DNA from: Candidatus Cloacimonadales bacterium
Lineage (GTDB): Bacteria; Cloacimonadota; Cloacimonadia; Cloacimonadales; DAONDQ01
Length of the DNA: 64,000 nucleotides
NCBI GenBank assembly: GCA_963662275.1
Contig: OY759316.1
Location: forward strand, 2,526,227 to 2,590,226
Direction of reading: 5' to 3'
Shown: piece by piece, positions 1 through 64,000 of the stretch
How the letters are laid out: each line of letters opens with the position of its first letter
How positions within the stretch are numbered: position 1 is the stretch's first letter
The notes under the pieces: model-generated
Database searches by the model: none
What the model saw: the letters and a program-made list of their open reading frames with translations, nothing else
What the model was told of the DNA's origin: nothing
Program-made: the position numbers and the translations under genes

Positions 1-54
1 GAGTAATCCCTTTAAATGGGATATCTCAGAATCGACTAAAAATCTTAATAAAGA

Positions 55-1143
55 GTGATAATGTTAGAATTGATACCCCGCATTCTTGGATATAAATTGT
101 TTTACGCCATTGGCTTTCCCAAGCTCATGCCGATGAATTATACAGTTAGCCTTCTGTATGAATGCAACTCCAAATGCAGCACCTGTAATATCTGGAAAAA
201 GAAGACAGATAAACTGACTGCTGCAGAGTATGGAAAGATGTTCAAAAATATCGGTCATTCTCCCTACTGGATCACATTCAGCGGTGGCGAACCTTTCCTC
301 AGGGCTGATCTTGCAGAAGTAGTAAAAACGATCTATGATGCTTCCTATCCAAAAATTATCAATATTCCGACAAATGGCATCCTGACCAATAAAATTGTCA
401 AGGATGTGGAAAAAATATGTAACGCCTGTCCGAAGAGCCAAGTCATTATCAATGTTTCATTGGATGGTATCGATACTGAACATGACAACATCCGCAATGT
501 ACCGGGTAATTATAAAAAATCTGTTACCACTTTCAAGAAACTGAAGTCTCTTGAATTGAAGAATTTGGCAGTTGGAATTCATACTGTCATATCGCAGTTT
601 AATGTGGATAATTTCACCTACATTGCCAGTAATCTGATGGCATTGGAACCGGACTCATATATCACTGAAATTGCTGAAGAAAGGGTAGAGTTGGATACGA
701 TTGGGATGGAAATTACGCCAAGTATCCTGGCATACAAATCAGCGATAGATTTTCTGATACATCGAATCAAGAATGGAAAGTTTAAAGGTGTGAATAAGAT
801 CACCATGGCATTCCGTATCGAATACTACAACCTGGTCAAGCGTATCCTCCGTGATAAGAAACAGATCATTCCCTGTTATTCAGGACTTGCATCCGCACAA
901 ATATCCCCCGCTGGTGATTTGTGGAGTTGCTGCATCAAAGCAAAAACCCATGGCAATCTTAAAAAAAATGGGTTTGATTTCAGGAAGTTATGGTTTAGTC
1001 CTGATATGAATAAAGAAAGACTGTCCATTAAAAATAAACAATGCTGGTGTCCACTGGCTAACGCTTCCTATACGAACATGTTGATGGATTTTCCAACACT
1101 GTTCAGGGTTTTTCATCGCAGTTTTCTGAAATGGTGGACTTGA
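55..1143 (+). CDS. Radical SAM protein with SPASM/twitch-like C-terminal domain
   Basis: CxxxCxxC motif (CNSKCSTC), SGGEPFLR motif, C-terminal Cys cluster (CYSG...WSCC...CWCPLAN). Start is GTG 55 or ATG 61. Confidence 0.85.
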   Translation: MIMLELIPRILGYKLFYAIGFPKLMPMNYTVSLLYECNSKCSTCNIWKKKTDKLTAAEYGKMFKNIGHSPYWITFSGGEPFLRADLAEVVKTIYDASYPKIINIPTNGILTNKIVKDVEKICNACPKSQVIINVSLDGIDTEHDNIRNVPGNYKKSVTTFKKLKSLELKNLAVGIHTVISQFNVDNFTYIASNLMALEPDSYITEIAEERVELDTIGMEITPSILAYKSAIDFLIHRIKNGKFKGVNKITMAFRIEYYNLVKRILRDKKQIIPCYSGLASAQISPAGDLWSCCIKAKTHGNLKKNGFDFRKLWFSPDMNKERLSIKNKQCWCPLANASYTNMLMDFPTLFRVFHRSFLKWWT

Positions 1144-1176
1144 TAACGTTCTATCATTTGCTGAAGGGATGGTTAC

Positions 1177-2613
1177 ATGTTGAGTATTAAGGCATCATCT
1201 GCAAATCATGAAAGCAATATATTTTTTTCAACCTATTTCCAGGGGAAAAGCAATTTTATAGCTCTTGCCACCCATACTTCCCTAAAAAGCGAATTATATG
1301 ATCAAATTAATTCTTTCATAATTAACGAATTACTTCTGCAGGATTTAGAGAATTCCACAAAAGATAAAGTGGAAGAAGCTTTAAAAGAGTTCTTTGTTGA
1401 ATTGAACTGGAAACTATATGCTAAATTCAGACAAACCAATCTTCCCGAACAGGGAATTTCCTTACTCCTTGCCTTAGTTTTCAATAATGACGTTTATCTT
1501 GTCCAATTCGGACGAATGCTATGCTGTACGATTTGTGGAAAGAAACTGACTGAGGTAGGAAGACCTTGGGAAAATTTTCATGTAAAATCTAAGAACGATC
1601 TATTCCTGCTGGGCAGCATTGATGATAATATCCCGGTGAAGGTACTCCAAGTTGAATTGAAGCCGGGAATGTATTTCTTCTGTCTTCCTTCCACCCACAC
1701 AGATAACTTTAGCCGACAAATCGACGATGAAGTATTACCGTTACAATATCTGTTTAATTTGTATGTGGATACTCCATTCCCCTATTTTACCCTGGGGGCA
1801 GATATCAAGAAATTGAGTAAGAAGAAGTCCTTTTTCCGCAGGAAAAAGTTTAGAATTACTGCTATTATCGCAGCTATACTCATTACTATTGCCATCTTAT
1901 ATGTGAAACAAGGCAACAACTTTATCCAGGAATACATCAATCGTATGCGTTTGTTATTCAAACATCAGAACCAAATTATTCAATTGACACATGTTTTGGA
2001 TAATGCAACACCGCAATTGGAAAAACAGATCAAGCAGATAGAAAAAGTTGCTATGTCTCCTGCAAGAGCAATAGGTTTGAAATCTCAAGTCATCGGAAAT
2101 CTTGCTTATCCTGTTACTACAGAACCGCAATGGGATATTGATAACATCTATCTGACAAGCCATAACAGGTTGATCGCCCTTGATAAGAGAACTCGTATTG
2201 TTAAGTGGGAAAAGCAATTTGGTAATGAACTTCTTTTCGTCAAGAAAGTAGAAGATAAAGAATTGCTTGTTATGGAAAAGAATAAGCAGATAATGCTCAT
2301 TCACAGTGATGGAAAAGAAGCCTGGAAGAACAGCTCTATTCAATACAAATCTACAATTGAGTATCCTTCTAAATACACATCTCCCTATGAGATTACATAT
2401 CGAGAAGATGCCAGGCTTAATGGTAGTGTCCTGGTTTTCAAAGCCATAGATTTGATTTATATCGTTAATTCTCTGACTGGTGAAATGATTTCCAAATATC
2501 GTTTCAATGAATCCATCGACTTCATCAGCAGCTATGATCCTTTAGATCATTGCTTTTATTTAATCATAGATCGGTCGCTGGTAAAACTCACTCTCGAAAT
2601 TAAAAGCTGGTAG
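1177..2613 (+). CDS. Membrane-anchored protein: degenerate PP2C/SpoIIE-like N-domain, single TM helix, C-terminal PQQ-like beta-propeller
   Basis: N-terminal spacing resembles PP2C (GISLLLALVFNNDVYLVQFG..., ELKPG...). Basic patch KKLSKKKSFFRRKK precedes a hydrophobic helix. C-terminal 'LIALDKRTRIVKWE' and 'IVNSLTGEMISK' resemble PQQ/BamB blades. Confidence 0.5.
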   Translation: MLSIKASSANHESNIFFSTYFQGKSNFIALATHTSLKSELYDQINSFIINELLLQDLENSTKDKVEEALKEFFVELNWKLYAKFRQTNLPEQGISLLLALVFNNDVYLVQFGRMLCCTICGKKLTEVGRPWENFHVKSKNDLFLLGSIDDNIPVKVLQVELKPGMYFFCLPSTHTDNFSRQIDDEVLPLQYLFNLYVDTPFPYFTLGADIKKLSKKKSFFRRKKFRITAIIAAILITIAILYVKQGNNFIQEYINRMRLLFKHQNQIIQLTHVLDNATPQLEKQIKQIEKVAMSPARAIGLKSQVIGNLAYPVTTEPQWDIDNIYLTSHNRLIALDKRTRIVKWEKQFGNELLFVKKVEDKELLVMEKNKQIMLIHSDGKEAWKNSSIQYKSTIEYPSKYTSPYEITYREDARLNGSVLVFKAIDLIYIVNSLTGEMISKYRFNESIDFISSYDPLDHCFYLIIDRSLVKLTLEIKSW

Positions 2614-2628
2614 GTGCTGCAGAAGAGG

Positions 2629-3747
2629 CTAGAGACCCAAATATTCCCTCTTAAATCTATTAAATAGCTCCTTGACACTAATAATTTCTTTATTCAAAAA
2701 TCCATTACTTCCAGAACAGCAAATTCCTTCTTCAACATTCCCCTGTTGAGCATTAATTAATGCCTGTGCGATACAAAAAGAGACTTCATTGAACTTGCAT
2801 GTATGAAGACATTGGTAGTGACATGATTTAGGCTTCTTCATACCTTTCAGGACAAGATCGATGAACTTGGTTTTCAAGACACGCAGCGGTAAACCGACAG
2901 GACTTTGGATTACGGTGATATCATCTTCAGAACATGCCTTGAGATATTGATTCTTGAATTCCTGGCTGGCATCACATTCATCGGTAGTAATGAACCGGGT
3001 TCCTATTTGTGCACCTGCAGCACCCATATCAACGAACTTCTTGATATCAGCACCGGTTTGTACACCCCCTGCTACAAATACAGGTATCCTCTTCCCATAC
3101 ATTTTTTCATAATTGTTTGTCACAATCAGTACTTTAGGTAACTGCTGTTCCAGATTAAAGTCATTCTTACCAATTTCGTCAAGCTTTACACCCTGGTGTC
3201 CGCCTGAATATGGACTTTCAAGTACAACAGCATCCGGTATGTATTGATAGGATTTGAACCATTTACGGATCAGTAAATCCAAGGCTCTATCCGTTGAAAC
3301 AATAGGTACAAGCTTTGTCTTTGATCCTGTGGTTAGAAATTCCGGTAAATTCAAAGGTAACCCTGCACCGCAGATGATCATATCCACTTGTTCTTTGATA
3401 GCTACTTGTACCATATCGGCAAAGTTAGTCAATGCTACCATTATATTGACGGCAAGAACACCTTTAGTCAATTCTCTGGCTTTCCGAATCTCATTAGCAA
3501 GTGCTCTTCTATGTGCTTCCAGCGGATTGGTTTTAAAATCGAATTCACGAAAACCTGGAGCCACTCCGGATATAGTTCCCACACCACCTTCATTGGCTAC
3601 TGCCGCAGCTAAATGAGAAAATGAGACTCCAATTCCCATACCACCCTGGATAATTGGTACATTTAGCACCAAATCACCAATATTTGTTTGTTTCATCGAG
3701 ATTTTTAATTCTTCGAAACGTTGAACAACTGACTGAAGAGCGTTCAT
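2629..3747 (-). CDS. Nitronate monooxygenase / FabK-like flavin oxidoreductase family protein
   Basis: PIIQGGMGIGVS, AAAVANEGGVGTIS, GGHQG, AGGV, GAAGAQIGTRF motifs. ATG at 3747 has an AGGAG RBS; the ORF track extends to 3804. Confidence 0.85.
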   Translation of the reverse strand: MNALQSVVQRFEELKISMKQTNIGDLVLNVPIIQGGMGIGVSFSHLAAAVANEGGVGTISGVAPGFREFDFKTNPLEAHRRALANEIRKARELTKGVLAVNIMVALTNFADMVQVAIKEQVDMIICGAGLPLNLPEFLTTGSKTKLVPIVSTDRALDLLIRKWFKSYQYIPDAVVLESPYSGGHQGVKLDEIGKNDFNLEQQLPKVLIVTNNYEKMYGKRIPVFVAGGVQTGADIKKFVDMGAAGAQIGTRFITTDECDASQEFKNQYLKACSEDDITVIQSPVGLPLRVLKTKFIDLVLKGMKKPKSCHYQCLHTCKFNEVSFCIAQALINAQQGNVEEGICCSGSNGFLNKEIISVKELFNRFKREYLGL

Positions 3748-4042
3748 TTTATCTCCTGCTTTTCTTGCTATTTGTGAATTGCATATAAATTCTAAAGGTA
3801 ACATGACAAAATAGATAGACTTTGGATAGGAACAAAATTCAAAACAGCGATAAGCAGTTATTTTCTGAATCGTTGCTTTTCAAATCTCATGCTTACACAA
3901 TTAATCATCTCAATTATGAGTGAGAATTACCTCTAATCCACTAAATTATATATATAATAATGCATCAAACATTCCAGTCAAGAAGTAATTATGAATTAAA
4001 TGGATACAAACTTAAAAACATGTCTCTGGAGCACTATCATTT

Positions 4043-4092
4043 GATGGTGCTGCGTGCTCTTTTCGAGGACGTATTCTCTTCAGCGGCATTTC
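4043..4092. repeat. 50-bp dispersed repeat (copies at 4043-4092, 15481-15530, 27521-27570)
   Basis: GATGGTGCT(G/A)CGT(G/A)CTCTTTT(C/A)GAGGACGTATTCTCTTCA..GGCATTTC occurs three times, with an internal imperfect hairpin. Confidence 0.85.
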
Positions 4093-4263
4093 GACACTTC
4101 GACACAGCTCAGTGGAACCTTCGCACAATGACCGAATACGAAGCAGCACTTCACCTACAATCTTCTGCTCTACCCTTCTACTTTCAGCAGCAGCATTTCT
4201 TTGTCACATGAAAAACGACTATCAACGGACACTTATTAACTTAACGCACCTTCTTGCAGACAA

Positions 4264-4325
4264 GTAGAGACGCCCAAGTTGGGCGTCTCTACAAGGGCAG
4301 GATAAACACATGTGTTTATCCCTAC
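4264..4325. repeat. Pair of GTAG-type REP-like palindromes (BIME-like)
   Basis: GTAGAGACGCCC-AAGTT-GGGCGTCTCTAC (4264-4292) and a perfect 22-bp palindrome GGATAAACACATGTGTTTATCC followed by CTAC (4300-4325). Confidence 0.75.
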
Positions 4326-4334
4326 AATATTTTT

Positions 4335-7300
4335 TTATTTCAGCATCAGCATCTTATGTGTAAAGCACTTTCCTCCTGCCTCCAGGCGATAGAAATACAC
4401 ACCTGTCGCTACAGGTTTGCCAAATGAGTTTTTACCTTCCCATACTACTTTGAATTTACCCGGTTCATATTTCTGATTCACCAGTTCTTTCACAAGCTGA
4501 CCACGGATATTATAAATCCTGATCAATACCTTCGCTGCTTTAGGTACTCCAAATTCTATTGTGGTCGTGGGATTGAACGGATTCGGATAATTCCTGCTCA
4601 AATATACAGCCGTCGGGATAGAGGATGGCGTTTCTTCCTGTATATCGTAGAGAGCATCCAGCTTTAACCGGTTTTCTTCATGCTTAACCTTGTACGTCTG
4701 AAGATCAGGATAATGATACTGGGAAAAACTTGTGATCAGAGGTCTTTTTGACTCATCCAAATCACGCAGGATATACACAATTTCCATATCCATAACTGCT
4801 TCCAGGGAATCAGCTTCCGATATTGGATTAGCAATTCTTTCCTTGATTATATCAGTAGCTGCCTGATAATCTTTCTGTGCCAGGTATGTATTTGCCTGGT
4901 AAGCTTTCATCAGGCGAATCAATCCTATTGAATCTTCAGGTGAAGTTGCAGAAATTTCCAAATCATAATAGGCGATTAATTCATCAAGGTTGAGATTTGC
5001 CTGTTTTGCAATTTTGAAGATGCTTGGGATGCATAAATCCCAGAAAGCTTTTTCATCAGGCAATCTTTCACTTAAAATCTGTTTGTAAAGCAAAAATGCA
5101 GCGGTACAATCATTCGCATCTTCAAAAGCTAAAGCCTGTTCATATCTTGAACTAGGTGTCGCAAAAGCAGTTAACATATTAGGGGCGGGATCGCAATTAC
5201 CCACATCTATCACATCATGATGTTCCGGAGAATAAACAACCGCATTATCATCAGGTCCAAGAATTGGACTTAATGACCAATAATTACCGGACGCCCTGAT
5301 ATGACCTCTATCAAGACCATGATAATCATAGTTTGTACTAAAACGGAAGTCATAACATGCGCCGGCATGAATAAAATCATTATGCCCATTCAGCATTTCG
5401 ATTGTTGAACAATAGGTAGCATTTGCATAGGTGGAATCAGCATAAAAATAGACATTCTGCCATATATTATTAAAAACATTTGATGCATCGTAACTGCAAT
5501 CAATAAGTGAATTCTGATGACTGACAATCCCTGATTCATTACAATTTAAATAATTCGCTTCCAGTCTTGCCTGAGAACCGCGACTTTCAATAGCGCGTTT
5601 TAAAGCTGTGAATGTGCAGTTCCTGATATTTTCTTTTCCCCGCTGACCCGATATCGTTTGGACGTTATCGAGGTAGATACCGGTATTATTGGAAGAAGTC
5701 GGGCTTTCAAAGTCACATGCATCAACCAGGGGAATATATACATGTGTGTCAATACCCAATCCCTGGTTGCTAATCGTGAAATTGCATTGCCTGATTTTTG
5801 CCAGTCCGCCGGTTCCGGTTATAAAGATACCAGTTCTACAGCCCGTAAAGCTGCATGCTGTAACCGAATCCGCTTTATCTGCGGATAAACTGTATTCAAT
5901 ACCGGTAGTTAAGTTCGAGAATACTGTCCATGCACAGCTCAGAGGATTTTCCGTACTTTTCATCGAAATCCCGGTCGTTCTAGTTGTTTCTCTTTGTCCT
6001 TGAATATGATTTTCATATTCTTCAAGACCGGAAAGGATAATCTCGTCTGAAGAATGGCGATTGGTTATCTCAATTCCGGTTCCATTTGTAGGAATATAGA
6101 TATCCGTATTCTCCATTGCGAAGCTTGATCCATTCAGGGAAAATGCTTTTTCCGCCTTATATATAGTGCTGGAAGATATATTAATATGACTGCCGTTACT
6201 TGTGATCCCCTTCCAGTTACCACCGCATTTCAAGTTAAATTGGGAATTATTGATCGATAATTCACCACCGATTAAGCTGATAAATGTCGAATCACTCATA
6301 TCACATTCAGTATCCTGAATTACTAATGCACCACCCTGGCTGACATAAATCTTTCCCGCCAGGTCTGCGATGAGTTTTGACTTACGAAAGTGATTTCCTG
6401 CGATATAGAGAGTTGAACCGTTTTGCACATAAATCCTGCTGTGATTGAGAATATTTAACGTTCTCCCCGGATGTATCGTTACCTCTGCGCCATTTTGAAT
6501 ATGTACATCCCCTGTAACGAAGACACCACTGTCCACTGAATAATTGGCGGTAACATTTGGCTGCAGGACAGCCACGACTTGTCTCAGGCTTCCATCTCCT
6601 GCATCTATTGTACAATTGACAACCCGATTCGTATTCATAACCTGCAGATCATTGGAATAGGGATCATAAAGACCCAACCTGCCTCCATAGCGGGCAACAG
6701 CATCGGTAGTGAAAGTAAATTGCACTGTTTGCGGGTCTGCATCAGTAAAGGAATTATCTACATCCGGAGGAATAACCCCCGTTGCATTGTCACTTCTATG
6801 AACTGCTCTTCGATTGACAAGCATAAATGATGGATTATTTGCATTATCATGGTAATATCCGCATTGTACATATCCTTCATAATCACCTGTATGTATTGTA
6901 TTGTTTACAACTAAGTTTTGTAAAGATAACTCACTCATATTTACTTCAGGATGAAGACCTCCAACCATGATTGAATCAGCATTAACCCAAGTAAGTTCTT
7001 TAATTATTGGACCATAAAGATTTATTTTTTGGTTGGCATCTTTTAATGTTGTATATGCTCCCCTATGATTAGCGTTAGGAGGTTCAGGGTCTTGTAAGTT
7101 CGTATAAAATTCGTCATCATACGCAAGAGGTGCATAACAGACGAATGTATCATTTCTTAATAAAGGATCATCCAATGAATTGTCTTCTTCAGAGCGTGTA
7201 AATACTTGTGATCTGTTAGAAGTCATTCGATAACCAAATATGCCATCAGCACCATAACATAGAGGCAAGAATTGGAGACATTTTAACATGCTGCGAGGTG

Positions 7301-8924
7301 GCGTAATATATCTCCAATAATGTCCACCTGTTGAAGTAGAGGCATATTCACCCCAAATTTGGGGACAAAACAGAAGATCTGTGTCAGAATAGCTGCTATT
7401 ATGATGTATCAGGTTAGCGATTTGCAGATAGTTGCCAAGCACCATATTTTGAATTCTATTCTGAACCCACCAATCCTGGTGAAGAGTTGGAAGTGAATTC
7501 CATTGTGTTAAGACAGTACCCCATTCCTTAAATGGATAAGCATCCATCAGGATTCGCTTGGGGATTATTTCACTGGCAAATAATCCCGGATGATAGTATG
7601 CGGGATGAGAATCTGGCTTCACTACAGTCTCATCTGCGATATGTATTGCAGTGATTATTTTTTTGCCTTGTAAATCCATATAATCCTGCAGCAGTTTGTA
7701 AGTGTTAAATTGCCCCTGGAATGGCTCATCATAAGTATAGTAGAAGGCAACATTATTTTTTAAATTCAAGTTATTAATTTGTGTAAGTCTAGACCCTAAG
7801 CGAGTAAGATATGCTGAATTACTAGGATCAAGACGCATAGATCTGTGAAATTTATCCTCTAATGTTATGTAATCAATATATAGCGTTTTCAGACCACACC
7901 AGTAAATCTGGGGATTAATGTGTTTAAAATATCCACCTACCAATACCTCATCCCAAGGCGGGCAGGTTGCTGCTGGAGGTAAATCAACATAATACTCAAA
8001 TAAGCGAAACCCATTTCCTATATCTTCACCATCTGCATAATCATCATTCGTTATCGTTGTAGAGTAAGTGGAATAAACCGGAATTAATGTCAGGACATCA
8101 TAATTGTTAGCTTCATCATAAGCTCCATAAAGATCATTTACACTTGATTTCATGACTTTCAGTGAAATTGTAGCGATATCAGCGTTAGTAGTACCTACAT
8201 CCCATTTTAAAGCTACTGATAGATACAATTTGTTCTCCCCAATCGTAGTTCCTTTAAATTTCAGATCATATCCAATATAGCGAGGGTTAGGGCATGGGGT
8301 TACACCATCAGCCATATAATCTGGTTTCCAGCGAAAACGGGGACAATAGAGAGCTAGTCCTGCCACATGATAATAAGGGGCATTAGGATTACACATCCAG
8401 GCGTAATTATTTGAATAACCTCCAATGTTTGGATCGCTTCTCCCAGTATCGTGTTTAAAAACAGAATTATATTTATCATTCCCTGTATCAGCGACACCGT
8501 TTTGCATGAGCACATCAGGAGAAAAAACATGATCACCATTTGGTAGTAAATCATATTTGAGATTATACTCAGCTTCCATTTTCAAATAGTTGGAACAGGA
8601 TAAATTTGTGATACCGCTTGCTGAATTCGTCCAGAAATAATCCGATAGCACTGCATCAATGCTATTATCATCTAAAGCTGTCAGAGCAGGCTGGAGTTTA
8701 TTAATATCGCTATCAGTATCATTTCCAACTCCCATCGCAATAGAAGCTGCATTGAATCCGGCTGCATTAAGCAATTGTCCGAAATTCGAATAAACTGCAT
8801 TTGCATCTGGAGCATGCTGCAAATCTAACTGAGAATATACACCGTTCAAAAAAGAATCCGAATGTTTTGCAAAAACCAAGAAAAACATTGCCATCATAAT
8901 CATAACAAGTACAAGCTTTTTCAT
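4335..8924 (-). CDS. Large secreted multidomain protein (putative TIM-barrel/GH-like N-domain, beta-helix repeats, TPR-like segment, FlgD-Ig/T9SS-type CTD)
   Basis: Signal peptide MKKLVLVMIMMAMFFLVFA; YTYDEPF and MDAYPF motifs; periodic GIxI/xxNxF beta-helix-like repeats; helical segment near the C-terminus; CTD NYPNPFNPTTTIEF...IYNIRGQ...GVYFYRL...KMLMLK. The GGAGG RBS overlaps the stop of the upstream FG-GAP gene. Confidence 0.8.
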   Translation of the reverse strand: MKKLVLVMIMMAMFFLVFAKHSDSFLNGVYSQLDLQHAPDANAVYSNFGQLLNAAGFNAASIAMGVGNDTDSDINKLQPALTALDDNSIDAVLSDYFWTNSASGITNLSCSNYLKMEAEYNLKYDLLPNGDHVFSPDVLMQNGVADTGNDKYNSVFKHDTGRSDPNIGGYSNNYAWMCNPNAPYYHVAGLALYCPRFRWKPDYMADGVTPCPNPRYIGYDLKFKGTTIGENKLYLSVALKWDVGTTNADIATISLKVMKSSVNDLYGAYDEANNYDVLTLIPVYSTYSTTITNDDYADGEDIGNGFRLFEYYVDLPPAATCPPWDEVLVGGYFKHINPQIYWCGLKTLYIDYITLEDKFHRSMRLDPSNSAYLTRLGSRLTQINNLNLKNNVAFYYTYDEPFQGQFNTYKLLQDYMDLQGKKIITAIHIADETVVKPDSHPAYYHPGLFASEIIPKRILMDAYPFKEWGTVLTQWNSLPTLHQDWWVQNRIQNMVLGNYLQIANLIHHNSSYSDTDLLFCPQIWGEYASTSTGGHYWRYITPPRSMLKCLQFLPLCYGADGIFGYRMTSNRSQVFTRSEEDNSLDDPLLRNDTFVCYAPLAYDDEFYTNLQDPEPPNANHRGAYTTLKDANQKINLYGPIIKELTWVNADSIMVGGLHPEVNMSELSLQNLVVNNTIHTGDYEGYVQCGYYHDNANNPSFMLVNRRAVHRSDNATGVIPPDVDNSFTDADPQTVQFTFTTDAVARYGGRLGLYDPYSNDLQVMNTNRVVNCTIDAGDGSLRQVVAVLQPNVTANYSVDSGVFVTGDVHIQNGAEVTIHPGRTLNILNHSRIYVQNGSTLYIAGNHFRKSKLIADLAGKIYVSQGGALVIQDTECDMSDSTFISLIGGELSINNSQFNLKCGGNWKGITSNGSHINISSSTIYKAEKAFSLNGSSFAMENTDIYIPTNGTGIEITNRHSSDEIILSGLEEYENHIQGQRETTRTTGISMKSTENPLSCAWTVFSNLTTGIEYSLSADKADSVTACSFTGCRTGIFITGTGGLAKIRQCNFTISNQGLGIDTHVYIPLVDACDFESPTSSNNTGIYLDNVQTISGQRGKENIRNCTFTALKRAIESRGSQARLEANYLNCNESGIVSHQNSLIDCSYDASNVFNNIWQNVYFYADSTYANATYCSTIEMLNGHNDFIHAGACYDFRFSTNYDYHGLDRGHIRASGNYWSLSPILGPDDNAVVYSPEHHDVIDVGNCDPAPNMLTAFATPSSRYEQALAFEDANDCTAAFLLYKQILSERLPDEKAFWDLCIPSIFKIAKQANLNLDELIAYYDLEISATSPEDSIGLIRLMKAYQANTYLAQKDYQAATDIIKERIANPISEADSLEAVMDMEIVYILRDLDESKRPLITSFSQYHYPDLQTYKVKHEENRLKLDALYDIQEETPSSIPTAVYLSRNYPNPFNPTTTIEFGVPKAAKVLIRIYNIRGQLVKELVNQKYEPGKFKVVWEGKNSFGKPVATGVYFYRLEAGGKCFTHKMLMLK

Positions 8925-8932
8925 TTGACCTC

Positions 8933-10543
8933 CTACCTAATAATAGAGATTTTTTTTGTTTTAACCCGATTACCTGATTTTACCTGACAGAGATAGATAC
9001 CACTTGCCATTTTGCTGATATCCAGCATGAAGGTATCAGATATTTTGTTTTTATTTAAGTGTGTTTGCAGCACACATTGTCCCCTGATATTATAAATGCT
9101 GATGTCGATTGGATTTTTTTCACCGGCGGAGTTATCTTGCAGTTTAATTGCAATATATCGGTCATTAATCCTCACAGGATTAGGGCTGATACTCATGGTA
9201 ATTTGATTTGTAACAGTTGGACTTAGCGGATCATCAATACCAACCGTAGTATCAGCTAATTCTGTATTCCCTGCATACACATACACATACCCGCGATAAT
9301 CGGTGGCAAATTCGTAATCCGTTTCCGGGGCAGAAACGGCAATATCGCAGCATCCATCTGCATTGTAATCACCAGTAGTTAACCAGAATCCAAAATAGTC
9401 CAATGGGTTAGCGGAAATATATGGGGCTGTAATCAATAAATCAGAAATGCCATTGACCTGTGCTCTCCCCAGCCAGACTTGGAATTGATTGGCATAATAG
9501 TTGGTTCCGACAATATCATCGAAACCATCATTATTGAGATCGCCATATTTTAATGATTGCCCGAATTCACCACCCTGCCAGGGAGGATTGAGAGCGAGGT
9601 TAGGTATTGTGTCAGTTTCTGTCGCTCCCAGCCATATATTTAATCCGGCATTAGACTGATAACCCATAAAATCATCGATACCATCGCCATTAATATCTCC
9701 TAAGGGATTGCTTATTTTTGAAATACCAGCTTGAGTCTGTGTCAAAATCATATAATTGTTGAAATTACTTTCTGCATTTCCAAAATATAAAGTAATAAGG
9801 TGATAGCCGATATAGGGATCTGGATTCGTATATCCGATACTAAAATCATCAAATCCATCGTTATTAATATCCCCTATTCCATTAAATCCACTTGGATAAG
9901 ATGTACTGTGAGCACAGGAATTAGTAACATATTGTACAACAAAACTCCCACCCCATACGATATAATAAGATTCTCCGGGGGAAGAAGAACTGGTACTGAA
10001 TCCAACATCATCCTTCCCATCACCGTTAAAATCTCCTAATTCACCTACCAATCTTAAATTAGCTCCCGGATCCAATGTATACGGAATCAAGATATCCGGT
10101 TCTGAGGGAGCAGGATCACCACCCGTGTAAATGCGTAAAAAAAATCCTGTCGGCTGTAAATCAGGTTCATCTCCACCGATGTATAAATCATCATAGCCAT
10201 CACCATTTACATCCCCGATATTGACAACATTATGATATTGATAAGCATATTGCCCAAGCAAAGAGATATCTGCAACATTATCAAAATTAGTTCCACCAAA
10301 ATAGATATCTACTCTCCCCTTGGCTGAGGAAAAAGGAGCAGGATAGACATCTTTCCATTCCGGTGAACAGATAATTAAATCGTCAATACCATCATGATTA
10401 AAATCAAGAGTAGCCATCGTTTTACCAAATCTGGAATTATGATGTTCACCCTGCATTGATGTCATGATATCGAGGTGGTTAGTGGCGGAGAGGATGCTGG
10501 TGAAAAGAAGAACAGCTAAAACAACTAAAATACCTTTATCCAT
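8933..10543 (-). CDS. FG-GAP repeat beta-propeller secreted protein with CTD (paralog A)
   Basis: Signal peptide; repeated GD(V/F/I/L)NGDGxDD Ca-binding motifs; FG and SAP motifs; CTD SPNP...IYNIRGQ...SGIY...KKISIIR. Confidence 0.9.
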   Translation of the reverse strand: MDKGILVVLAVLLFTSILSATNHLDIMTSMQGEHHNSRFGKTMATLDFNHDGIDDLIICSPEWKDVYPAPFSSAKGRVDIYFGGTNFDNVADISLLGQYAYQYHNVVNIGDVNGDGYDDLYIGGDEPDLQPTGFFLRIYTGGDPAPSEPDILIPYTLDPGANLRLVGELGDFNGDGKDDVGFSTSSSSPGESYYIVWGGSFVVQYVTNSCAHSTSYPSGFNGIGDINNDGFDDFSIGYTNPDPYIGYHLITLYFGNAESNFNNYMILTQTQAGISKISNPLGDINGDGIDDFMGYQSNAGLNIWLGATETDTIPNLALNPPWQGGEFGQSLKYGDLNNDGFDDIVGTNYYANQFQVWLGRAQVNGISDLLITAPYISANPLDYFGFWLTTGDYNADGCCDIAVSAPETDYEFATDYRGYVYVYAGNTELADTTVGIDDPLSPTVTNQITMSISPNPVRINDRYIAIKLQDNSAGEKNPIDISIYNIRGQCVLQTHLNKNKISDTFMLDISKMASGIYLCQVKSGNRVKTKKISIIR

Positions 10544-10767
10544 TGGAACTCCTTATTTCTACAACCCACATAATATAAAATATAATATTCACATGTAATT
10601 TTCATTCCATAGCAAGTTTTATCCAGTATCTTGCCGGATAATATCCATTTTCACTTTAGTCTATCACTTATTTGTTTACATTGGTAGCTATTTCTTCAGG
10701 AATGGTGGCAGCATGGTTCACCTTGCTTTTCGGAACGCTGTTTTCAAACGGCTATGCAATTTGGCTG

Positions 10768-12381
10768 CTACCGAATCACCGTAATCTTCTGTTTCTGCTG
10801 TGCTTCACCGCTGGTGAATACACACACATAAACCCCTGATGAAAGATCATTTAAATTGTAAGTCGCAGAACCGGATTTGGCTTGTTCTGCGTTCATAATA
10901 AACGACTTGACTTTCTGTCCCCGGATATTATAGATACTGATATCAATGGGGCTTATATTATTATGGTTTGAATCATTCAGCTTGATTGTCACAAAACGAT
11001 CATTGGATTTAATGGGATTAGGGCTGATGCTGATGCTCATGTTAAATTGATTGGTAAGAGGCGGACTGAGTGGGTCATTAATACCAACTGTCGTATCCGC
11101 TAATTGCGTATTGCCGGCATAGACATAAACATAGCCCCGATAATCATGTGCCATTGAATCATCAGTAAATGGCGCAGATACGGCAATATCGCAGCAACCA
11201 TCTCTATTGTAATCTCCCATAGTTATGCCATAGCCGAAATTGTCTATATCCTCATTCAAGTTGTAAGGTGCATAAACCAATAAATCTGAATTTCCATTTG
11301 GATGTATTCTTCCCATCCAGATTCTGAATTGATTAATATCGTAATCTGCACCTACCACATCATCATAGCCATCGTGATTTAGATCACCATATTTTAAAGA
11401 TCGCCCGCTTTCCCCCCCCTGCCAGGAAGGATTAAGAGCAAGATTGGGTAACTCATTAGTTTCAGTAGCTCCCAGCCAGACATTCAAACCAGCCCCAGAC
11501 TCATACCCCATAAAATCAGCAATACCGTCACCATTCATATCTCCCAGTGATGTACTTATTTTGGATATACCTGCTTGAGTTTGCGCTAAAACCATCGTAT
11601 CCGTGAGTAAGCTATCAGCATTTCCATAATAAAGCGTAATTAAATGATATCCAATATAGGGATCATCATTTGTATAGCCAATGGTAAAATCATCATAGCC
11701 GTCTCCATTGATATCCCCAATTCCATTAAAACCACTTGGATATGATTCACTATGCAGTGCAGAAGTAGTAACATATTGAAATACGAAACTGCCTCCCCAA
11801 ACTATATAATAAGATTCACCTGGTGAAGAAGAACTTGAACTGAATCCTATATCATCTTTCCCATCTGCATTAAAATCTCCCAATCTACTAACCTTTCTCA
11901 AATTAGCTCCCTGATCTAATGTATATGGGATTAAGATATCTGGCTCAATAGGTACAGTACTTCCACCAGCATATATTCTTAGATAATAGACACTCGGATT
12001 TGAGGTTGGTTCATCTCCACCGATATATAAGTCATCAAATCCATCACCATTCACATCTCCAATATTTACAACAGAATGATATTGAAAATCATACTGCCCT
12101 TCCATAATAATATCCGGGATGTTATCGAAATTAGGTCCTCCAAAATAGATATCAACTTTACCCATGATCCATCCTGATGGAAAATCGCTCTTCCATCCTG
12201 GTGAGCAGACTATTAGATCATCAAAACCATCATGATTAAAATCCAAGGTTGCCATTGTACTTCCAAAATATGATGTATTATGTGCACCCTGCATCGAGGT
12301 CATGATATCGAGGTGGTTTGTGGCAGTGAGAATTCCACAGAAAAGTAGGAAAGCGAAGATGATGATAAATAATTTATTCAT
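10768..12381 (-). CDS. FG-GAP repeat beta-propeller secreted protein with CTD (paralog B)
   Basis: Same architecture as A, MNKLF-type N-terminus, AAGGAG RBS. Confidence 0.9.
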   Translation of the reverse strand: MNKLFIIIFAFLLFCGILTATNHLDIMTSMQGAHNTSYFGSTMATLDFNHDGFDDLIVCSPGWKSDFPSGWIMGKVDIYFGGPNFDNIPDIIMEGQYDFQYHSVVNIGDVNGDGFDDLYIGGDEPTSNPSVYYLRIYAGGSTVPIEPDILIPYTLDQGANLRKVSRLGDFNADGKDDIGFSSSSSSPGESYYIVWGGSFVFQYVTTSALHSESYPSGFNGIGDINGDGYDDFTIGYTNDDPYIGYHLITLYYGNADSLLTDTMVLAQTQAGISKISTSLGDMNGDGIADFMGYESGAGLNVWLGATETNELPNLALNPSWQGGESGRSLKYGDLNHDGYDDVVGADYDINQFRIWMGRIHPNGNSDLLVYAPYNLNEDIDNFGYGITMGDYNRDGCCDIAVSAPFTDDSMAHDYRGYVYVYAGNTQLADTTVGINDPLSPPLTNQFNMSISISPNPIKSNDRFVTIKLNDSNHNNISPIDISIYNIRGQKVKSFIMNAEQAKSGSATYNLNDLSSGVYVCVFTSGEAQQKQKITVIR

Positions 12382-12837
12382 TATAAACTCCTTATAAAAT
12401 TGACATACACAGCTTACTTCAGGAAGTTTTTATCTCCCTAACAGCGGCTGTTTCCTTCAGGTTACGTATTAACATGGTTTACCTTGTTTCTATCTGTAAT
12501 ACAATGACCTAAAGAACATTACCCACAAGCTGAAGCAGTAACCACAAAGAAACTGCATTCTAAAGTAAGTGCACAAAACCAGTATCACATATAAAATAAT
12601 AACATTTCATTTCAAGTCAAGGATTGTTTTTCCAGAGTTGTTTCAATGAACTTTTACTCTCACGTTTATAGTCTGCAACATTCTTCAGTATTACATCATT
12701 TAAAATATGACCTATCCACTTCACAAGATGAGGCGTTGCTGTGCCGTTGCACCTGTGGTGATTACTTCAGGAATCGTGGCAGCATGGTTCACCTTGCTTT
12801 TCGGAACGCTGTTTTCAAACGGCTAGCAGTTTGGCAG

Positions 12838-12873
12838 CTACCGAATCACCGTAATCTTCTGTTTCTGCTGTGC
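12838..12873 (-). pseudogene. Last 12 codons (AQQKQKITVIR*) of a deleted tenth FG-GAP paralog
   Basis: Identical to the 3' end of paralog B (10768-10803) and followed by the same downstream sequence. Similarity breaks abruptly at 12874. Confidence 0.85.
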
Positions 12874-12977
12874 TCTCCACCTCACTTCGCAGTGACGCAG
12901 TTACATTCAGCTATAAGGCTTGACGATGCCTTAGAATGGGACTTGAACCCTCTGATTTCTGTCTATCGCTATCGCAC
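12871..12977 (-). mobile_element. Probable 5' fragment (domain I start) of a group II intron, truncated
   Basis: The minus strand starts GTGCG, has GGGTTCAAGTCCC about 25 nt later, then ATAGCTGAATGTAACTGCGTC...GAGGTGGAGAGCA. This matches my recollection of bacterial class E-like intron 5' ends. No RT ORF and no domain V are present. Confidence 0.55.
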
Positions 12978-13160
12978 TAGTTCCGCATTTACGCGGTTGT
13001 AGAGCTGGATGCCGATCATGCTGTCTGCTATACAATCCGTAGGATGTAATTCTGCTAGCCCAGGAAGTCCTTCCTGGGTAGAGCGATGTGAGAGGAATAA
13101 CCGCCTGCAGCTTATGCTGCATGAGTCCATTAGGACGGCACTATTTACCGCATTCTCCAA
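12978..13160. ncRNA. Unidentified structured segment (candidate ncRNA)
   Basis: Nested inverted repeats and three strong hairpins in non-coding sequence that is GC-richer than its flanks (see findings). No family recognised. Confidence 0.3.
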
Positions 13161-13171
13161 ACACTTAATAC

Positions 13172-13300
13172 ATTCCCCATTATATATACCTGGTCAAAGC
13201 CAAGTTTAAACAAATACTAATCCTGTTTCATTTCAATTTCCCGAAACAGGATTGAAACAGGATTGAAACTGGTATGAACTTGGTATAATATACGTGGAAT
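13172..13300. repeat. MITE-like element with 11-bp-period internal repeats (family alpha)
   Basis: GAAACAGGATT x2, GAAACTGGTAT, GAACTTGGTAT at 13243-13286; inverted unit AATCCTGTTTC at 13219-13229; related to 43463-43596. Confidence 0.65.
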
Positions 13301-13664
13301 AATAGTGGATTGTGCGGGGGCAACGCCTTTGTTTAAAAGGTGGATAGGTCGTATCTAGTACGATACAAGCTGATGTAAATCCATTATGTTATTGCATTAA
13401 GAAAGTCTAGATTTGTTTGGTATTTTGCATCATTTAAAAAATGACCTATCCACCTCACAAGATGAGGCGTTGCTGTGCCGTTGCACCTGTGGTGATTACT
13501 TAAGGAATGGTGGCAGCATGGTTTACCTTGCTTTTCGGAACGCTGTTTTTAAACGGCTATGCATATACATATAGCTCTCTTATTGCCGGAAACATACAAA
13601 AGAACTGCATCATTTAAAAAAAGTTTACCCCCCTTAATCCCCCCTCAGGTAGGGGGGGGAAAAG

Positions 13665-15314
13665 CTACCTTATCACCGTTATCTTCTGTTTCTGCTGTGC
13701 TTCACCGCTGGTGAATACACACACATAAACCCCTGATGAAAGATCATTTAAATTGTAAGTCGCAGAACCTGATTTAGCTTGTTCTGCATTCATAGTAAAC
13801 GACTTGACTTTCTGTCCCCGGATATTATAGATTTCGAAGGTAGAAGCTCCCCCCTTGGGAAGGGGGGTAGGGGGGGTAACCGTAAATCTGACATTAAGTT
13901 CAGAATTCCAAGACTGCAGCGGATTGGGATACAACTGCAGTTTGGAGATTGCTGGAGTATTTGTTTCATCAGCATTGGGTGTTGGATCATCCAGTTGCGT
14001 GTTTCCGGCATAGACAAATACACGACCAGGTGTAGGAAAAGCTGCATAATCAAACGGTGCCGAAATGGCAGCATCGCAGCAGCCGTCCCCATTGTAATCG
14101 CCCATGGTCAGGCAGAAGCCATACATGTCAGTTTCCACATCAAGATATGGTGGTGTCAAATGCAGATCGGGACCTCCGTTCATAGGAATGCCTCCTATCC
14201 ACAGGTAGGCGTCTCCATAACCGCTAAACTGGGTAACATTGGTGCCCATCAGATCATCTGTGCCATTACCATTCACATCGCCGTGACAAAAACCTTCACC
14301 GGCCGGATCACCGCTGTACGGAGGAGCAATGTTTACACAATTGGTTCCGTTAAAACCAGGACCTCCAAATATTAGTTTAGCATCTGAACCGGAGAAGGCA
14401 CTCACGAAATCATCATGACCATCTCCATTTACATCACCTGCAGGATAAACACAGGTATTGAAATTTAATCCTTCACAAATTACTAAGCTGTCATTATAAG
14501 CACTTGTTGAATCCCCATAATACAAAATTACTTTGGAATATCTTTCATTGTCATTATCAATGATATATTTGTAACTTATGCAAAAATCATCTATCCCATC
14601 AGCATTTACATCACCTACACTGCAAATATTATCTTTATCCATTGAAGTACCTGCTTCCATGAAAACTGTATTAGTCATGCTTCCTCCATAAATAACTTCG
14701 AAGGTAATCGGAGGTCGGAAACCATTCCTTATCATAGCAAATCCAAGATCATCAAAACCATCATGATTTATATCCCCTAAACCACGTACAAAACCACCAC
14801 CGTTATGCCATTCCTCCCTCGGGAAAGTGAGTATATAATCGGGAACAGTATCGGGATTCGCACCACCGTAAAAGACGCAGAGCTGCAAGTCATAGAACTG
14901 ATCTATATTCTCTTCATACATCGTCGCCCGAAACAATGCCAGGTCATCTATCCCATCACCATTCATATCGCCCGCATTGCACATGGAGGATGAAAGTCCA
15001 TATTCTATCTCATGGTGACCGGTGATTTCCATTTCAGGCACATTATCAAAATTGGGACCGCCAAAATAAATGTATAGTTTACCATATGGGTATGGTGGAT
15101 AAGAAGGAGTATAACCTCTGGGATCCCAATTAGGTGAAGTTATAATTAAATCATCATTGCTATCTCCATTCCAGTCGAGAGTAGTCATGAGTCTGCCCAT
15201 CGAAGAATGATCATGTTCCCCGGTCATGGTGGTCATAATATCCATGTGGTTCAAGGCAGGGAGAATGCTGGTGAAAAGAAGAACAGCTAAAACAGCTAAA
15301 ATACCTTTATACAT
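13665..15314 (-). CDS. FG-GAP repeat beta-propeller secreted protein with CTD (paralog C, most divergent)
   Basis: MYKGIL-type signal peptide and GDxNxDGxDD repeats. The last ~50 aa are nearly identical to paralog B. Confidence 0.9.
   Translation of the reverse strand: MYKGILAVLAVLLFTSILPALNHMDIMTTMTGEHDHSSMGRLMTTLDWNGDSNDDLIITSPNWDPRGYTPSYPPYPYGKLYIYFGGPNFDNVPEMEITGHHEIEYGLSSSMCNAGDMNGDGIDDLALFRATMYEENIDQFYDLQLCVFYGGANPDTVPDYILTFPREEWHNGGGFVRGLGDINHDGFDDLGFAMIRNGFRPPITFEVIYGGSMTNTVFMEAGTSMDKDNICSVGDVNADGIDDFCISYKYIIDNDNERYSKVILYYGDSTSAYNDSLVICEGLNFNTCVYPAGDVNGDGHDDFVSAFSGSDAKLIFGGPGFNGTNCVNIAPPYSGDPAGEGFCHGDVNGNGTDDLMGTNVTQFSGYGDAYLWIGGIPMNGGPDLHLTPPYLDVETDMYGFCLTMGDYNGDGCCDAAISAPFDYAAFPTPGRVFVYAGNTQLDDPTPNADETNTPAISKLQLYPNPLQSWNSELNVRFTVTPPTPLPKGGASTFEIYNIRGQKVKSFTMNAEQAKSGSATYNLNDLSSGVYVCVFTSGEAQQKQKITVIR
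13847..13877. repeat. C6-loop-G6 palindromic element inside paralog C; inverted sister copy at 13627-13659
   Basis: CCCCCCTT-GGG-AAGGGGGG-TAGGGGGGGT is read in frame as TPPTPLPKGG. A similar element lies just downstream of the stop. Confidence 0.7.
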
Positions 15315-15686
15315 TGGTACTCCTTATTTCTACAACCCACAGAATATAAAATATAATATTCACACGTAATTTTCGTTCCATTGCTATTTTTATCCTGTAT
15401 CTTGCCGGATAATATCTATTTTCTCTTAATCTATCACGTTTTTGTTAATTTCATTGTTGTTTCTGGGGCGCCATCTATTTGATGGTGCTACGTACTCTTT
15501 TAGAGGACGTATTCTCTTCATTGGCATTTCAATAAAGAAAACACCGGATATCAGATAATGTTAAAACATTAAAACGGCTGAAGCAGTTGATCTAACGACA
15601 GAAGATCATGTTAAAACATGATAACTGCTGAAGCAGTTGATCCAACGACTGAAGTTGTTGCTACGGAATACCCGTTGAAGTTGTTG

Positions 15687-17297
15687 CTACCGAATAAAAG
15701 AGATTTTTTTAACTTCTGCTCTGTTTCCTTGTTTTACTTGGCAGAGATAGACACCACTTGCCATTTTACTAATATCCATACTGTAGGTATCCGATATCGC
15801 AGTTTTATCTGAGTGTATCTTTTGCATACATTGTCCCCTGATATTGTAAATGCTGATGTCTATTAGACTTTTATCATTATTGGATACATTTCTGAGTTTG
15901 ACAGAAATATAGCGATCAGTTATTCTTGCAGGATTAGGGCTGATGCTCATGTCGAATTGATTGGTAACAGGAGGAGTCAGAGGGTCATTAATACCAACTG
16001 TCGTATCCGCTAATTGCGTATTTCCAGCATAAACGTAAACATACCCCCGATAATCAGGTAAAAGCGTATTATCCGTAAAAGGAGCTGATATAGCAATATC
16101 ACAGCAGTCATCACCATTGTAATCACCCATTGTTAAACCATACCCAAAATAATCCAATAGATTTGCAGGAATATAAGGAGCATTAATTAGCAAATCCGAA
16201 TCCCCATTAGGTTGTGCTCTTCCCAGCCAGATGCGAAATGCATTTTGATAATAATTTGTGCCGACAACATCATCAAAACCATCGTTATTCAAATCACCAT
16301 ATTTCAGACACTGCCCAAATTCGTCTCCTTGCCAAGCAGGATTTAATGCAAAATTCGGAATACTGTCAGTTTCAGTCGATCCCAACCAAACATTTAACCC
16401 TGCAATGGACTGATATCCCATGAAGTCAGCAAATCCGTCACCATTAAGATCTCCCAAAGGAGTGCTAATTTTGGATATACCTGTCTGTGTCTGTGTCAAT
16501 ACCATTTGGTTATCAGATGAGCCTGTTGCATTACCAAAATAGATAGTTATGAGATGGTAACCTATATTGGGATCTTCATTCGTGTAACCGATAGCAAAAT
16601 CATCGTATCCATCATGATTAATATCTCCAATACCGTTAAACCCAGTAGTATAAGAGTCACTAAAATCAGAGGATGTGGTAATATACTGTCTTTCAAAACT
16701 ATTACCCAACATAATATAAAATATCTCTGCTAAATTTGGCGTACCAATGCTGAACCCAATATCATCATAATTATCCCCGTTAATATCACCTAAAGGAGTC
16801 ACTTTGGCTACATAATAATTCGTTTCCAGAGTATAAGAAATCATGATATCCGGTTCAGTCGGAACAGTGTCACCACCTGTATAAATTCTTAGATAGTGTT
16901 CAATGGGATTAGCAGTAGGTTCATCTCCATTAATGTATAAATCATCAAATCCATCACCGTTCACATCGCCGATGTTAACGACGGACTTATATTGAAAATC
17001 ATACTGCCCTTCCATCGTGATATCAGGGACATTATCAAAGTCAGAACCTCCAAAATAGATATCCACTTTTCCTTTTGGCCAATCCATTGGTGCCGGATAA
17101 ACGCTTTTCCATTCAGGCGAGCAGACAATCAAATCATCAAAACCATCATGATTAAAGTCCAAGGTTGCCATTGTACTTCCAAAATATGATGTATTATGTG
17201 CACCCTGCATTGAGGTCATGATATCGAGGTGGTTTGTGGCAGCGAGAATTCCACAGAAAAGTAGGAAAGCGAAGATGATGATAAATAATTTATTCAT
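15687..17297 (-). CDS. FG-GAP repeat beta-propeller secreted protein with CTD (paralog D)
   Basis: True start is taken as MNKLF at 17297 (AAGGAG RBS, matches the paralogs). The ORF-track extension to 17390 is not conserved in frame in sister cassettes. Confidence 0.9.
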   Translation of the reverse strand: MNKLFIIIFAFLLFCGILAATNHLDIMTSMQGAHNTSYFGSTMATLDFNHDGFDDLIVCSPEWKSVYPAPMDWPKGKVDIYFGGSDFDNVPDITMEGQYDFQYKSVVNIGDVNGDGFDDLYINGDEPTANPIEHYLRIYTGGDTVPTEPDIMISYTLETNYYVAKVTPLGDINGDNYDDIGFSIGTPNLAEIFYIMLGNSFERQYITTSSDFSDSYTTGFNGIGDINHDGYDDFAIGYTNEDPNIGYHLITIYFGNATGSSDNQMVLTQTQTGISKISTPLGDLNGDGFADFMGYQSIAGLNVWLGSTETDSIPNFALNPAWQGDEFGQCLKYGDLNNDGFDDVVGTNYYQNAFRIWLGRAQPNGDSDLLINAPYIPANLLDYFGYGLTMGDYNGDDCCDIAISAPFTDNTLLPDYRGYVYVYAGNTQLADTTVGINDPLTPPVTNQFDMSISPNPARITDRYISVKLRNVSNNDKSLIDISIYNIRGQCMQKIHSDKTAISDTYSMDISKMASGVYLCQVKQGNRAEVKKISFIR

Positions 17298-17701
17298 TAT
17301 AAACTCCTTATAAAATTGACATACACAGCTAACATCAGGAAGTTTTATCTCACTAACGGTGGCTGTTTCTTTCAGGTAACGTGTTAACATGGTTTACCTT
17401 GTTTCTATCTGTAATACAATGACCTAAAGAACATTACCCACAAGCTGAAGCAGTAACCACAAAGAAACTGCATTCTAAAATAAGCGCACAAAACCAGTAT
17501 CACATATAAAATAATAACATTTCATTTCAAGTCAAGGATTGTTTTTCCAGAGTTGTTTCAATGAACTTTTACTCTCACGTTTACATTCTGTAACATTCTT
17601 CAGTATTGCATCATTTAAAATATGACCTATCCACCGATTAAAAATCAGCGTCGCGTTTGAAAAAAGAATACTTTCCAGAGGATAAACACATGGGTTTATC
17701 C
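17298..17701. repeat. ~400-bp intergenic cassette repeated at 12382-12740, 17298-17701, 19313-19717, 21329-21731, 23340-23740, 25352-25754
   Basis: Near-identical blocks upstream of every MNKLF-type paralog, giving an array period of about 2.01 kb. Confidence 0.95.
17508..17535 (-). promoter_or_regulatory. Candidate sigma70-like promoter repeated in each intergenic cassette
   Basis: TTGACT-16 nt-TATTTT on the minus strand, conserved in all six cassettes. Confidence 0.35.
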
Positions 17702-17705
17702 CTAC
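17678..17705 (-). repeat. GTAG-REP-like hairpin overlapping the stop codon (also 19694-19721, 21708-21735, 23717-23744, 25731-25758)
   Basis: Minus strand GTAGGGATAAACCCATGTGTTTATCCTC; the TAG of GTAG is the gene stop. Confidence 0.75.
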
Positions 17706-19312
17706 TTTACCAACGATATTTTTTTTGTTTTAACCCGATTACCTGATTTTACCTGGCAGAGATAGACACCGCTTGCCATTTTACTGATATCCACCATGTA
17801 AGCATTTGATACTGTGGCTTTATCTGAGTGTATCTTTTGCACACATTGACCCCTGATATTATAAATGCTGATATCAATTGTACTTTTATCATTATTTGAT
17901 ACATTCCCGAGTTTGACAGAAATATAGCGATCACTTATTTTTGCAGGATTAGGGCTGATGCTCATGTCGAATTGATTGGTAAGAGGCGGACTGAGAGGGT
18001 CAATAATACCAACTGTTGTGTCTGCTAATTGTGTATTTCCGGCATAGACATAAACATAGCCCCGGTAATCATGTGCCATAGAATCATCAGTAAATGGGGC
18101 AGATACGGCAATATCACAGCAGTCATCCCCGTTGTAATCTCCCATTGTAAGACGGTAACCGAAGTAATCCAATGGATTTTCAGGAATATAGGGTGCTGTT
18201 ACGAAAAGATCGGAATCTCCGTTCACTTGTGCTCTTCCCATCCAGATTTGGAATTGATTACTATAAAAATTAGAACCAACCACATCGTCAAAGCCATCGT
18301 TATTCAAATCTCCAAATTTTAAACATTGTCCGAATTCCCCTCCCTGCCAGGGTGGATTTAAAGCAAAATTCGGTAATGTATCAGATTCAGTCGAACCCAG
18401 CCAGACATTTAACCCCGTCATGGACTGATATCCCATGAAATCATCAATACCGTCACCATTAATATCTCCCAAGGGAGTACTAATCTTGGATATACCTGCT
18501 TGAGTTTGAGTTAGAACCAAATTGTTGGTAAGGATACCATCTGCATTTCCATAATAGATTGTAATTAGATGATAGCCTATATTTGGGTCTTCATTTGTAT
18601 AACCGATAGAAAAATCATCATAGCCATCATTATTAATATCTCCTATTCCATTAAAACCAGTTGTATAAGAATCACTATAATCAGAGGATGTAGTAACATA
18701 CTGTCTTTCTAAATCATTACCCCTTATAATGTAAAATATTTCTGCCAAATTTGGAGTACCGATACTGAAACCAATTTCATCATAATTATCTCCGTTAATA
18801 TCTCCTAAAGGAGCCACTTTGGCTACATAATAATTCGTTTCCAGAGTATATGGAATCATAATATCCGGTTGTGTTGGAGCAGTATTCCCACCAGTATAGA
18901 TTCTTAGATAATATGTACTTGGACTAGCGGTCGGTTCATCTCCATTAATGTATAAATCATCAAATCCATCACCGTTCACATCGCCGATGTTAACGACGGA
19001 CTTACATTGAAAATCATACTGCCCTTCCATGGTAATATCCGGGATGTTATTAAAATTAGGTCCTCCAAAATAGATATCAACTTTGCCTTTTTGATTATCA
19101 AAAGGAGCAGGATATGTACTTTTCCATCCCCTGGAACATACAACCAGATCATCATACTCGTCATGATTAAAATCCAGCGTTGCCATTGTCTCTCCAAAAG
19201 AGGCATGATTGTGCGAACCTTGCATTGAGGTCATAATATCAAGGTGGTTTGTGGCGGAGAGAATTCCAAAGAAAAGTAGGAAAGCTAAGAGCATGATAAA
19301 TAATTTATTCAT
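17702..19312 (-). CDS. FG-GAP repeat beta-propeller secreted protein with CTD (paralog E)
   Basis: Same architecture as A and B. Confidence 0.9.
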   Translation of the reverse strand: MNKLFIMLLAFLLFFGILSATNHLDIMTSMQGSHNHASFGETMATLDFNHDEYDDLVVCSRGWKSTYPAPFDNQKGKVDIYFGGPNFNNIPDITMEGQYDFQCKSVVNIGDVNGDGFDDLYINGDEPTASPSTYYLRIYTGGNTAPTQPDIMIPYTLETNYYVAKVAPLGDINGDNYDEIGFSIGTPNLAEIFYIIRGNDLERQYVTTSSDYSDSYTTGFNGIGDINNDGYDDFSIGYTNEDPNIGYHLITIYYGNADGILTNNLVLTQTQAGISKISTPLGDINGDGIDDFMGYQSMTGLNVWLGSTESDTLPNFALNPPWQGGEFGQCLKFGDLNNDGFDDVVGSNFYSNQFQIWMGRAQVNGDSDLFVTAPYIPENPLDYFGYRLTMGDYNGDDCCDIAVSAPFTDDSMAHDYRGYVYVYAGNTQLADTTVGIIDPLSPPLTNQFDMSISPNPAKISDRYISVKLGNVSNNDKSTIDISIYNIRGQCVQKIHSDKATVSNAYMVDISKMASGVYLCQVKSGNRVKTKKISLVK

Positions 19313-19717
19313 TATAAACTCCTTATAAAATTGACATACACAACTTACTTCAGGAATTTTATCTCTCTAATGGTGGCTGTTTCCTTCAGGTAGCGTGTTA
19401 ACATGGTTTACCTTGTTTCTATCTGTAATACAATGACCTAAAGAACATTACCCACAAGCTGAAGCAGTAACCACAAAGAAACTGCATTCTAAAGTAAGTG
19501 CACAAAACCAGTATCACATATAAAATAATAACATTTCATTTCAAGTCAAGGATTGTTTTTCCAGAGTTGTTTCAATGAACTTTTACTCTCACGTTTATAG
19601 TCTGTAACATTCTTCAGTATTGCATCATTTAAAATATGACCTATCCACCGATTAAAAATCAGCGTTGCATTTCAAAAAAAAGCATACTTTCCAGAGGATA
19701 AACACATGGGTTTATCC

Positions 19718-21328
19718 CTACTTTACCAACGATATTTTTTTTGTTTTAACCCGATTACCTGATATTACCTGGCAGAGATAGACACCACTTGCCATTTTGC
19801 TGATATCCAGCATGAATGTATCAGATGTTTTGTTTTTATTTAAGTGTGTTTGCTGCACACATTGTCCCCTGATATTAAAAATGCTTATATCGATTGGATT
19901 TTTTTCACCGGCTGAATTGTCTTGCAGTTTAATTGCAATATATCGGTCATTAATCCTCACAGGATTAGGGCTGATACTCATGGTAATTTGATTTGTAACT
20001 TTTGGACTTAGCGGATCATTAATTCCGACTGTAGTATCAGCTAATTCTGTATTCCCTGCATACACATACACATACCCGCGATAATCGGTGGCAAATTCGT
20101 AATCCGTTTCCGGTGCAGAAATGGCAATATCACAGCATCCATCTGCATTGTAATCCCCCATAGTTAATCCATATCCAAAATAGTCCAATGGGTTAGCGGA
20201 AATATATGGGGCTGTAATCAATAAATCAGAAATGCCATTGACCTGTGCTCTCCCCAGCCAGACTTGGAATTGATTTGAATAGAAATTAGCACCTGCAATA
20301 TCATCAAAGCCATCGTTATTTAAATCACCATATTTCAGTGAAAAGCCATCTTCCCCTCCCTGCCAGGGAGGATTCAATGCAAAATTTGGTATGGAATCAG
20401 TATCAGTTGCTCCAAACCAGACATTCAAACCGGCTATGGATTGATAACCCATAAAATCATCTAAGCCATCACCATTAATATCTCCCAACGGTGTACTTAT
20501 TTTTGAAATACCAGCTTGAGTCTGTGTCAAAATCATATAATTGTTAAAATTACTTTCTGCATTTCCAAAATATAAAGTAATGAGGTGATAACCTATATTA
20601 GGATCTTCGTTTGTATAACCGATAGCGAAATCGTCATAACCATCATGATTAATATCCCCTATCCCATTAAAACCATTTGAATAAGATGCACTAAAATCAG
20701 AGGAAGTGGTAATATACTGTCTTTCTAAACTATTACCCCACAAAATATAAAAAATCTCTGCTAAATTTGGCGTACAAATGCTGAACCCAATATCACCATA
20801 ATTATCCCCATTAATATCACCTAAATTGACAACATGATAAAGATCATATTCGGCTTCTAAAGTATACGGAATCAAGATATCCGGTTCTGCAGGAGCTATA
20901 CTACTACCTGTATATATTCTCAAATAGTATATACTTGGATTTGACTCCGGTTCATCACCACCGATGCATAAATCATCATAGCCATCGCCGTTGAGATCTC
21001 CGATATTGACAACACTATGATATTGATCAGCATATTGCCCAAGCAAAGAGATTTCTGCAACATTATCAAAACCCAGTCCACCAAAATAGATATCCACTCT
21101 ACCTTTATTATATGAAGGGGGGGTTGGATATGGATTTCTCCAAGCAGGGGAACAGACAATAAGATCGTCATGACCATCATGATTAAAATCAAGGGTAGCC
21201 ATCGTTTCTCCAAAAGAGGCATGATTGTGCGAACCTTGCATTGATGTCATAATATCAAGATGGTTTGTGGCGGAGAGAATTCCAAAGAAAAGTAGGAAAG
21301 CTAAGAGCATGATAAATAATTTATTCAT
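19718..21328 (-). CDS. FG-GAP repeat beta-propeller secreted protein with CTD (paralog F)
   Basis: Same architecture; the central 1.36 kb is nearly identical to paralog H. Confidence 0.9.
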   Translation of the reverse strand: MNKLFIMLLAFLLFFGILSATNHLDIMTSMQGSHNHASFGETMATLDFNHDGHDDLIVCSPAWRNPYPTPPSYNKGRVDIYFGGLGFDNVAEISLLGQYADQYHSVVNIGDLNGDGYDDLCIGGDEPESNPSIYYLRIYTGSSIAPAEPDILIPYTLEAEYDLYHVVNLGDINGDNYGDIGFSICTPNLAEIFYILWGNSLERQYITTSSDFSASYSNGFNGIGDINHDGYDDFAIGYTNEDPNIGYHLITLYFGNAESNFNNYMILTQTQAGISKISTPLGDINGDGLDDFMGYQSIAGLNVWFGATDTDSIPNFALNPPWQGGEDGFSLKYGDLNNDGFDDIAGANFYSNQFQVWLGRAQVNGISDLLITAPYISANPLDYFGYGLTMGDYNADGCCDIAISAPETDYEFATDYRGYVYVYAGNTELADTTVGINDPLSPKVTNQITMSISPNPVRINDRYIAIKLQDNSAGEKNPIDISIFNIRGQCVQQTHLNKNKTSDTFMLDISKMASGVYLCQVISGNRVKTKKISLVK

Positions 21329-21731
21329 TATAAACTCCTTATAAAATTGACATACACAACTTACTTCAGGAATTTTATCTCTCTAATGGTGGCTGTTTCC
21401 TTCAGGTAGCGTATTAACATGGTTTACCTTGTTTCTATCTGTAATACAATGACCTAAAGAACATTACCCACAAGCGAAAGCAGTAACCACAAAGAAACGG
21501 CATTCTAAAGTAAGCGCACAAAACCAGTATCACATATAAAATAATAACATTTCATTTCAAGTCAAGGATTGTTTTTCCAGAGTTGTTTCAATGAACTTTT
21601 ACTCTCACGATTATAGTCTGTAACATTCTTCAGTATTGCATCATTTAAAATATGACCTATCCACCGATTAAAAATCAGCGTCGCGTTTGAAAAAAGAATA
21701 CTTTCCAGAGGATAAACACATGGGTTTATCC

Positions 21732-23339
21732 CTACTTAACTAATGAGATTTTTTTGATTTTTACCCTATTACCTTTTGTTAATTGACATAGATAGATGCC
21801 ACTTGCTATTTTATGAATATCAAGAGAGTATGTATCTGTTATGTTATTTTTATCGAAGTGTGCTTGCTGCACACATTGTCCCCTAATGTTATAAATTCTG
21901 ATGTCAATTGGGCTTTTATCAGTACCTTGATTAGTCAGTTTGATGTTAATATTGCGATCGTTTGAATTCACCGGATTAGGACTGATGCTGATATTAAACT
22001 GGCTAGATATAGGCGGTGTTAAAGGATCATTAATTCCTACTGTAGTGTCTGCCAATTCAGTATTTCCAGCATAAACGTAAACATACCCCCGATAATCAGG
22101 TAAAAGCGTATTATCCGTAAAAGGTGCTGATACGGCAATATCACAGCAGTCATCCCCATTATAATCACCCATCGTTAAACCATACCCAAAATAATCCAAC
22201 AGATTTGCAGGAATATAAGGTGCTGTTACTGATAAATCCGAATCACCATTAGGATGAGTTCTTCCTAACCAGATTCTGAATGCATTCTCATAAAAATTTG
22301 TACCAACAACATCATCAAAACCATCATTATTCAAATCACCATATTTCAGAGAAAATCCGAATTCACTACCTTGCCAAGGGGGATTAAAAAAAAGATCAGG
22401 AATAAGATTTGTTTGCTGTGAACCTAACCAGATACATAACCCATCATTTGACTCATACCCCATAAAATCATCTAACCCATCTCCGTTGATATCCCCAATT
22501 GGAGTACTGGTCTTTGTTATTGGTGCCTGGGTATGGGCTAAATTAACGGTATTAGTTAATTCACTTTCCTCATTTCCAAAGTAAATAATTATCAAATGAT
22601 AGCCGGTATTAGGATCAGCATTTGTATAGCCTATTGAAAAATCATCATATCCATCACCATTGATATCTCCAACACCGCTAATATTATAAGTATATGACGA
22701 AGCATGAGCACTAGAAATAGTGATCAACTCAGTTTCAAAACTTCCTCCCCATATAATATAATATGCTTCACATGTAGAAAAAATATCAGTACTAAATCCT
22801 ATCTCATCAATATGATCGCCATTAAAATCCCCTAATTTGGTTACCCACGTTAAATTATTACCTGATGCCAATGGATATGAAATCATAATATCCGGTTCAG
22901 TAGGAACAGTGTCACCACCTGTATAAATCCTCAAATAATACGCAGTCGGATTTGATGTAGGCTCATCGCCACCGATATATAAATCATCATATCCATCACC
23001 ATTCACATCACCTACATTAACGACAGACTTATACTGGAAATCATACTGTCCTAACATTGTAATATCCGGGATGTTATCAAAGTTTGTTCCACCAAAATAG
23101 ATATCCACTCTTCCTTTGGGCCAATTCACAGGATCAGGATAAAGACTTTTCCATTCCGGAGAGCAGACAATCAAGTCATCAAATCCATCATGATTAAAAT
23201 CCAAAGTTGCCATCGTTGCGCCAAAATATGAATTATTATGGGCACCTTGCATGGAGGTCATGATATCCATGTGGTTCAAGGCAGGGAGAATTCGAGAGAA
23301 AAGTAGGAAAGCGAAGATGATGATAAATAATTTATTCAT
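21732..23339 (-). CDS. FG-GAP repeat beta-propeller secreted protein with CTD (paralog G)
   Basis: Same architecture as the other paralogs. Confidence 0.9.
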   Translation of the reverse strand: MNKLFIIIFAFLLFSRILPALNHMDIMTSMQGAHNNSYFGATMATLDFNHDGFDDLIVCSPEWKSLYPDPVNWPKGRVDIYFGGTNFDNIPDITMLGQYDFQYKSVVNVGDVNGDGYDDLYIGGDEPTSNPTAYYLRIYTGGDTVPTEPDIMISYPLASGNNLTWVTKLGDFNGDHIDEIGFSTDIFSTCEAYYIIWGGSFETELITISSAHASSYTYNISGVGDINGDGYDDFSIGYTNADPNTGYHLIIIYFGNEESELTNTVNLAHTQAPITKTSTPIGDINGDGLDDFMGYESNDGLCIWLGSQQTNLIPDLFFNPPWQGSEFGFSLKYGDLNNDGFDDVVGTNFYENAFRIWLGRTHPNGDSDLSVTAPYIPANLLDYFGYGLTMGDYNGDDCCDIAVSAPFTDNTLLPDYRGYVYVYAGNTELADTTVGINDPLTPPISSQFNISISPNPVNSNDRNINIKLTNQGTDKSPIDIRIYNIRGQCVQQAHFDKNNITDTYSLDIHKIASGIYLCQLTKGNRVKIKKISLVK

Positions 23340-23740
23340 TATATACTCCTTATAAAATTGACATACACAACTTACTTCAGGAATTTTATCTCTCTAATGG
23401 TGGCTGTTTCCTTCAGGTAACGTGTTAACATGGTTTACCTTGTTTCTATCTGTAATACAATGACCTAAAGAACATTACCCACAAGCTGAAGCAGTAACCA
23501 CAAAGAAACTGCATTCTAAAGTAAGCGCACAAAACCAGTATCACATATAAAATAATAACATTTCATTTCAAGTCAAGGATTGTTTTCCAGGATTTTTTAA
23601 TGAACTTTTACTCTCACGTTTATAGTCTGCAACATTCTTCAGTATTGCATCATTTAAAATATGACCTATCCACCGATTAAAAATCAGCGTCGCGTTTGAA
23701 AAAAGAATACTTTCCAGAGGATAAACACATGGGTTTATCC

Positions 23741-25351
23741 CTACTTAACTAATGAGATTTTTTTGATTTTTACCCTATTACCTTTTGTTAATTGACATAG
23801 ATAGATGCCACTTGCTATTTTATGAATATCAAGAGAGTATGTATCTGTTATGTTATTTTTATCGAAGTGTGCTTGCTGCACACATTGTCCCCTAATATTA
23901 AAAATGCTGATGTCGATTGGATTTTTTTCACCGGCTGAATTATCTTGCAGTTTAATTGCAATATATCGGTCATTAATCCTCACAGGATTAGGGCTGATAC
24001 TCATGGTAATTTGATTTGTAGCAGTCGGACTTAGCGGATCATCAATACCAACTGTAGTGTCTGCTAATTCTGTATTACCGGCATACACATAAACATACCC
24101 GCGATAATCGGTGGCAAATTCGTAATCCGTTTCCGGTGCAGAAATGGCAATATCACAGCATCCATCTGCATTGTAATCCCCCATAGTTAATCCATATCCA
24201 AAATAGTCCAATGGGTTAGCGGAAATATATGGGGCTGTAATCAATAAATCAGAAATGCCATTGACCTGTGCTCTCCCCAGCCAGACTTGGAATTGATTTG
24301 AATAGAAATTAGCACCTGCAATATCATCAAAGCCATCGTTATTTAAATCACCATATTTCAGTGAAAAGCCATCTTCCCCTCCCTGCCAGGGAGGATTCAA
24401 TGCAAAATTTGGTATGGAATCAGTATCAGTTGCTCCAAACCAGACATTCAAACCGGCTATGGATTGATAACCCATAAAATCATCTAAGCCATCACCATTA
24501 ATATCTCCCAACGGTGTACTTATTTTTGAAATACAAGCTTGAGTCTGTGTCAAAATCATATAATTGTTAAAATTACTTTCTGCATTTCCAAAATATAAAG
24601 TTATGAGGTGATAACCTATATTAGGATCTTCGTTTGTATAACCGATAGCGAAATCGTCATAACCATCATGATTAATATCCCCTATCCCATTAAAACCATT
24701 TGAATAAGATGCACTAAAATCAGAGGAAGTGGTAATATACTGTCTTTCTAAACTATTACCCCACAAAATATAAAAAATCTCTGCTAAATTTGGCGTACAA
24801 ATGCTGAACCCAATATCACCATAATTATCCCCATTAATATCACCTAAATTGACAACATGATAAAGATCATGCTCGGCTTCTAAAGTATACGGAATCAAGA
24901 TATCCGGTTCTGCAGGAGCTATACTACTACCTGTATATATTCTCAAATAGTATGTACTTGGATTTGACTCCGGTTCATCACCACCGATGCATAAATCATC
25001 ATAGCCATCGCCGTTGAGATCTCCGATATTGACAACACTATGATATTGATCAGCATATTGCCCAAGCAAAGAAATTTCTGCAACATTATCAAAACCCAGT
25101 CCACCAAAATAGATATCCACTCTACCTTTATTATATGAAGGGGGGGTTGGATATGGATTTCTCCAAGCAGGGGAACAGACAATAAGATCGTCATGACCAT
25201 CATGATTAAAATCAAGGGTAGCCATCGTTTTACCAAATCTAGAATTATGATGTTCACCCTGCATTGTGGTCATGATATCGAGGTGGTTAGTGGCGGAGAG
25301 AATTCCAAAGAAAAGTAGGAAAGCTAAGAGGACGATAAATAATTTATTCAT
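23741..25351 (-). CDS. FG-GAP repeat beta-propeller secreted protein with CTD (paralog H)
   Basis: True start is taken as MNKLF at 25351 (RBS, paralog alignment); the ORF track extends to 25444. Confidence 0.9.
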   Translation of the reverse strand: MNKLFIVLLAFLLFFGILSATNHLDIMTTMQGEHHNSRFGKTMATLDFNHDGHDDLIVCSPAWRNPYPTPPSYNKGRVDIYFGGLGFDNVAEISLLGQYADQYHSVVNIGDLNGDGYDDLCIGGDEPESNPSTYYLRIYTGSSIAPAEPDILIPYTLEAEHDLYHVVNLGDINGDNYGDIGFSICTPNLAEIFYILWGNSLERQYITTSSDFSASYSNGFNGIGDINHDGYDDFAIGYTNEDPNIGYHLITLYFGNAESNFNNYMILTQTQACISKISTPLGDINGDGLDDFMGYQSIAGLNVWFGATDTDSIPNFALNPPWQGGEDGFSLKYGDLNNDGFDDIAGANFYSNQFQVWLGRAQVNGISDLLITAPYISANPLDYFGYGLTMGDYNADGCCDIAISAPETDYEFATDYRGYVYVYAGNTELADTTVGIDDPLSPTATNQITMSISPNPVRINDRYIAIKLQDNSAGEKNPIDISIFNIRGQCVQQAHFDKNNITDTYSLDIHKIASGIYLCQLTKGNRVKIKKISLVK

Positions 25352-25754
25352 TATAAACTCCTTATAAAATTGACATACACAGCTTACTTCAGGAAGTTTT
25401 ATCTCACTAACGGTGGCTGTTTCCTTCAGGTAACATGTTAACATGGTTTACCTTGTTTCTATCTGTAATACAATGACTTAAAGAACATTACCCACAAGCT
25501 GAAGCAGTAACCACAAAGAAACTGCATTCTAAAGTAAGCGCACAAAACCAGTATCACATATAAAATAATAACATTTCATTTCAAGTCAAGGATTGTTTTT
25601 CCAGAGTTGTTTCAATGAACTTTTACTCTCACGTTTATATTCTGTAACATTCTTCAGTATTGCATCATTTAAAATATGACCTATCCACGATTAAAAATCA
25701 GCGTCGCGTTTGAAAAAAGAATACTTTCCAGAGGATAAACACATGGGTTTATCC

Positions 25755-27353
25755 CTACTTTACCAACGATATTTTTTTTGTTTTAACCCGATTACCTGAC
25801 TTTACCTGGCAGAGATAGATACCGCTTGCCATTTTACTAATATCCATACTGTAAGTATCCGATATCGCAGTTTTATCTGAGTGTATCTTTTGCATACATT
25901 GTCCCCTGATATTGTAAATGCTGATGTCTATTAGACTTTTATCATTATTGGATACATTTCTGAGTTTGACAGAAATATAGCGATCAGTTATTCTTGCAGG
26001 ATTAGGGCTGATGCTCATGTCGAATTGATTGGTAACAGGAGGAGTCAGAGGGTCATTAATACCAACTGTCGTATCCGCTAATTGCGTATTGCCGGCATAG
26101 ACATAAACATAGCCCCGGTAATCATGTGCCATAGAATCATCAGTAAATGGCGCAGATACGGCAATATCACAACAGCCATCACCATTATAATCTCCCATAG
26201 TTAATCCGTATCCAAAATAGTCTAAAGAATTATTGGGGGCATCAATTAATAAATCGGATGTGCCGTTAACCAGTGTTCTTCCCATCCAAATCCTGAATTG
26301 ATCTATATAGAAATTTGCACCAACTACATCGTCAAAGCCATCATTATTCAAATCACCGTATTTTAGTGAAAATCCGAATTCACTACCCTGCCAAGGTGGA
26401 TTGAGAGCTAAGTTTGGTATGGTATCAGTTTCCGTTGATCCCAGCCAGATATTTAAACCGGCAATAGACTGATAACCCATAAAGTCATCTATTCCGTCAC
26501 CATTGATATCCCCCAAAGGAGTACTAATCTTTGATATTCCTGCTTGCGTCTGGGTTAAAACCATTGTATCTGTTATTGTACCTTCCGAATTCCCATAATA
26601 GACTGTAATCAGATGATATCCAGTATTAGGGTCTTCATTTGTATAGCCAATGGCGAAATCATCAAACCCATCATTATTTATATCTCCGATTCCGTTAAAA
26701 CCACTAGTATATGACATCGCATGATTGCTGGAAGTAGTTATATATTGGGGTACATTACTACCTCCCCAAACAAGATAATATGCTTCTGCTGAAATAGATG
26801 TCTCTGTGCTAAAACCAATCTCTTCAACATGATCACCGTTAAAGTCTCTTAATTTATAAACACCTGTTAGATTACAACTCGCTCCTAGTGTATAAGGAAT
26901 CATGATACTAGGTTGTGTAGGAGCTGTATTCCCACCAGTATAGATTCTTAGATAATATGTACTTGGACTAGCTGTCGGTTCATCTCCACCTATATATAGA
27001 TCATCAAATCCATCTCCATTCACATCACCGACATTAACAACAGACCTGAATTGATAATCATACTGTCCTTCCATCGTGATATCAGGGATATTATCAAAGT
27101 TCTGTCCTCCAAAATAAATATCTACTTTACCTTTTACTATAGCTGGGGTAGGATAACTGCTGTTCCACCCTCTTTCACAAACTACTAAGTCATCATAACC
27201 ATCATGATTAAAATCCAAAGTTGCTATTGTCTCTCCAAAACGGGAATTGTGATGGTCTCCTTGCATTGATGTCATGATATCGAGATGGTTAGTGGCGGAG
27301 AGGATGCTGGTGAAAAGAAGAACAGCTAAAACAACTAAAATACCTTTATACAT
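25755..27353 (-). CDS. FG-GAP repeat beta-propeller secreted protein with CTD (paralog I)
   Basis: MYKGIL-type N-terminus; same architecture. Confidence 0.9.
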   Translation of the reverse strand: MYKGILVVLAVLLFTSILSATNHLDIMTSMQGDHHNSRFGETIATLDFNHDGYDDLVVCERGWNSSYPTPAIVKGKVDIYFGGQNFDNIPDITMEGQYDYQFRSVVNVGDVNGDGFDDLYIGGDEPTASPSTYYLRIYTGGNTAPTQPSIMIPYTLGASCNLTGVYKLRDFNGDHVEEIGFSTETSISAEAYYLVWGGSNVPQYITTSSNHAMSYTSGFNGIGDINNDGFDDFAIGYTNEDPNTGYHLITVYYGNSEGTITDTMVLTQTQAGISKISTPLGDINGDGIDDFMGYQSIAGLNIWLGSTETDTIPNLALNPPWQGSEFGFSLKYGDLNNDGFDDVVGANFYIDQFRIWMGRTLVNGTSDLLIDAPNNSLDYFGYGLTMGDYNGDGCCDIAVSAPFTDDSMAHDYRGYVYVYAGNTQLADTTVGINDPLTPPVTNQFDMSISPNPARITDRYISVKLRNVSNNDKSLIDISIYNIRGQCMQKIHSDKTAISDTYSMDISKMASGIYLCQVKSGNRVKTKKISLVK

Positions 27354-27696
27354 TGGTACTCCTTATTTCTACAACCCACAGAATATAAAATATAATATAC
27401 ACACGTAATTTTCATTCCATAGCAAGTTTTATCCAGTATCTTGCCGGATAATATCCATTTTATCTTTTATCTATCACGTTTTTGTTAATTTCACAGTTGT
27501 TTCTGGGTCGCCATCTATCTGATGGTGCTACGTGCTCTTTTAGAGGACGTATTCTCTTCATTGGCATTTCAATGGGGGAACCACCGGATGTCAGATCATG
27601 TTAAAACATAATAACTGCTGAAGCAGTTGATCCAACGACTGAAGTTGTTGCTACGGTGTTGCTACGGTGTTGCTACTTGAGGATTGACAGATGGGG

Positions 27697-28947
27697 TTAT
27701 CCCTTTTTCACTGTCAATCGCTGGATTTCGGTAAAGAATCCAGGGAATGATTTAGATACTGAAGTTTCATCATCTAATCTCAATTGAGGAAAGATCAGTT
27801 TTAGAATTGAGAAAGCCATTACCAATCGATGATCTTGGTATGTTTTCAGTATCCTTGCTGGAGGTTCAGTTTCTAGAGGCTTTATATGCAGATCACCATT
27901 TTCAAAAGTAATATTCGCACCAATTGACGTCAATACTTCCAGGAGAGCTTGGATACGGTCGGATTCTTTATATTTCAAATGCTGGACATTCTTTAGTTTT
28001 GTCTCACCTTCAGCAAGCAATGCCAGGATGGCAATTGTCGGAACCAGATCAGGATTAGATGACATATCCTGGGTAATCCCTTTCAAGTTTTTTCGCTTCA
28101 CGAGGTAACCGTTCTTTGAATATTGAACATCAGCTCCCATTTTTATGAGAATATGAAAAATTCTGAAATCGGGTTGCAGAGAACTGGTTTTACAGTATGG
28201 GATTGTTATCGGAAAGTTAGAAAGAGCTCCCAATGCTGCAAAATAGGAAGCTGATGAAAGATCTGCTTCCACTTGATAAATACCATTAAAGCTATATTTT
28301 TGACCAGGTAATACAACGATCTCTTTTTCACGCTCAAGAACTTGGATGCCAAACTCACGCATAATTGAGATTGTCATCTTTAAATATCCATAGGATACTG
28401 TAGGTATCTTCCATCTCAAACGCAGACCTTTTTGAAAAAAAGGAGAACACATGAGTAACGCACTGAGAAATTGGCTGCTAATATTAGATGTAATCTCGAT
28501 CTCCCCACCAATCATTGATTTCCCGGCAATTCGATATGGATATCTTTCTCCGGAAATATCAGCGCCCAGGTATCGTAATGCCTGGATTAATGGCTTAATT
28601 GGTCTGAGAGACAATTGATCCACTGCCTGGATATTCGAGATCGTATGTTCATTTATGGCAGCACGAGCTATCCAAAATCTTAAAGCTGTTGCTGAACCAC
28701 TAATTTGATAATCGGCATGATAGGGAAAATGGCGAGGTCTAGTGATTTTAATATGCTGGAGATCAATTTCAAACTGACATCCAAATGTACGGAGAATATC
28801 ACACATCATATTCACGTCATCACATCCGGAAAATGGTTCGAATTCTATCGTATCCATCATAGAAGCAATTAATAAAACTCTTTGAAGAATAGATTTTGAG
28901 CCCTGCAGTTTCACAGTTCCATTGAGAGATAATGACCAATCCTTCAT
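27697..28947 (-). CDS. aroA: 3-phosphoshikimate 1-carboxyvinyltransferase (EPSP synthase)
   Basis: LQGSKSILQR, SATALRF, ISSQFLSALLM, EADLSSASYF, NPDLVP, KESDRI, DHRLVMAF, VSKSFPGFF motifs. ATG 28947 has a GGGAG RBS; alternative start 28962. Confidence 0.92.
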   Translation of the reverse strand: MKDWSLSLNGTVKLQGSKSILQRVLLIASMMDTIEFEPFSGCDDVNMMCDILRTFGCQFEIDLQHIKITRPRHFPYHADYQISGSATALRFWIARAAINEHTISNIQAVDQLSLRPIKPLIQALRYLGADISGERYPYRIAGKSMIGGEIEITSNISSQFLSALLMCSPFFQKGLRLRWKIPTVSYGYLKMTISIMREFGIQVLEREKEIVVLPGQKYSFNGIYQVEADLSSASYFAALGALSNFPITIPYCKTSSLQPDFRIFHILIKMGADVQYSKNGYLVKRKNLKGITQDMSSNPDLVPTIAILALLAEGETKLKNVQHLKYKESDRIQALLEVLTSIGANITFENGDLHIKPLETEPPARILKTYQDHRLVMAFSILKLIFPQLRLDDETSVSKSFPGFFTEIQRLTVKKG

Positions 28948-29070
28948 ATACTCGACTCCCATCCTTTTTCAATATTGATACATATTCCCAGGTAGTTTAA
29001 AAATAACCTTTGACATTTTAGGCAAGGGAAATCATTAAATCATGCAAATTGCATTTCAAGGGTTGGTATC

Positions 29071-29547
29071 ATGGAAAATAGACCTTCATGGCAAAAGTAT
29101 TTTATGGATATGGCATTCCTTGTCTCTCAGAGATCGACTTGTTTACGCCGGAAAGTGGGTGCAGTCTTAGTAAAAAATAACCAGATCATTGCTACAGGTT
29201 ATAATGGAACACCCAAAAATATCAGTCATTGTGCTGAAGCAGGTTGTATGAGAGAAGCCTTGGCTATTCCATCCGGCGAAAAACATGAATTATGCAGGGG
29301 TGTTCATGCAGAGCAGAACTCCATTATTCAAGCTGCGATCAATGGTACTCCTGCTCAAGGTTCAGTACTGTATTGTACAAATCATCCCTGTAGTATTTGT
29401 GCTAAAATGATCATTAATGCAGAGATCAATACAGTCTATATAGCTGATCCCTATCCCGATAAACTGGCTGGAGATCTCCTCTCGGAAGCCGGTATTGATC
29501 TGATTTATGTTGATCCTGAAGATGGCTCACTTTCGAAGTTGACGTAA
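29071..29547 (+). CDS. dCMP/cytidine deaminase family (ComEB-like) zinc deaminase
   Basis: RSTCLRRKVGAVLV, TGYNG, HAEQN, PCSIC motifs. Confidence 0.9.
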   Translation: MENRPSWQKYFMDMAFLVSQRSTCLRRKVGAVLVKNNQIIATGYNGTPKNISHCAEAGCMREALAIPSGEKHELCRGVHAEQNSIIQAAINGTPAQGSVLYCTNHPCSICAKMIINAEINTVYIADPYPDKLAGDLLSEAGIDLIYVDPEDGSLSKLT

Positions 29548-29551
29548 GATC

Positions 29552-32074
29552 ATGTTAGTTTCACAGAATCAAATCAGCACGATTTCAGTTACGTTTTCCT
29601 ACCAGCCACCAACAGCAGGTGAACATACTGTTTTTGTAACCGGTGATTTTAATCAATGGTCCACCACAGCCAATCCCTTAGATAATGAAAATGGCGTTTA
29701 TAAAACTACGATCGATCTTCAATCCGGGGTATATCTGTATAAGTTCATCGTTGATGGAAATTGGATTCCTGATCCAACCATCATGGAGCAGGTGGACGAT
29801 ACTTTTTATGGAAAGAATTCCGTGCTCAGGTTGGAACCTCCCGAAATCGATTATGTCAGACTTGTCACATTCAGGGCAAATCCATCTGTTCCGATCACAT
29901 CTTTAAACCTCATTGGCTCTTTCAATCTCTGGAACCCGCATAGCCATCCCTTTCGAGAACAGTTGGATGGCTCTCTTCAGCTCCGGGTATTTCTAAAAAA
30001 AGGGACTTATAAATATAAATTCTTAGTAGATAACAGTTATTGGGAAAATGATCCTAATGCTGATGAATGGGTCGATGATGGCTTTAACGGAGTAAATTCA
30101 ATCCTCCATGTGGATGAACGTTTTCCTATATTCCGTATCAAGAAAGACCCAAATGAAATCTTAACCGATACAATCCAGATAGAGACAAATTATATGAAAA
30201 TTAATGTAATTTCAGATAACGTAGTAGAATTCAGGGCTCGTTTGTTTTCAGGTGAAGCAAACAATATGTGTCTTTGGCTTCGGGAAGAGATATTTCCCAT
30301 GCAGTTTTTAGGTAATGATAGCACCTATGATTACTATCATGTGATTTTAGATATCGGAACGTTTACACCTATATTCCATTATTGTTTCCTGTTTGAGGAC
30401 AATAATAATCCAATTTATCTCATGAATGGAGAGATCTCCACAATATTCAAGGAACAAAAGCTGTTTGTCTTCGATACCCGGAGCTGTATCCCGTTTATGA
30501 CACCGGATTGGGCAAAAAATGGCATCATGTACCAAATATTTGTGGATAGATTTTATAATGGTAATCCAGCAAATAACCAGGACTTTCATGAATGGTATTA
30601 TGCAAATTGCACAACTCCCCCACCTGTAGGTCAAATGCTGCCTCCCAATCATGAATATTTTCATTTTGAACGGAACTGGTATGAATATTCGACTTTAAAA
30701 CAAAGCCCGTATATGCCCAAAGGAAAGCCAGACTGGTGGTCATTTTATGGGGGTGATATAGATGGAATCATGCAAAAGCTGCCTTATTTGGAAGATCTTG
30801 GCATTACAATTCTATATCTGAATCCTATCTTTGAAGCAAAGTCAAATCACAAATACGATGCTACTGATTATATGAAACTTGATCCGCATTTTGGCTCAAT
30901 CCAGGAATTCCATCAGTTTATCAGGGAAGCTCATAAACGCGGAATTCACGTCATCATTGATGTTGCCTTCAATCATACCGGAGAAACATTTTGGGCATTC
31001 CGGGATTGTGTTGAAAAAGGACAGGATTCTCAATATTGGGATTGGTATGATTGGAAAAAATGGCCTCTCCCCAATCCCTTACCTGATGAGTTTAATCCGA
31101 AAGATTATTATCAATGCTGGTGGGGCGTGAAAGACCTCCCTGATTTGAATTTTGATCTCAGTCTAAATCATCCGTTTGAAAATGCAGTAACCGATATCAA
31201 GAAGGCTGCACCTAATTGGCCTGTTGTAGATTATATTCTTGATGTCGCTGAATATTGGCTGCGTGATATGGATATTGATGGTTTCCGTTTGGATGTACCT
31301 GAAGAAGTACCTTACTGGTTTTGGAGACTCTTCCGTCAACGTGTGAAGATGGTGAAACCGGATGCATATATTGTGGGAGAAATCTGGTATCGGGCTACGG
31401 AATGGGTGAATGCAGATTATTTCGATGCAGTTATGAATTATGCATTTTTTAAAGACCCAGCTCTCAAATTCTTCCTGAATCGTCAGATATCTGCAAGTGA
31501 ATTTGATCGCCAAATTCAACAGGGACTTGTTGTATATCCTATCCAAGCAGCACAGACAATGATGAATATACTTGGTACTCATGATACATATCGTCTTCGG
31601 GAAATCAGCAAAGGAAAGATCGAACCAATCAAATTAGCAGTTATTTTTCAAATGACTTTTATTGGAATCCCACACATTTATTATGGAGATGAAATCGCCA
31701 TGATGGGAGCTTCAGACCCTGATAACAGAAGACCATTCAACTGGAAATATGAAGATGATTCTGTTGCCGTTGAATTAAGGGATTTCTATAAAAAATTGAT
31801 TTCTATTCGTAAACTCTACCGACTTCTCAGCGATGGCGAATACAAAACGATTCTTACCAAAGGTCATATTCTGGTTTTTTCCAGGCATGATAATCAGAAC
31901 TACATATATATCACATTGAATAATGAACCTACCTTCTCGATCATAGATATTCCAATACTTCAAAAGGCTAAGGAAGTTGTTGATCTTCTGACAAATAATC
32001 ATTACCCAATAACCGATGATATGCTCAGTCTTGAAATAGCAGCATACCAGGGAATGATCTTGATTCCTGTTTAA
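29552..32074 (+). CDS. GH13 alpha-amylase/neopullulanase-cyclomaltodextrinase family with two N-terminal CBM48/AMPK-type glycogen-binding domains
   Basis: Two 'GxFNxW...L..G.Y.YKF.VD..W..DP' domains; YQIFVDRF, SNHKYD, DVAFNH, DGFRLDV, VGEIW, LGTHDT, YYGDE. Confidence 0.9.
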   Translation: MLVSQNQISTISVTFSYQPPTAGEHTVFVTGDFNQWSTTANPLDNENGVYKTTIDLQSGVYLYKFIVDGNWIPDPTIMEQVDDTFYGKNSVLRLEPPEIDYVRLVTFRANPSVPITSLNLIGSFNLWNPHSHPFREQLDGSLQLRVFLKKGTYKYKFLVDNSYWENDPNADEWVDDGFNGVNSILHVDERFPIFRIKKDPNEILTDTIQIETNYMKINVISDNVVEFRARLFSGEANNMCLWLREEIFPMQFLGNDSTYDYYHVILDIGTFTPIFHYCFLFEDNNNPIYLMNGEISTIFKEQKLFVFDTRSCIPFMTPDWAKNGIMYQIFVDRFYNGNPANNQDFHEWYYANCTTPPPVGQMLPPNHEYFHFERNWYEYSTLKQSPYMPKGKPDWWSFYGGDIDGIMQKLPYLEDLGITILYLNPIFEAKSNHKYDATDYMKLDPHFGSIQEFHQFIREAHKRGIHVIIDVAFNHTGETFWAFRDCVEKGQDSQYWDWYDWKKWPLPNPLPDEFNPKDYYQCWWGVKDLPDLNFDLSLNHPFENAVTDIKKAAPNWPVVDYILDVAEYWLRDMDIDGFRLDVPEEVPYWFWRLFRQRVKMVKPDAYIVGEIWYRATEWVNADYFDAVMNYAFFKDPALKFFLNRQISASEFDRQIQQGLVVYPIQAAQTMMNILGTHDTYRLREISKGKIEPIKLAVIFQMTFIGIPHIYYGDEIAMMGASDPDNRRPFNWKYEDDSVAVELRDFYKKLISIRKLYRLLSDGEYKTILTKGHILVFSRHDNQNYIYITLNNEPTFSIIDIPILQKAKEVVDLLTNNHYPITDDMLSLEIAAYQGMILIPV

Positions 32075-32102
32075 TACAAGGTTTTACATTGAGGAGTTAC
32101 TT

Positions 32103-35100
32103 ATGAGAAATGTCATCATTATACTTTTAGGTTTGTCTTTTCTTCCACTCTGTGCATTTCAAATCTCCGGCTCTCCCCGTGCATGGAGCCTCGATGACTT
32201 TACAGGCTTTGATCCGATTGGTGATAACACACAACCGTTGGGAGATATGACTTCCTGTTTCGTACACCAGGATGAGAGTACAATCATTCTAAGATTGAAT
32301 TTCGATGATATGACAACCTATAGAATGAATACTGTTATTCTGGATCGATATTCCTCTGAACAAATTACTTGTGCTATCACAGTAAGAAAGAGTATTGATC
32401 AGAAAATTCTATTTCATAGTCAAATCCCCCTGAACCTGAATAGTTTTGAAGACATATCGATTAAATCACTTCGTTCTACTCAGTTTGAAATGCTTGAGTG
32501 CCAATTCTCCATTCCGCAGAATATTGATAAGAGATTACTCCAATTCGATATTCAGACGATTTACAAAGGACAAGTAGCAGATGAGATTTTAACCTCTGGT
32601 AATCCTTCAAGAAGTACAGGAAATACAGCTTTCGTTCATCATGGCAACCAGGGACTTACCTATACAGAAGTATTTTACGGCTCTGATCCAGTAAGCGAAA
32701 GCGGGTTTGATGAAGTGCTGCAAGTTCACGAAGCTACGAATCTACCAGGTAATTTCCATATGTCAGGAACACTGATGCCGGCAGCTCAATGGCATAATCC
32801 TAGCTTCAATACCTGGCTGAGAACCCTGGCAGCAAATGGCAAAGCATGTATGATGACTTCTGCATTGGGTCAGCAGATTATGCCTTTTTTAAATAACACA
32901 ATGAACAATTGGTCAGTTCAAACCGAATCTGATATGGTGAATTATCGATATAATTATGTTCCACATATTGCCTGGGTACCGGAAAGAGTATGGCTTGCCC
33001 CAAGCAGCTATCCTGCAGCAGGCGTGATTGACTGGCTTGGTGATAATTGGGCACAGCATGGAGTCGAGGCAATTATTTTAGATGATTCTCCACATTTGAA
33101 TGGGTATGACAATCGCAAGATTCATTGGATGAACAACGGCTCAGGTGTCACCTTACGCGTGATTCCAATTAATAATACTTTCGTAGGACAGGTCATGTAC
33201 GATGCTCAAGCAGCAAAGAACACCATCCAAAATACTACCCAATATGGTATTGCCGTTTATGGAACGGACTGGGAAGTGATCGCAGAGATGAACGAACATC
33301 ATAATACCAGTTATCTTGATAATTACTCAAATATCATGACTTTCTGTGCCAATAATTATCCCGCAATAGCCGTATGGAAGTTGGATGCTGCTCTTAGTAA
33401 TGCTGACTTCAATGGAATTGGCGCTGAACTGACAACCGGAACTTATGGTATGTTGGGTGGACAGGATGGTTATGGCGGTTCAAATAACAGTTGGTATGTT
33501 GATTGGGCTGGAACTGCCTCTCATTCTGATTATCATTCAACGCCCTGGAATTACGGCTACATCTGGAATAATGTATATGAGCATTTAATGAGTGTACCTG
33601 ATAACAATCTTTCCCAATTAGGATGGTACACTCTCATGATCAACCTGCATGAAACAGGATGGCATGATACAGGTGTATCCGGTTGGGAACACAGGTATTC
33701 TTCTCATATGAAGAATGCTAATGTTTATGCGGAAGGAGCCAGGTGGGCTGCAGGTTTATATACAGCAGGTGCAAATGCAATAGCAAATGATATTGATCGG
33801 GATGGAATTACAGAAACTGTCATTTATAACGATCAAACCTTCAGTGTTTTTGAAAACAATGGCGGACGGGCTGCCTGGATCTTCTCAAAAGATTCCAATG
33901 GTGCAGCTCATTCACTAGTGGGGTCGGATATGGCATATTGGTCAGAAACAGACGGTGATTACAATGAAAGTTCCAATAACCACTTTGCTGCCCTTTCAGA
34001 AGTCTCTCCCAATTACCAGAACGATGCATATAATATCACAATCAACCAGGCAAACGGAACTTATGTCCAGGTTACTATGACAAAGAACGATGTAACAAAA
34101 GTAATTAAACTAAACAGCGATACTGACTTCCTGGATATCCAATATACATTCCCGGGATGGGGATTTGTCAAATCAGGATTGACGCCTGATTTGCTTGATA
34201 TTCTTTGGAATGGGAAGGATCATCTGCAAAGAATGTGGGGATTTAATGGCAGTTATTGCGGACAACGTAATTCTCTTAGCGGTGCAACTGTTGCTATCGT
34301 CTTGGGAAATGGCGGTGGTCTGCATAATGGCGAATTTGAAGGAACACTTGTGAAGGGTGATGAAATCAAAGGAATGGGTTCTTACAATATTCGTTTATTT
34401 GCAGGATATACAAGCACTCCTTATGATGCTAACCAGAACCAGGTTATTGAACTTGATCAAATTGCATCAGACCTATCTGATTATACGGCTCCCCAGGTGG
34501 TTAACCAGAGAGCTGCAATTGTCGGTGATAATAAGCTGGAAATTGTCTTTAATGAATCTATGAATGTAACATCAGCTACCAATATTTCTAACTACACATT
34601 GAACGGTGTTACGGGTAATTCAATAATCCAGGCATATCTGACACATGACAGGCGTGTTATCCTGAAACTGCAAAACACTATTCTTCCAAACCAAACAGGA
34701 ACTGTACTGATAACCAGCGTCACGGATCTAGCTGGAAATGCGATTGAATCACCTAATAACACTGCAACACTCACAACCATTATCATCCCGCATTTAGTGG
34801 GAACATTCAACAATTGGGTGCCAACCAACCATGATCATAACTTTGTGTTGCAGGATAATGGCGAATGGAAAGCAACAGTATCCCTCTCTGCAGGTACCCA
34901 CCCGTATAAAGTGCTGGAGTCTGATTCCTGGAATAATAATGATTGGCCTGCTCTTGACCAGACCATTACTCTAACAACTGACCAGGATGTAACTTTCTTC
35001 GCAAATTGCGGTGTTTATACTGGTGCCAGGAATGGGGATGAATTTATCTTCAATACTCCTAATCTGCCATTAGTGACTGGAAGCTTTCTCAGTGAGTTGG

Positions 35101-35672
35101 GAGATACCGATTGGAGTTTATCAACGAACCTTTCTCTCATGCATGATGATGGATTGAATGGAGATATGGATGCAGACGATGGTGTATACTCATGGGAGCA
35201 GACAATACCCGGCGGGAGTTACCAATATAAGATTGTCTTAAATAGAGTATGGGATCAAAATACTTCTCCTGCTAATAACAGTATCATTCTTGCTGGAAGA
35301 TCGACCGTTCGATTTACCTATGATATGCGACAGAATAGAATCGCCTATGAAATTACTGTAGGTAATGCTGATCATACTTCACCAGCACTTGAATTAGCAG
35401 TTTTAAAAGCAAACTATCCCAATCCATTCAATCCTAATACTGTGATGAGTTTTGACTTGAAAAAAGCTGCAGACGTTAAATTGAATATTTATAATACAAA
35501 AGGGCAATTAGTGAAAACCCTTGTCTCAGATAAATTACCTGGAGGCACACATACTTATCAGTGGAATGGCAAAAATACATCCGATGATATCGTATCTTCA
35601 GGTGTTTATCTCTATTCTCTGCATGTGAATGGATGTGTGGTTTCTACGAGGAAATGCATACTCTTGAAGTAG
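32103..35672 (+). CDS. Secreted GH57-like glycoside hydrolase with Ig/X25-like modules and CTD
   Basis: Signal peptide; HHGNQ, HMSGTL, WVPERVW (catalytic Glu-type motif), IILDD; LVGTFNNW starch-binding-like repeats; YPNPFNP CTD. Confidence 0.7.
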   Translation: MRNVIIILLGLSFLPLCAFQISGSPRAWSLDDFTGFDPIGDNTQPLGDMTSCFVHQDESTIILRLNFDDMTTYRMNTVILDRYSSEQITCAITVRKSIDQKILFHSQIPLNLNSFEDISIKSLRSTQFEMLECQFSIPQNIDKRLLQFDIQTIYKGQVADEILTSGNPSRSTGNTAFVHHGNQGLTYTEVFYGSDPVSESGFDEVLQVHEATNLPGNFHMSGTLMPAAQWHNPSFNTWLRTLAANGKACMMTSALGQQIMPFLNNTMNNWSVQTESDMVNYRYNYVPHIAWVPERVWLAPSSYPAAGVIDWLGDNWAQHGVEAIILDDSPHLNGYDNRKIHWMNNGSGVTLRVIPINNTFVGQVMYDAQAAKNTIQNTTQYGIAVYGTDWEVIAEMNEHHNTSYLDNYSNIMTFCANNYPAIAVWKLDAALSNADFNGIGAELTTGTYGMLGGQDGYGGSNNSWYVDWAGTASHSDYHSTPWNYGYIWNNVYEHLMSVPDNNLSQLGWYTLMINLHETGWHDTGVSGWEHRYSSHMKNANVYAEGARWAAGLYTAGANAIANDIDRDGITETVIYNDQTFSVFENNGGRAAWIFSKDSNGAAHSLVGSDMAYWSETDGDYNESSNNHFAALSEVSPNYQNDAYNITINQANGTYVQVTMTKNDVTKVIKLNSDTDFLDIQYTFPGWGFVKSGLTPDLLDILWNGKDHLQRMWGFNGSYCGQRNSLSGATVAIVLGNGGGLHNGEFEGTLVKGDEIKGMGSYNIRLFAGYTSTPYDANQNQVIELDQIASDLSDYTAPQVVNQRAAIVGDNKLEIVFNESMNVTSATNISNYTLNGVTGNSIIQAYLTHDRRVILKLQNTILPNQTGTVLITSVTDLAGNAIESPNNTATLTTIIIPHLVGTFNNWVPTNHDHNFVLQDNGEWKATVSLSAGTHPYKVLESDSWNNNDWPALDQTITLTTDQDVTFFANCGVYTGARNGDEFIFNTPNLPLVTGSFLSELGDTDWSLSTNLSLMHDDGLNGDMDADDGVYSWEQTIPGGSYQYKIVLNRVWDQNTSPANNSIILAGRSTVRFTYDMRQNRIAYEITVGNADHTSPALELAVLKANYPNPFNPNTVMSFDLKKAADVKLNIYNTKGQLVKTLVSDKLPGGTHTYQWNGKNTSDDIVSSGVYLYSLHVNGCVVSTRKCILLK

Positions 35673-35740
35673 TAAAAAAGACAACTCCTTCATGTAAGTA
35701 AAATATCCATTGCATATTTCCAGCAATAAGGGAGCTGAGA

Positions 35741-36853
35741 ATGAATAGACTTTTATTGATTGCTGTTTTCATGCTTATTGTTATTGCTTTAAGTGGCTAT
35801 ACTACAGCACAGTATACAACAACATTTATTGATAGTACACGCAGCAACAGGCAGATTCAGGCAGTGATCTATTACCCTGCGGAAATAATCGGCTCTGGTG
35901 AGACTTTCTCTTATATCATTTTTGGGCACGGTTGGTTGATGAATTACTCATATTATACGACACTAACTGATGCTATGATAGATTTAGGCTGGATTATTGT
36001 CTATCCTAGAACTGAAGAATCACTATTCCCAAGTCATTCTGAATTTGCCCTGGATTTATCATTTTTATGCCGTGAAGTGTTGAAGGAAAACGAAAATGCT
36101 TCATCTCCGCTCCATGGTTATTTATCAGATCTGAGTGTCGTGATGGGACATTCCATGGGAGGAGGGGCAGCAGTATTGGCAGCAGGAATGAACAATTCTT
36201 TTGCTTCCCTGGTCACTTTTGCTGCTGCTGAGACAAGTGTTTCTGCCATTGATGGTGCCACTGATGTGTCGATACCCTCCATTACTTTTTCAGGTTCCAC
36301 AGATACGATTGCTCCCCCCGCTCAAAACCAAATCCCTATCTACAACAACCTCGCCTCCGACTATAAAAGTTACATTTCCCTTAATGGCACAGGTCATCTT
36401 GATTTGTATAACAATGCTCTTATTTCAATGATAATAGCTCCATGGTTCGAATATCTGAAAACTTCAGATTATAACCATATTCAAGCTTTTGAAGATATCT
36501 TACAACAAAACTCTGCAGCTCTCAATTTTCAAATACAGGACAATCTCGTGGCTATTGATGATAATACCAGCTCTCTGGCTGAGTTCAGATTAAATAATTA
36601 TCCCAATCCATTCAATCCTCAAACCACAATTTCTTTTTATCTCCAGGAATCTTCAAATTTGAAAATCGATATCTTCAATTGCAGAGGACAGAAAGTCAAA
36701 GCTCTTGTAGATGAAGATTTTCAAGCTGGAAGGCACAATAGTATTTGGGATGGATATGATCAGAATAATACTAAGGTAGCTAGCGGAGTGTATTACTATA
36801 AACTGCAAACCCCAAAAGGGCAAATTATAAAGAAGATGCTGCTTCTGAAATAG
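35741..36853 (+). CDS. Secreted alpha/beta hydrolase (chlorophyllase/cutinase-like) with CTD
   Basis: GHG oxyanion motif, GHSMGGG nucleophile elbow, GSTD and GH candidates for Asp/His, YPNPFNP CTD. Confidence 0.8.
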   Translation: MNRLLLIAVFMLIVIALSGYTTAQYTTTFIDSTRSNRQIQAVIYYPAEIIGSGETFSYIIFGHGWLMNYSYYTTLTDAMIDLGWIIVYPRTEESLFPSHSEFALDLSFLCREVLKENENASSPLHGYLSDLSVVMGHSMGGGAAVLAAGMNNSFASLVTFAAAETSVSAIDGATDVSIPSITFSGSTDTIAPPAQNQIPIYNNLASDYKSYISLNGTGHLDLYNNALISMIIAPWFEYLKTSDYNHIQAFEDILQQNSAALNFQIQDNLVAIDDNTSSLAEFRLNNYPNPFNPQTTISFYLQESSNLKIDIFNCRGQKVKALVDEDFQAGRHNSIWDGYDQNNTKVASGVYYYKLQTPKGQIIKKMLLLK

Positions 36854-36926
36854 CGATATTTTAACAAATAAAAGCTAGCTGTTATTCTCTTTTTTTGCAC
36901 CAATTTGAATATTAAAGGAATTAAAT

Positions 36927-37613
36927 CTATTCTATAATATCTTTGATTCTTTGCATATCCTCATAGAATCGACCATAGCTAATTGGACATTTCCGTCTTA
37001 ACTCATCTGGACGGCTTTTAGAAGCAATATCATGATATACATCTAGGAGTTTGTCTTTGATATAATACTGATTTAAGACTCTATTGATATAACATTTGGG
37101 ATGGTCACAATCTGGTTCTCTTCGATTTCCCCAAATGTCTTCAGGTTTCTTAGGTAATCTTGGTTTTGTTGGAATACCCCCAAGATATTTGAACGATTCT
37201 TCATCAGCTAAAAGCCAACTTTCTATCATCTCCTTAGGGATCATTGGAATTCCAACAATATTAGTACTAGATTTCTCGAAACCATCAATCATATCGTTGT
37301 AGAAGCTATTAAAATCGTTTCTATCACAATCTTTATAACAAATTGCTATATCATAATTATTTAATTTAGCAAAACGTGCAAGTCTTTCCGCTTTTACACC
37401 ATGCCCTTTACTCTTATCACTTTTAAAACGTTGGATTTTGATTCGTTTCTCTAATTTCTGAAAGTTAATACACGAAACATTCAGTTCTATCGGTGATGCA
37501 TTCAAAATATATTGTTCAACGGGACCTAAATACCATTTATCAAATATCTGAAACCCTGCATCGGACTTCCCTTCCCCACATACAATAACATTCAACGTCA
37601 TATCAATTCCCAC
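36927..37613 (-). CDS. DUF4276/TOPRIM-like protein, partner of the upstream ATPase
   Basis: VCGEGKSD (acidic TOPRIM-like motif), YKDCD (DxD), MIESWLLAD, HPK. Starts 4 nt after the ATPase stop; alternative ATG at 37601. Confidence 0.6.
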   Translation of the reverse strand: MGIDMTLNVIVCGEGKSDAGFQIFDKWYLGPVEQYILNASPIELNVSCINFQKLEKRIKIQRFKSDKSKGHGVKAERLARFAKLNNYDIAICYKDCDRNDFNSFYNDMIDGFEKSSTNIVGIPMIPKEMIESWLLADEESFKYLGGIPTKPRLPKKPEDIWGNRREPDCDHPKCYINRVLNQYYIKDKLLDVYHDIASKSRPDELRRKCPISYGRFYEDMQRIKDIIE

Positions 37614-37616
37614 AAA

Positions 37617-38846
37617 TTACTTTAATGGTTCACTGTCTTCAGCTATCAAATCCTCTTCAGGGATATTCAGCCATATCTCACCAGGCTGCATATAGGTCAG
37701 CATATCTTTGATTTTCTGCTTCTGAAAAGCCTTTGTTGTTTTAATAGCTCCCTTTGCATCCCGATACACATAAATAATATCTTCCGGTTTGATATCATCC
37801 AAAATGACAGAACTATGGGTTGTAAAAATGATTTGCCGTTCGTTTACTTCAAGTGACTTATACAGAATATTTAGTAGCTTTGCTGTAATAGATGGATTAA
37901 CTCCATCTTCTATCTCATCAATCAGGAAAGTACCTTCTACAGATGGTACTTCAGTGATCGCAAGCAATGCTAGTATCCGTAAAGTACCATCACTAATATG
38001 AGCAGATCTTGATTTAATTAATGAATCCGTGTATTTCTCAGATAATCTAATTTCGACCCAACCAGGTCTTCCCCGAACTATCGTTTCAAGTGTATCAAAA
38101 GCCGGAAGTAAAGCACTAACATTGGTTGAAAATCTTCTCTTTGCATCAATACCCATGTTCCTAAAAAATGTAGCAAATTTTTCTCCGCTTTTACCTATCG
38201 AATATGCAATTCCTTTTGAACCATGCCTAATTGATTCAGGTGCCAATAGCTCAAAAGAAGCACATTGCTGAATGTACTCTTTCAGCTTTACTAATACAGG
38301 GCTCTTAGTTACGTCTTCTGAAGAAATATCTTTAAGCATTGATGATGATTCTTGTGATGCAAAAGGTTGAATATGTAACGCTACTAATTTTTCATCACGC
38401 CACATGAAATCTTCTTTAGAGTATTTAAGTAAATTGATATTATGTTTTGTATAGCTTAGATCAGGAATTAAATCTTTAAATTTCTGATAAGTAAATTCAT
38501 TGATCACTTCCGAAATAAGGCTGATAGTCCTATTCTGTAAATTGATTTTAAACACTATATCCCAATTAATACCCTTTCGTATGCCATCAACATCTAAGTC
38601 AAAAAGGGTTTCAAAGCGTATGTTACTTGATTTTGTAAATTGATTTTTAATATCTTCTAATTTCCACTTTCTTTCTAATAAGTAATCAGTGCAATTTTTT
38701 GATGCGCTGTTAAAGAGAAAATCCATCGCCTGTAATATAGTAGTTTTTCCAGCAGCATTCGCTCCAATCAGAACATTCATTTTATTGAATTCTATTGTCA
38801 CGCTTTCAATTGCTTTGAAATTCTCAATTTTGATAGATGTAATCAT
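37617..38846 (-). CDS. ABC-class (AAA_15/AAA_21, SMC/OLD-like) ATPase
   Basis: MITSIKIENFK start with GGAGG RBS; Walker A GANAAGKTT; signature ISDGT; Walker B/D-loop LIDEIEDGVNP; H-loop TTHS. Confidence 0.88.
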   Translation of the reverse strand: MITSIKIENFKAIESVTIEFNKMNVLIGANAAGKTTILQAMDFLFNSASKNCTDYLLERKWKLEDIKNQFTKSSNIRFETLFDLDVDGIRKGINWDIVFKINLQNRTISLISEVINEFTYQKFKDLIPDLSYTKHNINLLKYSKEDFMWRDEKLVALHIQPFASQESSSMLKDISSEDVTKSPVLVKLKEYIQQCASFELLAPESIRHGSKGIAYSIGKSGEKFATFFRNMGIDAKRRFSTNVSALLPAFDTLETIVRGRPGWVEIRLSEKYTDSLIKSRSAHISDGTLRILALLAITEVPSVEGTFLIDEIEDGVNPSITAKLLNILYKSLEVNERQIIFTTHSSVILDDIKPEDIIYVYRDAKGAIKTTKAFQKQKIKDMLTYMQPGEIWLNIPEEDLIAEDSEPLK

Positions 38847-38954
38847 AACATCCTCCAGAATAAATCTATCTGAATTTGAGTAACACAATGTCAAATCATT
38901 TTTTGATTATTCCCAGTTCGCTTGATGTTTATTATGAATTATTGGAATTAGCCT

Positions 38955-38985
38955 TTTTCGTGTTTTTAGTGTGTTTCGTGGTTAA
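38955..38985. repeat. TTCGTG-based short repeat abutting the crcB stop
   Basis: TTCGTGTTTTTAGTGTGTTTCGTGGTT; the minus strand reads TAACCACGAAACACACTAAAAACACGAA. Confidence 0.45.
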
Positions 38986-39374
38986 AGAGCATTCCCCAGC
39001 CACAGCCCTGAAACAACAGCGATCAGTCCTGTTATTGTGGAAGCAATGATGTTCCAGAGTGCCGTACGGAGATGACCAGCCTGGTAGAGCATGATGGTTT
39101 CATAACTGAAGGTGGAGAAGGTGGTGAAAGCACCCATGAAGCCAATGATGAAGAAGAGATGGATGATATCACCGTGCGCATGATGCTGGAATCTCATGGT
39201 GATAAAACCGACCAGGAAACAGCCAATAACATTTACTATGAGGGTTTTGTAGGGAAAAGGACTACTTGTGTTGTAATGTGTTAGAACACTCACTAAGTAA
39301 CGCAAGACACTCCCTAACGCACCTCCGGCAAGTACAAGCAAGATGTCTGTGACAGCAAGTTTAATTGGAAACAT
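38982..39374 (-). CDS. crcB: Fluoride efflux channel Fluc
   Basis: GGALGSVLRY, TLIVNVIGC, GFMGAFTTFSTF motifs; ATG 39374 with AAGGAG RBS; riboswitch upstream. Confidence 0.95.
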   Translation of the reverse strand: MFPIKLAVTDILLVLAGGALGSVLRYLVSVLTHYNTSSPFPYKTLIVNVIGCFLVGFITMRFQHHAHGDIIHLFFIIGFMGAFTTFSTFSYETIMLYQAGHLRTALWNIIASTITGLIAVVSGLWLGNAL

Positions 39375-39401
39375 GAACGACTCCTTCCGTATCAAATAAA
39401 A

Positions 39402-39467
39402 CAGGAGTCATCAGAAGTATACAACTACGGTTTGGAACTAAAAAAATTCCCGGCGAACTCCATCACC
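39402..39467 (-). promoter_or_regulatory. Fluoride riboswitch (crcB motif)
   Basis: Minus strand GGTGATGGAGTTCGCC...AAACCGT...CTGATGACTCCT matches the fluoride aptamer consensus, directly upstream of crcB. Confidence 0.92.
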
Positions 39468-39541
39468 GTTGTCAACCTTTGTGGATAGGTTGTTTTGTCA
39501 ATAAGAGAAGCATTGTGAAGTTAGCCCAGCATCTCAAATGA

Positions 39542-39617
39542 ATTAGGGTAGAATTATTATGTCATTACGGTAGCAATACAGTTTTTTACCTTACTACTAC
39601 CGTATTGGTGCCCTAAT
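39542..39617. repeat. Inverted-arm element, family beta (related to 60323-60408)
   Basis: ATTAGGGTA...CATTACGGTAG...CTACCGTATT...TGCCCTAAT; 23 of 28 nt match the reverse complement of 60381-60408. Confidence 0.6.
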
Positions 39618-39660
39618 GTAAGATGGAAGATAGAAAAAGTCCAAAATATCATGATTATAC

Positions 39661-39686
39661 AAAGGCAGGATTTTCATCCTGCCTTT
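39661..39686. terminator. Perfect hairpin, probable terminator of the lectin gene
   Basis: AAAGGCAGGAT-TTTC-ATCCTGCCTTT, 44 nt downstream of the 39730 stop. Confidence 0.65.
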
Positions 39687-39729
39687 GCTATTTGAAAAAC
39701 TACATTTTTCCTACACAATTAACCATACA

Positions 39730-42729
39730 TTATTTTACAATCAACATCTTCTTGCTGATATTAATGCTGGGTGAAGTAAGTTTGTAGAAATAAATTCCAC
39801 TGCCGCAGGTCGAACCTTTACTATTCACCCCATTCCAAGTGATCCTCTGGTTAAAACCAGCTTGTAGGGGATAGGTTTTCACACACTGTCCCAATATATT
39901 AAAGATTGTAAGGGTAGCCGTTTCTCCAGCTTTCACATCAACTTCAATATTCGTAACACTGTTTACGTTGAAAGGATTCGGATATGCATTTCTCAGCATA
40001 GTTGAGGTTGGCATAACAGGGGTCTGATTATTTGTATTCACAGTCACTGAATTGCTGAAGTTGCTTGTACCATTGATATCAACTATCTCCAGCCAGTAAT
40101 AATATGTGGCATCTGGTTCAATTTCATTATCCACGAAGTTGTATGTTTGAACCGTTGCCGTATTCGTTCCACTGATAATGTCAATATTGATCTTACTTGC
40201 ACCTGAAAGAATGTTACTATTGGAACGGAATACATTGAAACCAAGATTGTTAGTTTCGGATTCGGTTTTCCACTGCAAATTCACGAACATCTGGGCTGTT
40301 GCAACGGCTGTGAAGGAGGACAATTCGACGGGAAGCTCTGTTTCACGGGCACTGGTAAAGCTCCAAATGTCTCCAACTACTTCTTCCAATGCACTGAATG
40401 TATGAATTTGCCAGAAATAAGGAGTTGAGGGATTGAATGTGAGCACATAGGAGTAACTGCTCGAGGGGCAAACGTCTCCATCAACCATATCCCAGATTCC
40501 ACTGGTGGTTCCGATGTAAATCTTGTAGCCTATCGCTCCTGGAACATCATCCCAATTAAAATTATTACCTGCATAAGACGGATTACTGTTACCGGGTGTA
40601 GGATTTATAGCTTTACCATTAGAAGTGGTAAAAGACCAACGTTGGGTATCGTCAGCCATACCATTAGCATTACTACCCACTGCTGACCAATAATAGGTAG
40701 TGTTGAAATGTAGCAGGGATGGAGTGTAGCTTGCTGATGTAACCCTTGTTCCATTGGCAATGTTTGGTGCAACTTCCACAGCGTAATTATAAAGTGAGCC
40801 AACATAATCATCATCCCATAAGTTAGAGGAGTTATGGTTCTTTGTTGTAAAATACTGGACTCCGCCAGCATTGTTGGGTTCTCCTCCATACCAGTTCTTA
40901 TATGTCCACGGGTCGCCGTTTGCATATTTGAAAGTATTGGCTATTGTCCTATCTGATCCGCCGAACCACAATTTATCACCATTGAAGATAGCATCTTCAG
41001 CGGCAGAACCGAATGTGGCGAAGTAACCGCCATCCTTCTGCGCTTGAATATTGGCAGCAGCCCAGTGCCAGGTGTAATAGTTGGACTTGTAGTAGCGGTG
41101 GCCATTAAATATACCGAGGTCAGTATAGTTGCTGGCATTGCTGATGGTATTACTTGTTTCGAGATAAGCATAATATTCTGTGGGACTTCCGGAAGGCGCA
41201 GTCCACGTCAGGTTCGTATTAATCGGTACATTAGTCGCAGCGTGAAGAGGAGAAATGGTTGCCGAATTGATTGTACCTGGAGCAGTACCACCGTCATTAT
41301 TAGTCTTGAATGACCATTGTGTGCTGTTGAAAGGATGCCCGTATTCATTATATGGAACAGCTATCCAACGGTACAGGGTATTGGCTGGCAGTTTTGTCTC
41401 TTTGAAGGAATAGGATGTGCCATACACAATTAAACCATCCAGGACGTCGGCAGGATATTCAATTAGAGACCTGTAGGTCCAGGTACCCGGAACATCATAC
41501 CACTTCCCGCTGGTTCCTTGTATCACATTGTTCTCAGCGGTTTGACCATTAGGTTCGGGTGGTTGATAATCAAGATCCCAGTTGGTAAAGGAATTGGCTT
41601 CACCCACATTCCAGATGAACCACCCCTCACCACTTAAACTTTCACCGGAAATATCATTAAGACCTATCCAGTAGTTGTAATCATTTGGCAGCATTGCCTG
41701 TTCAGCAGCATCATTGATTGCCACCAGATGACCGCCGTTAGCTTCTGCTGCGGCTTTGGCATCATCATAGTTCAGTTCTGTTTCGGTTTTCTGATAAACA
41801 TGCCCGTTGATGAAGCTATGTTGTAAACCAAGCCGGTCACCCCGTGATCTAAATACATAGAGTTTGTAATAGGTAGCACCAGCAACTGGATCCCAGCTCA
41901 GTGTGGGATTAAGTGGTGCAGTTGCATCTTCGCTGTTAGGTGTACCCGATGCAGGATAATCTGTTGGTGCAATTCCATCTGCACCGGTCGTAAAGCTCCA
42001 ACTGGAAGCAGGACCATATCCGCTTAAATTTCTAGTATAGATATTCCAATTATATGTGGTATTGGGTTGCAGCTTGCAATTCAAGTCAAAGTAATTATTA
42101 CCGGTTGTTTGGGTGTGCGAAACCCAACTATCCACTTCAATCCAGTAGCGATGAGTTGAAAGCGCAGATGCGTCATTCCATTGTCCATTCGTGTACATCT
42201 CTGTATAACTTTCAGTACCACCAGAATTGTTTGGTTCACCGGGAAACCAGTTATAATAACTCAACGCACGTCCATCCTCCCACCTGAAATTGCCGTCCGA
42301 AACCCAATCGGAAAGACCAATCCACGTTGTTTCCCCAATGTTATTCGTCTGCATACTGTTGTTAATATCTACATTATGTGCACACCCGAGACGCCACTTG
42401 TTGCTATTGCAAATGGCTTTTGCATTCTGCCAGGTTTCAGCAGTGTCTGAAACATAATAATGAATACCGACCCATGTGAATTTGTAGGTATAACCCGGAA
42501 TCGTTTTTGGTGATGCCCACATATAAAACGAGTATTCATAAGGTTGGTTGGGGGCTGCACTCGTCTGTGACCATTGCAGTCTAACGTTCTGAAGAGGAAC
42601 ATTTGTAGCGTTGTGAGCCGGATATGGGTTTTCCGGAGGGTTGGCTAAGTCTGCTAAAAGATTGCTGAAAATACCGATGCTAAAGAAAAGCATCATGCAT
42701 AAAATAAGTTGTGTTTTGCTTGTCTTCAT
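39730..42729 (-). CDS. Secreted protein with three C-type lectin domains, FN3-like linkers and CTD
   Basis: Three WIG(L)/WFG...EPN...W(N/Y/D)D C-type lectin motifs; 'W.P/A..GA..Y' FN3-like segments; PVELSSF linker; YPNPFN CTD. Confidence 0.85.
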   Translation of the reverse strand: MKTSKTQLILCMMLFFSIGIFSNLLADLANPPENPYPAHNATNVPLQNVRLQWSQTSAAPNQPYEYSFYMWASPKTIPGYTYKFTWVGIHYYVSDTAETWQNAKAICNSNKWRLGCAHNVDINNSMQTNNIGETTWIGLSDWVSDGNFRWEDGRALSYYNWFPGEPNNSGGTESYTEMYTNGQWNDASALSTHRYWIEVDSWVSHTQTTGNNYFDLNCKLQPNTTYNWNIYTRNLSGYGPASSWSFTTGADGIAPTDYPASGTPNSEDATAPLNPTLSWDPVAGATYYKLYVFRSRGDRLGLQHSFINGHVYQKTETELNYDDAKAAAEANGGHLVAINDAAEQAMLPNDYNYWIGLNDISGESLSGEGWFIWNVGEANSFTNWDLDYQPPEPNGQTAENNVIQGTSGKWYDVPGTWTYRSLIEYPADVLDGLIVYGTSYSFKETKLPANTLYRWIAVPYNEYGHPFNSTQWSFKTNNDGGTAPGTINSATISPLHAATNVPINTNLTWTAPSGSPTEYYAYLETSNTISNASNYTDLGIFNGHRYYKSNYYTWHWAAANIQAQKDGGYFATFGSAAEDAIFNGDKLWFGGSDRTIANTFKYANGDPWTYKNWYGGEPNNAGGVQYFTTKNHNSSNLWDDDYVGSLYNYAVEVAPNIANGTRVTSASYTPSLLHFNTTYYWSAVGSNANGMADDTQRWSFTTSNGKAINPTPGNSNPSYAGNNFNWDDVPGAIGYKIYIGTTSGIWDMVDGDVCPSSSYSYVLTFNPSTPYFWQIHTFSALEEVVGDIWSFTSARETELPVELSSFTAVATAQMFVNLQWKTESETNNLGFNVFRSNSNILSGASKINIDIISGTNTATVQTYNFVDNEIEPDATYYYWLEIVDINGTSNFSNSVTVNTNNQTPVMPTSTMLRNAYPNPFNVNSVTNIEVDVKAGETATLTIFNILGQCVKTYPLQAGFNQRITWNGVNSKGSTCGSGIYFYKLTSPSINISKKMLIVK

Positions 42730-42862
42730 TAGATACTCCTTGTTTATTATTTTAATTTTACGACCTTGTTTAGTTGCATTGTTTAATAACTTACTTCTGG
42801 TTGGAAAGCGACATTAAGCACTAGAAAATAATTAAGACAATTGGACATATTTATTTCATACC

Positions 42863-43081
42863 TTAGTATAATCCGTAACGGTTTTTCATTTGCTGATATA
42901 ATTTTGTAATTTCTTTCATGACGAATTCATAATCATCCCTCCCATAATCCAATACCTGATTTTGCATTCTGCCATTGGAAAAGGTTAACACAAACCCCAG
43001 TATCCCTTTGCCATTATCAGGATCGGTTACAGTATTAATAATATCGCTGATCTGCACATTGTTTTTTAATATTGTTTTCAT
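42863..43081 (-). CDS. Short hypothetical protein
   Basis: ORF only (MKTILKNN... from ATG 43081); no recognised motif. Confidence 0.3.
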   Translation of the reverse strand: MKTILKNNVQISDIINTVTDPDNGKGILGFVLTFSNGRMQNQVLDYGRDDYEFVMKEITKLYQQMKNRYGLY

Positions 43082-43388
43082 AATGAGTATGATAGAGCAA
43101 AATAAAAGCCAATCGCAGAAATGGTGTTTTATAGAATTGTAACTATATGATATTGATGAAGATATGATTATAGTAGAAAAATCTTTTGCTATCAAAAGTT
43201 AAGGAAAAATGGCTGGAATTTCATTTTTGAAATTCCAATAATGGAATCACTTGAAGCCTACTAGATTACTTTCTGATTCCGAGTATCTTTTTTCTGCTGA
43301 GAGTACTCTCCGGCATATTCAGCAATTTGGCTGTTCATTGATCAATCCATCCAATCAATCGGTATTCCATTTCAGTTTTGATTTCTTA

Positions 43389-43421
43389 AATGACATTTAC
43401 TATGAGTGTTTTATAGGGAAA
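43389..43421 (-). pseudogene. 33-bp isolated fragment homologous to crcB codons FPYKTLIVNVI
   Basis: 30 of 33 nt match 39225-39257; all three differences are synonymous third positions. Confidence 0.7.
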
Positions 43422-43462
43422 GGTTTCTCCGCGCTTTTCTGACACAGTAGAGCCACAAGTAC

Positions 43463-43596
43463 CCACTTTATTAATACCAGTTTCAATCCTGTTTCAATCC
43501 TGTTTGATACCAGTTTCATTCCTGTTTCGTCAAACAGGAAAGAGATTGGTATGGGATTGGTATGAACTTAGATAGAACCTGGTATCAATAAAGTGG
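43463..43596. mobile_element. 134-bp MITE-like element with 22-bp terminal inverted repeats (family alpha)
   Basis: TIR CCACTTTATT(A/G)ATACCAG(T/G)TTC (20/22 match); five 11-bp units facing four 11-bp units. No target-site duplication is evident. Confidence 0.6.
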
Positions 43597-43697
43597 ATTC
43601 TTTGCAGTTCAATAAGATTAAGCAAGCCGTTTAGTCTATACACTATATAGGAAGTATTCAGAACTGAAGTAAATTGATGAGAAAAAGGCGATCCAGA

Positions 43698-43727
43698 GTA
43701 GACGGGCGTACTACCGCACGCCCTTAC
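43698..43727. repeat. Degenerate GTAG-REP-like palindrome
   Basis: GTAGACGGGCGTACTACCGCACGCCCTTAC, downstream of the FGE-domain gene. Confidence 0.45.
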
Positions 43728-43766
43728 TCTGCAATGATTAATTCTTAATTTTTAATCTTTAATTCG

Positions 43767-44933
43767 TTAATTAGCCCTGCACACTCTGAACCCTACATTA
43801 TGGTAATAATTGGTATCTGCATATGAGTAATTAAACTGATGATATGTGATAGCACAGATTGCAGGTGCATCAGCACAACTTCCACCACAAAAAACACGAT
43901 AATTGCCTGTAGTAGGTCCATGCGGATTTGTCAGCGGTCCTGAAGGATAGTTCGTTGCCCAGATATCCCAACACCATTCACAAACATTACCTGTCATATC
44001 ACATATACTGAGTTCATTCGCTGCTTTCGTTCCAACTACATGAGAATAACTTGTTGCGTTTGTATAATACCATGCTACGTCACTAATTGTATTGCTTCCG
44101 CTGTACGTATAATTATGAGTCAGGTTGCCACCGCGAGCTGCGAACTTCCACTCCATTTCAGTCGGTAAACGATAACCATTTGCAGACCAATCACATGAGA
44201 AATTTGTGTGATTACTTCCCGTACCCCACCAACCTGATGGCCATGAATTAGGATTTGTACCATAGGTAAGGTAACTATAGCAAGGTGTTAAGCCCTCACT
44301 CATGCTTCGAAGGTTGCAATAATTGATCGCATTGTACCAAGATACATTATAAACAGGATATGATGCACCGACGCCATACACTTGAGCTGGATTATTTCCC
44401 ATGATTGCCTGATAATCACCTTGTGTAGTTTCATATAAGTCCATTTTAAAAGTTGAAATTGTTACATTCGAAGTTCCATTATTGAATGTTCCACCCGTTA
44501 CCGTTGCATAGCTAAAAGGCAGGATGGAAATACCCTGTGATCTGACATGATAAAAATGATATGGAACACTCGGTGTAATTGTCCAACTGATAGTACTGCC
44601 AACGGTACTAAAACTGCCAGATGAGGAAATGTCCGTAAAGTCTGAAGAACTCGTAGTATTTGAACCTTCCACATGATATCCTGCAGCATTGGCGACAGCA
44701 GTCCAGGAAATCTTTAATGTGGCAGCTACTTTTGTAATTGAAACATCGCTGGGTGGGTTCGGTTCGATTCTAGCAGCATCTGTAAAAAGAACCATTTGTG
44801 GAACATCAGTATCCTTTGTTAGATTGTAAGAATCATCATTTGTTTGAGACAAAGTGGGATCATTGGTACCGGTAATACAGAATATTCCGCTGACCATAAC
44901 CATAAGCATACAAACCATAAGTACATTTTTCAC
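43767..44933 (-). CDS. Secreted FGE-sulfatase (SUMF1/CLec-fold) domain protein with an N-terminal FN3-like segment
   Basis: YETTQGDY, PVYNVSW, YRLPTEMEW, DMTGNVCEW, GFRV motifs; GTG start 44933 with GGAGG RBS and signal peptide. Confidence 0.88.
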   Translation of the reverse strand: MKNVLMVCMLMVMVSGIFCITGTNDPTLSQTNDDSYNLTKDTDVPQMVLFTDAARIEPNPPSDVSITKVAATLKISWTAVANAAGYHVEGSNTTSSSDFTDISSSGSFSTVGSTISWTITPSVPYHFYHVRSQGISILPFSYATVTGGTFNNGTSNVTISTFKMDLYETTQGDYQAIMGNNPAQVYGVGASYPVYNVSWYNAINYCNLRSMSEGLTPCYSYLTYGTNPNSWPSGWWGTGSNHTNFSCDWSANGYRLPTEMEWKFAARGGNLTHNYTYSGSNTISDVAWYYTNATSYSHVVGTKAANELSICDMTGNVCEWCWDIWATNYPSGPLTNPHGPTTGNYRVFCGGSCADAPAICAITYHQFNYSYADTNYYHNVGFRVCRAN

Positions 44934-45414
44934 AGTCAACCTCCATTTAATTTGTCTGAACTGCATTCATTAACAATGCTATTAATTTGATTTTAATAAT
45001 ATTTGTGTTTATTAAACGTCAAGGATTTATTAATAATCAAATTGTGTAATTTTAAGTGTTTCATAGAAATGCTACATGTGAAAAAAAGTGATGCGTACTA
45101 CATTTTAATCACAAGAAGGTAGCATTGATAATTGATTTCGCAATTTATTCTTAATTTATTATCAATTCCACAATTTTATGAGACGTAACAGGACTAATAG
45201 CATGTTCGTTTTACAAATAAATCCAATCATTCATTGTAACCTCCCCTATGTTTTACATGCAAATATCCAGGAACGATCAAGATAATAATTTATAATAATC
45301 AGAATTTATGAAGAAAGTGATTAGATTATTGTATGTAGGAGAAACACAAAAAACTTGCAATAAAAACCATACTTACCAATTTAGGAAAATTATATCAATA
45401 AGCTGGAGGCAAGT

Positions 45415-45723
45415 ATGTCCGAAAAGGTGGAAAAAGATCGAGTTGGAATGATTATCCACTCGGAAGATTCACCGGAAAAGATGGAAGTGGAAATCACAGA
45501 AGTCAAATCAACCAGTGCAGAAGACTCACCTGTTTTTATTTATTACAACTGGTGTAAGAAGTGTGGAATATGTGTAGCGTTCTGTCCAACGAAATGTTTA
45601 GGACGCAAATCAGATGGTTCTCCCTTTGTAGAATTCCCGGAAAAATGCATTCACTGTGAAACCTGTGATCGTTTATGTCCGGATTTTGCCATCACTGGTG
45701 CAAAGAAAGAAGGGAGTAAATAA
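45415..45723 (+). CDS. korD: 2-oxoacid:ferredoxin oxidoreductase delta subunit (2x[4Fe-4S] ferredoxin)
   Basis: CKKCGICVAFCP and CIHCETCDRLCP; first gene of the OFOR operon. Confidence 0.85.
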   Translation: MSEKVEKDRVGMIIHSEDSPEKMEVEITEVKSTSAEDSPVFIYYNWCKKCGICVAFCPTKCLGRKSDGSPFVEFPEKCIHCETCDRLCPDFAITGAKKEGSK

Positions 45724-46892
45724 TGCCAAAAAAACAAGCAGAAATTGTTGAAACCGGACGCAAGACGATTCTTATGCAGGGGAATGAAGCTGTTGCACTT
45801 GGCGCTTTGGATGCAGGAGTAAATTTCTTCGCAGGTTATCCCATCACCCCTTCAACAGAAATTGCAGAAATCCTTTCAGAGGAACTACCAAAACGTGGTG
45901 GATATTTTATTCAAATGGAAGACGAAATAGCCAGTATCTGTGCTATTATCGGTGCCTCCCTCACGGGAGCCAAATCCCTGACAGCCACAAGCGGTCCTGG
46001 GTTCTCCCTCATGCAGGAAGGAATTGGTTTTGCCAAAATCACAGAAACACCATGCGTAGTTGTGAATGTTCAGCGTGTTGGACCCAGCACAGGAATGCCA
46101 ACGAGTCCTTCCCAGGGGGATATCATGCAGAGCAAATGGGGTTCTCATGGTGATTCACCGGCAATCGTTCTCTATCCTGATTCAGTACGTGAATGTTATG
46201 AACTATCCATCAGAGCTGTGAATCTTGCAGAAAAATACAGGACATGTGTCATTCTTCTTTTAGATGAAGTCATAGGTCACATGCGTGAAGCTGTCACTTT
46301 ACCTGATATTTCCAAGATACGCATTATTAATCGTATTAAACCTACTGTACCTCCAAATTGGTACAAGCATTATGATGATAACCAGAAATACCTCTCCCCT
46401 CTTGCAAGTTATGGAGAAGGCTATCGATTCCATGTAACAGGTTTAACTCATGACAGCTTAGGTTTTCCAACCAATAAAGCAAATGAAGCAGAGGAAATGT
46501 CCACTCGTCTTCGTAAGAAAATACAATTGAATATCAGAGACCTTGTGCAGATCGAAGGTCAAAATATGGAAGATGCCAAGATTGCTATCTTTGCAGCCGG
46601 AATCATGTCCAGGGCTGCCAAGTCTGCTGTTAAGCAAGCTCGTGCAGAAGGTATCAAGGTTGGAGTGCTTAGACCATTGACTATTTGGCCTTTCCCTGAT
46701 GATGCTGTTCGGAAGATGCTTCGGAATGTGGATACAGTCATTGTTCCTGAACTAAATGAAGGTCAATTGATACATGAACTGCAGCGTCTGGTGAAAGATA
46801 GAGCAGATGGTAAACTCATTCCTATCTCTAAAGTCGATGGAACACTCATCACTCCACAAGATATCCTGAATACCATCAGAGAGGTGCAATAA
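45723..46892 (+). CDS. korA: 2-oxoacid:ferredoxin oxidoreductase alpha subunit
   Basis: GNEAVA, AGYPITPSTEI, QMEDEIAS, TATSGPGFSLM, QRVGPSTG motifs. Confidence 0.92.
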   Translation: MPKKQAEIVETGRKTILMQGNEAVALGALDAGVNFFAGYPITPSTEIAEILSEELPKRGGYFIQMEDEIASICAIIGASLTGAKSLTATSGPGFSLMQEGIGFAKITETPCVVVNVQRVGPSTGMPTSPSQGDIMQSKWGSHGDSPAIVLYPDSVRECYELSIRAVNLAEKYRTCVILLLDEVIGHMREAVTLPDISKIRIINRIKPTVPPNWYKHYDDNQKYLSPLASYGEGYRFHVTGLTHDSLGFPTNKANEAEEMSTRLRKKIQLNIRDLVQIEGQNMEDAKIAIFAAGIMSRAAKSAVKQARAEGIKVGVLRPLTIWPFPDDAVRKMLRNVDTVIVPELNEGQLIHELQRLVKDRADGKLIPISKVDGTLITPQDILNTIREVQ

Positions 46893-47743
46893 TGGCTAAT
46901 ATTCCACAAAAGATCATCCATAGTTTTCTCAGACACGATAAGAAATTTCCACATGTTTGGTGTGCCGGATGCAGCAACGGTATCGTCTTAGGCTCAATTA
47001 TTCGTGCCATCGCCGAATTGGAATTGAATCGTGATGACATCGTTATGGTATCAGGTATTGGCTGTTCCAGTCGTATGCCTGTATACGTGGACTTTAATAC
47101 ATTACACAGTCTTCATGGCAGAGCAATAGCTTTTGCCACAGGAATCAAATTCTACAAGCCAAAACTGAAAGTCATCGTAATTACCGGTGATGGTGACTGT
47201 ACCGCTATTGGTGGTAATCATCTTATTCATGCTGCACGCAGGAATATTGATTTAACGGTCATTGTCGTGAATAATAATATCTACGGTATGACAGGCGGTC
47301 AGTACTCCCCAACCACACCTGAAGGTGCTATTGCCACAACCACTCCTTACGGCAATATTGATCCCGTCTTTGATATCTGTAAACTTGCTGAAGGTGCTGG
47401 AGCCTCATTTGTGGCAAGAACAACAGCCTTTCACACAGGAGAAACACAAGCATTAGTGAAACAGGCAATCGAACATCCTGGCTTTGCAATTGTTGAAGTC
47501 GTCAGTGCCTGCCCAGTCATTTATGGACGCTTGAATAAGAAAGGTGGAGCTCCTGAAATGATGAAGGCTATGCGTGATGAATCCATTCCACTCTCTGCTG
47601 TGGAAAAACTGCCTAAGGAAAAGACAGAAGGTAAGATATTTCGTGGTATTTTCAAACAGGAAATACGGAATGAATATTGTGCTCAATATGCTGCTATGAG
47701 CAAACGTGCTCAAAAAACAGAAGGAGGTCCTGATGCCATCTAA
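46892..47743 (+). CDS. korB: 2-oxoacid:ferredoxin oxidoreductase beta subunit
   Basis: WCAGC, SGIGCS, LHGRA, GDGD...NN TPP motif, YGMTGGQYSPT. Confidence 0.92.
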   Translation: MANIPQKIIHSFLRHDKKFPHVWCAGCSNGIVLGSIIRAIAELELNRDDIVMVSGIGCSSRMPVYVDFNTLHSLHGRAIAFATGIKFYKPKLKVIVITGDGDCTAIGGNHLIHAARRNIDLTVIVVNNNIYGMTGGQYSPTTPEGAIATTTPYGNIDPVFDICKLAEGAGASFVARTTAFHTGETQALVKQAIEHPGFAIVEVVSACPVIYGRLNKKGGAPEMMKAMRDESIPLSAVEKLPKEKTEGKIFRGIFKQEIRNEYCAQYAAMSKRAQKTEGGPDAI

Positions 47744-48287
47744 AGAATTTAAAACAGAAGTTCGCTTAAGCGGAAGTGGCGGACAGGGTCTGATTCTTGC
47801 AGGTATTATTCTTGCCCGGGCAGCAGTACATGAAAAGCTTCGTGTGGCTCAGACCCAGAGTTATGGACCAGAATCCCGTGGTGGATATTCACGTGCAGAT
47901 GTGATTATCAGTAATGTGGAAGTGTTCTTCCCGGAAGCAGTCAATTTCGATATTCTATTATCACTCACCCAGGAAGCTTGTGATAAATATCTTTATGACC
48001 TGAAGGAAAAAGGTACGCTCATTACGGATTCAACATATGTAAAAAATATCTCTGTTACTGATTCCAATACATATGAAGTCCCTTTCACTGAAATTGCCAT
48101 TAACAAGTTAGGTTCTCCAATCACAACGAATATTATCTCCTTGGCTTTCCTCGTCAAAGTGACCAAGATAGTATCTGAAAAGGCTCTTGAACAGGCAATT
48201 GCTGATTCTGTAAAACCTGCTTTCAGGGATCTGAATTATAAGGCAATGAAGCTTGGCTTCGAACTTGCTGATAATTACAAAGCCTAA
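47733..48287 (+). CDS. korC: 2-oxoacid:ferredoxin oxidoreductase gamma subunit
   Basis: GSGGQGLILAG and YGPESRGG motifs; ATG 47733 with GGAGG RBS. Confidence 0.9.
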   Translation: MPSKEFKTEVRLSGSGGQGLILAGIILARAAVHEKLRVAQTQSYGPESRGGYSRADVIISNVEVFFPEAVNFDILLSLTQEACDKYLYDLKEKGTLITDSTYVKNISVTDSNTYEVPFTEIAINKLGSPITTNIISLAFLVKVTKIVSEKALEQAIADSVKPAFRDLNYKAMKLGFELADNYKA

Positions 48288-48296
48288 GGAGATAAA

Positions 48297-48698
48297 ATGA
48301 TACAAAAGATCAATCATATTGGTATTGCAGTGAAGAATTTGGATGAAGCTGTCAAATTCTATGAGAGTATTGGACTAACCCTGGAAAGCATCGAAGAAAT
48401 ACCTTCTCAAAAAGTAAAAGTGGCATTCTTCAAAATTGGCTGTTCCCGGATTGAATTGCTGATGCCAACATCTGAAGATAGCCCGATCGCCAAATCCATC
48501 GAAAAGAAAGGTGAAGGGATTCATCACCTGGCATTCAGTGTGGATGATATCCATCAGTCTCTAACAGATGCTAAAACCGCCAATATTCAATTGATAGACC
48601 AGGAACCAAGACCAGGTGCTCATGGTTCTGAAATCGCCTTCCTGCATCCGAAATCAACGCTAGGAACACTTATCGAATTCTGTATGGAAAAACACTAA
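48297..48698 (+). CDS. mce: Methylmalonyl-CoA epimerase (VOC fold)
   Basis: INHIGIAV, QKVKVAFF, IELLMP, GEGIHHLAF, GAHG..IAFLHPKSTLGTLIE. Confidence 0.9.
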   Translation: MIQKINHIGIAVKNLDEAVKFYESIGLTLESIEEIPSQKVKVAFFKIGCSRIELLMPTSEDSPIAKSIEKKGEGIHHLAFSVDDIHQSLTDAKTANIQLIDQEPRPGAHGSEIAFLHPKSTLGTLIEFCMEKH

Positions 48699-48723
48699 GC
48701 AGAAATAAGAATTATAAGTTACA

Positions 48724-48755
48724 GAAAAGCCCTGAGTTTATCTTGGGGCTTTTCT
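48724..48755 (+). terminator. Intrinsic terminator after mce
   Basis: AAAAGCCCTGAG-TTTAT-CTTGGGGCTTTT hairpin. Confidence 0.6.
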
Positions 48756-48830
48756 CAAATATTTTGGATTTTGATTCCATTTATTTTCGCAACACTAATA
48801 CATCCTGCTAACATATGTTTCTGAGGAAAT

Positions 48831-48865
48831 AAAAAAACCGACTCATCTTTTTAGAAGAGTCGGTT
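48831..48865 (-). terminator. Intrinsic terminator of the cmk-ispH-rpsA operon
   Basis: Minus strand CCGACTC-TTCTAAAAAGAT-GAGTCGG followed by T7. Confidence 0.75.
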
Positions 48866-48878
48866 CTATGTATTGTAA

Positions 48879-51308
48879 TTTATTCCGTTTCTTTAATTTC
48901 TTCTTCTGTTTCTACTATTTCTTCAACGGGTTCAGTAACTTCAGTCTCAACTGTAGCATCAGTTTCAACAACAGGTTCAATTGCTTCTTCTGCTGCTTCA
49001 ACAACAGGTTCAGTGACTTCTTCTGCTGCTTCAACAACAGGTTCAGTGACTTCTTCTGCTGCTTCAACAACGGGTTCTGGTGCTGTTTCTACAACAGGAA
49101 CTTCCTCAACATCTTCTGTATAACCGTAATGTGAAATGATAGCTTCATGTGCTGCTTTTTCCTCTTCAGTTTCTTCGACGATGGTGGGGATGACCTTTTC
49201 TTTTCTGCTATCTTTGCTTCATGAATATTGATGTATTCATCCTGCAAGCGTTTATCCCTGGAAAAGAAGAATGCTTTTACAGAAAGGATCAGTCTGCGAT
49301 TATCCATATCTAATTCAATCACTTTTAAAGGTAATTCTTCACCAAGTTCAAAGGCAAATTCAGGTTTGTCTAATTTGGGAATCGCTAAATGAGAGATTGG
49401 GACAAATCCTTCTACATTTGCTTCACCAATCGGAACATCAACTAAGACACCTTTGGGGATCAGTTTGCTGATTGAACCCTTGACTTCTGAATTCAATGGC
49501 AGGATGGAATCGAGATCAACCCATGGATCATTATGTAGTTGTTTAACTCCCAGAGCGACACGGTGGAGTGTTTTATCCACAGAAAGGACAACTGCTTTGA
49601 TTTCCTGGTTCTTCCTGAATACTTCCTTGGGGTGATAGATACGTTTAGTCCAGGATATATCAGAAATATGAACCAATCCATCAATACCGTCTTCAATCTC
49701 AACAAAGACGCCAAAGTTAGTGATACTCTTAATCTTGCGAGTAAGAAGAGTTCCTTCAGGATAACGTTCTTCAATCGTTAACCACGGATTAGCATCCATC
49801 TGTTTCATACCGAGAGAAATCCTGTGATTTTCTTTATCAACGGCAAGAACAATAGCGCTGATGTTTTCGCCAACACGTACAATCTTGCTGGGATTTGTAA
49901 TTTTCTTTGTCCAGGACATTTCAGATACGTGAACAAGACCTTCAACCCCTGGTTCCAGTTCAATAAAAGCACCGTATTGAGTTACATTCACAACTTTACC
50001 GGTTACTTTATTACCTTCAGGATATTTGATTTCAATATTTTCCCATGGATGTGGTACCAGTTGTTTCAGACCAAGAGAGACACGACCGTTTTCTTCATCA
50101 TATCCGATAACCTTGACTTTGACTTTATCGCCTATATTCAGCATTTCAGAAGGATGATTGATCCTGCCCCAAGACATATCGGTGATGTGAAGTAAACCAT
50201 CAACACCACCCAAATCAATGAATGCACCATAGTTAGTAATGTTTTTTACTTCACCATCAAGTTCAGCATCGATCTGTATCTTTTCCATCAGATTATGTTT
50301 TTTTTCGACTTGTTCCTCTTCCAGTACACGCTTACGAGAAACGATGATATTTCTTCTTTCTTCATCTAGTTTAATGATTTTAAAGGTACTTTCCTTACCA
50401 ATGAACTGATCAAGATTAGGAATAGGTTTCAAGGAGATTTGTGAACCGGGCAGAAAAGCTTCCAGTCCAAGGACTTCAGCAATCATGCCACCCTTCACTC
50501 TGCGACGGAGGATACCGGTCACAGTTTCATTTTTCTTAAACGTTTCACGCATGATAGCAAGATTTGTGAAGAAATCAGCTTTTTTCTTGGATAATTTCAA
50601 TTTACCTTCACCATCTTCGATATCATTAATAAAGACTTTTATTAATGTATTTCTCTCGGGAGTGCCCGAATATGTAAATTCAGATATGGGGATAGCACCT
50701 TCAGATTTAAAACCAATATCAACCAAAACTTCTTTATCTGTAACGCTAATGACAGTACCATCGACAATCTGACCTGGCTTATAGTTTGAGAAGGTTTCCT
50801 CATACAACGCCATCAAATCATCCTGTGCCTTGTCTTTCATGACTTTTGGTTCAGGTTTTTCCTTTTTGACTTTCGGTGCGGGTTTTTCAGCTTCCATCTT
50901 TTCTTCTGCTACAGGTTCCTCAACAACTGGGGAAAGTTCTTCAGTCACATGTGCAGCTTTCTTGGATGCTCTTTTAGGTTTCACAATTTCATCCGATTCT
51001 ACCAATAGTGTTTCTTCATTTTGAAGTACCTCTGGTTCCGATTCTACAATCAGTGCTTCTTTAGCTTGTAGTATTTCGGGTTCCGGTTCAATAATCGGTG
51101 TTTCATCAATTTGCGGTACTTCGGGTTCCGGTTCAATAATCGGTGTTTCATCAATTTGTGGTACTTCGGGTTCCGGTTCTACAACCGATTCCACTACCTC
51201 TTCCATACTTTCTTCAATAGGAGTGGCAGTTTCGATGACCTGTTCTTCTTGCTTGATTTCTTCCTGTGAAGTCTCTTGCAATGTGACGTCGTTTTCATTT
51301 GCTAACAT
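48879..51308 (-). CDS. rpsA: 30S ribosomal protein S1 with long acidic N- and C-terminal extensions (apparent frameshifts in the tail)
   Basis: Six S1 domains (DIGFKSEG, AFLPGSQ, GVDGLLHITDMSW, GVEGLVHVSEMSW, GIDGLVHISDISW, EGFVPIS). ATG 51308 has an AGGAGG RBS. The as-read frame stops at 49089, but an E/V/A/P-rich frame continues to TAA at 48879 just before the terminator. Confidence 0.9.
48964..49077 (-). repeat. 33-bp tandem repeat x3.4 encoding AAEEVTEPVVE in the S1 tail
   Basis: TTCAACAACAGGTTCAGTGACTTCTTCTGCTGC repeated. Confidence 0.9.
51075..51179 (-). repeat. 45-bp tandem repeat x2.3 encoding VPQIDETPIIEPEPE in the S1 N-terminal extension
   Basis: TTCGGGTTCCGGTTCAATAATCGGTGTTTCATCAATTTG(C/T)GGTAC repeated. 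Confidence 0.9.
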
Positions 51309-52191
51309 GATTTTCCTCCTTATACACGGGAATATCTTCGACATTGTTTGCCAGATTTTTTTCCCCAACTAACTCTATAATTCGATTATAGATTTCAATG
51401 ATCAACCAATCAGGAGTAGATGCACCGGCTGTTATACCCATGCGTTTACAATTGCGAAGCCAATCCTGATCGATCTCTTCCGGAATTTCAATGTGATGCG
51501 TTTCAGCATATTCACTGCTGATCCGAGCCAGCATTTTTGTATTAGAGCTGTTTTTGCCACCGATAACGATCATAAGATCGCTATCCTTTGCCAGTTGACG
51601 TGTAGAGTTCTGTCTGATCTCAGTGGCATTACATATAGTATTGAAAACACGTACCTCGGTATATCTTGGCAGTAAGGACATAACCAGCTTTTGCAGTTTT
51701 TCAATATTCTGCGTAGTCTGTGAGATCACTCCAATCTTTGGTCCACCAGTTTCTAGGAATTCTGAAGCTTCAGAAACCACGAAGGCAATTCCCTTCACAT
51801 AAGAACGAACTGCGATAATCTCAGGATGTTCAGCATTCCCCAAGATCAGAACCGGATAACCTTCCTCACTCAGTTGCCTGCCAAGTAGTTGAGTTTTAGC
51901 GACATAAGGACAAGTAGCATCAATCAGAATATGTCCCGCTTCTTCCAAAGAATCCTTTTCTAAAAGCGGTATACCATGAGACCTGATGATTGCCTTACGA
52001 TTGCCTATCTTATCAATGCACTCTGCAACCTTAATTCCTTTCTCACATAACTTTTCCACCATCTGGGGATTGTGAATGAGCGGACCTAGGGTAACAATCT
52101 CAGTATCACCTTCTGCTGCTGATAATGCTATTTGGATGGCTCGTTTCACACCAAAGCAAAAACCGGAATTCCTAGCTAAACGTATAATCAT
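51295..52191 (-). CDS. ispH: 4-hydroxy-3-methylbut-2-enyl diphosphate reductase
   Basis: GFCFGVKRA, IHNP, RSHG, DATCPYV, QTTQ, NTICNAT..RQ, GGKNSSNT, TAGASTP. Confidence 0.95.
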   Translation of the reverse strand: MIIRLARNSGFCFGVKRAIQIALSAAEGDTEIVTLGPLIHNPQMVEKLCEKGIKVAECIDKIGNRKAIIRSHGIPLLEKDSLEEAGHILIDATCPYVAKTQLLGRQLSEEGYPVLILGNAEHPEIIAVRSYVKGIAFVVSEASEFLETGGPKIGVISQTTQNIEKLQKLVMSLLPRYTEVRVFNTICNATEIRQNSTRQLAKDSDLMIVIGGKNSSNTKMLARISSEYAETHHIEIPEEIDQDWLRNCKRMGITAGASTPDWLIIEIYNRIIELVGEKNLANNVEDIPVYKEENHVSK

Positions 52192-52328
52192 TTTCAAAGA
52201 TCACAATGAACAGAATGCATCATGGAAAACAAGAATAATTCACAAGCTGGATATTCCATGAAACCATCCGTATGATATTGTAGTAATTTTTATTCCCAAT
52301 ATCATACATAATAAAAAATATAGCATAT

Positions 52329-53015
52329 TTAACCACAACTATTTTCAATGACTTGCAGAATTTGTACAACCTGCTGTTCTATCGACAAATTCGATGTATC
52401 GATTTCCACAGCATCCTCAGCTTTTCGCAGAGGTGCCAGGGCTCTCTCACTATCGTTTTTATCACGCCAGATGAGTTCCTTTTCTACCTTCCCTAGTTCC
52501 AGGTCTTCACCTTTTTCCTGCGCTTCTAACCATCGTCTCCGGGCACGAGTATGAACATCTGCAATTACAAAGAACTTAAAATCTGCATTCGGAAACACAA
52601 TTGTTCCAATATCGCGTCCATCCATGACAATGCCACCTTCCTGTCCCATACGGCGCTGCAATTCTACCATCTTATCCCTGACTATGCCAATTTGGGAAAT
52701 TGTAGAAGAAAGAGATGTTATGTCTGCTTCACGAATTCGTTCAGTAACATCTTTACCATTCAGGATTAAGCAGTTACCTTTCGGATGATAAACAATTCGG
52801 ATATCAATACCTTCCATCATTTCCTGAAGTGCTCTGATATCATTGAGAGAGATCTGCTCTTCAAGAGCTTTAAGGGCACATGCGCGATACATGGCACCCG
52901 TATCAATATACACGATATGAAGCTTCTGTGCCAGAAGTTTCGCAGTTGTGCTTTTGCCAGAGGCAGCAGGACCATCTATAGCAATAATCAAATTCTTTTT
53001 TATATCATTTATCAT
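52329..53015 (-). CDS. cmk: Cytidylate kinase
   Basis: IAIDGPAASGKST, DTGAMYR, MDGRDIGT.VFP, RD..D..R...PL; typical cmk-ispH-rpsA order. Confidence 0.95.
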   Translation of the reverse strand: MINDIKKNLIIAIDGPAASGKSTTAKLLAQKLHIVYIDTGAMYRACALKALEEQISLNDIRALQEMMEGIDIRIVYHPKGNCLILNGKDVTERIREADITSLSSTISQIGIVRDKMVELQRRMGQEGGIVMDGRDIGTIVFPNADFKFFVIADVHTRARRRWLEAQEKGEDLELGKVEKELIWRDKNDSERALAPLRKAEDAVEIDTSNLSIEQQVVQILQVIENSCG

Positions 53016-53154
53016 AGTAACCTTTACTTGTTTTTTCGATAAATAAGTCAAATCTTTTTTTAGATATTTCATATAATTGAGATATTTAAATAATTTCTGT
53101 CATAAATTACTCAGCAGAAGAGCAGAAAAAAAAGCATCAATTGACAATAAAAAG

Positions 53155-54708
53155 CTACTCCGTTATCGGCTTAAAACTGAATTTAGCATCTTTCAAACTA
53201 AGATAAAATGTCACCTTCCCATTTTTTAGTATGATCTTTTTGCTGTCCTGAACAAATTCATTGCTATAAATGGCTATTAGTTGGTCTAAATAAAGATCAT
53301 ATAAAGATATTTCATTCTCAGTGAGGAGCAGTAGATAATGCTCAAACCGGTATTCTTTACCGGGTAGTTTTTCTTTATATAAGCGACTTCTATATCCTTT
53401 GAAAGAGCCTGTCAAATAAATCTCGGGATCATCAGCTTTCGATAGAAAAGTACCAAATCCTTCAAATTTCCAATATGCATTATGTGTTTTTTGAGAAACT
53501 ACATTCCATATAGTAAGATTCTTTTGTGAAAAAACAGGTCGTATATTAGCTTTCAAATTAAACAAACCTTTAGATAGATCATTGCATGAGATGATTGTTT
53601 GAAAAGACTTCCCATTATCATTAAAAAGCTCATCCAAGTTCAAATCTGTCTTTGAGATAGTTAGTGATTGAATAGCTTCCTCATTCACTGAATATCGTTT
53701 ATATAGTTGGATAAATCGCTTCAACCCATAATGATCAATGAATTCCTTACAAATTAACGCACTTAGTGAATAGGATATGGAAGCATCCTGTTGTTGGAAT
53801 GACTGATTTGCTAATAGAGAATCAAGAGGTATGATATTCATTTCTTTTAACCATTCACCTGATTGAAGCATAACATCAGCAGATCTTCCTCCTCGTCCTC
53901 CAAGATATGTAGCAATCCCCTCCTGCAAGAGGGGGTGTGTGTAAAGTGGAATGGATGACATATTAAAATTCATGATCAAATGAATTAATTCATGGTAATG
54001 ACTGTTAGATGTTGATATAACGGCATCCATAGATAGATCTGAAAGACCTAAAGTATTGAAACCGGTAATTAGTTCAATCTGGTGAGTATCTTTACAAACA
54101 ATATAAATGAGCGGATTATACTTAATACCATAAAAGTGACGCCAGGAAGCGTCTTCGTATGATAACCACTCAGACTGACTTTTATTATCAAAAAATCCGG
54201 CAATCGCTTGCGATTGATCCTTAATGAACATCGATACATGATTCATCGAATAATTGCTCAGCAAAGAAGGGTCGGTTGTGTAAAAAGTAACATAGCCTCG
54301 CTTCAGTTGGATCATATTTCTGGTAAAATAGGTAAGAGGGGATATCATCATGTCATTTTTAAAGAAAAAAGCTTGTTTATATGTAGAATCAGAAGTTGAA
54401 AATAGTAGTTTCGAATAGGGAGCTTCCAAAGCTCTGATTTTGATAGAATAGCCAATCTGATTTGATTTAATCATTTCACGTATCTTAAAATCTATATCAT
54501 GCCCGATTAGTATTTTCCAATCCACACCTTCATATTGAATCCTCAAACGATTAGACTGTGACAGATCTGAAGGATCAAAAAACTTCTCCAGGGACGGACG
54601 GTCATAAATCAATGTTCGAATAAAAGATTCAGCACGTTCTTTTGTCAGTGTTTGTGCTGACAAAGTCGTGATCAGACAAAGGAATACAAAGAGCATTTTA
54701 TATTTCAT
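53155..54708 (-). CDS. Secreted protein with a gluzincin-type zinc-metallopeptidase motif
   Basis: Signal peptide; HELIH (HExxH) followed about 17 aa later by LQEGIA. Confidence 0.6.
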   Translation of the reverse strand: MKYKMLFVFLCLITTLSAQTLTKERAESFIRTLIYDRPSLEKFFDPSDLSQSNRLRIQYEGVDWKILIGHDIDFKIREMIKSNQIGYSIKIRALEAPYSKLLFSTSDSTYKQAFFFKNDMMISPLTYFTRNMIQLKRGYVTFYTTDPSLLSNYSMNHVSMFIKDQSQAIAGFFDNKSQSEWLSYEDASWRHFYGIKYNPLIYIVCKDTHQIELITGFNTLGLSDLSMDAVISTSNSHYHELIHLIMNFNMSSIPLYTHPLLQEGIATYLGGRGGRSADVMLQSGEWLKEMNIIPLDSLLANQSFQQQDASISYSLSALICKEFIDHYGLKRFIQLYKRYSVNEEAIQSLTISKTDLNLDELFNDNGKSFQTIISCNDLSKGLFNLKANIRPVFSQKNLTIWNVVSQKTHNAYWKFEGFGTFLSKADDPEIYLTGSFKGYRSRLYKEKLPGKEYRFEHYLLLLTENEISLYDLYLDQLIAIYSNEFVQDSKKIILKNGKVTFYLSLKDAKFSFKPITE

Positions 54709-55087
54709 ATCTCACCTCAGGAAGTCTCGATTGAAAAATGAATATCGGAGGTATCTATGTCAATTATTAAAATACTGTACAGCATATTTGTATGAATCTT
54801 ACTATCCAAAATGAACTTCAATAACGATTTTCCTTGACTGTTTTCAGTCACGTCGAAGTTCATCGAAAAAATTTACGAGGATATTTATGAATTGGTTCCA
54901 TCGTCTTATGCAAGAAAAACCTTTTCTTGCTTTTTTTTTAAAATACTTGTTTCTTTTCACATTGCTATTCATATCTGTGGCTTTAGCAGCATTGCACAAA
55001 GTAACTGCTCTTGAGAGCAATCCCTTCTTTTATGCTAATTTCTAATAAATCATAAAAATAAATATTCAATCTGAGGAGATAAATAAA

Positions 55088-55318
55088 ATGGAAGAAAAAC
55101 TCATCGCCTTTGTCCGTCATGAATTTTTAGAAGATCCGGATATGGAGATTACTTCTGAAACTAAACTAATATCCAGCGGTTTGATCGATTCATTTTCCCT
55201 TGTATCATTGCAGACCTTTATATCCAAGGAATTCGGGAAAAATATTCCGGCTCCGAAAATCACTGCCCAGAGTTTTGATACCATCAGGCAGATGGTGGAA
55301 ATTATTAATCAATTCTAA
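55088..55318 (+). CDS. Acyl/D-alanyl carrier protein
   Basis: 76-aa acidic protein; GLIDSFSLV phosphopantetheine site; FDTI tail; GGAG RBS. Confidence 0.85.
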   Translation: MEEKLIAFVRHEFLEDPDMEITSETKLISSGLIDSFSLVSLQTFISKEFGKNIPAPKITAQSFDTIRQMVEIINQF

Positions 55319-55320
55319 AG

Positions 55321-56472
55321 ATGTTTACGAACATTCTCTATTTCCCCTTTCTGATTTTCAGTGCGTTCGTTTATTGGTTAATACCAAAGCAGAGATTGCG
55401 AACAGCCTGGTTGGCTCTATGCAGTCTCGCATTCATATCTTACCTTGATATTCATGCTTTATTGGTTGTATGTGGTTTAACCATATTCACATACATGATT
55501 GCTATTTGGATTGAGTCAGGAATCAATAGAAAACTGGCACATCGGACTGGGATTATTGGCTTGATCTGTGTCTTAGGGATTTTCAAATACATTGGATTCC
55601 TGGCAGGTACACTAAATAGCCTGATGAACTTCATGCATCAATTACCAGTATTCAGTATTGAAAAATTGTTCCTTCCCCTAGGTATATCTTATATTGTTTT
55701 CAAGTACATCAGCTATTTAACAGATATCTATTGGGGACTCATTAAAAGAGGAAAATTTCTTGATTTTATATGTTATGGGTCTTTATATACGATTTTCGTA
55801 GCAGGTCCAATAGAACGTTTTGAAAACCTAAAACCTCAATTTGAAGCGGTTGCCTCAAGATTTCGAACTGACGATCTTGCTTATGCTTTCATGAGAATTG
55901 TATTCGGATTGTTTAAAAAACTTGTTTTGGCTGATTGGATAGGGTTTTTTATACATCCGGTTTTTCAGAATAATTCAACATACCCATTGGGAATTAAGAT
56001 TTTAGCGATATTGGGATATTCACTCCAGATATATTTCGATTTTGCCGGATATAGTGATATCGCTATCGGTTCTTCCAGGCTTTTCGGATTACGTATCATG
56101 GAGAATTTCGATAATCCTTATTTATCAACCAGTATCACTCAATTTTGGCGTAAATGGCATATCTCACTCTCAGATTGGATTAGAAATTATCTCTTTTTCC
56201 CACTCTCTCAAAATCGAAGCAATAAAATCTGGCTGACCATATGTGTACCCATTATTGCCATGGCAATTTGTGGTCTATGGCATGGTTCTGCCTGGCACTA
56301 TGTGATTTGGGGTATTTGGCATGGTTCAGGTATCGCAATCTATCAACAATGGAGTCAATTGAAACGCAAATACAAATCACTTTCACGATTGACTAAGACT
56401 CCCTGGTTTAAAACTGCCAGTATCATTTGCACATTTATTTTTGTTACAGTTGGTTGGATGTGGTTTAAATGA
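55321..56472 (+). CDS. MBOAT family O-acyltransferase (AlgI/DltB-like), short form
   Basis: LPLGISY, AGPIER, DFAGYSDIAIG, FWRKWHISLS, GLWHG (catalytic His). Confidence 0.92.
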   Translation: MFTNILYFPFLIFSAFVYWLIPKQRLRTAWLALCSLAFISYLDIHALLVVCGLTIFTYMIAIWIESGINRKLAHRTGIIGLICVLGIFKYIGFLAGTLNSLMNFMHQLPVFSIEKLFLPLGISYIVFKYISYLTDIYWGLIKRGKFLDFICYGSLYTIFVAGPIERFENLKPQFEAVASRFRTDDLAYAFMRIVFGLFKKLVLADWIGFFIHPVFQNNSTYPLGIKILAILGYSLQIYFDFAGYSDIAIGSSRLFGLRIMENFDNPYLSTSITQFWRKWHISLSDWIRNYLFFPLSQNRSNKIWLTICVPIIAMAICGLWHGSAWHYVIWGIWHGSGIAIYQQWSQLKRKYKSLSRLTKTPWFKTASIICTFIFVTVGWMWFK

Positions 56473-57437
56473 AACACTTAATGATTCTTATTTGTGCCTT
56501 AATCGCGGCATTTCTTCTCGTTGAAATGATCACTGTTTTCATTATTGGATATCCTAACCTGGTTCCAGGGAAAAGGAAATACATTATCCATAAATCTCTT
56601 GATGCCTATAATCATCTTGGTTGGCAACCTCCCTATTACAAGTTTTGGAATGTTGAAGGTGGTAATAAATGCTATCATCTGAATAACTTCGGATTACCAG
56701 GTTCTGATATCGGGAAGAATCCTCAAAATATTATTATCCTGGGTTCTTCATTTATTGAAGGTATGCAAGTTCCCAATACCAAAATGGCAACTGCTGTTTT
56801 TGCTGAATTATTGGCTCCTATGCATAAATATAATATCATCAACCTGGGTGCCTCGGGACATGATCCCTATATTTCCTGGTTTCGATTGAATTTCTTCAAA
56901 CGTTGGTTCAGACCGGATTATGTCATTCTGGTTATTGATCCAACCAGTATGGCATATTTTAACCGGCGTTGGGATAATAATCTGAATTTTTCTTCTCCAT
57001 TTATAGAACCAGAGTTAATACCAGAAGCGCAATGGAAAAAATTATTGAATCTGCCTAGAGCTTATTCTGCATTCATCAATCTAGCGATTAATCTATTGAT
57101 GAGTAATGAAGCACCAACTGAAAACATCCCCAGCACTGATAAAACCTCTGCAAAGCAGTCATCATTTGAAGATACTGACATATTTTATCACAAAATCGAT
57201 CAGTGTATTACTCAATATAATCAAGCATATATGGATAAATTCATGGTGGTTTCAATGATTGATGAAAAGAAGATAAATGATAATCTTGATATGCTGTGCC
57301 ATAACAGACACTGTTATTTTGCTTCTGATGATTCAATCCTCGTTGATGCTAATAAGATTAAAAACGGACATTTAAATCTTCGAGGAAATCGCTTATTCGG
57401 CATATTTATGTACAACCAATTCAAATCTCGCTATTAG
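56469..57437 (+). CDS. SGNH/AlgJ-like membrane-anchored acyltransferase/esterase
   Basis: N-terminal TM anchor; ILGSSF block I; NLGASG block II; C-terminal NGHLN; ATGA overlap with the MBOAT gene. Confidence 0.6.
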   Translation: MKHLMILICALIAAFLLVEMITVFIIGYPNLVPGKRKYIIHKSLDAYNHLGWQPPYYKFWNVEGGNKCYHLNNFGLPGSDIGKNPQNIIILGSSFIEGMQVPNTKMATAVFAELLAPMHKYNIINLGASGHDPYISWFRLNFFKRWFRPDYVILVIDPTSMAYFNRRWDNNLNFSSPFIEPELIPEAQWKKLLNLPRAYSAFINLAINLLMSNEAPTENIPSTDKTSAKQSSFEDTDIFYHKIDQCITQYNQAYMDKFMVVSMIDEKKINDNLDMLCHNRHCYFASDDSILVDANKIKNGHLNLRGNRLFGIFMYNQFKSRY

Positions 57438-57565
57438 TTGATTATTTTTGAATTTATGTTACAAAGACTTATGAAATCCAGAACAAGATACAATCGAGTT
57501 TTTGAATATCAAAGAACCAGATTTAACTTGACTAATCAGCCATATTTCAGCTATTAAATCGCAAT

Positions 57566-58996
57566 ATGAATATACTTACCCTACAATACATTGCTTTTTT
57601 TGTTATTTTTACTGTGCTTTATTTTACAGTCCAAAAATCAGGCAGGGTGCAGAATCTGCTGATTCTCATTGCGAATTATGTTTTTTATGCCTTTTGGGAT
57701 TATCGCTTTTGTTTATTGATTCTCGTTTCTGGAATTGTTAATTATTATACAGGTTTATATCTGGCATCCGAGAAGGGAAGCAGACACACCAAACTAGCTA
57801 TCAGCCTATTGGTCATCTATGATCTTGGTTTGCTTTGTTTATTTAAATACCTGGATTTCTTCATCCTGTCATTTACTCATTTCACAAATTCAATGGGACT
57901 TCATCTGCAATGGGGAACGCTGAACCTGATACTACCTTTGGGTATCAGTTTTTTCATATTTCAGAATCTTTCATTCAGTCTTGATATCAAAAATAAAGTC
58001 TATAACCCAAATACGAGTTTGATTTCATATCTAGCCTTTTCTTCCTTCTTTCCACTAATTGTATCTGGTCCAATTGAAAGAGCAAGGCACTTTCTCCCCC
58101 AATTGAATAAGAACCGTTCATTATCAGCTTTGAATATCCAGGAAGGACTCAAACAAATCACAGCAGGTATATTTAAAAAACTGGTGATTGCTGATAATCT
58201 AGCTCCTTTCGTAAATAATGTTTTCGGTCATGTCTCTTCAGCAACTGGTACAGATCTGCTTTGCGCTGCTTTCTTATTTACTATCCAACTCTATACCGAT
58301 TTTTCAGGTTATTCAGATATAGCGATCGGAATCAGTCGTATTTTGGGACTGAAAGTGAAAAGCAATTTCAACTGGCCTTTCTTTTCCAGGGATATTGGGG
58401 AGTTTTGGAGAAGATGGCATATATCCTTATCCGGTTTTTTAAGAGATTATCTCTATACGCCTCTGACATTCAGATTGAGTATTAACCGTAAGAATACTCA
58501 GTTTCTCTTTATCATTCTTACTTTTACCTTATGTGGACTCTGGCATGGGGCAAATTGGACATTTATCGTTTGGGGATTTTTAAATGGGTTGTATTTTTTT
58601 CCGCAAATCTATTTCGGTTTACAAACACCATCTAAAAAAATCGTTGCAGAACAAACCAGGTTTCCATCCGGGAAGGAATTCCTCCAAATCATCACTACTT
58701 TCATCATCGTAATAATGACTTTTGTAGAGTTCAGAACTGCTTCTTTAAATGATACTTGGGATTTTTTCCATCGTATCTTTACATCATCTTATCAATACGC
58801 TTCTGAAGGTTATCTTTTCGTGATTATCAGTTTTATCTATCTTCTTTTTGAATGGACTCAACGAAGAGAAATCCATATTCTTTCTTTGGATAGGTATCCA
58901 CTTATTTGGCGCTTGGGATTGTATTTTACGGCATGTTGTCTGATTGTACTATTTGGTAATTTTGGCAGTAAATCCTTTATCTACGCTAAATTCTAA
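57566..58996 (+). CDS. MBOAT family O-acyltransferase (AlgI-like)
   Basis: LFKYLDFF, LPLGISFF, SGPIER, DFSGYSDIAIG, FWRRWHISLS, GLWHGANW. Confidence 0.93.
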   Translation: MNILTLQYIAFFVIFTVLYFTVQKSGRVQNLLILIANYVFYAFWDYRFCLLILVSGIVNYYTGLYLASEKGSRHTKLAISLLVIYDLGLLCLFKYLDFFILSFTHFTNSMGLHLQWGTLNLILPLGISFFIFQNLSFSLDIKNKVYNPNTSLISYLAFSSFFPLIVSGPIERARHFLPQLNKNRSLSALNIQEGLKQITAGIFKKLVIADNLAPFVNNVFGHVSSATGTDLLCAAFLFTIQLYTDFSGYSDIAIGISRILGLKVKSNFNWPFFSRDIGEFWRRWHISLSGFLRDYLYTPLTFRLSINRKNTQFLFIILTFTLCGLWHGANWTFIVWGFLNGLYFFPQIYFGLQTPSKKIVAEQTRFPSGKEFLQIITTFIIVIMTFVEFRTASLNDTWDFFHRIFTSSYQYASEGYLFVIISFIYLLFEWTQRREIHILSLDRYPLIWRLGLYFTACCLIVLFGNFGSKSFIYAKF

Positions 58997-59001
58997 AGAT
59001 A

Positions 59002-60078
59002 TTGAATATGATTAACCTCTTAAGTATCTTCACCCGTTTTAATACGAAAACTCTTTTACTGACACTTGTATGTCTTCTCCTACTTATTTTGGCATGGTTC
59101 CTGGTCATAAGAGTAAAGAGTTCCTGGCGTAAGGTGATGATTGCATTACTGATATTCCTAACTTGCAGATTCATGTTTTTTGGGAACCCTTTTATCTGGA
59201 CTATCTATTATAAACTGACGAATCATAAAACCATCGATCAGCGCCTGGGTATGCTTACTCTCTATAAGATGAAAGAGAACTTCAGCTTTCCTATTAGCGT
59301 TCATTATGCCGCGATTGGGACAAGCCAGGTAAATGCATTATTCAGAGAATATGTCGAAAATCATCCCTTTGTTAATAATAACAGTATGGCTGGTATGCTG
59401 CCAAATGAATATTTCCTTTGTCGCTCATTTATTAACAATTCTCCTGATACATTGATACTCTATTTATCTGAATTTGATTTTTGCCGAGAACCTAATTATA
59501 CTTCCTTATACGTTCTTCCTGAACAATACTTTGGTTGGTTTTCAAAAGCAAAAATCTTACAGAAGAATTATCCGGGTAAGAAATTCGAATGTAATGCGTT
59601 TAAACTGATGATGAATGATTTTTTCCCCGAATTTAAATATAGGCTGGTATTACGTCATATCATCCTAAATTTATTACATCTGGATTCAACAAAAATGGAG
59701 CCGAGTGATTCAGGCTTGAAATCTCACCTCGAAGGTCTAAAATTACTCACGGATGATGGTTTTATCAAATATCACATAGGAACATTCCAATATTTTATCA
59801 GCGAAGCTTCGAGAAAAGGGAAAACCGTGATCATTTGCCAAGGCAGTTACAACCCACTGGCTTTATCCGCAAAAAATGAAATGCTGAGAAAAGAAGTCAG
59901 AAACCAACTGGAGTCTTTAGTAAAACGTTATCCCAAGATTATTTATATCCCACTTGAAGATCAGTATCCATTGCCGATAGCAGAATTTTTCGATGGTTAT
60001 CATGTCAACGCTGAAACTGGTTATCGTTGGGCTGATTATCTATTTCAAACGGTCATTCCTTCACTACAAACCAAATAA
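59002..60078 (+). CDS. SGNH/DltD-like membrane-anchored partner of the MBOAT
   Basis: Two N-terminal hydrophobic segments; IGTS block; C-terminal DGYH (DxxH). Confidence 0.55.
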   Translation: MNMINLLSIFTRFNTKTLLLTLVCLLLLILAWFLVIRVKSSWRKVMIALLIFLTCRFMFFGNPFIWTIYYKLTNHKTIDQRLGMLTLYKMKENFSFPISVHYAAIGTSQVNALFREYVENHPFVNNNSMAGMLPNEYFLCRSFINNSPDTLILYLSEFDFCREPNYTSLYVLPEQYFGWFSKAKILQKNYPGKKFECNAFKLMMNDFFPEFKYRLVLRHIILNLLHLDSTKMEPSDSGLKSHLEGLKLLTDDGFIKYHIGTFQYFISEASRKGKTVIICQGSYNPLALSAKNEMLRKEVRNQLESLVKRYPKIIYIPLEDQYPLPIAEFFDGYHVNAETGYRWADYLFQTVIPSLQTK

Positions 60079-60244
60079 TTTGCAGAAAATCCGAGTGTTA
60101 TTATCTGTCGTCCGTATCGGTCTACATTGTTCTCCTTAATGTAATCCAAGACTATACTGCTCTCTGCCACTTCGAACTTTACACATCGTACTTAGAACTT
60201 CGAATTAACAAACCGATGTTGGAATTGTATCAGCAATAAGAATT

Positions 60245-60271
60245 GGAACGCTGTTTTCAAACGGCTATGCA
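60245..60271. repeat. 27-bp dispersed hairpin repeat identical to 10732-10758
   Basis: GGAACGCTGTTTTCAAACGGCTATGCA; variants at 12803-12828 and 13537-13563. Confidence 0.85.
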
Positions 60272-60322
60272 GTTTTAACTTTTCTCCATTTCCCCCCTTC
60301 CGCGTCTTTTTGTCCCTAAAAG

Positions 60323-60408
60323 GCATTACGGTATCAATACGGTAGCATTACGGTAGCATTACGGTAAAAAAACGTATTACTACCGTAATGATATAGTAAT
60401 CATACCAT
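60323..60408. repeat. 11-bp-period repeat with an inverted arm (family beta)
   Basis: GCATTACGGTA, TCAATACGGTA, GCATTACGGTA, GCATTACGGTA, then inverted TACCGTAATG. Confidence 0.8.
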
Positions 60409-60801
60409 GTTTCGTTTGTGGTGAAAGAAGTTGTCATCATATACATTGAAGGCTAATCTATTTTCGAATAAAAGAGCTGAAATACACAGAATTGAAATCC
60501 AATATTAATGCCTTTTCTTCCCGAATGGAATCTCCAAGTGACATATATCATGACTTGTTAGTGGTTATTTGGCAAAGTAGCCAAGTACTGCAGAAAGGAA
60601 CAGGGAATTGCCCAGAGAAGGTTGTTACGTGTATTTGTAGCGCATTATTTGTACCGCGTTATTTATAACGTGTTCCGCTGAATTCATTCAGCTCATCTTA
60701 AACTAATATCAATGCCGAAGATAGGTTTCAGATAATTTAACATCAAAACGTAAAGTGCAAACAAATTGTATGTTATGCTATTGCCTGTTTAACGAATTTC
60801 A

Positions 60802-60831
60802 TTGACAAATACAAGACATGATTACTAGAAT
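60802..60831 (+). promoter_or_regulatory. Candidate sigma70 promoter upstream of the type IV TA pair
   Basis: TTGACA-18 nt-TAGAAT. Confidence 0.5.
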
Positions 60832-61003
60832 TGTATTTAGTTTGCTACAGTTTATTGGCAAAATAATAATTGGTTTTCTGATGCCTATGGAAAAAGACAA
60901 TATGTAAGAAATGTGGAAAACTTATTATAAGTTGATACAAAATTGTAGTAATGACGAAATGGGAATTTTTTTAGACAGTCTAATTTACCATATGGAGTAA
61001 TTT

Positions 61004-61294
61004 GTGAAGCTTTCAGTTACTTCGCTTGAAAAGCAAATCTTTTGGGATTCAACTGTCTCAGATCTGGATATGGAGACTCATGCTGAATACATCATCCCTA
61101 GGGTAATGGATTATGGTATGTGGGAGGATGTAAAATTTATCCTCAGGTATTATGGAAAAACCAAAATAAAGCAGATTCTTTTCAATGCACCATCACTTCA
61201 GAAAAAGACAATTAGCTTCTTTGCATGGTATTTCAGTGTATCACAACAAAGTTTTAAGGCTAATAACAACAGGATACCAGAATGGACGTATTGA
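61004..61294 (+). CDS. DUF6922-like putative antitoxin
   Basis: IFWD...LD......YIIPRVMDYG.WED....YYG pattern; overlaps the toxin start. Confidence 0.65.
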   Translation: MKLSVTSLEKQIFWDSTVSDLDMETHAEYIIPRVMDYGMWEDVKFILRYYGKTKIKQILFNAPSLQKKTISFFAWYFSVSQQSFKANNNRIPEWTY

Positions 61295-61908
61295 AACTAA
61301 ATGTTCATGCCGTAAATCAGGAGCTTAGGGTTTTATTAGAAAGACTTATGCAAGAATCTTGCTTATCTGCATTTGTTTTAGTAGACGGAACTGCTCTTGC
61401 CTTATTACTCGGGCATAGAAAATCAGAAGACATTGATTTATTCACGACCGAGGGCTTTAACTCTCAGCATCTTGCGGATAAGATTAATACAACACATACA
61501 GTACAGAGAATCTACCATGAGGAAAATACCATTCGGGCATTTATCAATGATATAAAAATAGAATTAATTGCACATCAATATGAGATGATAGAGGATATGA
61601 TAAATGTGGATGGGATACGGATAGCCTCACTTAAAGATTTAGCAGCTATGAAATTAAATGCGATAGCAGGTAGAGGTTTAAAAAAGGACTTCTGGGACAT
61701 AGGCTCACTTCTTGAAAGATATACTCTCTCAGAAATGATAGGTTATTATCTACAAAAATACCCAAATGCAGACCAATGGCATCTGCTGCGCTCATTATCA
61801 TATTTTGAAAATGCAGAAACAGACAAAACTCCTATTATCAATTTGACTGATATTACTTGGGAGCAGGTGAAAAAACATATTAAAGCGGAAATGAAGAAAA
61901 TCTGTTAA
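61282..61908 (+). CDS. AbiEii/AbiGii-family nucleotidyltransferase (type IV TA toxin)
   Basis: GTALAL..GHRKSEDIDLF, DLAAMKL.AI..RG.KKDF.D motifs. Confidence 0.85.
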   Translation: MDVLKLNVHAVNQELRVLLERLMQESCLSAFVLVDGTALALLLGHRKSEDIDLFTTEGFNSQHLADKINTTHTVQRIYHEENTIRAFINDIKIELIAHQYEMIEDMINVDGIRIASLKDLAAMKLNAIAGRGLKKDFWDIGSLLERYTLSEMIGYYLQKYPNADQWHLLRSLSYFENAETDKTPIINLTDITWEQVKKHIKAEMKKIC

Positions 61909-62194
61909 AGTGGTTACACACTGATGACAAAATTGCAGAAAGTGATAGATATCAAGAAAAACTGAATGTCAGATATGAAAGAAAAGTGGGTAAATGCTGA
62001 TGACTAATTTGCGAACTTGAGTCACAACACCTTTGCAAATAACGGTTTCCGTTTGCATGCTGTTGCACAAAGATGCGAAAACTTGCAGAGTACGTGTCAC
62101 GATGTGCAATTGAGACAGTCACTTGCTTATTGAATGAATCAGATTATATATATTTATTTAAATATTGGATTGAATCAATAATAGGAGATATTGT

Positions 62195-62807
62195 ATGAAG
62201 TGGAAATATATATATCTTTGCAGCTTAGTTTTATTTGTTATAGTTTATAATGTATATCAAGCTGTGCGAGAAGAGACTTATCTACCTCATAATAAGCAAA
62301 ATGCACTGAACAAACTAAATCAGAATATTAATAACTTGATAGTAAATATCCCTCTTGATACATTGGGAAGTTGGGATTATAGCAATTATAAATCTAGTTA
62401 TTTTGTATGGGTAATGGAGTCATATGAAAATTCTGAATTTCTTCCTTGTATTCTTTCTAGTATATATATATGATAATAAAATAGGGCGTCTTACGAAAGT
62501 AAATGACAACCTTAGGTATAAAAAAAAGTATATTGATCAAATAATAAATCGAACAATAACAAGGATGATTCTTGTTGTACGCGTGTTAGGTAGAAGTGAT
62601 TTGTATGAGCATACCGATACTTATAGATACTATTCAAATGGTAAAACCGAAAATTATGAAGATCGTTATCATGAGTATCGAAATTTCTATAACTTCAAAG
62701 TATTTTTAATTGACATGAAAAAAAGGAAGACAATTGGATATCGGTTCATCGAATGTAATTCGCCGAATTTCGAAGAAGACCTGATTACTGGAGTTAAACG
62801 AAGATGA
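62195..62807 (+). pseudogene. Membrane-anchored hypothetical protein split at a (TA)n tract
   Basis: ORFs 62195-62473 and 62424-62807 join in frame if one TA is added at 62461-62471; N-terminal hydrophobic helix. Confidence 0.55.
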
Positions 62808-62852
62808 ATATATTAAATCCATTTATTGACAATAAATCTTAAAATATTGAAT

Positions 62853-63146
62853 CTATTCATCAAGTATATACACTACTTCCTTCAAAATGTTCTTGCCGAT
62901 ATTTGGTCTTAGTGATTCAATAGTTACTAAATCTACTTTACTTTTCAAAATACTTTCCAGAAAATCCTGAAGGGCAAAATACTGAAAGAGGGTAATTGGC
63001 TCAGAGAGTTCGATCAAAGTGTCTATGTCACTATCTTTTGTCTGTTCATCTCTTACTACTGATCCAAATATACCTATTCTTTTAATATGATAAGTAGTAG
63101 ATAAAACATCTCTATTTGCTTGGATTTGGCTACTTATAGATTTCAT
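62853..63146 (-). CDS. Minimal nucleotidyltransferase (MNT/MntA-type antitoxin), no HEPN partner present
   Basis: IGIFGSVVRDEQTKDSDIDTLIE (GS + DxD), L...L..KVDLVT; about 97 aa from ATG 63146. Confidence 0.85.
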   Translation of the reverse strand: MKSISSQIQANRDVLSTTYHIKRIGIFGSVVRDEQTKDSDIDTLIELSEPITLFQYFALQDFLESILKSKVDLVTIESLRPNIGKNILKEVVYILDE

Positions 63147-63351
63147 TTTTGATGACACAAACACCTCTTAGTTTTGAATTTTCATGTCTATGATTTTTAT
63201 ATTCTCCTCGAATTATTATAGTCAAGTTTCTTTGCTATACTCGCCCATCCTCATCATCATAGAGTGATACTCTTCACAGATAGCAAGAACGATGTCCTGC
63301 TCTACAAATCAGTTCGGAGAACGTTATTCTTTTAGCCCAGATATTCATTTT

Positions 63352-63999
63352 TTAAGGTTCAATTGTCAACGATAGTTCATCGCTAATATAGTTAAGGACA
63401 CGAGTCGTCAAGCCCAGGTTCAAGTTTAGTAGATTGAATTCTTTTCCAAGAGGAGTTTTGTGTTTCTCCCATTTAGTAATGCCATCATAGATACGGATTG
63501 CGGTGGTGTGTTCAGCTTCATCCATAAAGAGGAGCAGTGATTTTAGCGTACCTGTTTTGCCGGATTTCACTTCAATGGGAATCATCAGGTTATTCCAAAT
63601 GATGACATAATCCACTTCTGCGGAAGAATTGCGGGCATTGCGTACCCAGAATCCCAGTTCAAAGCCGGTTTTTTTTTGCATCGCAATGAGTTGCTGACCT
63701 ACCAGGTGTTCCATTGCAATTCCTTTATAGATGGAATTGAGGTTAGTAGATGAAAAATATTCTGCCTGAATATTGGCTTGCATATTGATAAAGCCTGTAT
63801 CTAAGAAAAGCAGCTTGGGACGCTTGGTCTTCTTGGGTAGGTTTGGTAAAACTGATGACGTATATGGATAGAGCAATTTAATCAGAGAGGATTGCTCCAG
63901 AAGAAGAAAAGCGCTTTTAATTGACTGGCTCTTAAAATCTGAGTTTCCAAATCCTTCAAAGGAAATTTGTTTGCAGACTTCGCTATAGGCTGTATTCAT
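63352..63999 (-). CDS. C-terminal part of an AAA ATPase/DUF4143-family protein (5' part outside the window)
   Basis: PKLLFLDTG, G.AMEHLV.Q.L, FW.R......EVDY, IPIEVKSG motifs; the ORF runs off the window end. Confidence 0.8.
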   Translation of the reverse strand: MNTAYSEVCKQISFEGFGNSDFKSQSIKSAFLLLEQSSLIKLLYPYTSSVLPNLPKKTKRPKLLFLDTGFINMQANIQAEYFSSTNLNSIYKGIAMEHLVGQQLIAMQKKTGFELGFWVRNARNSSAEVDYVIIWNNLMIPIEVKSGKTGTLKSLLLFMDEAEHTTAIRIYDGITKWEKHKTPLGKEFNLLNLNLGLTTRVLNYISDELSLTIEP

Positions 64000-64000
64000 T

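What the first reader, a model, noticed from the sequence alone, without database searches (positions are those of the whole stretch)
12709..25707. Fixed-arm motif with a covarying 15-nt hairpin, eight copies including one inverted
Seen: GACCTATCCA-[15 nt]-CGT(T/C)GC at 12709, 13443, 17624, 19638, 21654, 23663 and 25678 (14-nt spacer there), plus an inverted copy at 13320-13350. The arms are constant, but the spacer occurs as unrelated palindromes of the same length: CCTCA-CAAGA-TGAGG (CTTCA at 12709), CCTTT-TAAAC-AAAGG and CCGATT-AAA-AATCAG. Sequence changes while pairing and length are kept, which is the signature of a selected RNA or ssDNA structure. I recognise no riboswitch or ribozyme. 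Inference: an undescribed cis-element, such as a processing site, protein-binding RNA or hairpin-type recombination/nicking site, placed between nearly every pair of variable genes. Most copies are duplicates, so there are only about three independent variants.
Basis: partly seen in the sequence, partly recalled or inferred. Interest (0 to 1): 0.65.

Follow-up and report, generated by a model that had tools for sequence, protein, structure and literature searches.

The report
Two-hairpin REP repeats with cognate RAYT
The motif is a real DNA hairpin repeat whose structure is conserved (a REP element); about 100 copies lie between genes of this Cloacimonadota genome and they bracket the domesticated transposase genes (RAYTs) that most likely copy them, so it is a variant of a known bacterial repeat, not a new RNA or a device of the variable genes.

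Summary
All eight copies sit at the stated coordinates, where chance predicts none. The unit is larger than reported, about 49 nt. Both hairpins covary strongly: 93.6% of cells are paired against 74% in shuffles and 35-50% in slid controls, and 91 cells are changed on both sides.

A covariance model finds 97 copies in the 4.38-Mb genome and 40 in the only congeneric genome. It finds none, bar two weak hits, in 59 other genomes of the order.

Copies fall into subfamilies A-D. Subfamilies A, B and C each bracket one gene of a single RAYT clade, with 8, 4 and 3 copies within 1 kb. The other 12 Y1-transposase genes have no copy within 7.9 kb. The same bracketing is seen for both clade members in the congener.

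The element is therefore a REP/BIME family with cognate RAYTs (REPtrons). It is atypical in having two hairpins and a non-GTAG tag. It is not specific to the FG-GAP gene array. No Rfam family matches.

Verdict: new variant of a known kind, of modest interest.

The parts
12691..12739 (-). REP unit, subfamily A. Spacer hairpin CTTCA-CAAGA-TGAGG on the + strand; the folded strand is -. It lies 328 nt upstream of FG-GAP gene 10768-12381.
   Evidence: 59.7 bits
13320..13368 (+). REP unit, subfamily A, inverted copy (CCTTT-TAAAC-AAAGG). Left member of the BIME-like doublet.
   Evidence: 63.9 bits
13425..13473 (-). REP unit, subfamily A (CCTCA-CAAGA-TGAGG). Right member of the doublet.
   Evidence: 67.9 bits
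13313..13501 (.). It recurs at genome positions 514.7 kb, 2304.7 kb (inverted) and 2792.5 kb (inverted), and three times in tandem (205-bp period) beside RAYT-A.
17606..17654 (-). REP unit, subfamily A (CCGATT-AAA-AATCAG; U.G wobble on the - strand), 47 nt after the stop of gene 17702-19312.
   Evidence: 61.4 bits
19620..19668 (-). REP unit, subfamily A, 49 nt after the stop of gene 19718-21328.
   Evidence: 66.0 bits
21636..21684 (-). REP unit, subfamily A, 47 nt after the stop of gene 21732-23339.
   Evidence: 61.4 bits
23645..23693 (-). REP unit, subfamily A, 47 nt after the stop of gene 23741-25444.
   Evidence: 61.4 bits
25660..25707 (-). REP unit, subfamily A, with a 1-nt deletion in the spacer hairpin (14 nt), 47 nt after the stop of gene 25755-27353.
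   Evidence: 48.2 bits
12740..12835 (.). Flank module of about 95 nt that always accompanies the CCTCA/TGAGG units. It is also at 13474-13568 and beside at least 7 units elsewhere in the genome. Function unknown.
8933..27353 (-). Context only: tandem array of nine FG-GAP plus T9SS C-terminal-sorting-domain paralogs. Six of its spacers carry the REP units.

Best explanation
The motif is a REP (repetitive extragenic palindrome) family. It is organised partly as BIME-like inverted doublets and arrays. Its cognate enzyme is a REP-associated tyrosine transposase (RAYT, also called TnpA-REP, an HUH/Y1 single-strand DNA nuclease-ligase).

Anatomy, shown: each unit is about 49 nt. On its active strand it reads 5'-G[C/G][A/G][A/G] tag, hairpin of 7-8 bp (CG-CC-NNN-loop-NNN-GG-YG), linker (G-GATAG in subfamily A), then a second 15-nt hairpin.

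Mechanism, inferred from the family: when the DNA is single-stranded, the RAYT binds the folded hairpin plus tag, nicks nearby through its catalytic tyrosine, and rejoins strands. This copies or reshuffles units between intergenic sites.

Origin of the window copies: those between FG-GAP genes were multiplied passively when a gene-plus-spacer unit was tandemly duplicated.

Possible secondary role, inferred: the hairpins are probably transcribed at the 3' ends of many genes, as is known for REPs. This was not tested.
For: 1. Cognate enzyme.
- The 206-aa ORF at genome 4069641-4070261 scores 87.3 bits on NCBIfam NF047646 'REP-associated tyrosine transposase' (cut-off 80) and hits Pfam Y1_Tnp.
- Its best solved relative is E. 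coli TnpA-REP, 4ER8. The HUH motif (HIH) and the Y-x3-NPVKA tyrosine motif align.

2. REPtron layout.
- Eight subfamily-A units lie within 1 kb of that gene. Six alternate in orientation with a 205-bp period on one side and two lie on the other side.
- 44 units in 4.38 Mb predict about 0.02 in such a span.

3. Specificity.
- Of 15 Y1_Tnp loci in the genome, only the three genes of one RAYT clade (46-50% mutual identity) have model hits within 1 kb: 8, 4 and 3 hits.
- The other 12 have none within 7.9 kb.
- Each of the three is flanked by its own subfamily, with linker CTATCCA, TGCCA or GCACG.

4. Replication in another species.
- In the congeneric genome G001, both clade-I RAYTs are directly bracketed by units of the same architecture but with different stems. 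L013 has inverted copies 24 nt before the start and 5 nt after the stop. L014 has one copy upstream and three downstream.
- The G001 RAYT that is 65% identical to RAYT-B carries B-type units.

5. Co-occurrence.
- Among 61 genomes of the order, clade-I RAYTs and strong model hits occur only in G000 (93 hits) and G001 (40 hits).

6. Structure.
- 14 pairs, 93.6% of cells paired against 73.7% in shuffles (0/500 reach it) and 35-50% when partners are slid. 91 cells are changed on both sides against 30 expected.

7. Homology to canonical REPs.
- A Cloacimonadota RAYT 42% identical to RAYT-A (L031) is flanked by GTAA/GTAG-CG-CTGTCTTTAGACGG-TG. This is the same hairpin as unit g4091876, but with a canonical tag.

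8. Distribution typical of REPs.
- 92 of 97 copies lie outside crude ORFs. Convergent spacers are enriched (27% of copies against 15% of intergenic bp) and divergent spacers depleted (15% against 24%).
Against: - No canonical GT[AG]G tag is present. The tags are GCAA, GGAA, GGAG, GCAG and GCGA.
- Stems are short, and the AT-rich window copies are thermodynamically weak: z = +0.4 for the 17606 unit and -2 to -2.7 for others. Only covariation supports folding there.
- Copy number (about 100) is at the low end for REPs.
- No clean empty site was recovered. The alaS spacer lacks the unit in G001, but it is rearranged.
- G001 holds A-type units, yet no RAYT more than 55% identical to RAYT-A was found in its 240-contig assembly.
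- Cross-genome support rests on one other species.
- No biochemical or read-level evidence exists.
- In tandem gene contexts the folded strand is the sense strand in 43 of 53 cases. This could also reflect selection on RNA.
Confidence: 0.85

Rival explanations
1. The unit is primarily an RNA element on the gene-sense strand. It would be a 3'-UTR stabiliser, processing site or terminator-like structure, or a small RNA, selected for function in transcripts. Its proximity to RAYT genes would be secondary.
For: - The folded strand equals the sense strand of the neighbouring genes in 43 of 53 tandem contexts, and many units lie 6-100 nt after stop codons.
- G.U pairs are tolerated only on that strand.
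- REPs are known to stabilise mRNA 3' ends (PMC3733652, PMC6006769).
Against: - No Rfam family matches. The best overlap is Chlorobi-1 at 13.3 bits against a gathering score of 50.
- 24 of 92 extragenic copies are antisense or in divergent spacers.
- Inverted doublets and tandem arrays flank three RAYT genes and no other Y1 genes.
- The units co-occur with one RAYT clade across 61 genomes.
- G.T wobble is equally allowed in single-stranded DNA.
- No terminator-like site was called in the spacer.
Confidence: 0.08
2. The unit is a miniature IS200/IS605-type element (PATE/MITE-like). Its two hairpins would be the left-end and right-end subterminal hairpins, and it would be moved as a whole by a Y1 transposase of an insertion sequence rather than by a domesticated RAYT.
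For: - It has two hairpins of equal size with a short conserved linker and sharp unit boundaries.
- The genome holds four IS200-like tnpA genes.
- The folded strand equals the leading-strand sequence in 66 of 97 copies.
Against: - None of the four IS200-like genes has a unit within 7.9 kb.
- The flanked genes reach the RAYT equivalog model above its cut-off, but not the IS200 model (29.3 bits against a cut-off of 55).
- The tag-proximal hairpin is homologous to single-hairpin GTAA/GTAG REPs of related RAYTs.
- No target-site signature or empty site was found.
Confidence: 0.04
3. The unit is a double-stranded protein-binding site: a promoter (TTGCAT-N16-TATCCA on the GACC strand), an operator, or a site for a tyrosine or serine recombinase or integron integrase acting on the FG-GAP array.
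For: - The upstream TTGCATC lies at a fixed 11-nt distance from GACCTATCCA in many subfamily-A copies.
- An inverted pair is present at 13320/13443.
- Homology between spacer types breaks exactly at the unit.
Against: - The 'spacer' and the stretch between TTGCATC and TATCCA change sequence while keeping complementarity. This is selection on a folded strand, not on a duplex sequence.
- The strand asymmetry of wobble pairs has no meaning for duplex DNA.
- The units are oriented against the FG-GAP genes as promoters.
- No integrase or invertase was seen next to the array, and attC R''/R' consensus sequences are absent.
- Units occur genome-wide beside unrelated genes.
Confidence: 0.03

Closest known systems
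E. coli REP/BIME elements and their REPtron (tnpA-REP = yafM; PDB 4ER8; Ton-Hoang et al. 2012, PMC3333891; Corneloup et al. 2021, PMC8266576)
   Same: - Short extragenic hairpins carry an unpaired 5' tetranucleotide tag.
- Several subfamilies are present in one genome.
- Units alternate in orientation in clusters.
- A Y1/HUH gene is bracketed by its own repeats.
- The protein aligns with 4ER8 across the HUH and Tyr motifs.
   Different: - The tag is G[C/G][A/G][A/G], not GTAG.
- The stem is 7-8 bp without the characteristic bulge.
- A second 15-nt hairpin is fixed 5-8 nt downstream, so the unit has two hairpins.
- There are about 100 copies rather than several hundred.
- There are three cognate RAYT paralogs of one clade in one genome.
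TnpA-Y1 subclass 2.6 ('atypical' REP-like structures, mostly Bacteroidetes; Quentin et al. 2018, PMC6006769)
   Same: - These are RAYT-like genes of the FCB group flanked by non-GT[AG]G, weaker secondary structures that also occur elsewhere in the genome.
- The nearest named relatives of RAYT-A outside Cloacimonadota are in Emticicia, a Bacteroidota genus.
   Different: - The 2.6 structures listed in their Table S1 are single hairpins of 8-10 bp with GCTAG/GCTGG-type feet.
- None has the two-hairpin layout or the CCA-CC...GG-CGYTSC signature.
- Membership of RAYT-A in subclass 2.6 could not be tested because their profiles are not at hand.
REPINs and RAYTs of Pseudomonas (Bertels and Rainey; described in PMC6006769)
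   Same: Two REP units in inverted orientation form a recurrent doublet module (window 13313-13501; 4 loci plus 3 tandem copies at RAYT-A). Each RAYT is associated with one repeat family.
   Different: The two arms of the doublet carry different stems and are 92 nt apart, so they cannot form one long REPIN hairpin. Many units are singletons.
CGTC-tagged REPs (Di Nocera et al. 2013, PMC3733652)
   Same: The hairpin is flanked by CGTC-like and CCA motifs. This type is found in Chlorobi and Bacteroidetes among other phyla.
   Different: - In CGTC REPs the order is CGTC-hairpin-CCA on one strand. Here it is CCA-hairpin-CGT(C/T), the mirror order and not the complement.
- Their stems are 8-9 bp with A/T first pairs.
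- CGTC REPs have no associated transposase, whereas these have one.
Subterminal hairpins of IS200/IS605 insertion sequences (IS608, ISDra2)
   Same: These are single-strand DNA hairpins recognised by a Y1 HUH enzyme, with a short guide or tag at the hairpin foot and strand-specific activity.
   Different: No transposase gene lies between the hairpins, and the IS200-like genes of this genome are not associated with the units.

Membership tests
REP/BIME with cognate RAYT (REPtron) | Short (20-60 nt) repeated sequence that forms a stem-loop, with structure kept by compensatory changes | tested here: met
   Two helices with 14 pairs; 93.6% of cells paired; 91 cells changed on both sides; 0 of 500 shuffles reach this; slid controls give 35-50%
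REP/BIME with cognate RAYT (REPtron) | Many dispersed copies, almost all extragenic | tested here: met
   97 model hits in 4.38 Mb, 92 of them outside crude ORFs that cover 85% of the genome. Copy number is at the low end for REPs.
REP/BIME with cognate RAYT (REPtron) | Unpaired 5' GT[AG]G tetranucleotide at the foot of the hairpin | tested here: not met
   An unpaired tetranucleotide sits at the equivalent position, but it reads GCAA, GGAA, GGAG, GCAG or GCGA in all 34 aligned units. The homologous hairpin beside a 42%-identical RAYT carries GTAA/GTAG, so the tag has diverged rather than being absent.
REP/BIME with cognate RAYT (REPtron) | A RAYT gene bracketed by copies of the same repeat family | tested here: met
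   8, 4 and 3 units lie within 1 kb of RAYT-A, -B and -C. The other 12 Y1 genes have none within 7.9 kb. The same bracketing holds for two RAYTs in G001.
REP/BIME with cognate RAYT (REPtron) | The flanked protein is a TnpA-REP-type Y1 enzyme with HUH and catalytic Tyr | tested here: met
   NF047646 scores 87.3 bits, above its cut-off of 80. Pfam Y1_Tnp scores 37.1, above its cut-off of 23. 4ER8 is the best PDB match, with HIH and YIVMNPVKA aligned.
REP/BIME with cognate RAYT (REPtron) | Units clustered in alternating orientation (BIME-like) | tested here: met
   Six alternating units with a 205-bp period lie beside RAYT-A. An inverted doublet of about 189 bp recurs at four other loci, including window 13313-13501.
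REP/BIME with cognate RAYT (REPtron) | One repeat family per RAYT (co-evolution) | tested here: met
   Subfamilies A, B and C each flank their own RAYT paralog. B-type units flank the 65%-identical G001 RAYT.
REP/BIME with cognate RAYT (REPtron) | The RAYT cleaves and rejoins the single-stranded repeat | not testable with these tools
   This needs purified protein and oligonucleotide substrates.
CGTC-tagged REP superfamily | CGTC tag at one end, 8-9 bp stem starting with A/T pairs, 4-5 nt loop, CCA tail at the other end | tested here: not met
   The order of CCA and CGTY is reversed on the same strand, and stems start with C-G/C-G.
Known RNA families (Rfam 15) | Match at or above a family's gathering score | tested here: not met
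   The only window hit is a fluoride riboswitch at 39395-39476. With permissive thresholds nothing significant overlaps the units.
TnpA-Y1 subclass 2.6 (Quentin 2018) | Placement of the protein in that subclass, with its alphaC-beta4 insertion | not tested
The only indications are the FCB-group taxonomy of relatives and the atypical repeats.

The most novel reading that the evidence does not exclude
The two-hairpin unit may be a fused head-to-tail REP dimer that acts as a built-in recombination joint. In this reading, clade-I RAYTs cut in the conserved linker and exchange the tag-proximal hairpin (with its flank) against the distal hairpin (with its flank). Units would then serve as join-points that created, expanded and reshuffled the FG-GAP/T9SS surface-protein arrays.

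Three observations suggested this:
- The hairpins reassort: one distal hairpin type is found with three different proximal hairpins.
- Homology between spacer types breaks exactly at the linker.
- Left and right modules are re-paired between the two FG-GAP arrays.
Probability: 0.1. Interest if true: 0.65.

Novelty: new variant of a known kind. Interest (0 to 1): 0.3.

Why it matters
- The finding removes a candidate 'new structured RNA' from the list. It also explains a conspicuous repeat in and around the FG-GAP array.
- It adds a well-defined case to REP/RAYT biology from a poorly studied phylum. One genome holds three paralogous RAYTs of one clade, each with its own repeat subfamily, all sharing an unusual two-hairpin, non-GTAG architecture.
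- Such matched enzyme-substrate trios are convenient material for asking how Y1 HUH enzymes read hairpin plus tag, as was done for three TnpA-REP/REP pairs in PMC8266576.
- For annotation, the covariance model shows that these units can be masked as repeats. Otherwise they may be mistaken for terminators, sRNAs or regulatory sites.

Tried and rejected
- tmRNA or tRNA at 12900-13300, suggested by a GGGTTCAAGTCCC-like string: ARAGORN and Rfam find nothing.
- FG-GAP pseudogene filling 12836-13200: only the last 12 codons are retained, at 12841-12876.
- ECF-sigma, sigma-54 and sigma-70 promoter readings of the arms: spacings do not fit and the 'spacers' covary.
- Link to T9SS cargo genes: the neighbouring genes are unrelated housekeeping genes.
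- Rfam with permissive thresholds: only sub-threshold noise, namely Chlorobi-1 at 13.3 bits and CRISPR-DR5 at 27.9 bits on a neighbouring hairpin.
- Intrinsic terminator between stop codon and unit: none called.
- Empty-site comparison at alaS between G000 and G001: the unit is absent in G001, but the spacer is rearranged, so unit ends could not be defined.
- Empty-site comparison among array spacers: spacers without the unit belong to a different, unalignable class.
- Search for the two-hairpin unit beside more distant RAYTs. Emticicia, Ignavibacteriales, Calditrichota, Chlorobiota and other Cloacimonadota gave no model hits. Most of the loci whose flanking repeats were inspected carry single-hairpin GTA(N) REPs; L032 shows none. 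One (G004, L025) carries a different 61-nt two-hairpin tandem unit.
- EPSP synthase as a taxonomic probe found nothing.

Full report
**Observation**

The pattern GACCTATCCA-N14/15-CGTYGC occurs eight times in the window, at exactly the coordinates given. None was found in 100 dinucleotide-preserving shuffles. The spacers are as described.

The surrounding genes on the minus strand (8933-27353) are nine paralogs with FG-GAP repeats and a T9SS C-terminal sorting domain. Five of the copies (17624-25678) lie in near-identical spacers of that tandem array, 47-49 nt after a stop codon.

**The unit is larger and has two hairpins**

Searching the whole 4.38-Mb genome for the 10-mer and relaxed versions gave 44 good copies. 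Their spacer stems include CCTCA/TGAGG, CCTTT/AAAGG, CCGAT/ATCAG, CCTTA/TAAGG, CCTCTT/AAGAGG and CCGTCT/AGACAG. A congeneric genome adds CCGCA/TGCGG.

The sequence upstream of the 'constant arm' also changes while staying complementary. Examples are TCATTT-AAA-AAATGA, GTCGC-AAGGAAT-GCGAC, GGGCG-AAAGGAATT-CGCCC and CGTTGC-AAAGAAT-GCAACG. The 3' strand of this hairpin runs into GAC(C).

A nearly gap-free alignment of 32 non-identical units gives these counts for two six-pair helices:
- 85% of cells paired, against 62% in shuffles.
- 87 cells changed on both sides, against 29.5 expected.
- 31-47% paired when partners are slid.

**Which strand folds**

Realigned on that strand, the spacer hairpin gains two pairs, C-G and G.U/G-C. 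The second of these is G.U in 28 units and G-C in 6. The whole structure then reaches 93.6% paired cells, against 73.7% in shuffles (0 of 500 reach it) and 35-50% in slid controls, with 91 double changes.

The anatomy on the active strand is:
- 5'-G[C/G][A/G][A/G] tag.
- Hairpin CG-CC-NNN-loop-NNN-GG-YG.
- A second 15-nt hairpin, often followed by TGCAA.

Single-strand DNA folding predicts exactly these two hairpins. The AT-rich array copies are thermodynamically unremarkable, with z from +0.4 to -2.7; a GC-rich subfamily gives z = -4.5.

**What it is**

Translating ORFs next to the copies showed unrelated neighbours, including alaS, an AddB-like helicase, an MFS transporter, YifB and Ppx/GppA. 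One 206-aa protein had PNHIHLL and YIVMNPVKA motifs.

That protein (genome 4069641-4070261) has these matches:
- It passes the NCBIfam equivalog model for REP-associated tyrosine transposase: 87.3 bits against a cut-off of 80.
- It hits Pfam Y1_Tnp.
- It aligns best with E. coli TnpA-REP, 4ER8, across the HUH and Tyr motifs.

The gene is bracketed by eight units. Six alternate in orientation at a 205-bp period downstream, the nearest one 1 nt from the stop codon. Two lie upstream. This is the REPtron layout described for REP/BIME elements (PMC3333891, PMC6006769).

**Specificity**

The genome has 15 Y1_Tnp loci: four IS200-like genes and eleven RAYT-like genes in three clades.

A covariance model built from the alignment finds 97 units in the genome. 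They fall into four subfamilies that share the architecture but differ in linker and stems:
- A: about 44 units, linker CTATCCA.
- B: about 40 units, linker TGCCA.
- C: about 9 units, linker GCACG.
- D: 4 units, linker AACCA.

Only the three RAYT genes of clade I have units within 1 kb: RAYT-A has 8, RAYT-B at 640 kb has 4, and RAYT-C at 3044 kb has 3. Each is flanked by its own subfamily. The other twelve Y1 genes have no unit within 7.9 kb.

**Other genomes**

The closest RAYT relatives are in a Candidatus Cloacimonadota MAG.

Its two clade-I RAYTs are directly bracketed by units with the same layout but different stems and linkers:
- TTCGCAT-TCT-ATGCGAA-GTGTCCA-CCGCATGCTATGCGG-CGCTGC, in inverted orientation 24 nt before the start and 5 nt after the stop.
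- GACGCAC-AGG-GTGCGTC-GTGCCA-CCTCACGGGGTGAGG-CGTTCC, one copy upstream and three downstream.

The second RAYT is 65% identical to RAYT-B and carries B-type units.

Across 61 genomes of the order, model hits at E of 1e-4 or better occur only in G000 (93) and G001 (40), plus two weak hits in G008. RAYTs at least 46% identical to RAYT-A occur only in G000 and G001. Among about 185,000 species representatives, no other genome has a RAYT above 42% identity.

More distant RAYTs were inspected in other Cloacimonadota, Ignavibacteriales, Calditrichota and Emticicia. Most are flanked by ordinary single-hairpin REPs with GTAA, GTAG, GTAC or GTAT tags; one (L032) shows no flanking repeats.

One of these, beside a 42%-identical Cloacimonadota RAYT, reads GTAA/GTAG-CG-CTGTCTTTAGACGG-TG. 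That is the same hairpin as one of the units here. The tag-proximal hairpin is therefore a diverged canonical REP, and the second hairpin is an addition.

A different two-hairpin tandem unit flanks a 33%-identical RAYT in another family of the order.

**Distribution**

- 92 of 97 units lie outside crude ORFs.
- Convergent spacers are enriched and divergent ones depleted relative to intergenic length.
- In tandem contexts the folded strand is the gene-sense strand in 43 of 53 cases.
- The folded strand equals the leading-strand sequence in 66 of 97 cases, against 58% for genes.

These are the patterns reported for REPs (PMC3733652). They leave room for a secondary RNA-level role.

**Relation to the array**

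The units are not special to the variable genes. They ride in one of two spacer classes; the spacers at 10544, 15315 and 27354 belong to the other class and lack them.

They do mark homology breakpoints:
- The 12709 copy shares at least 265 nt with the array copies on the distal-hairpin side and nothing beyond the linker on the other side.
- It shares about 95 nt with the 13443 copy on the tag side and only a few nucleotides on the distal side.
- Left and right modules are also re-paired between this array and a second FG-GAP array at 3.69 Mb.

This fits recombination at the units. It does not show that a RAYT did it, since homologous exchange within the roughly 30 shared nucleotides would look the same.

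**Comparison with known families**

- Nothing in Rfam matches.
- Five of the six testable defining features of REP/RAYT systems are met. The exception is the literal GT[AG]G tag.
- The element is not a CGTC-type REP, because the CCA and CGTY motifs are in mirror order and a transposase is present.
- The nearest described precedent is the 'atypical' repeats of TnpA-Y1 subclass 2.6 in Bacteroidetes. However, the examples listed there are single hairpins.

**Limits**

- Cross-species support comes from one other species.
- No clean empty site was found.
- No RAYT-A ortholog was seen in the fragmented G001 assembly, although A-type units are present there.
- Enzymatic processing is inferred from the family, not shown.

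**Verdict**

It belongs to a known class, REP/BIME with cognate RAYTs, as a two-hairpin, non-GTAG variant confined so far to one Cloacimonadota genus.

Noticed in passing
window 39395-39476 (-): Fluoride riboswitch (crcB motif): 43.3 bits against a gathering score of 34. It is the only Rfam hit in the window.
   Followed up: no
window 12877-13210: Non-coding stretch between the 12-codon stub of an FG-GAP gene (12841-12876) and the REP doublet. It is duplicated at genome position 514 kb. It has a weak sub-threshold Acido-Lenti-1 match at 13049-13078 (19.8 bits against 37). Another first-stage note calls it a structured segment. Its nature is not resolved here.
   Followed up: partly
window 13215-13260: Strong 11-bp hairpin AATCCTGTTTC...GAAACAGGATT, preceded by a direct repeat GTTTCAATCCTGTTTCAATCCTG, just beyond the inverted REP unit. 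It has a sub-threshold CRISPR-DR5 match (27.9 bits against 40). It may be a terminator or another repeat type.
   Followed up: no
window 13629-13655; also genome 362.6 kb and 4086.9 kb: A different repeat, CCCCCCT(C/A)...GGGGGG with GGGTAGGGGGG-type hairpins, lies directly after the stop of gene 13665-15314 and at other loci. It is probably another REP class of this genome.
   Followed up: no
whole genome (G000): There are fifteen Y1_Tnp loci: four IS200-like genes (one with an in-frame TGA) and eleven RAYT-like genes in three clades. Only clade I goes with the two-hairpin units. Clades II (for example 2410063-2410725) and III presumably have their own repeat families.
   Followed up: partly
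window 10544-10767, 15315-15686, 27354-27696 versus 12382-12708, 17391-17701, 19313-19717: The FG-GAP array uses two unrelated classes of upstream spacer. One class carries the REP unit and a TTGACT-16-TATTTT promoter-like site (17535-17508, minus strand). The other has repeated GTAGCAACA(A/C)C motifs. This suggests two promoter or leader types for the paralogs.
   Followed up: partly
L025 (G004:C358) 1340-1500 and 2150-2440: A RAYT of another family of the order is flanked by tandem 61-nt units, each with two 7-bp hairpins (AGCGACT...AGTCGCT and GCGAGAT...ATCTCGC) and a GTAAC tag. This is an independent two-hairpin REP design.
   Followed up: no
genome 3689-3700 kb: A second FG-GAP tandem array has the same REP-bearing spacers. 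Its left and right spacer modules are paired differently from those of the window array.
   Followed up: partly
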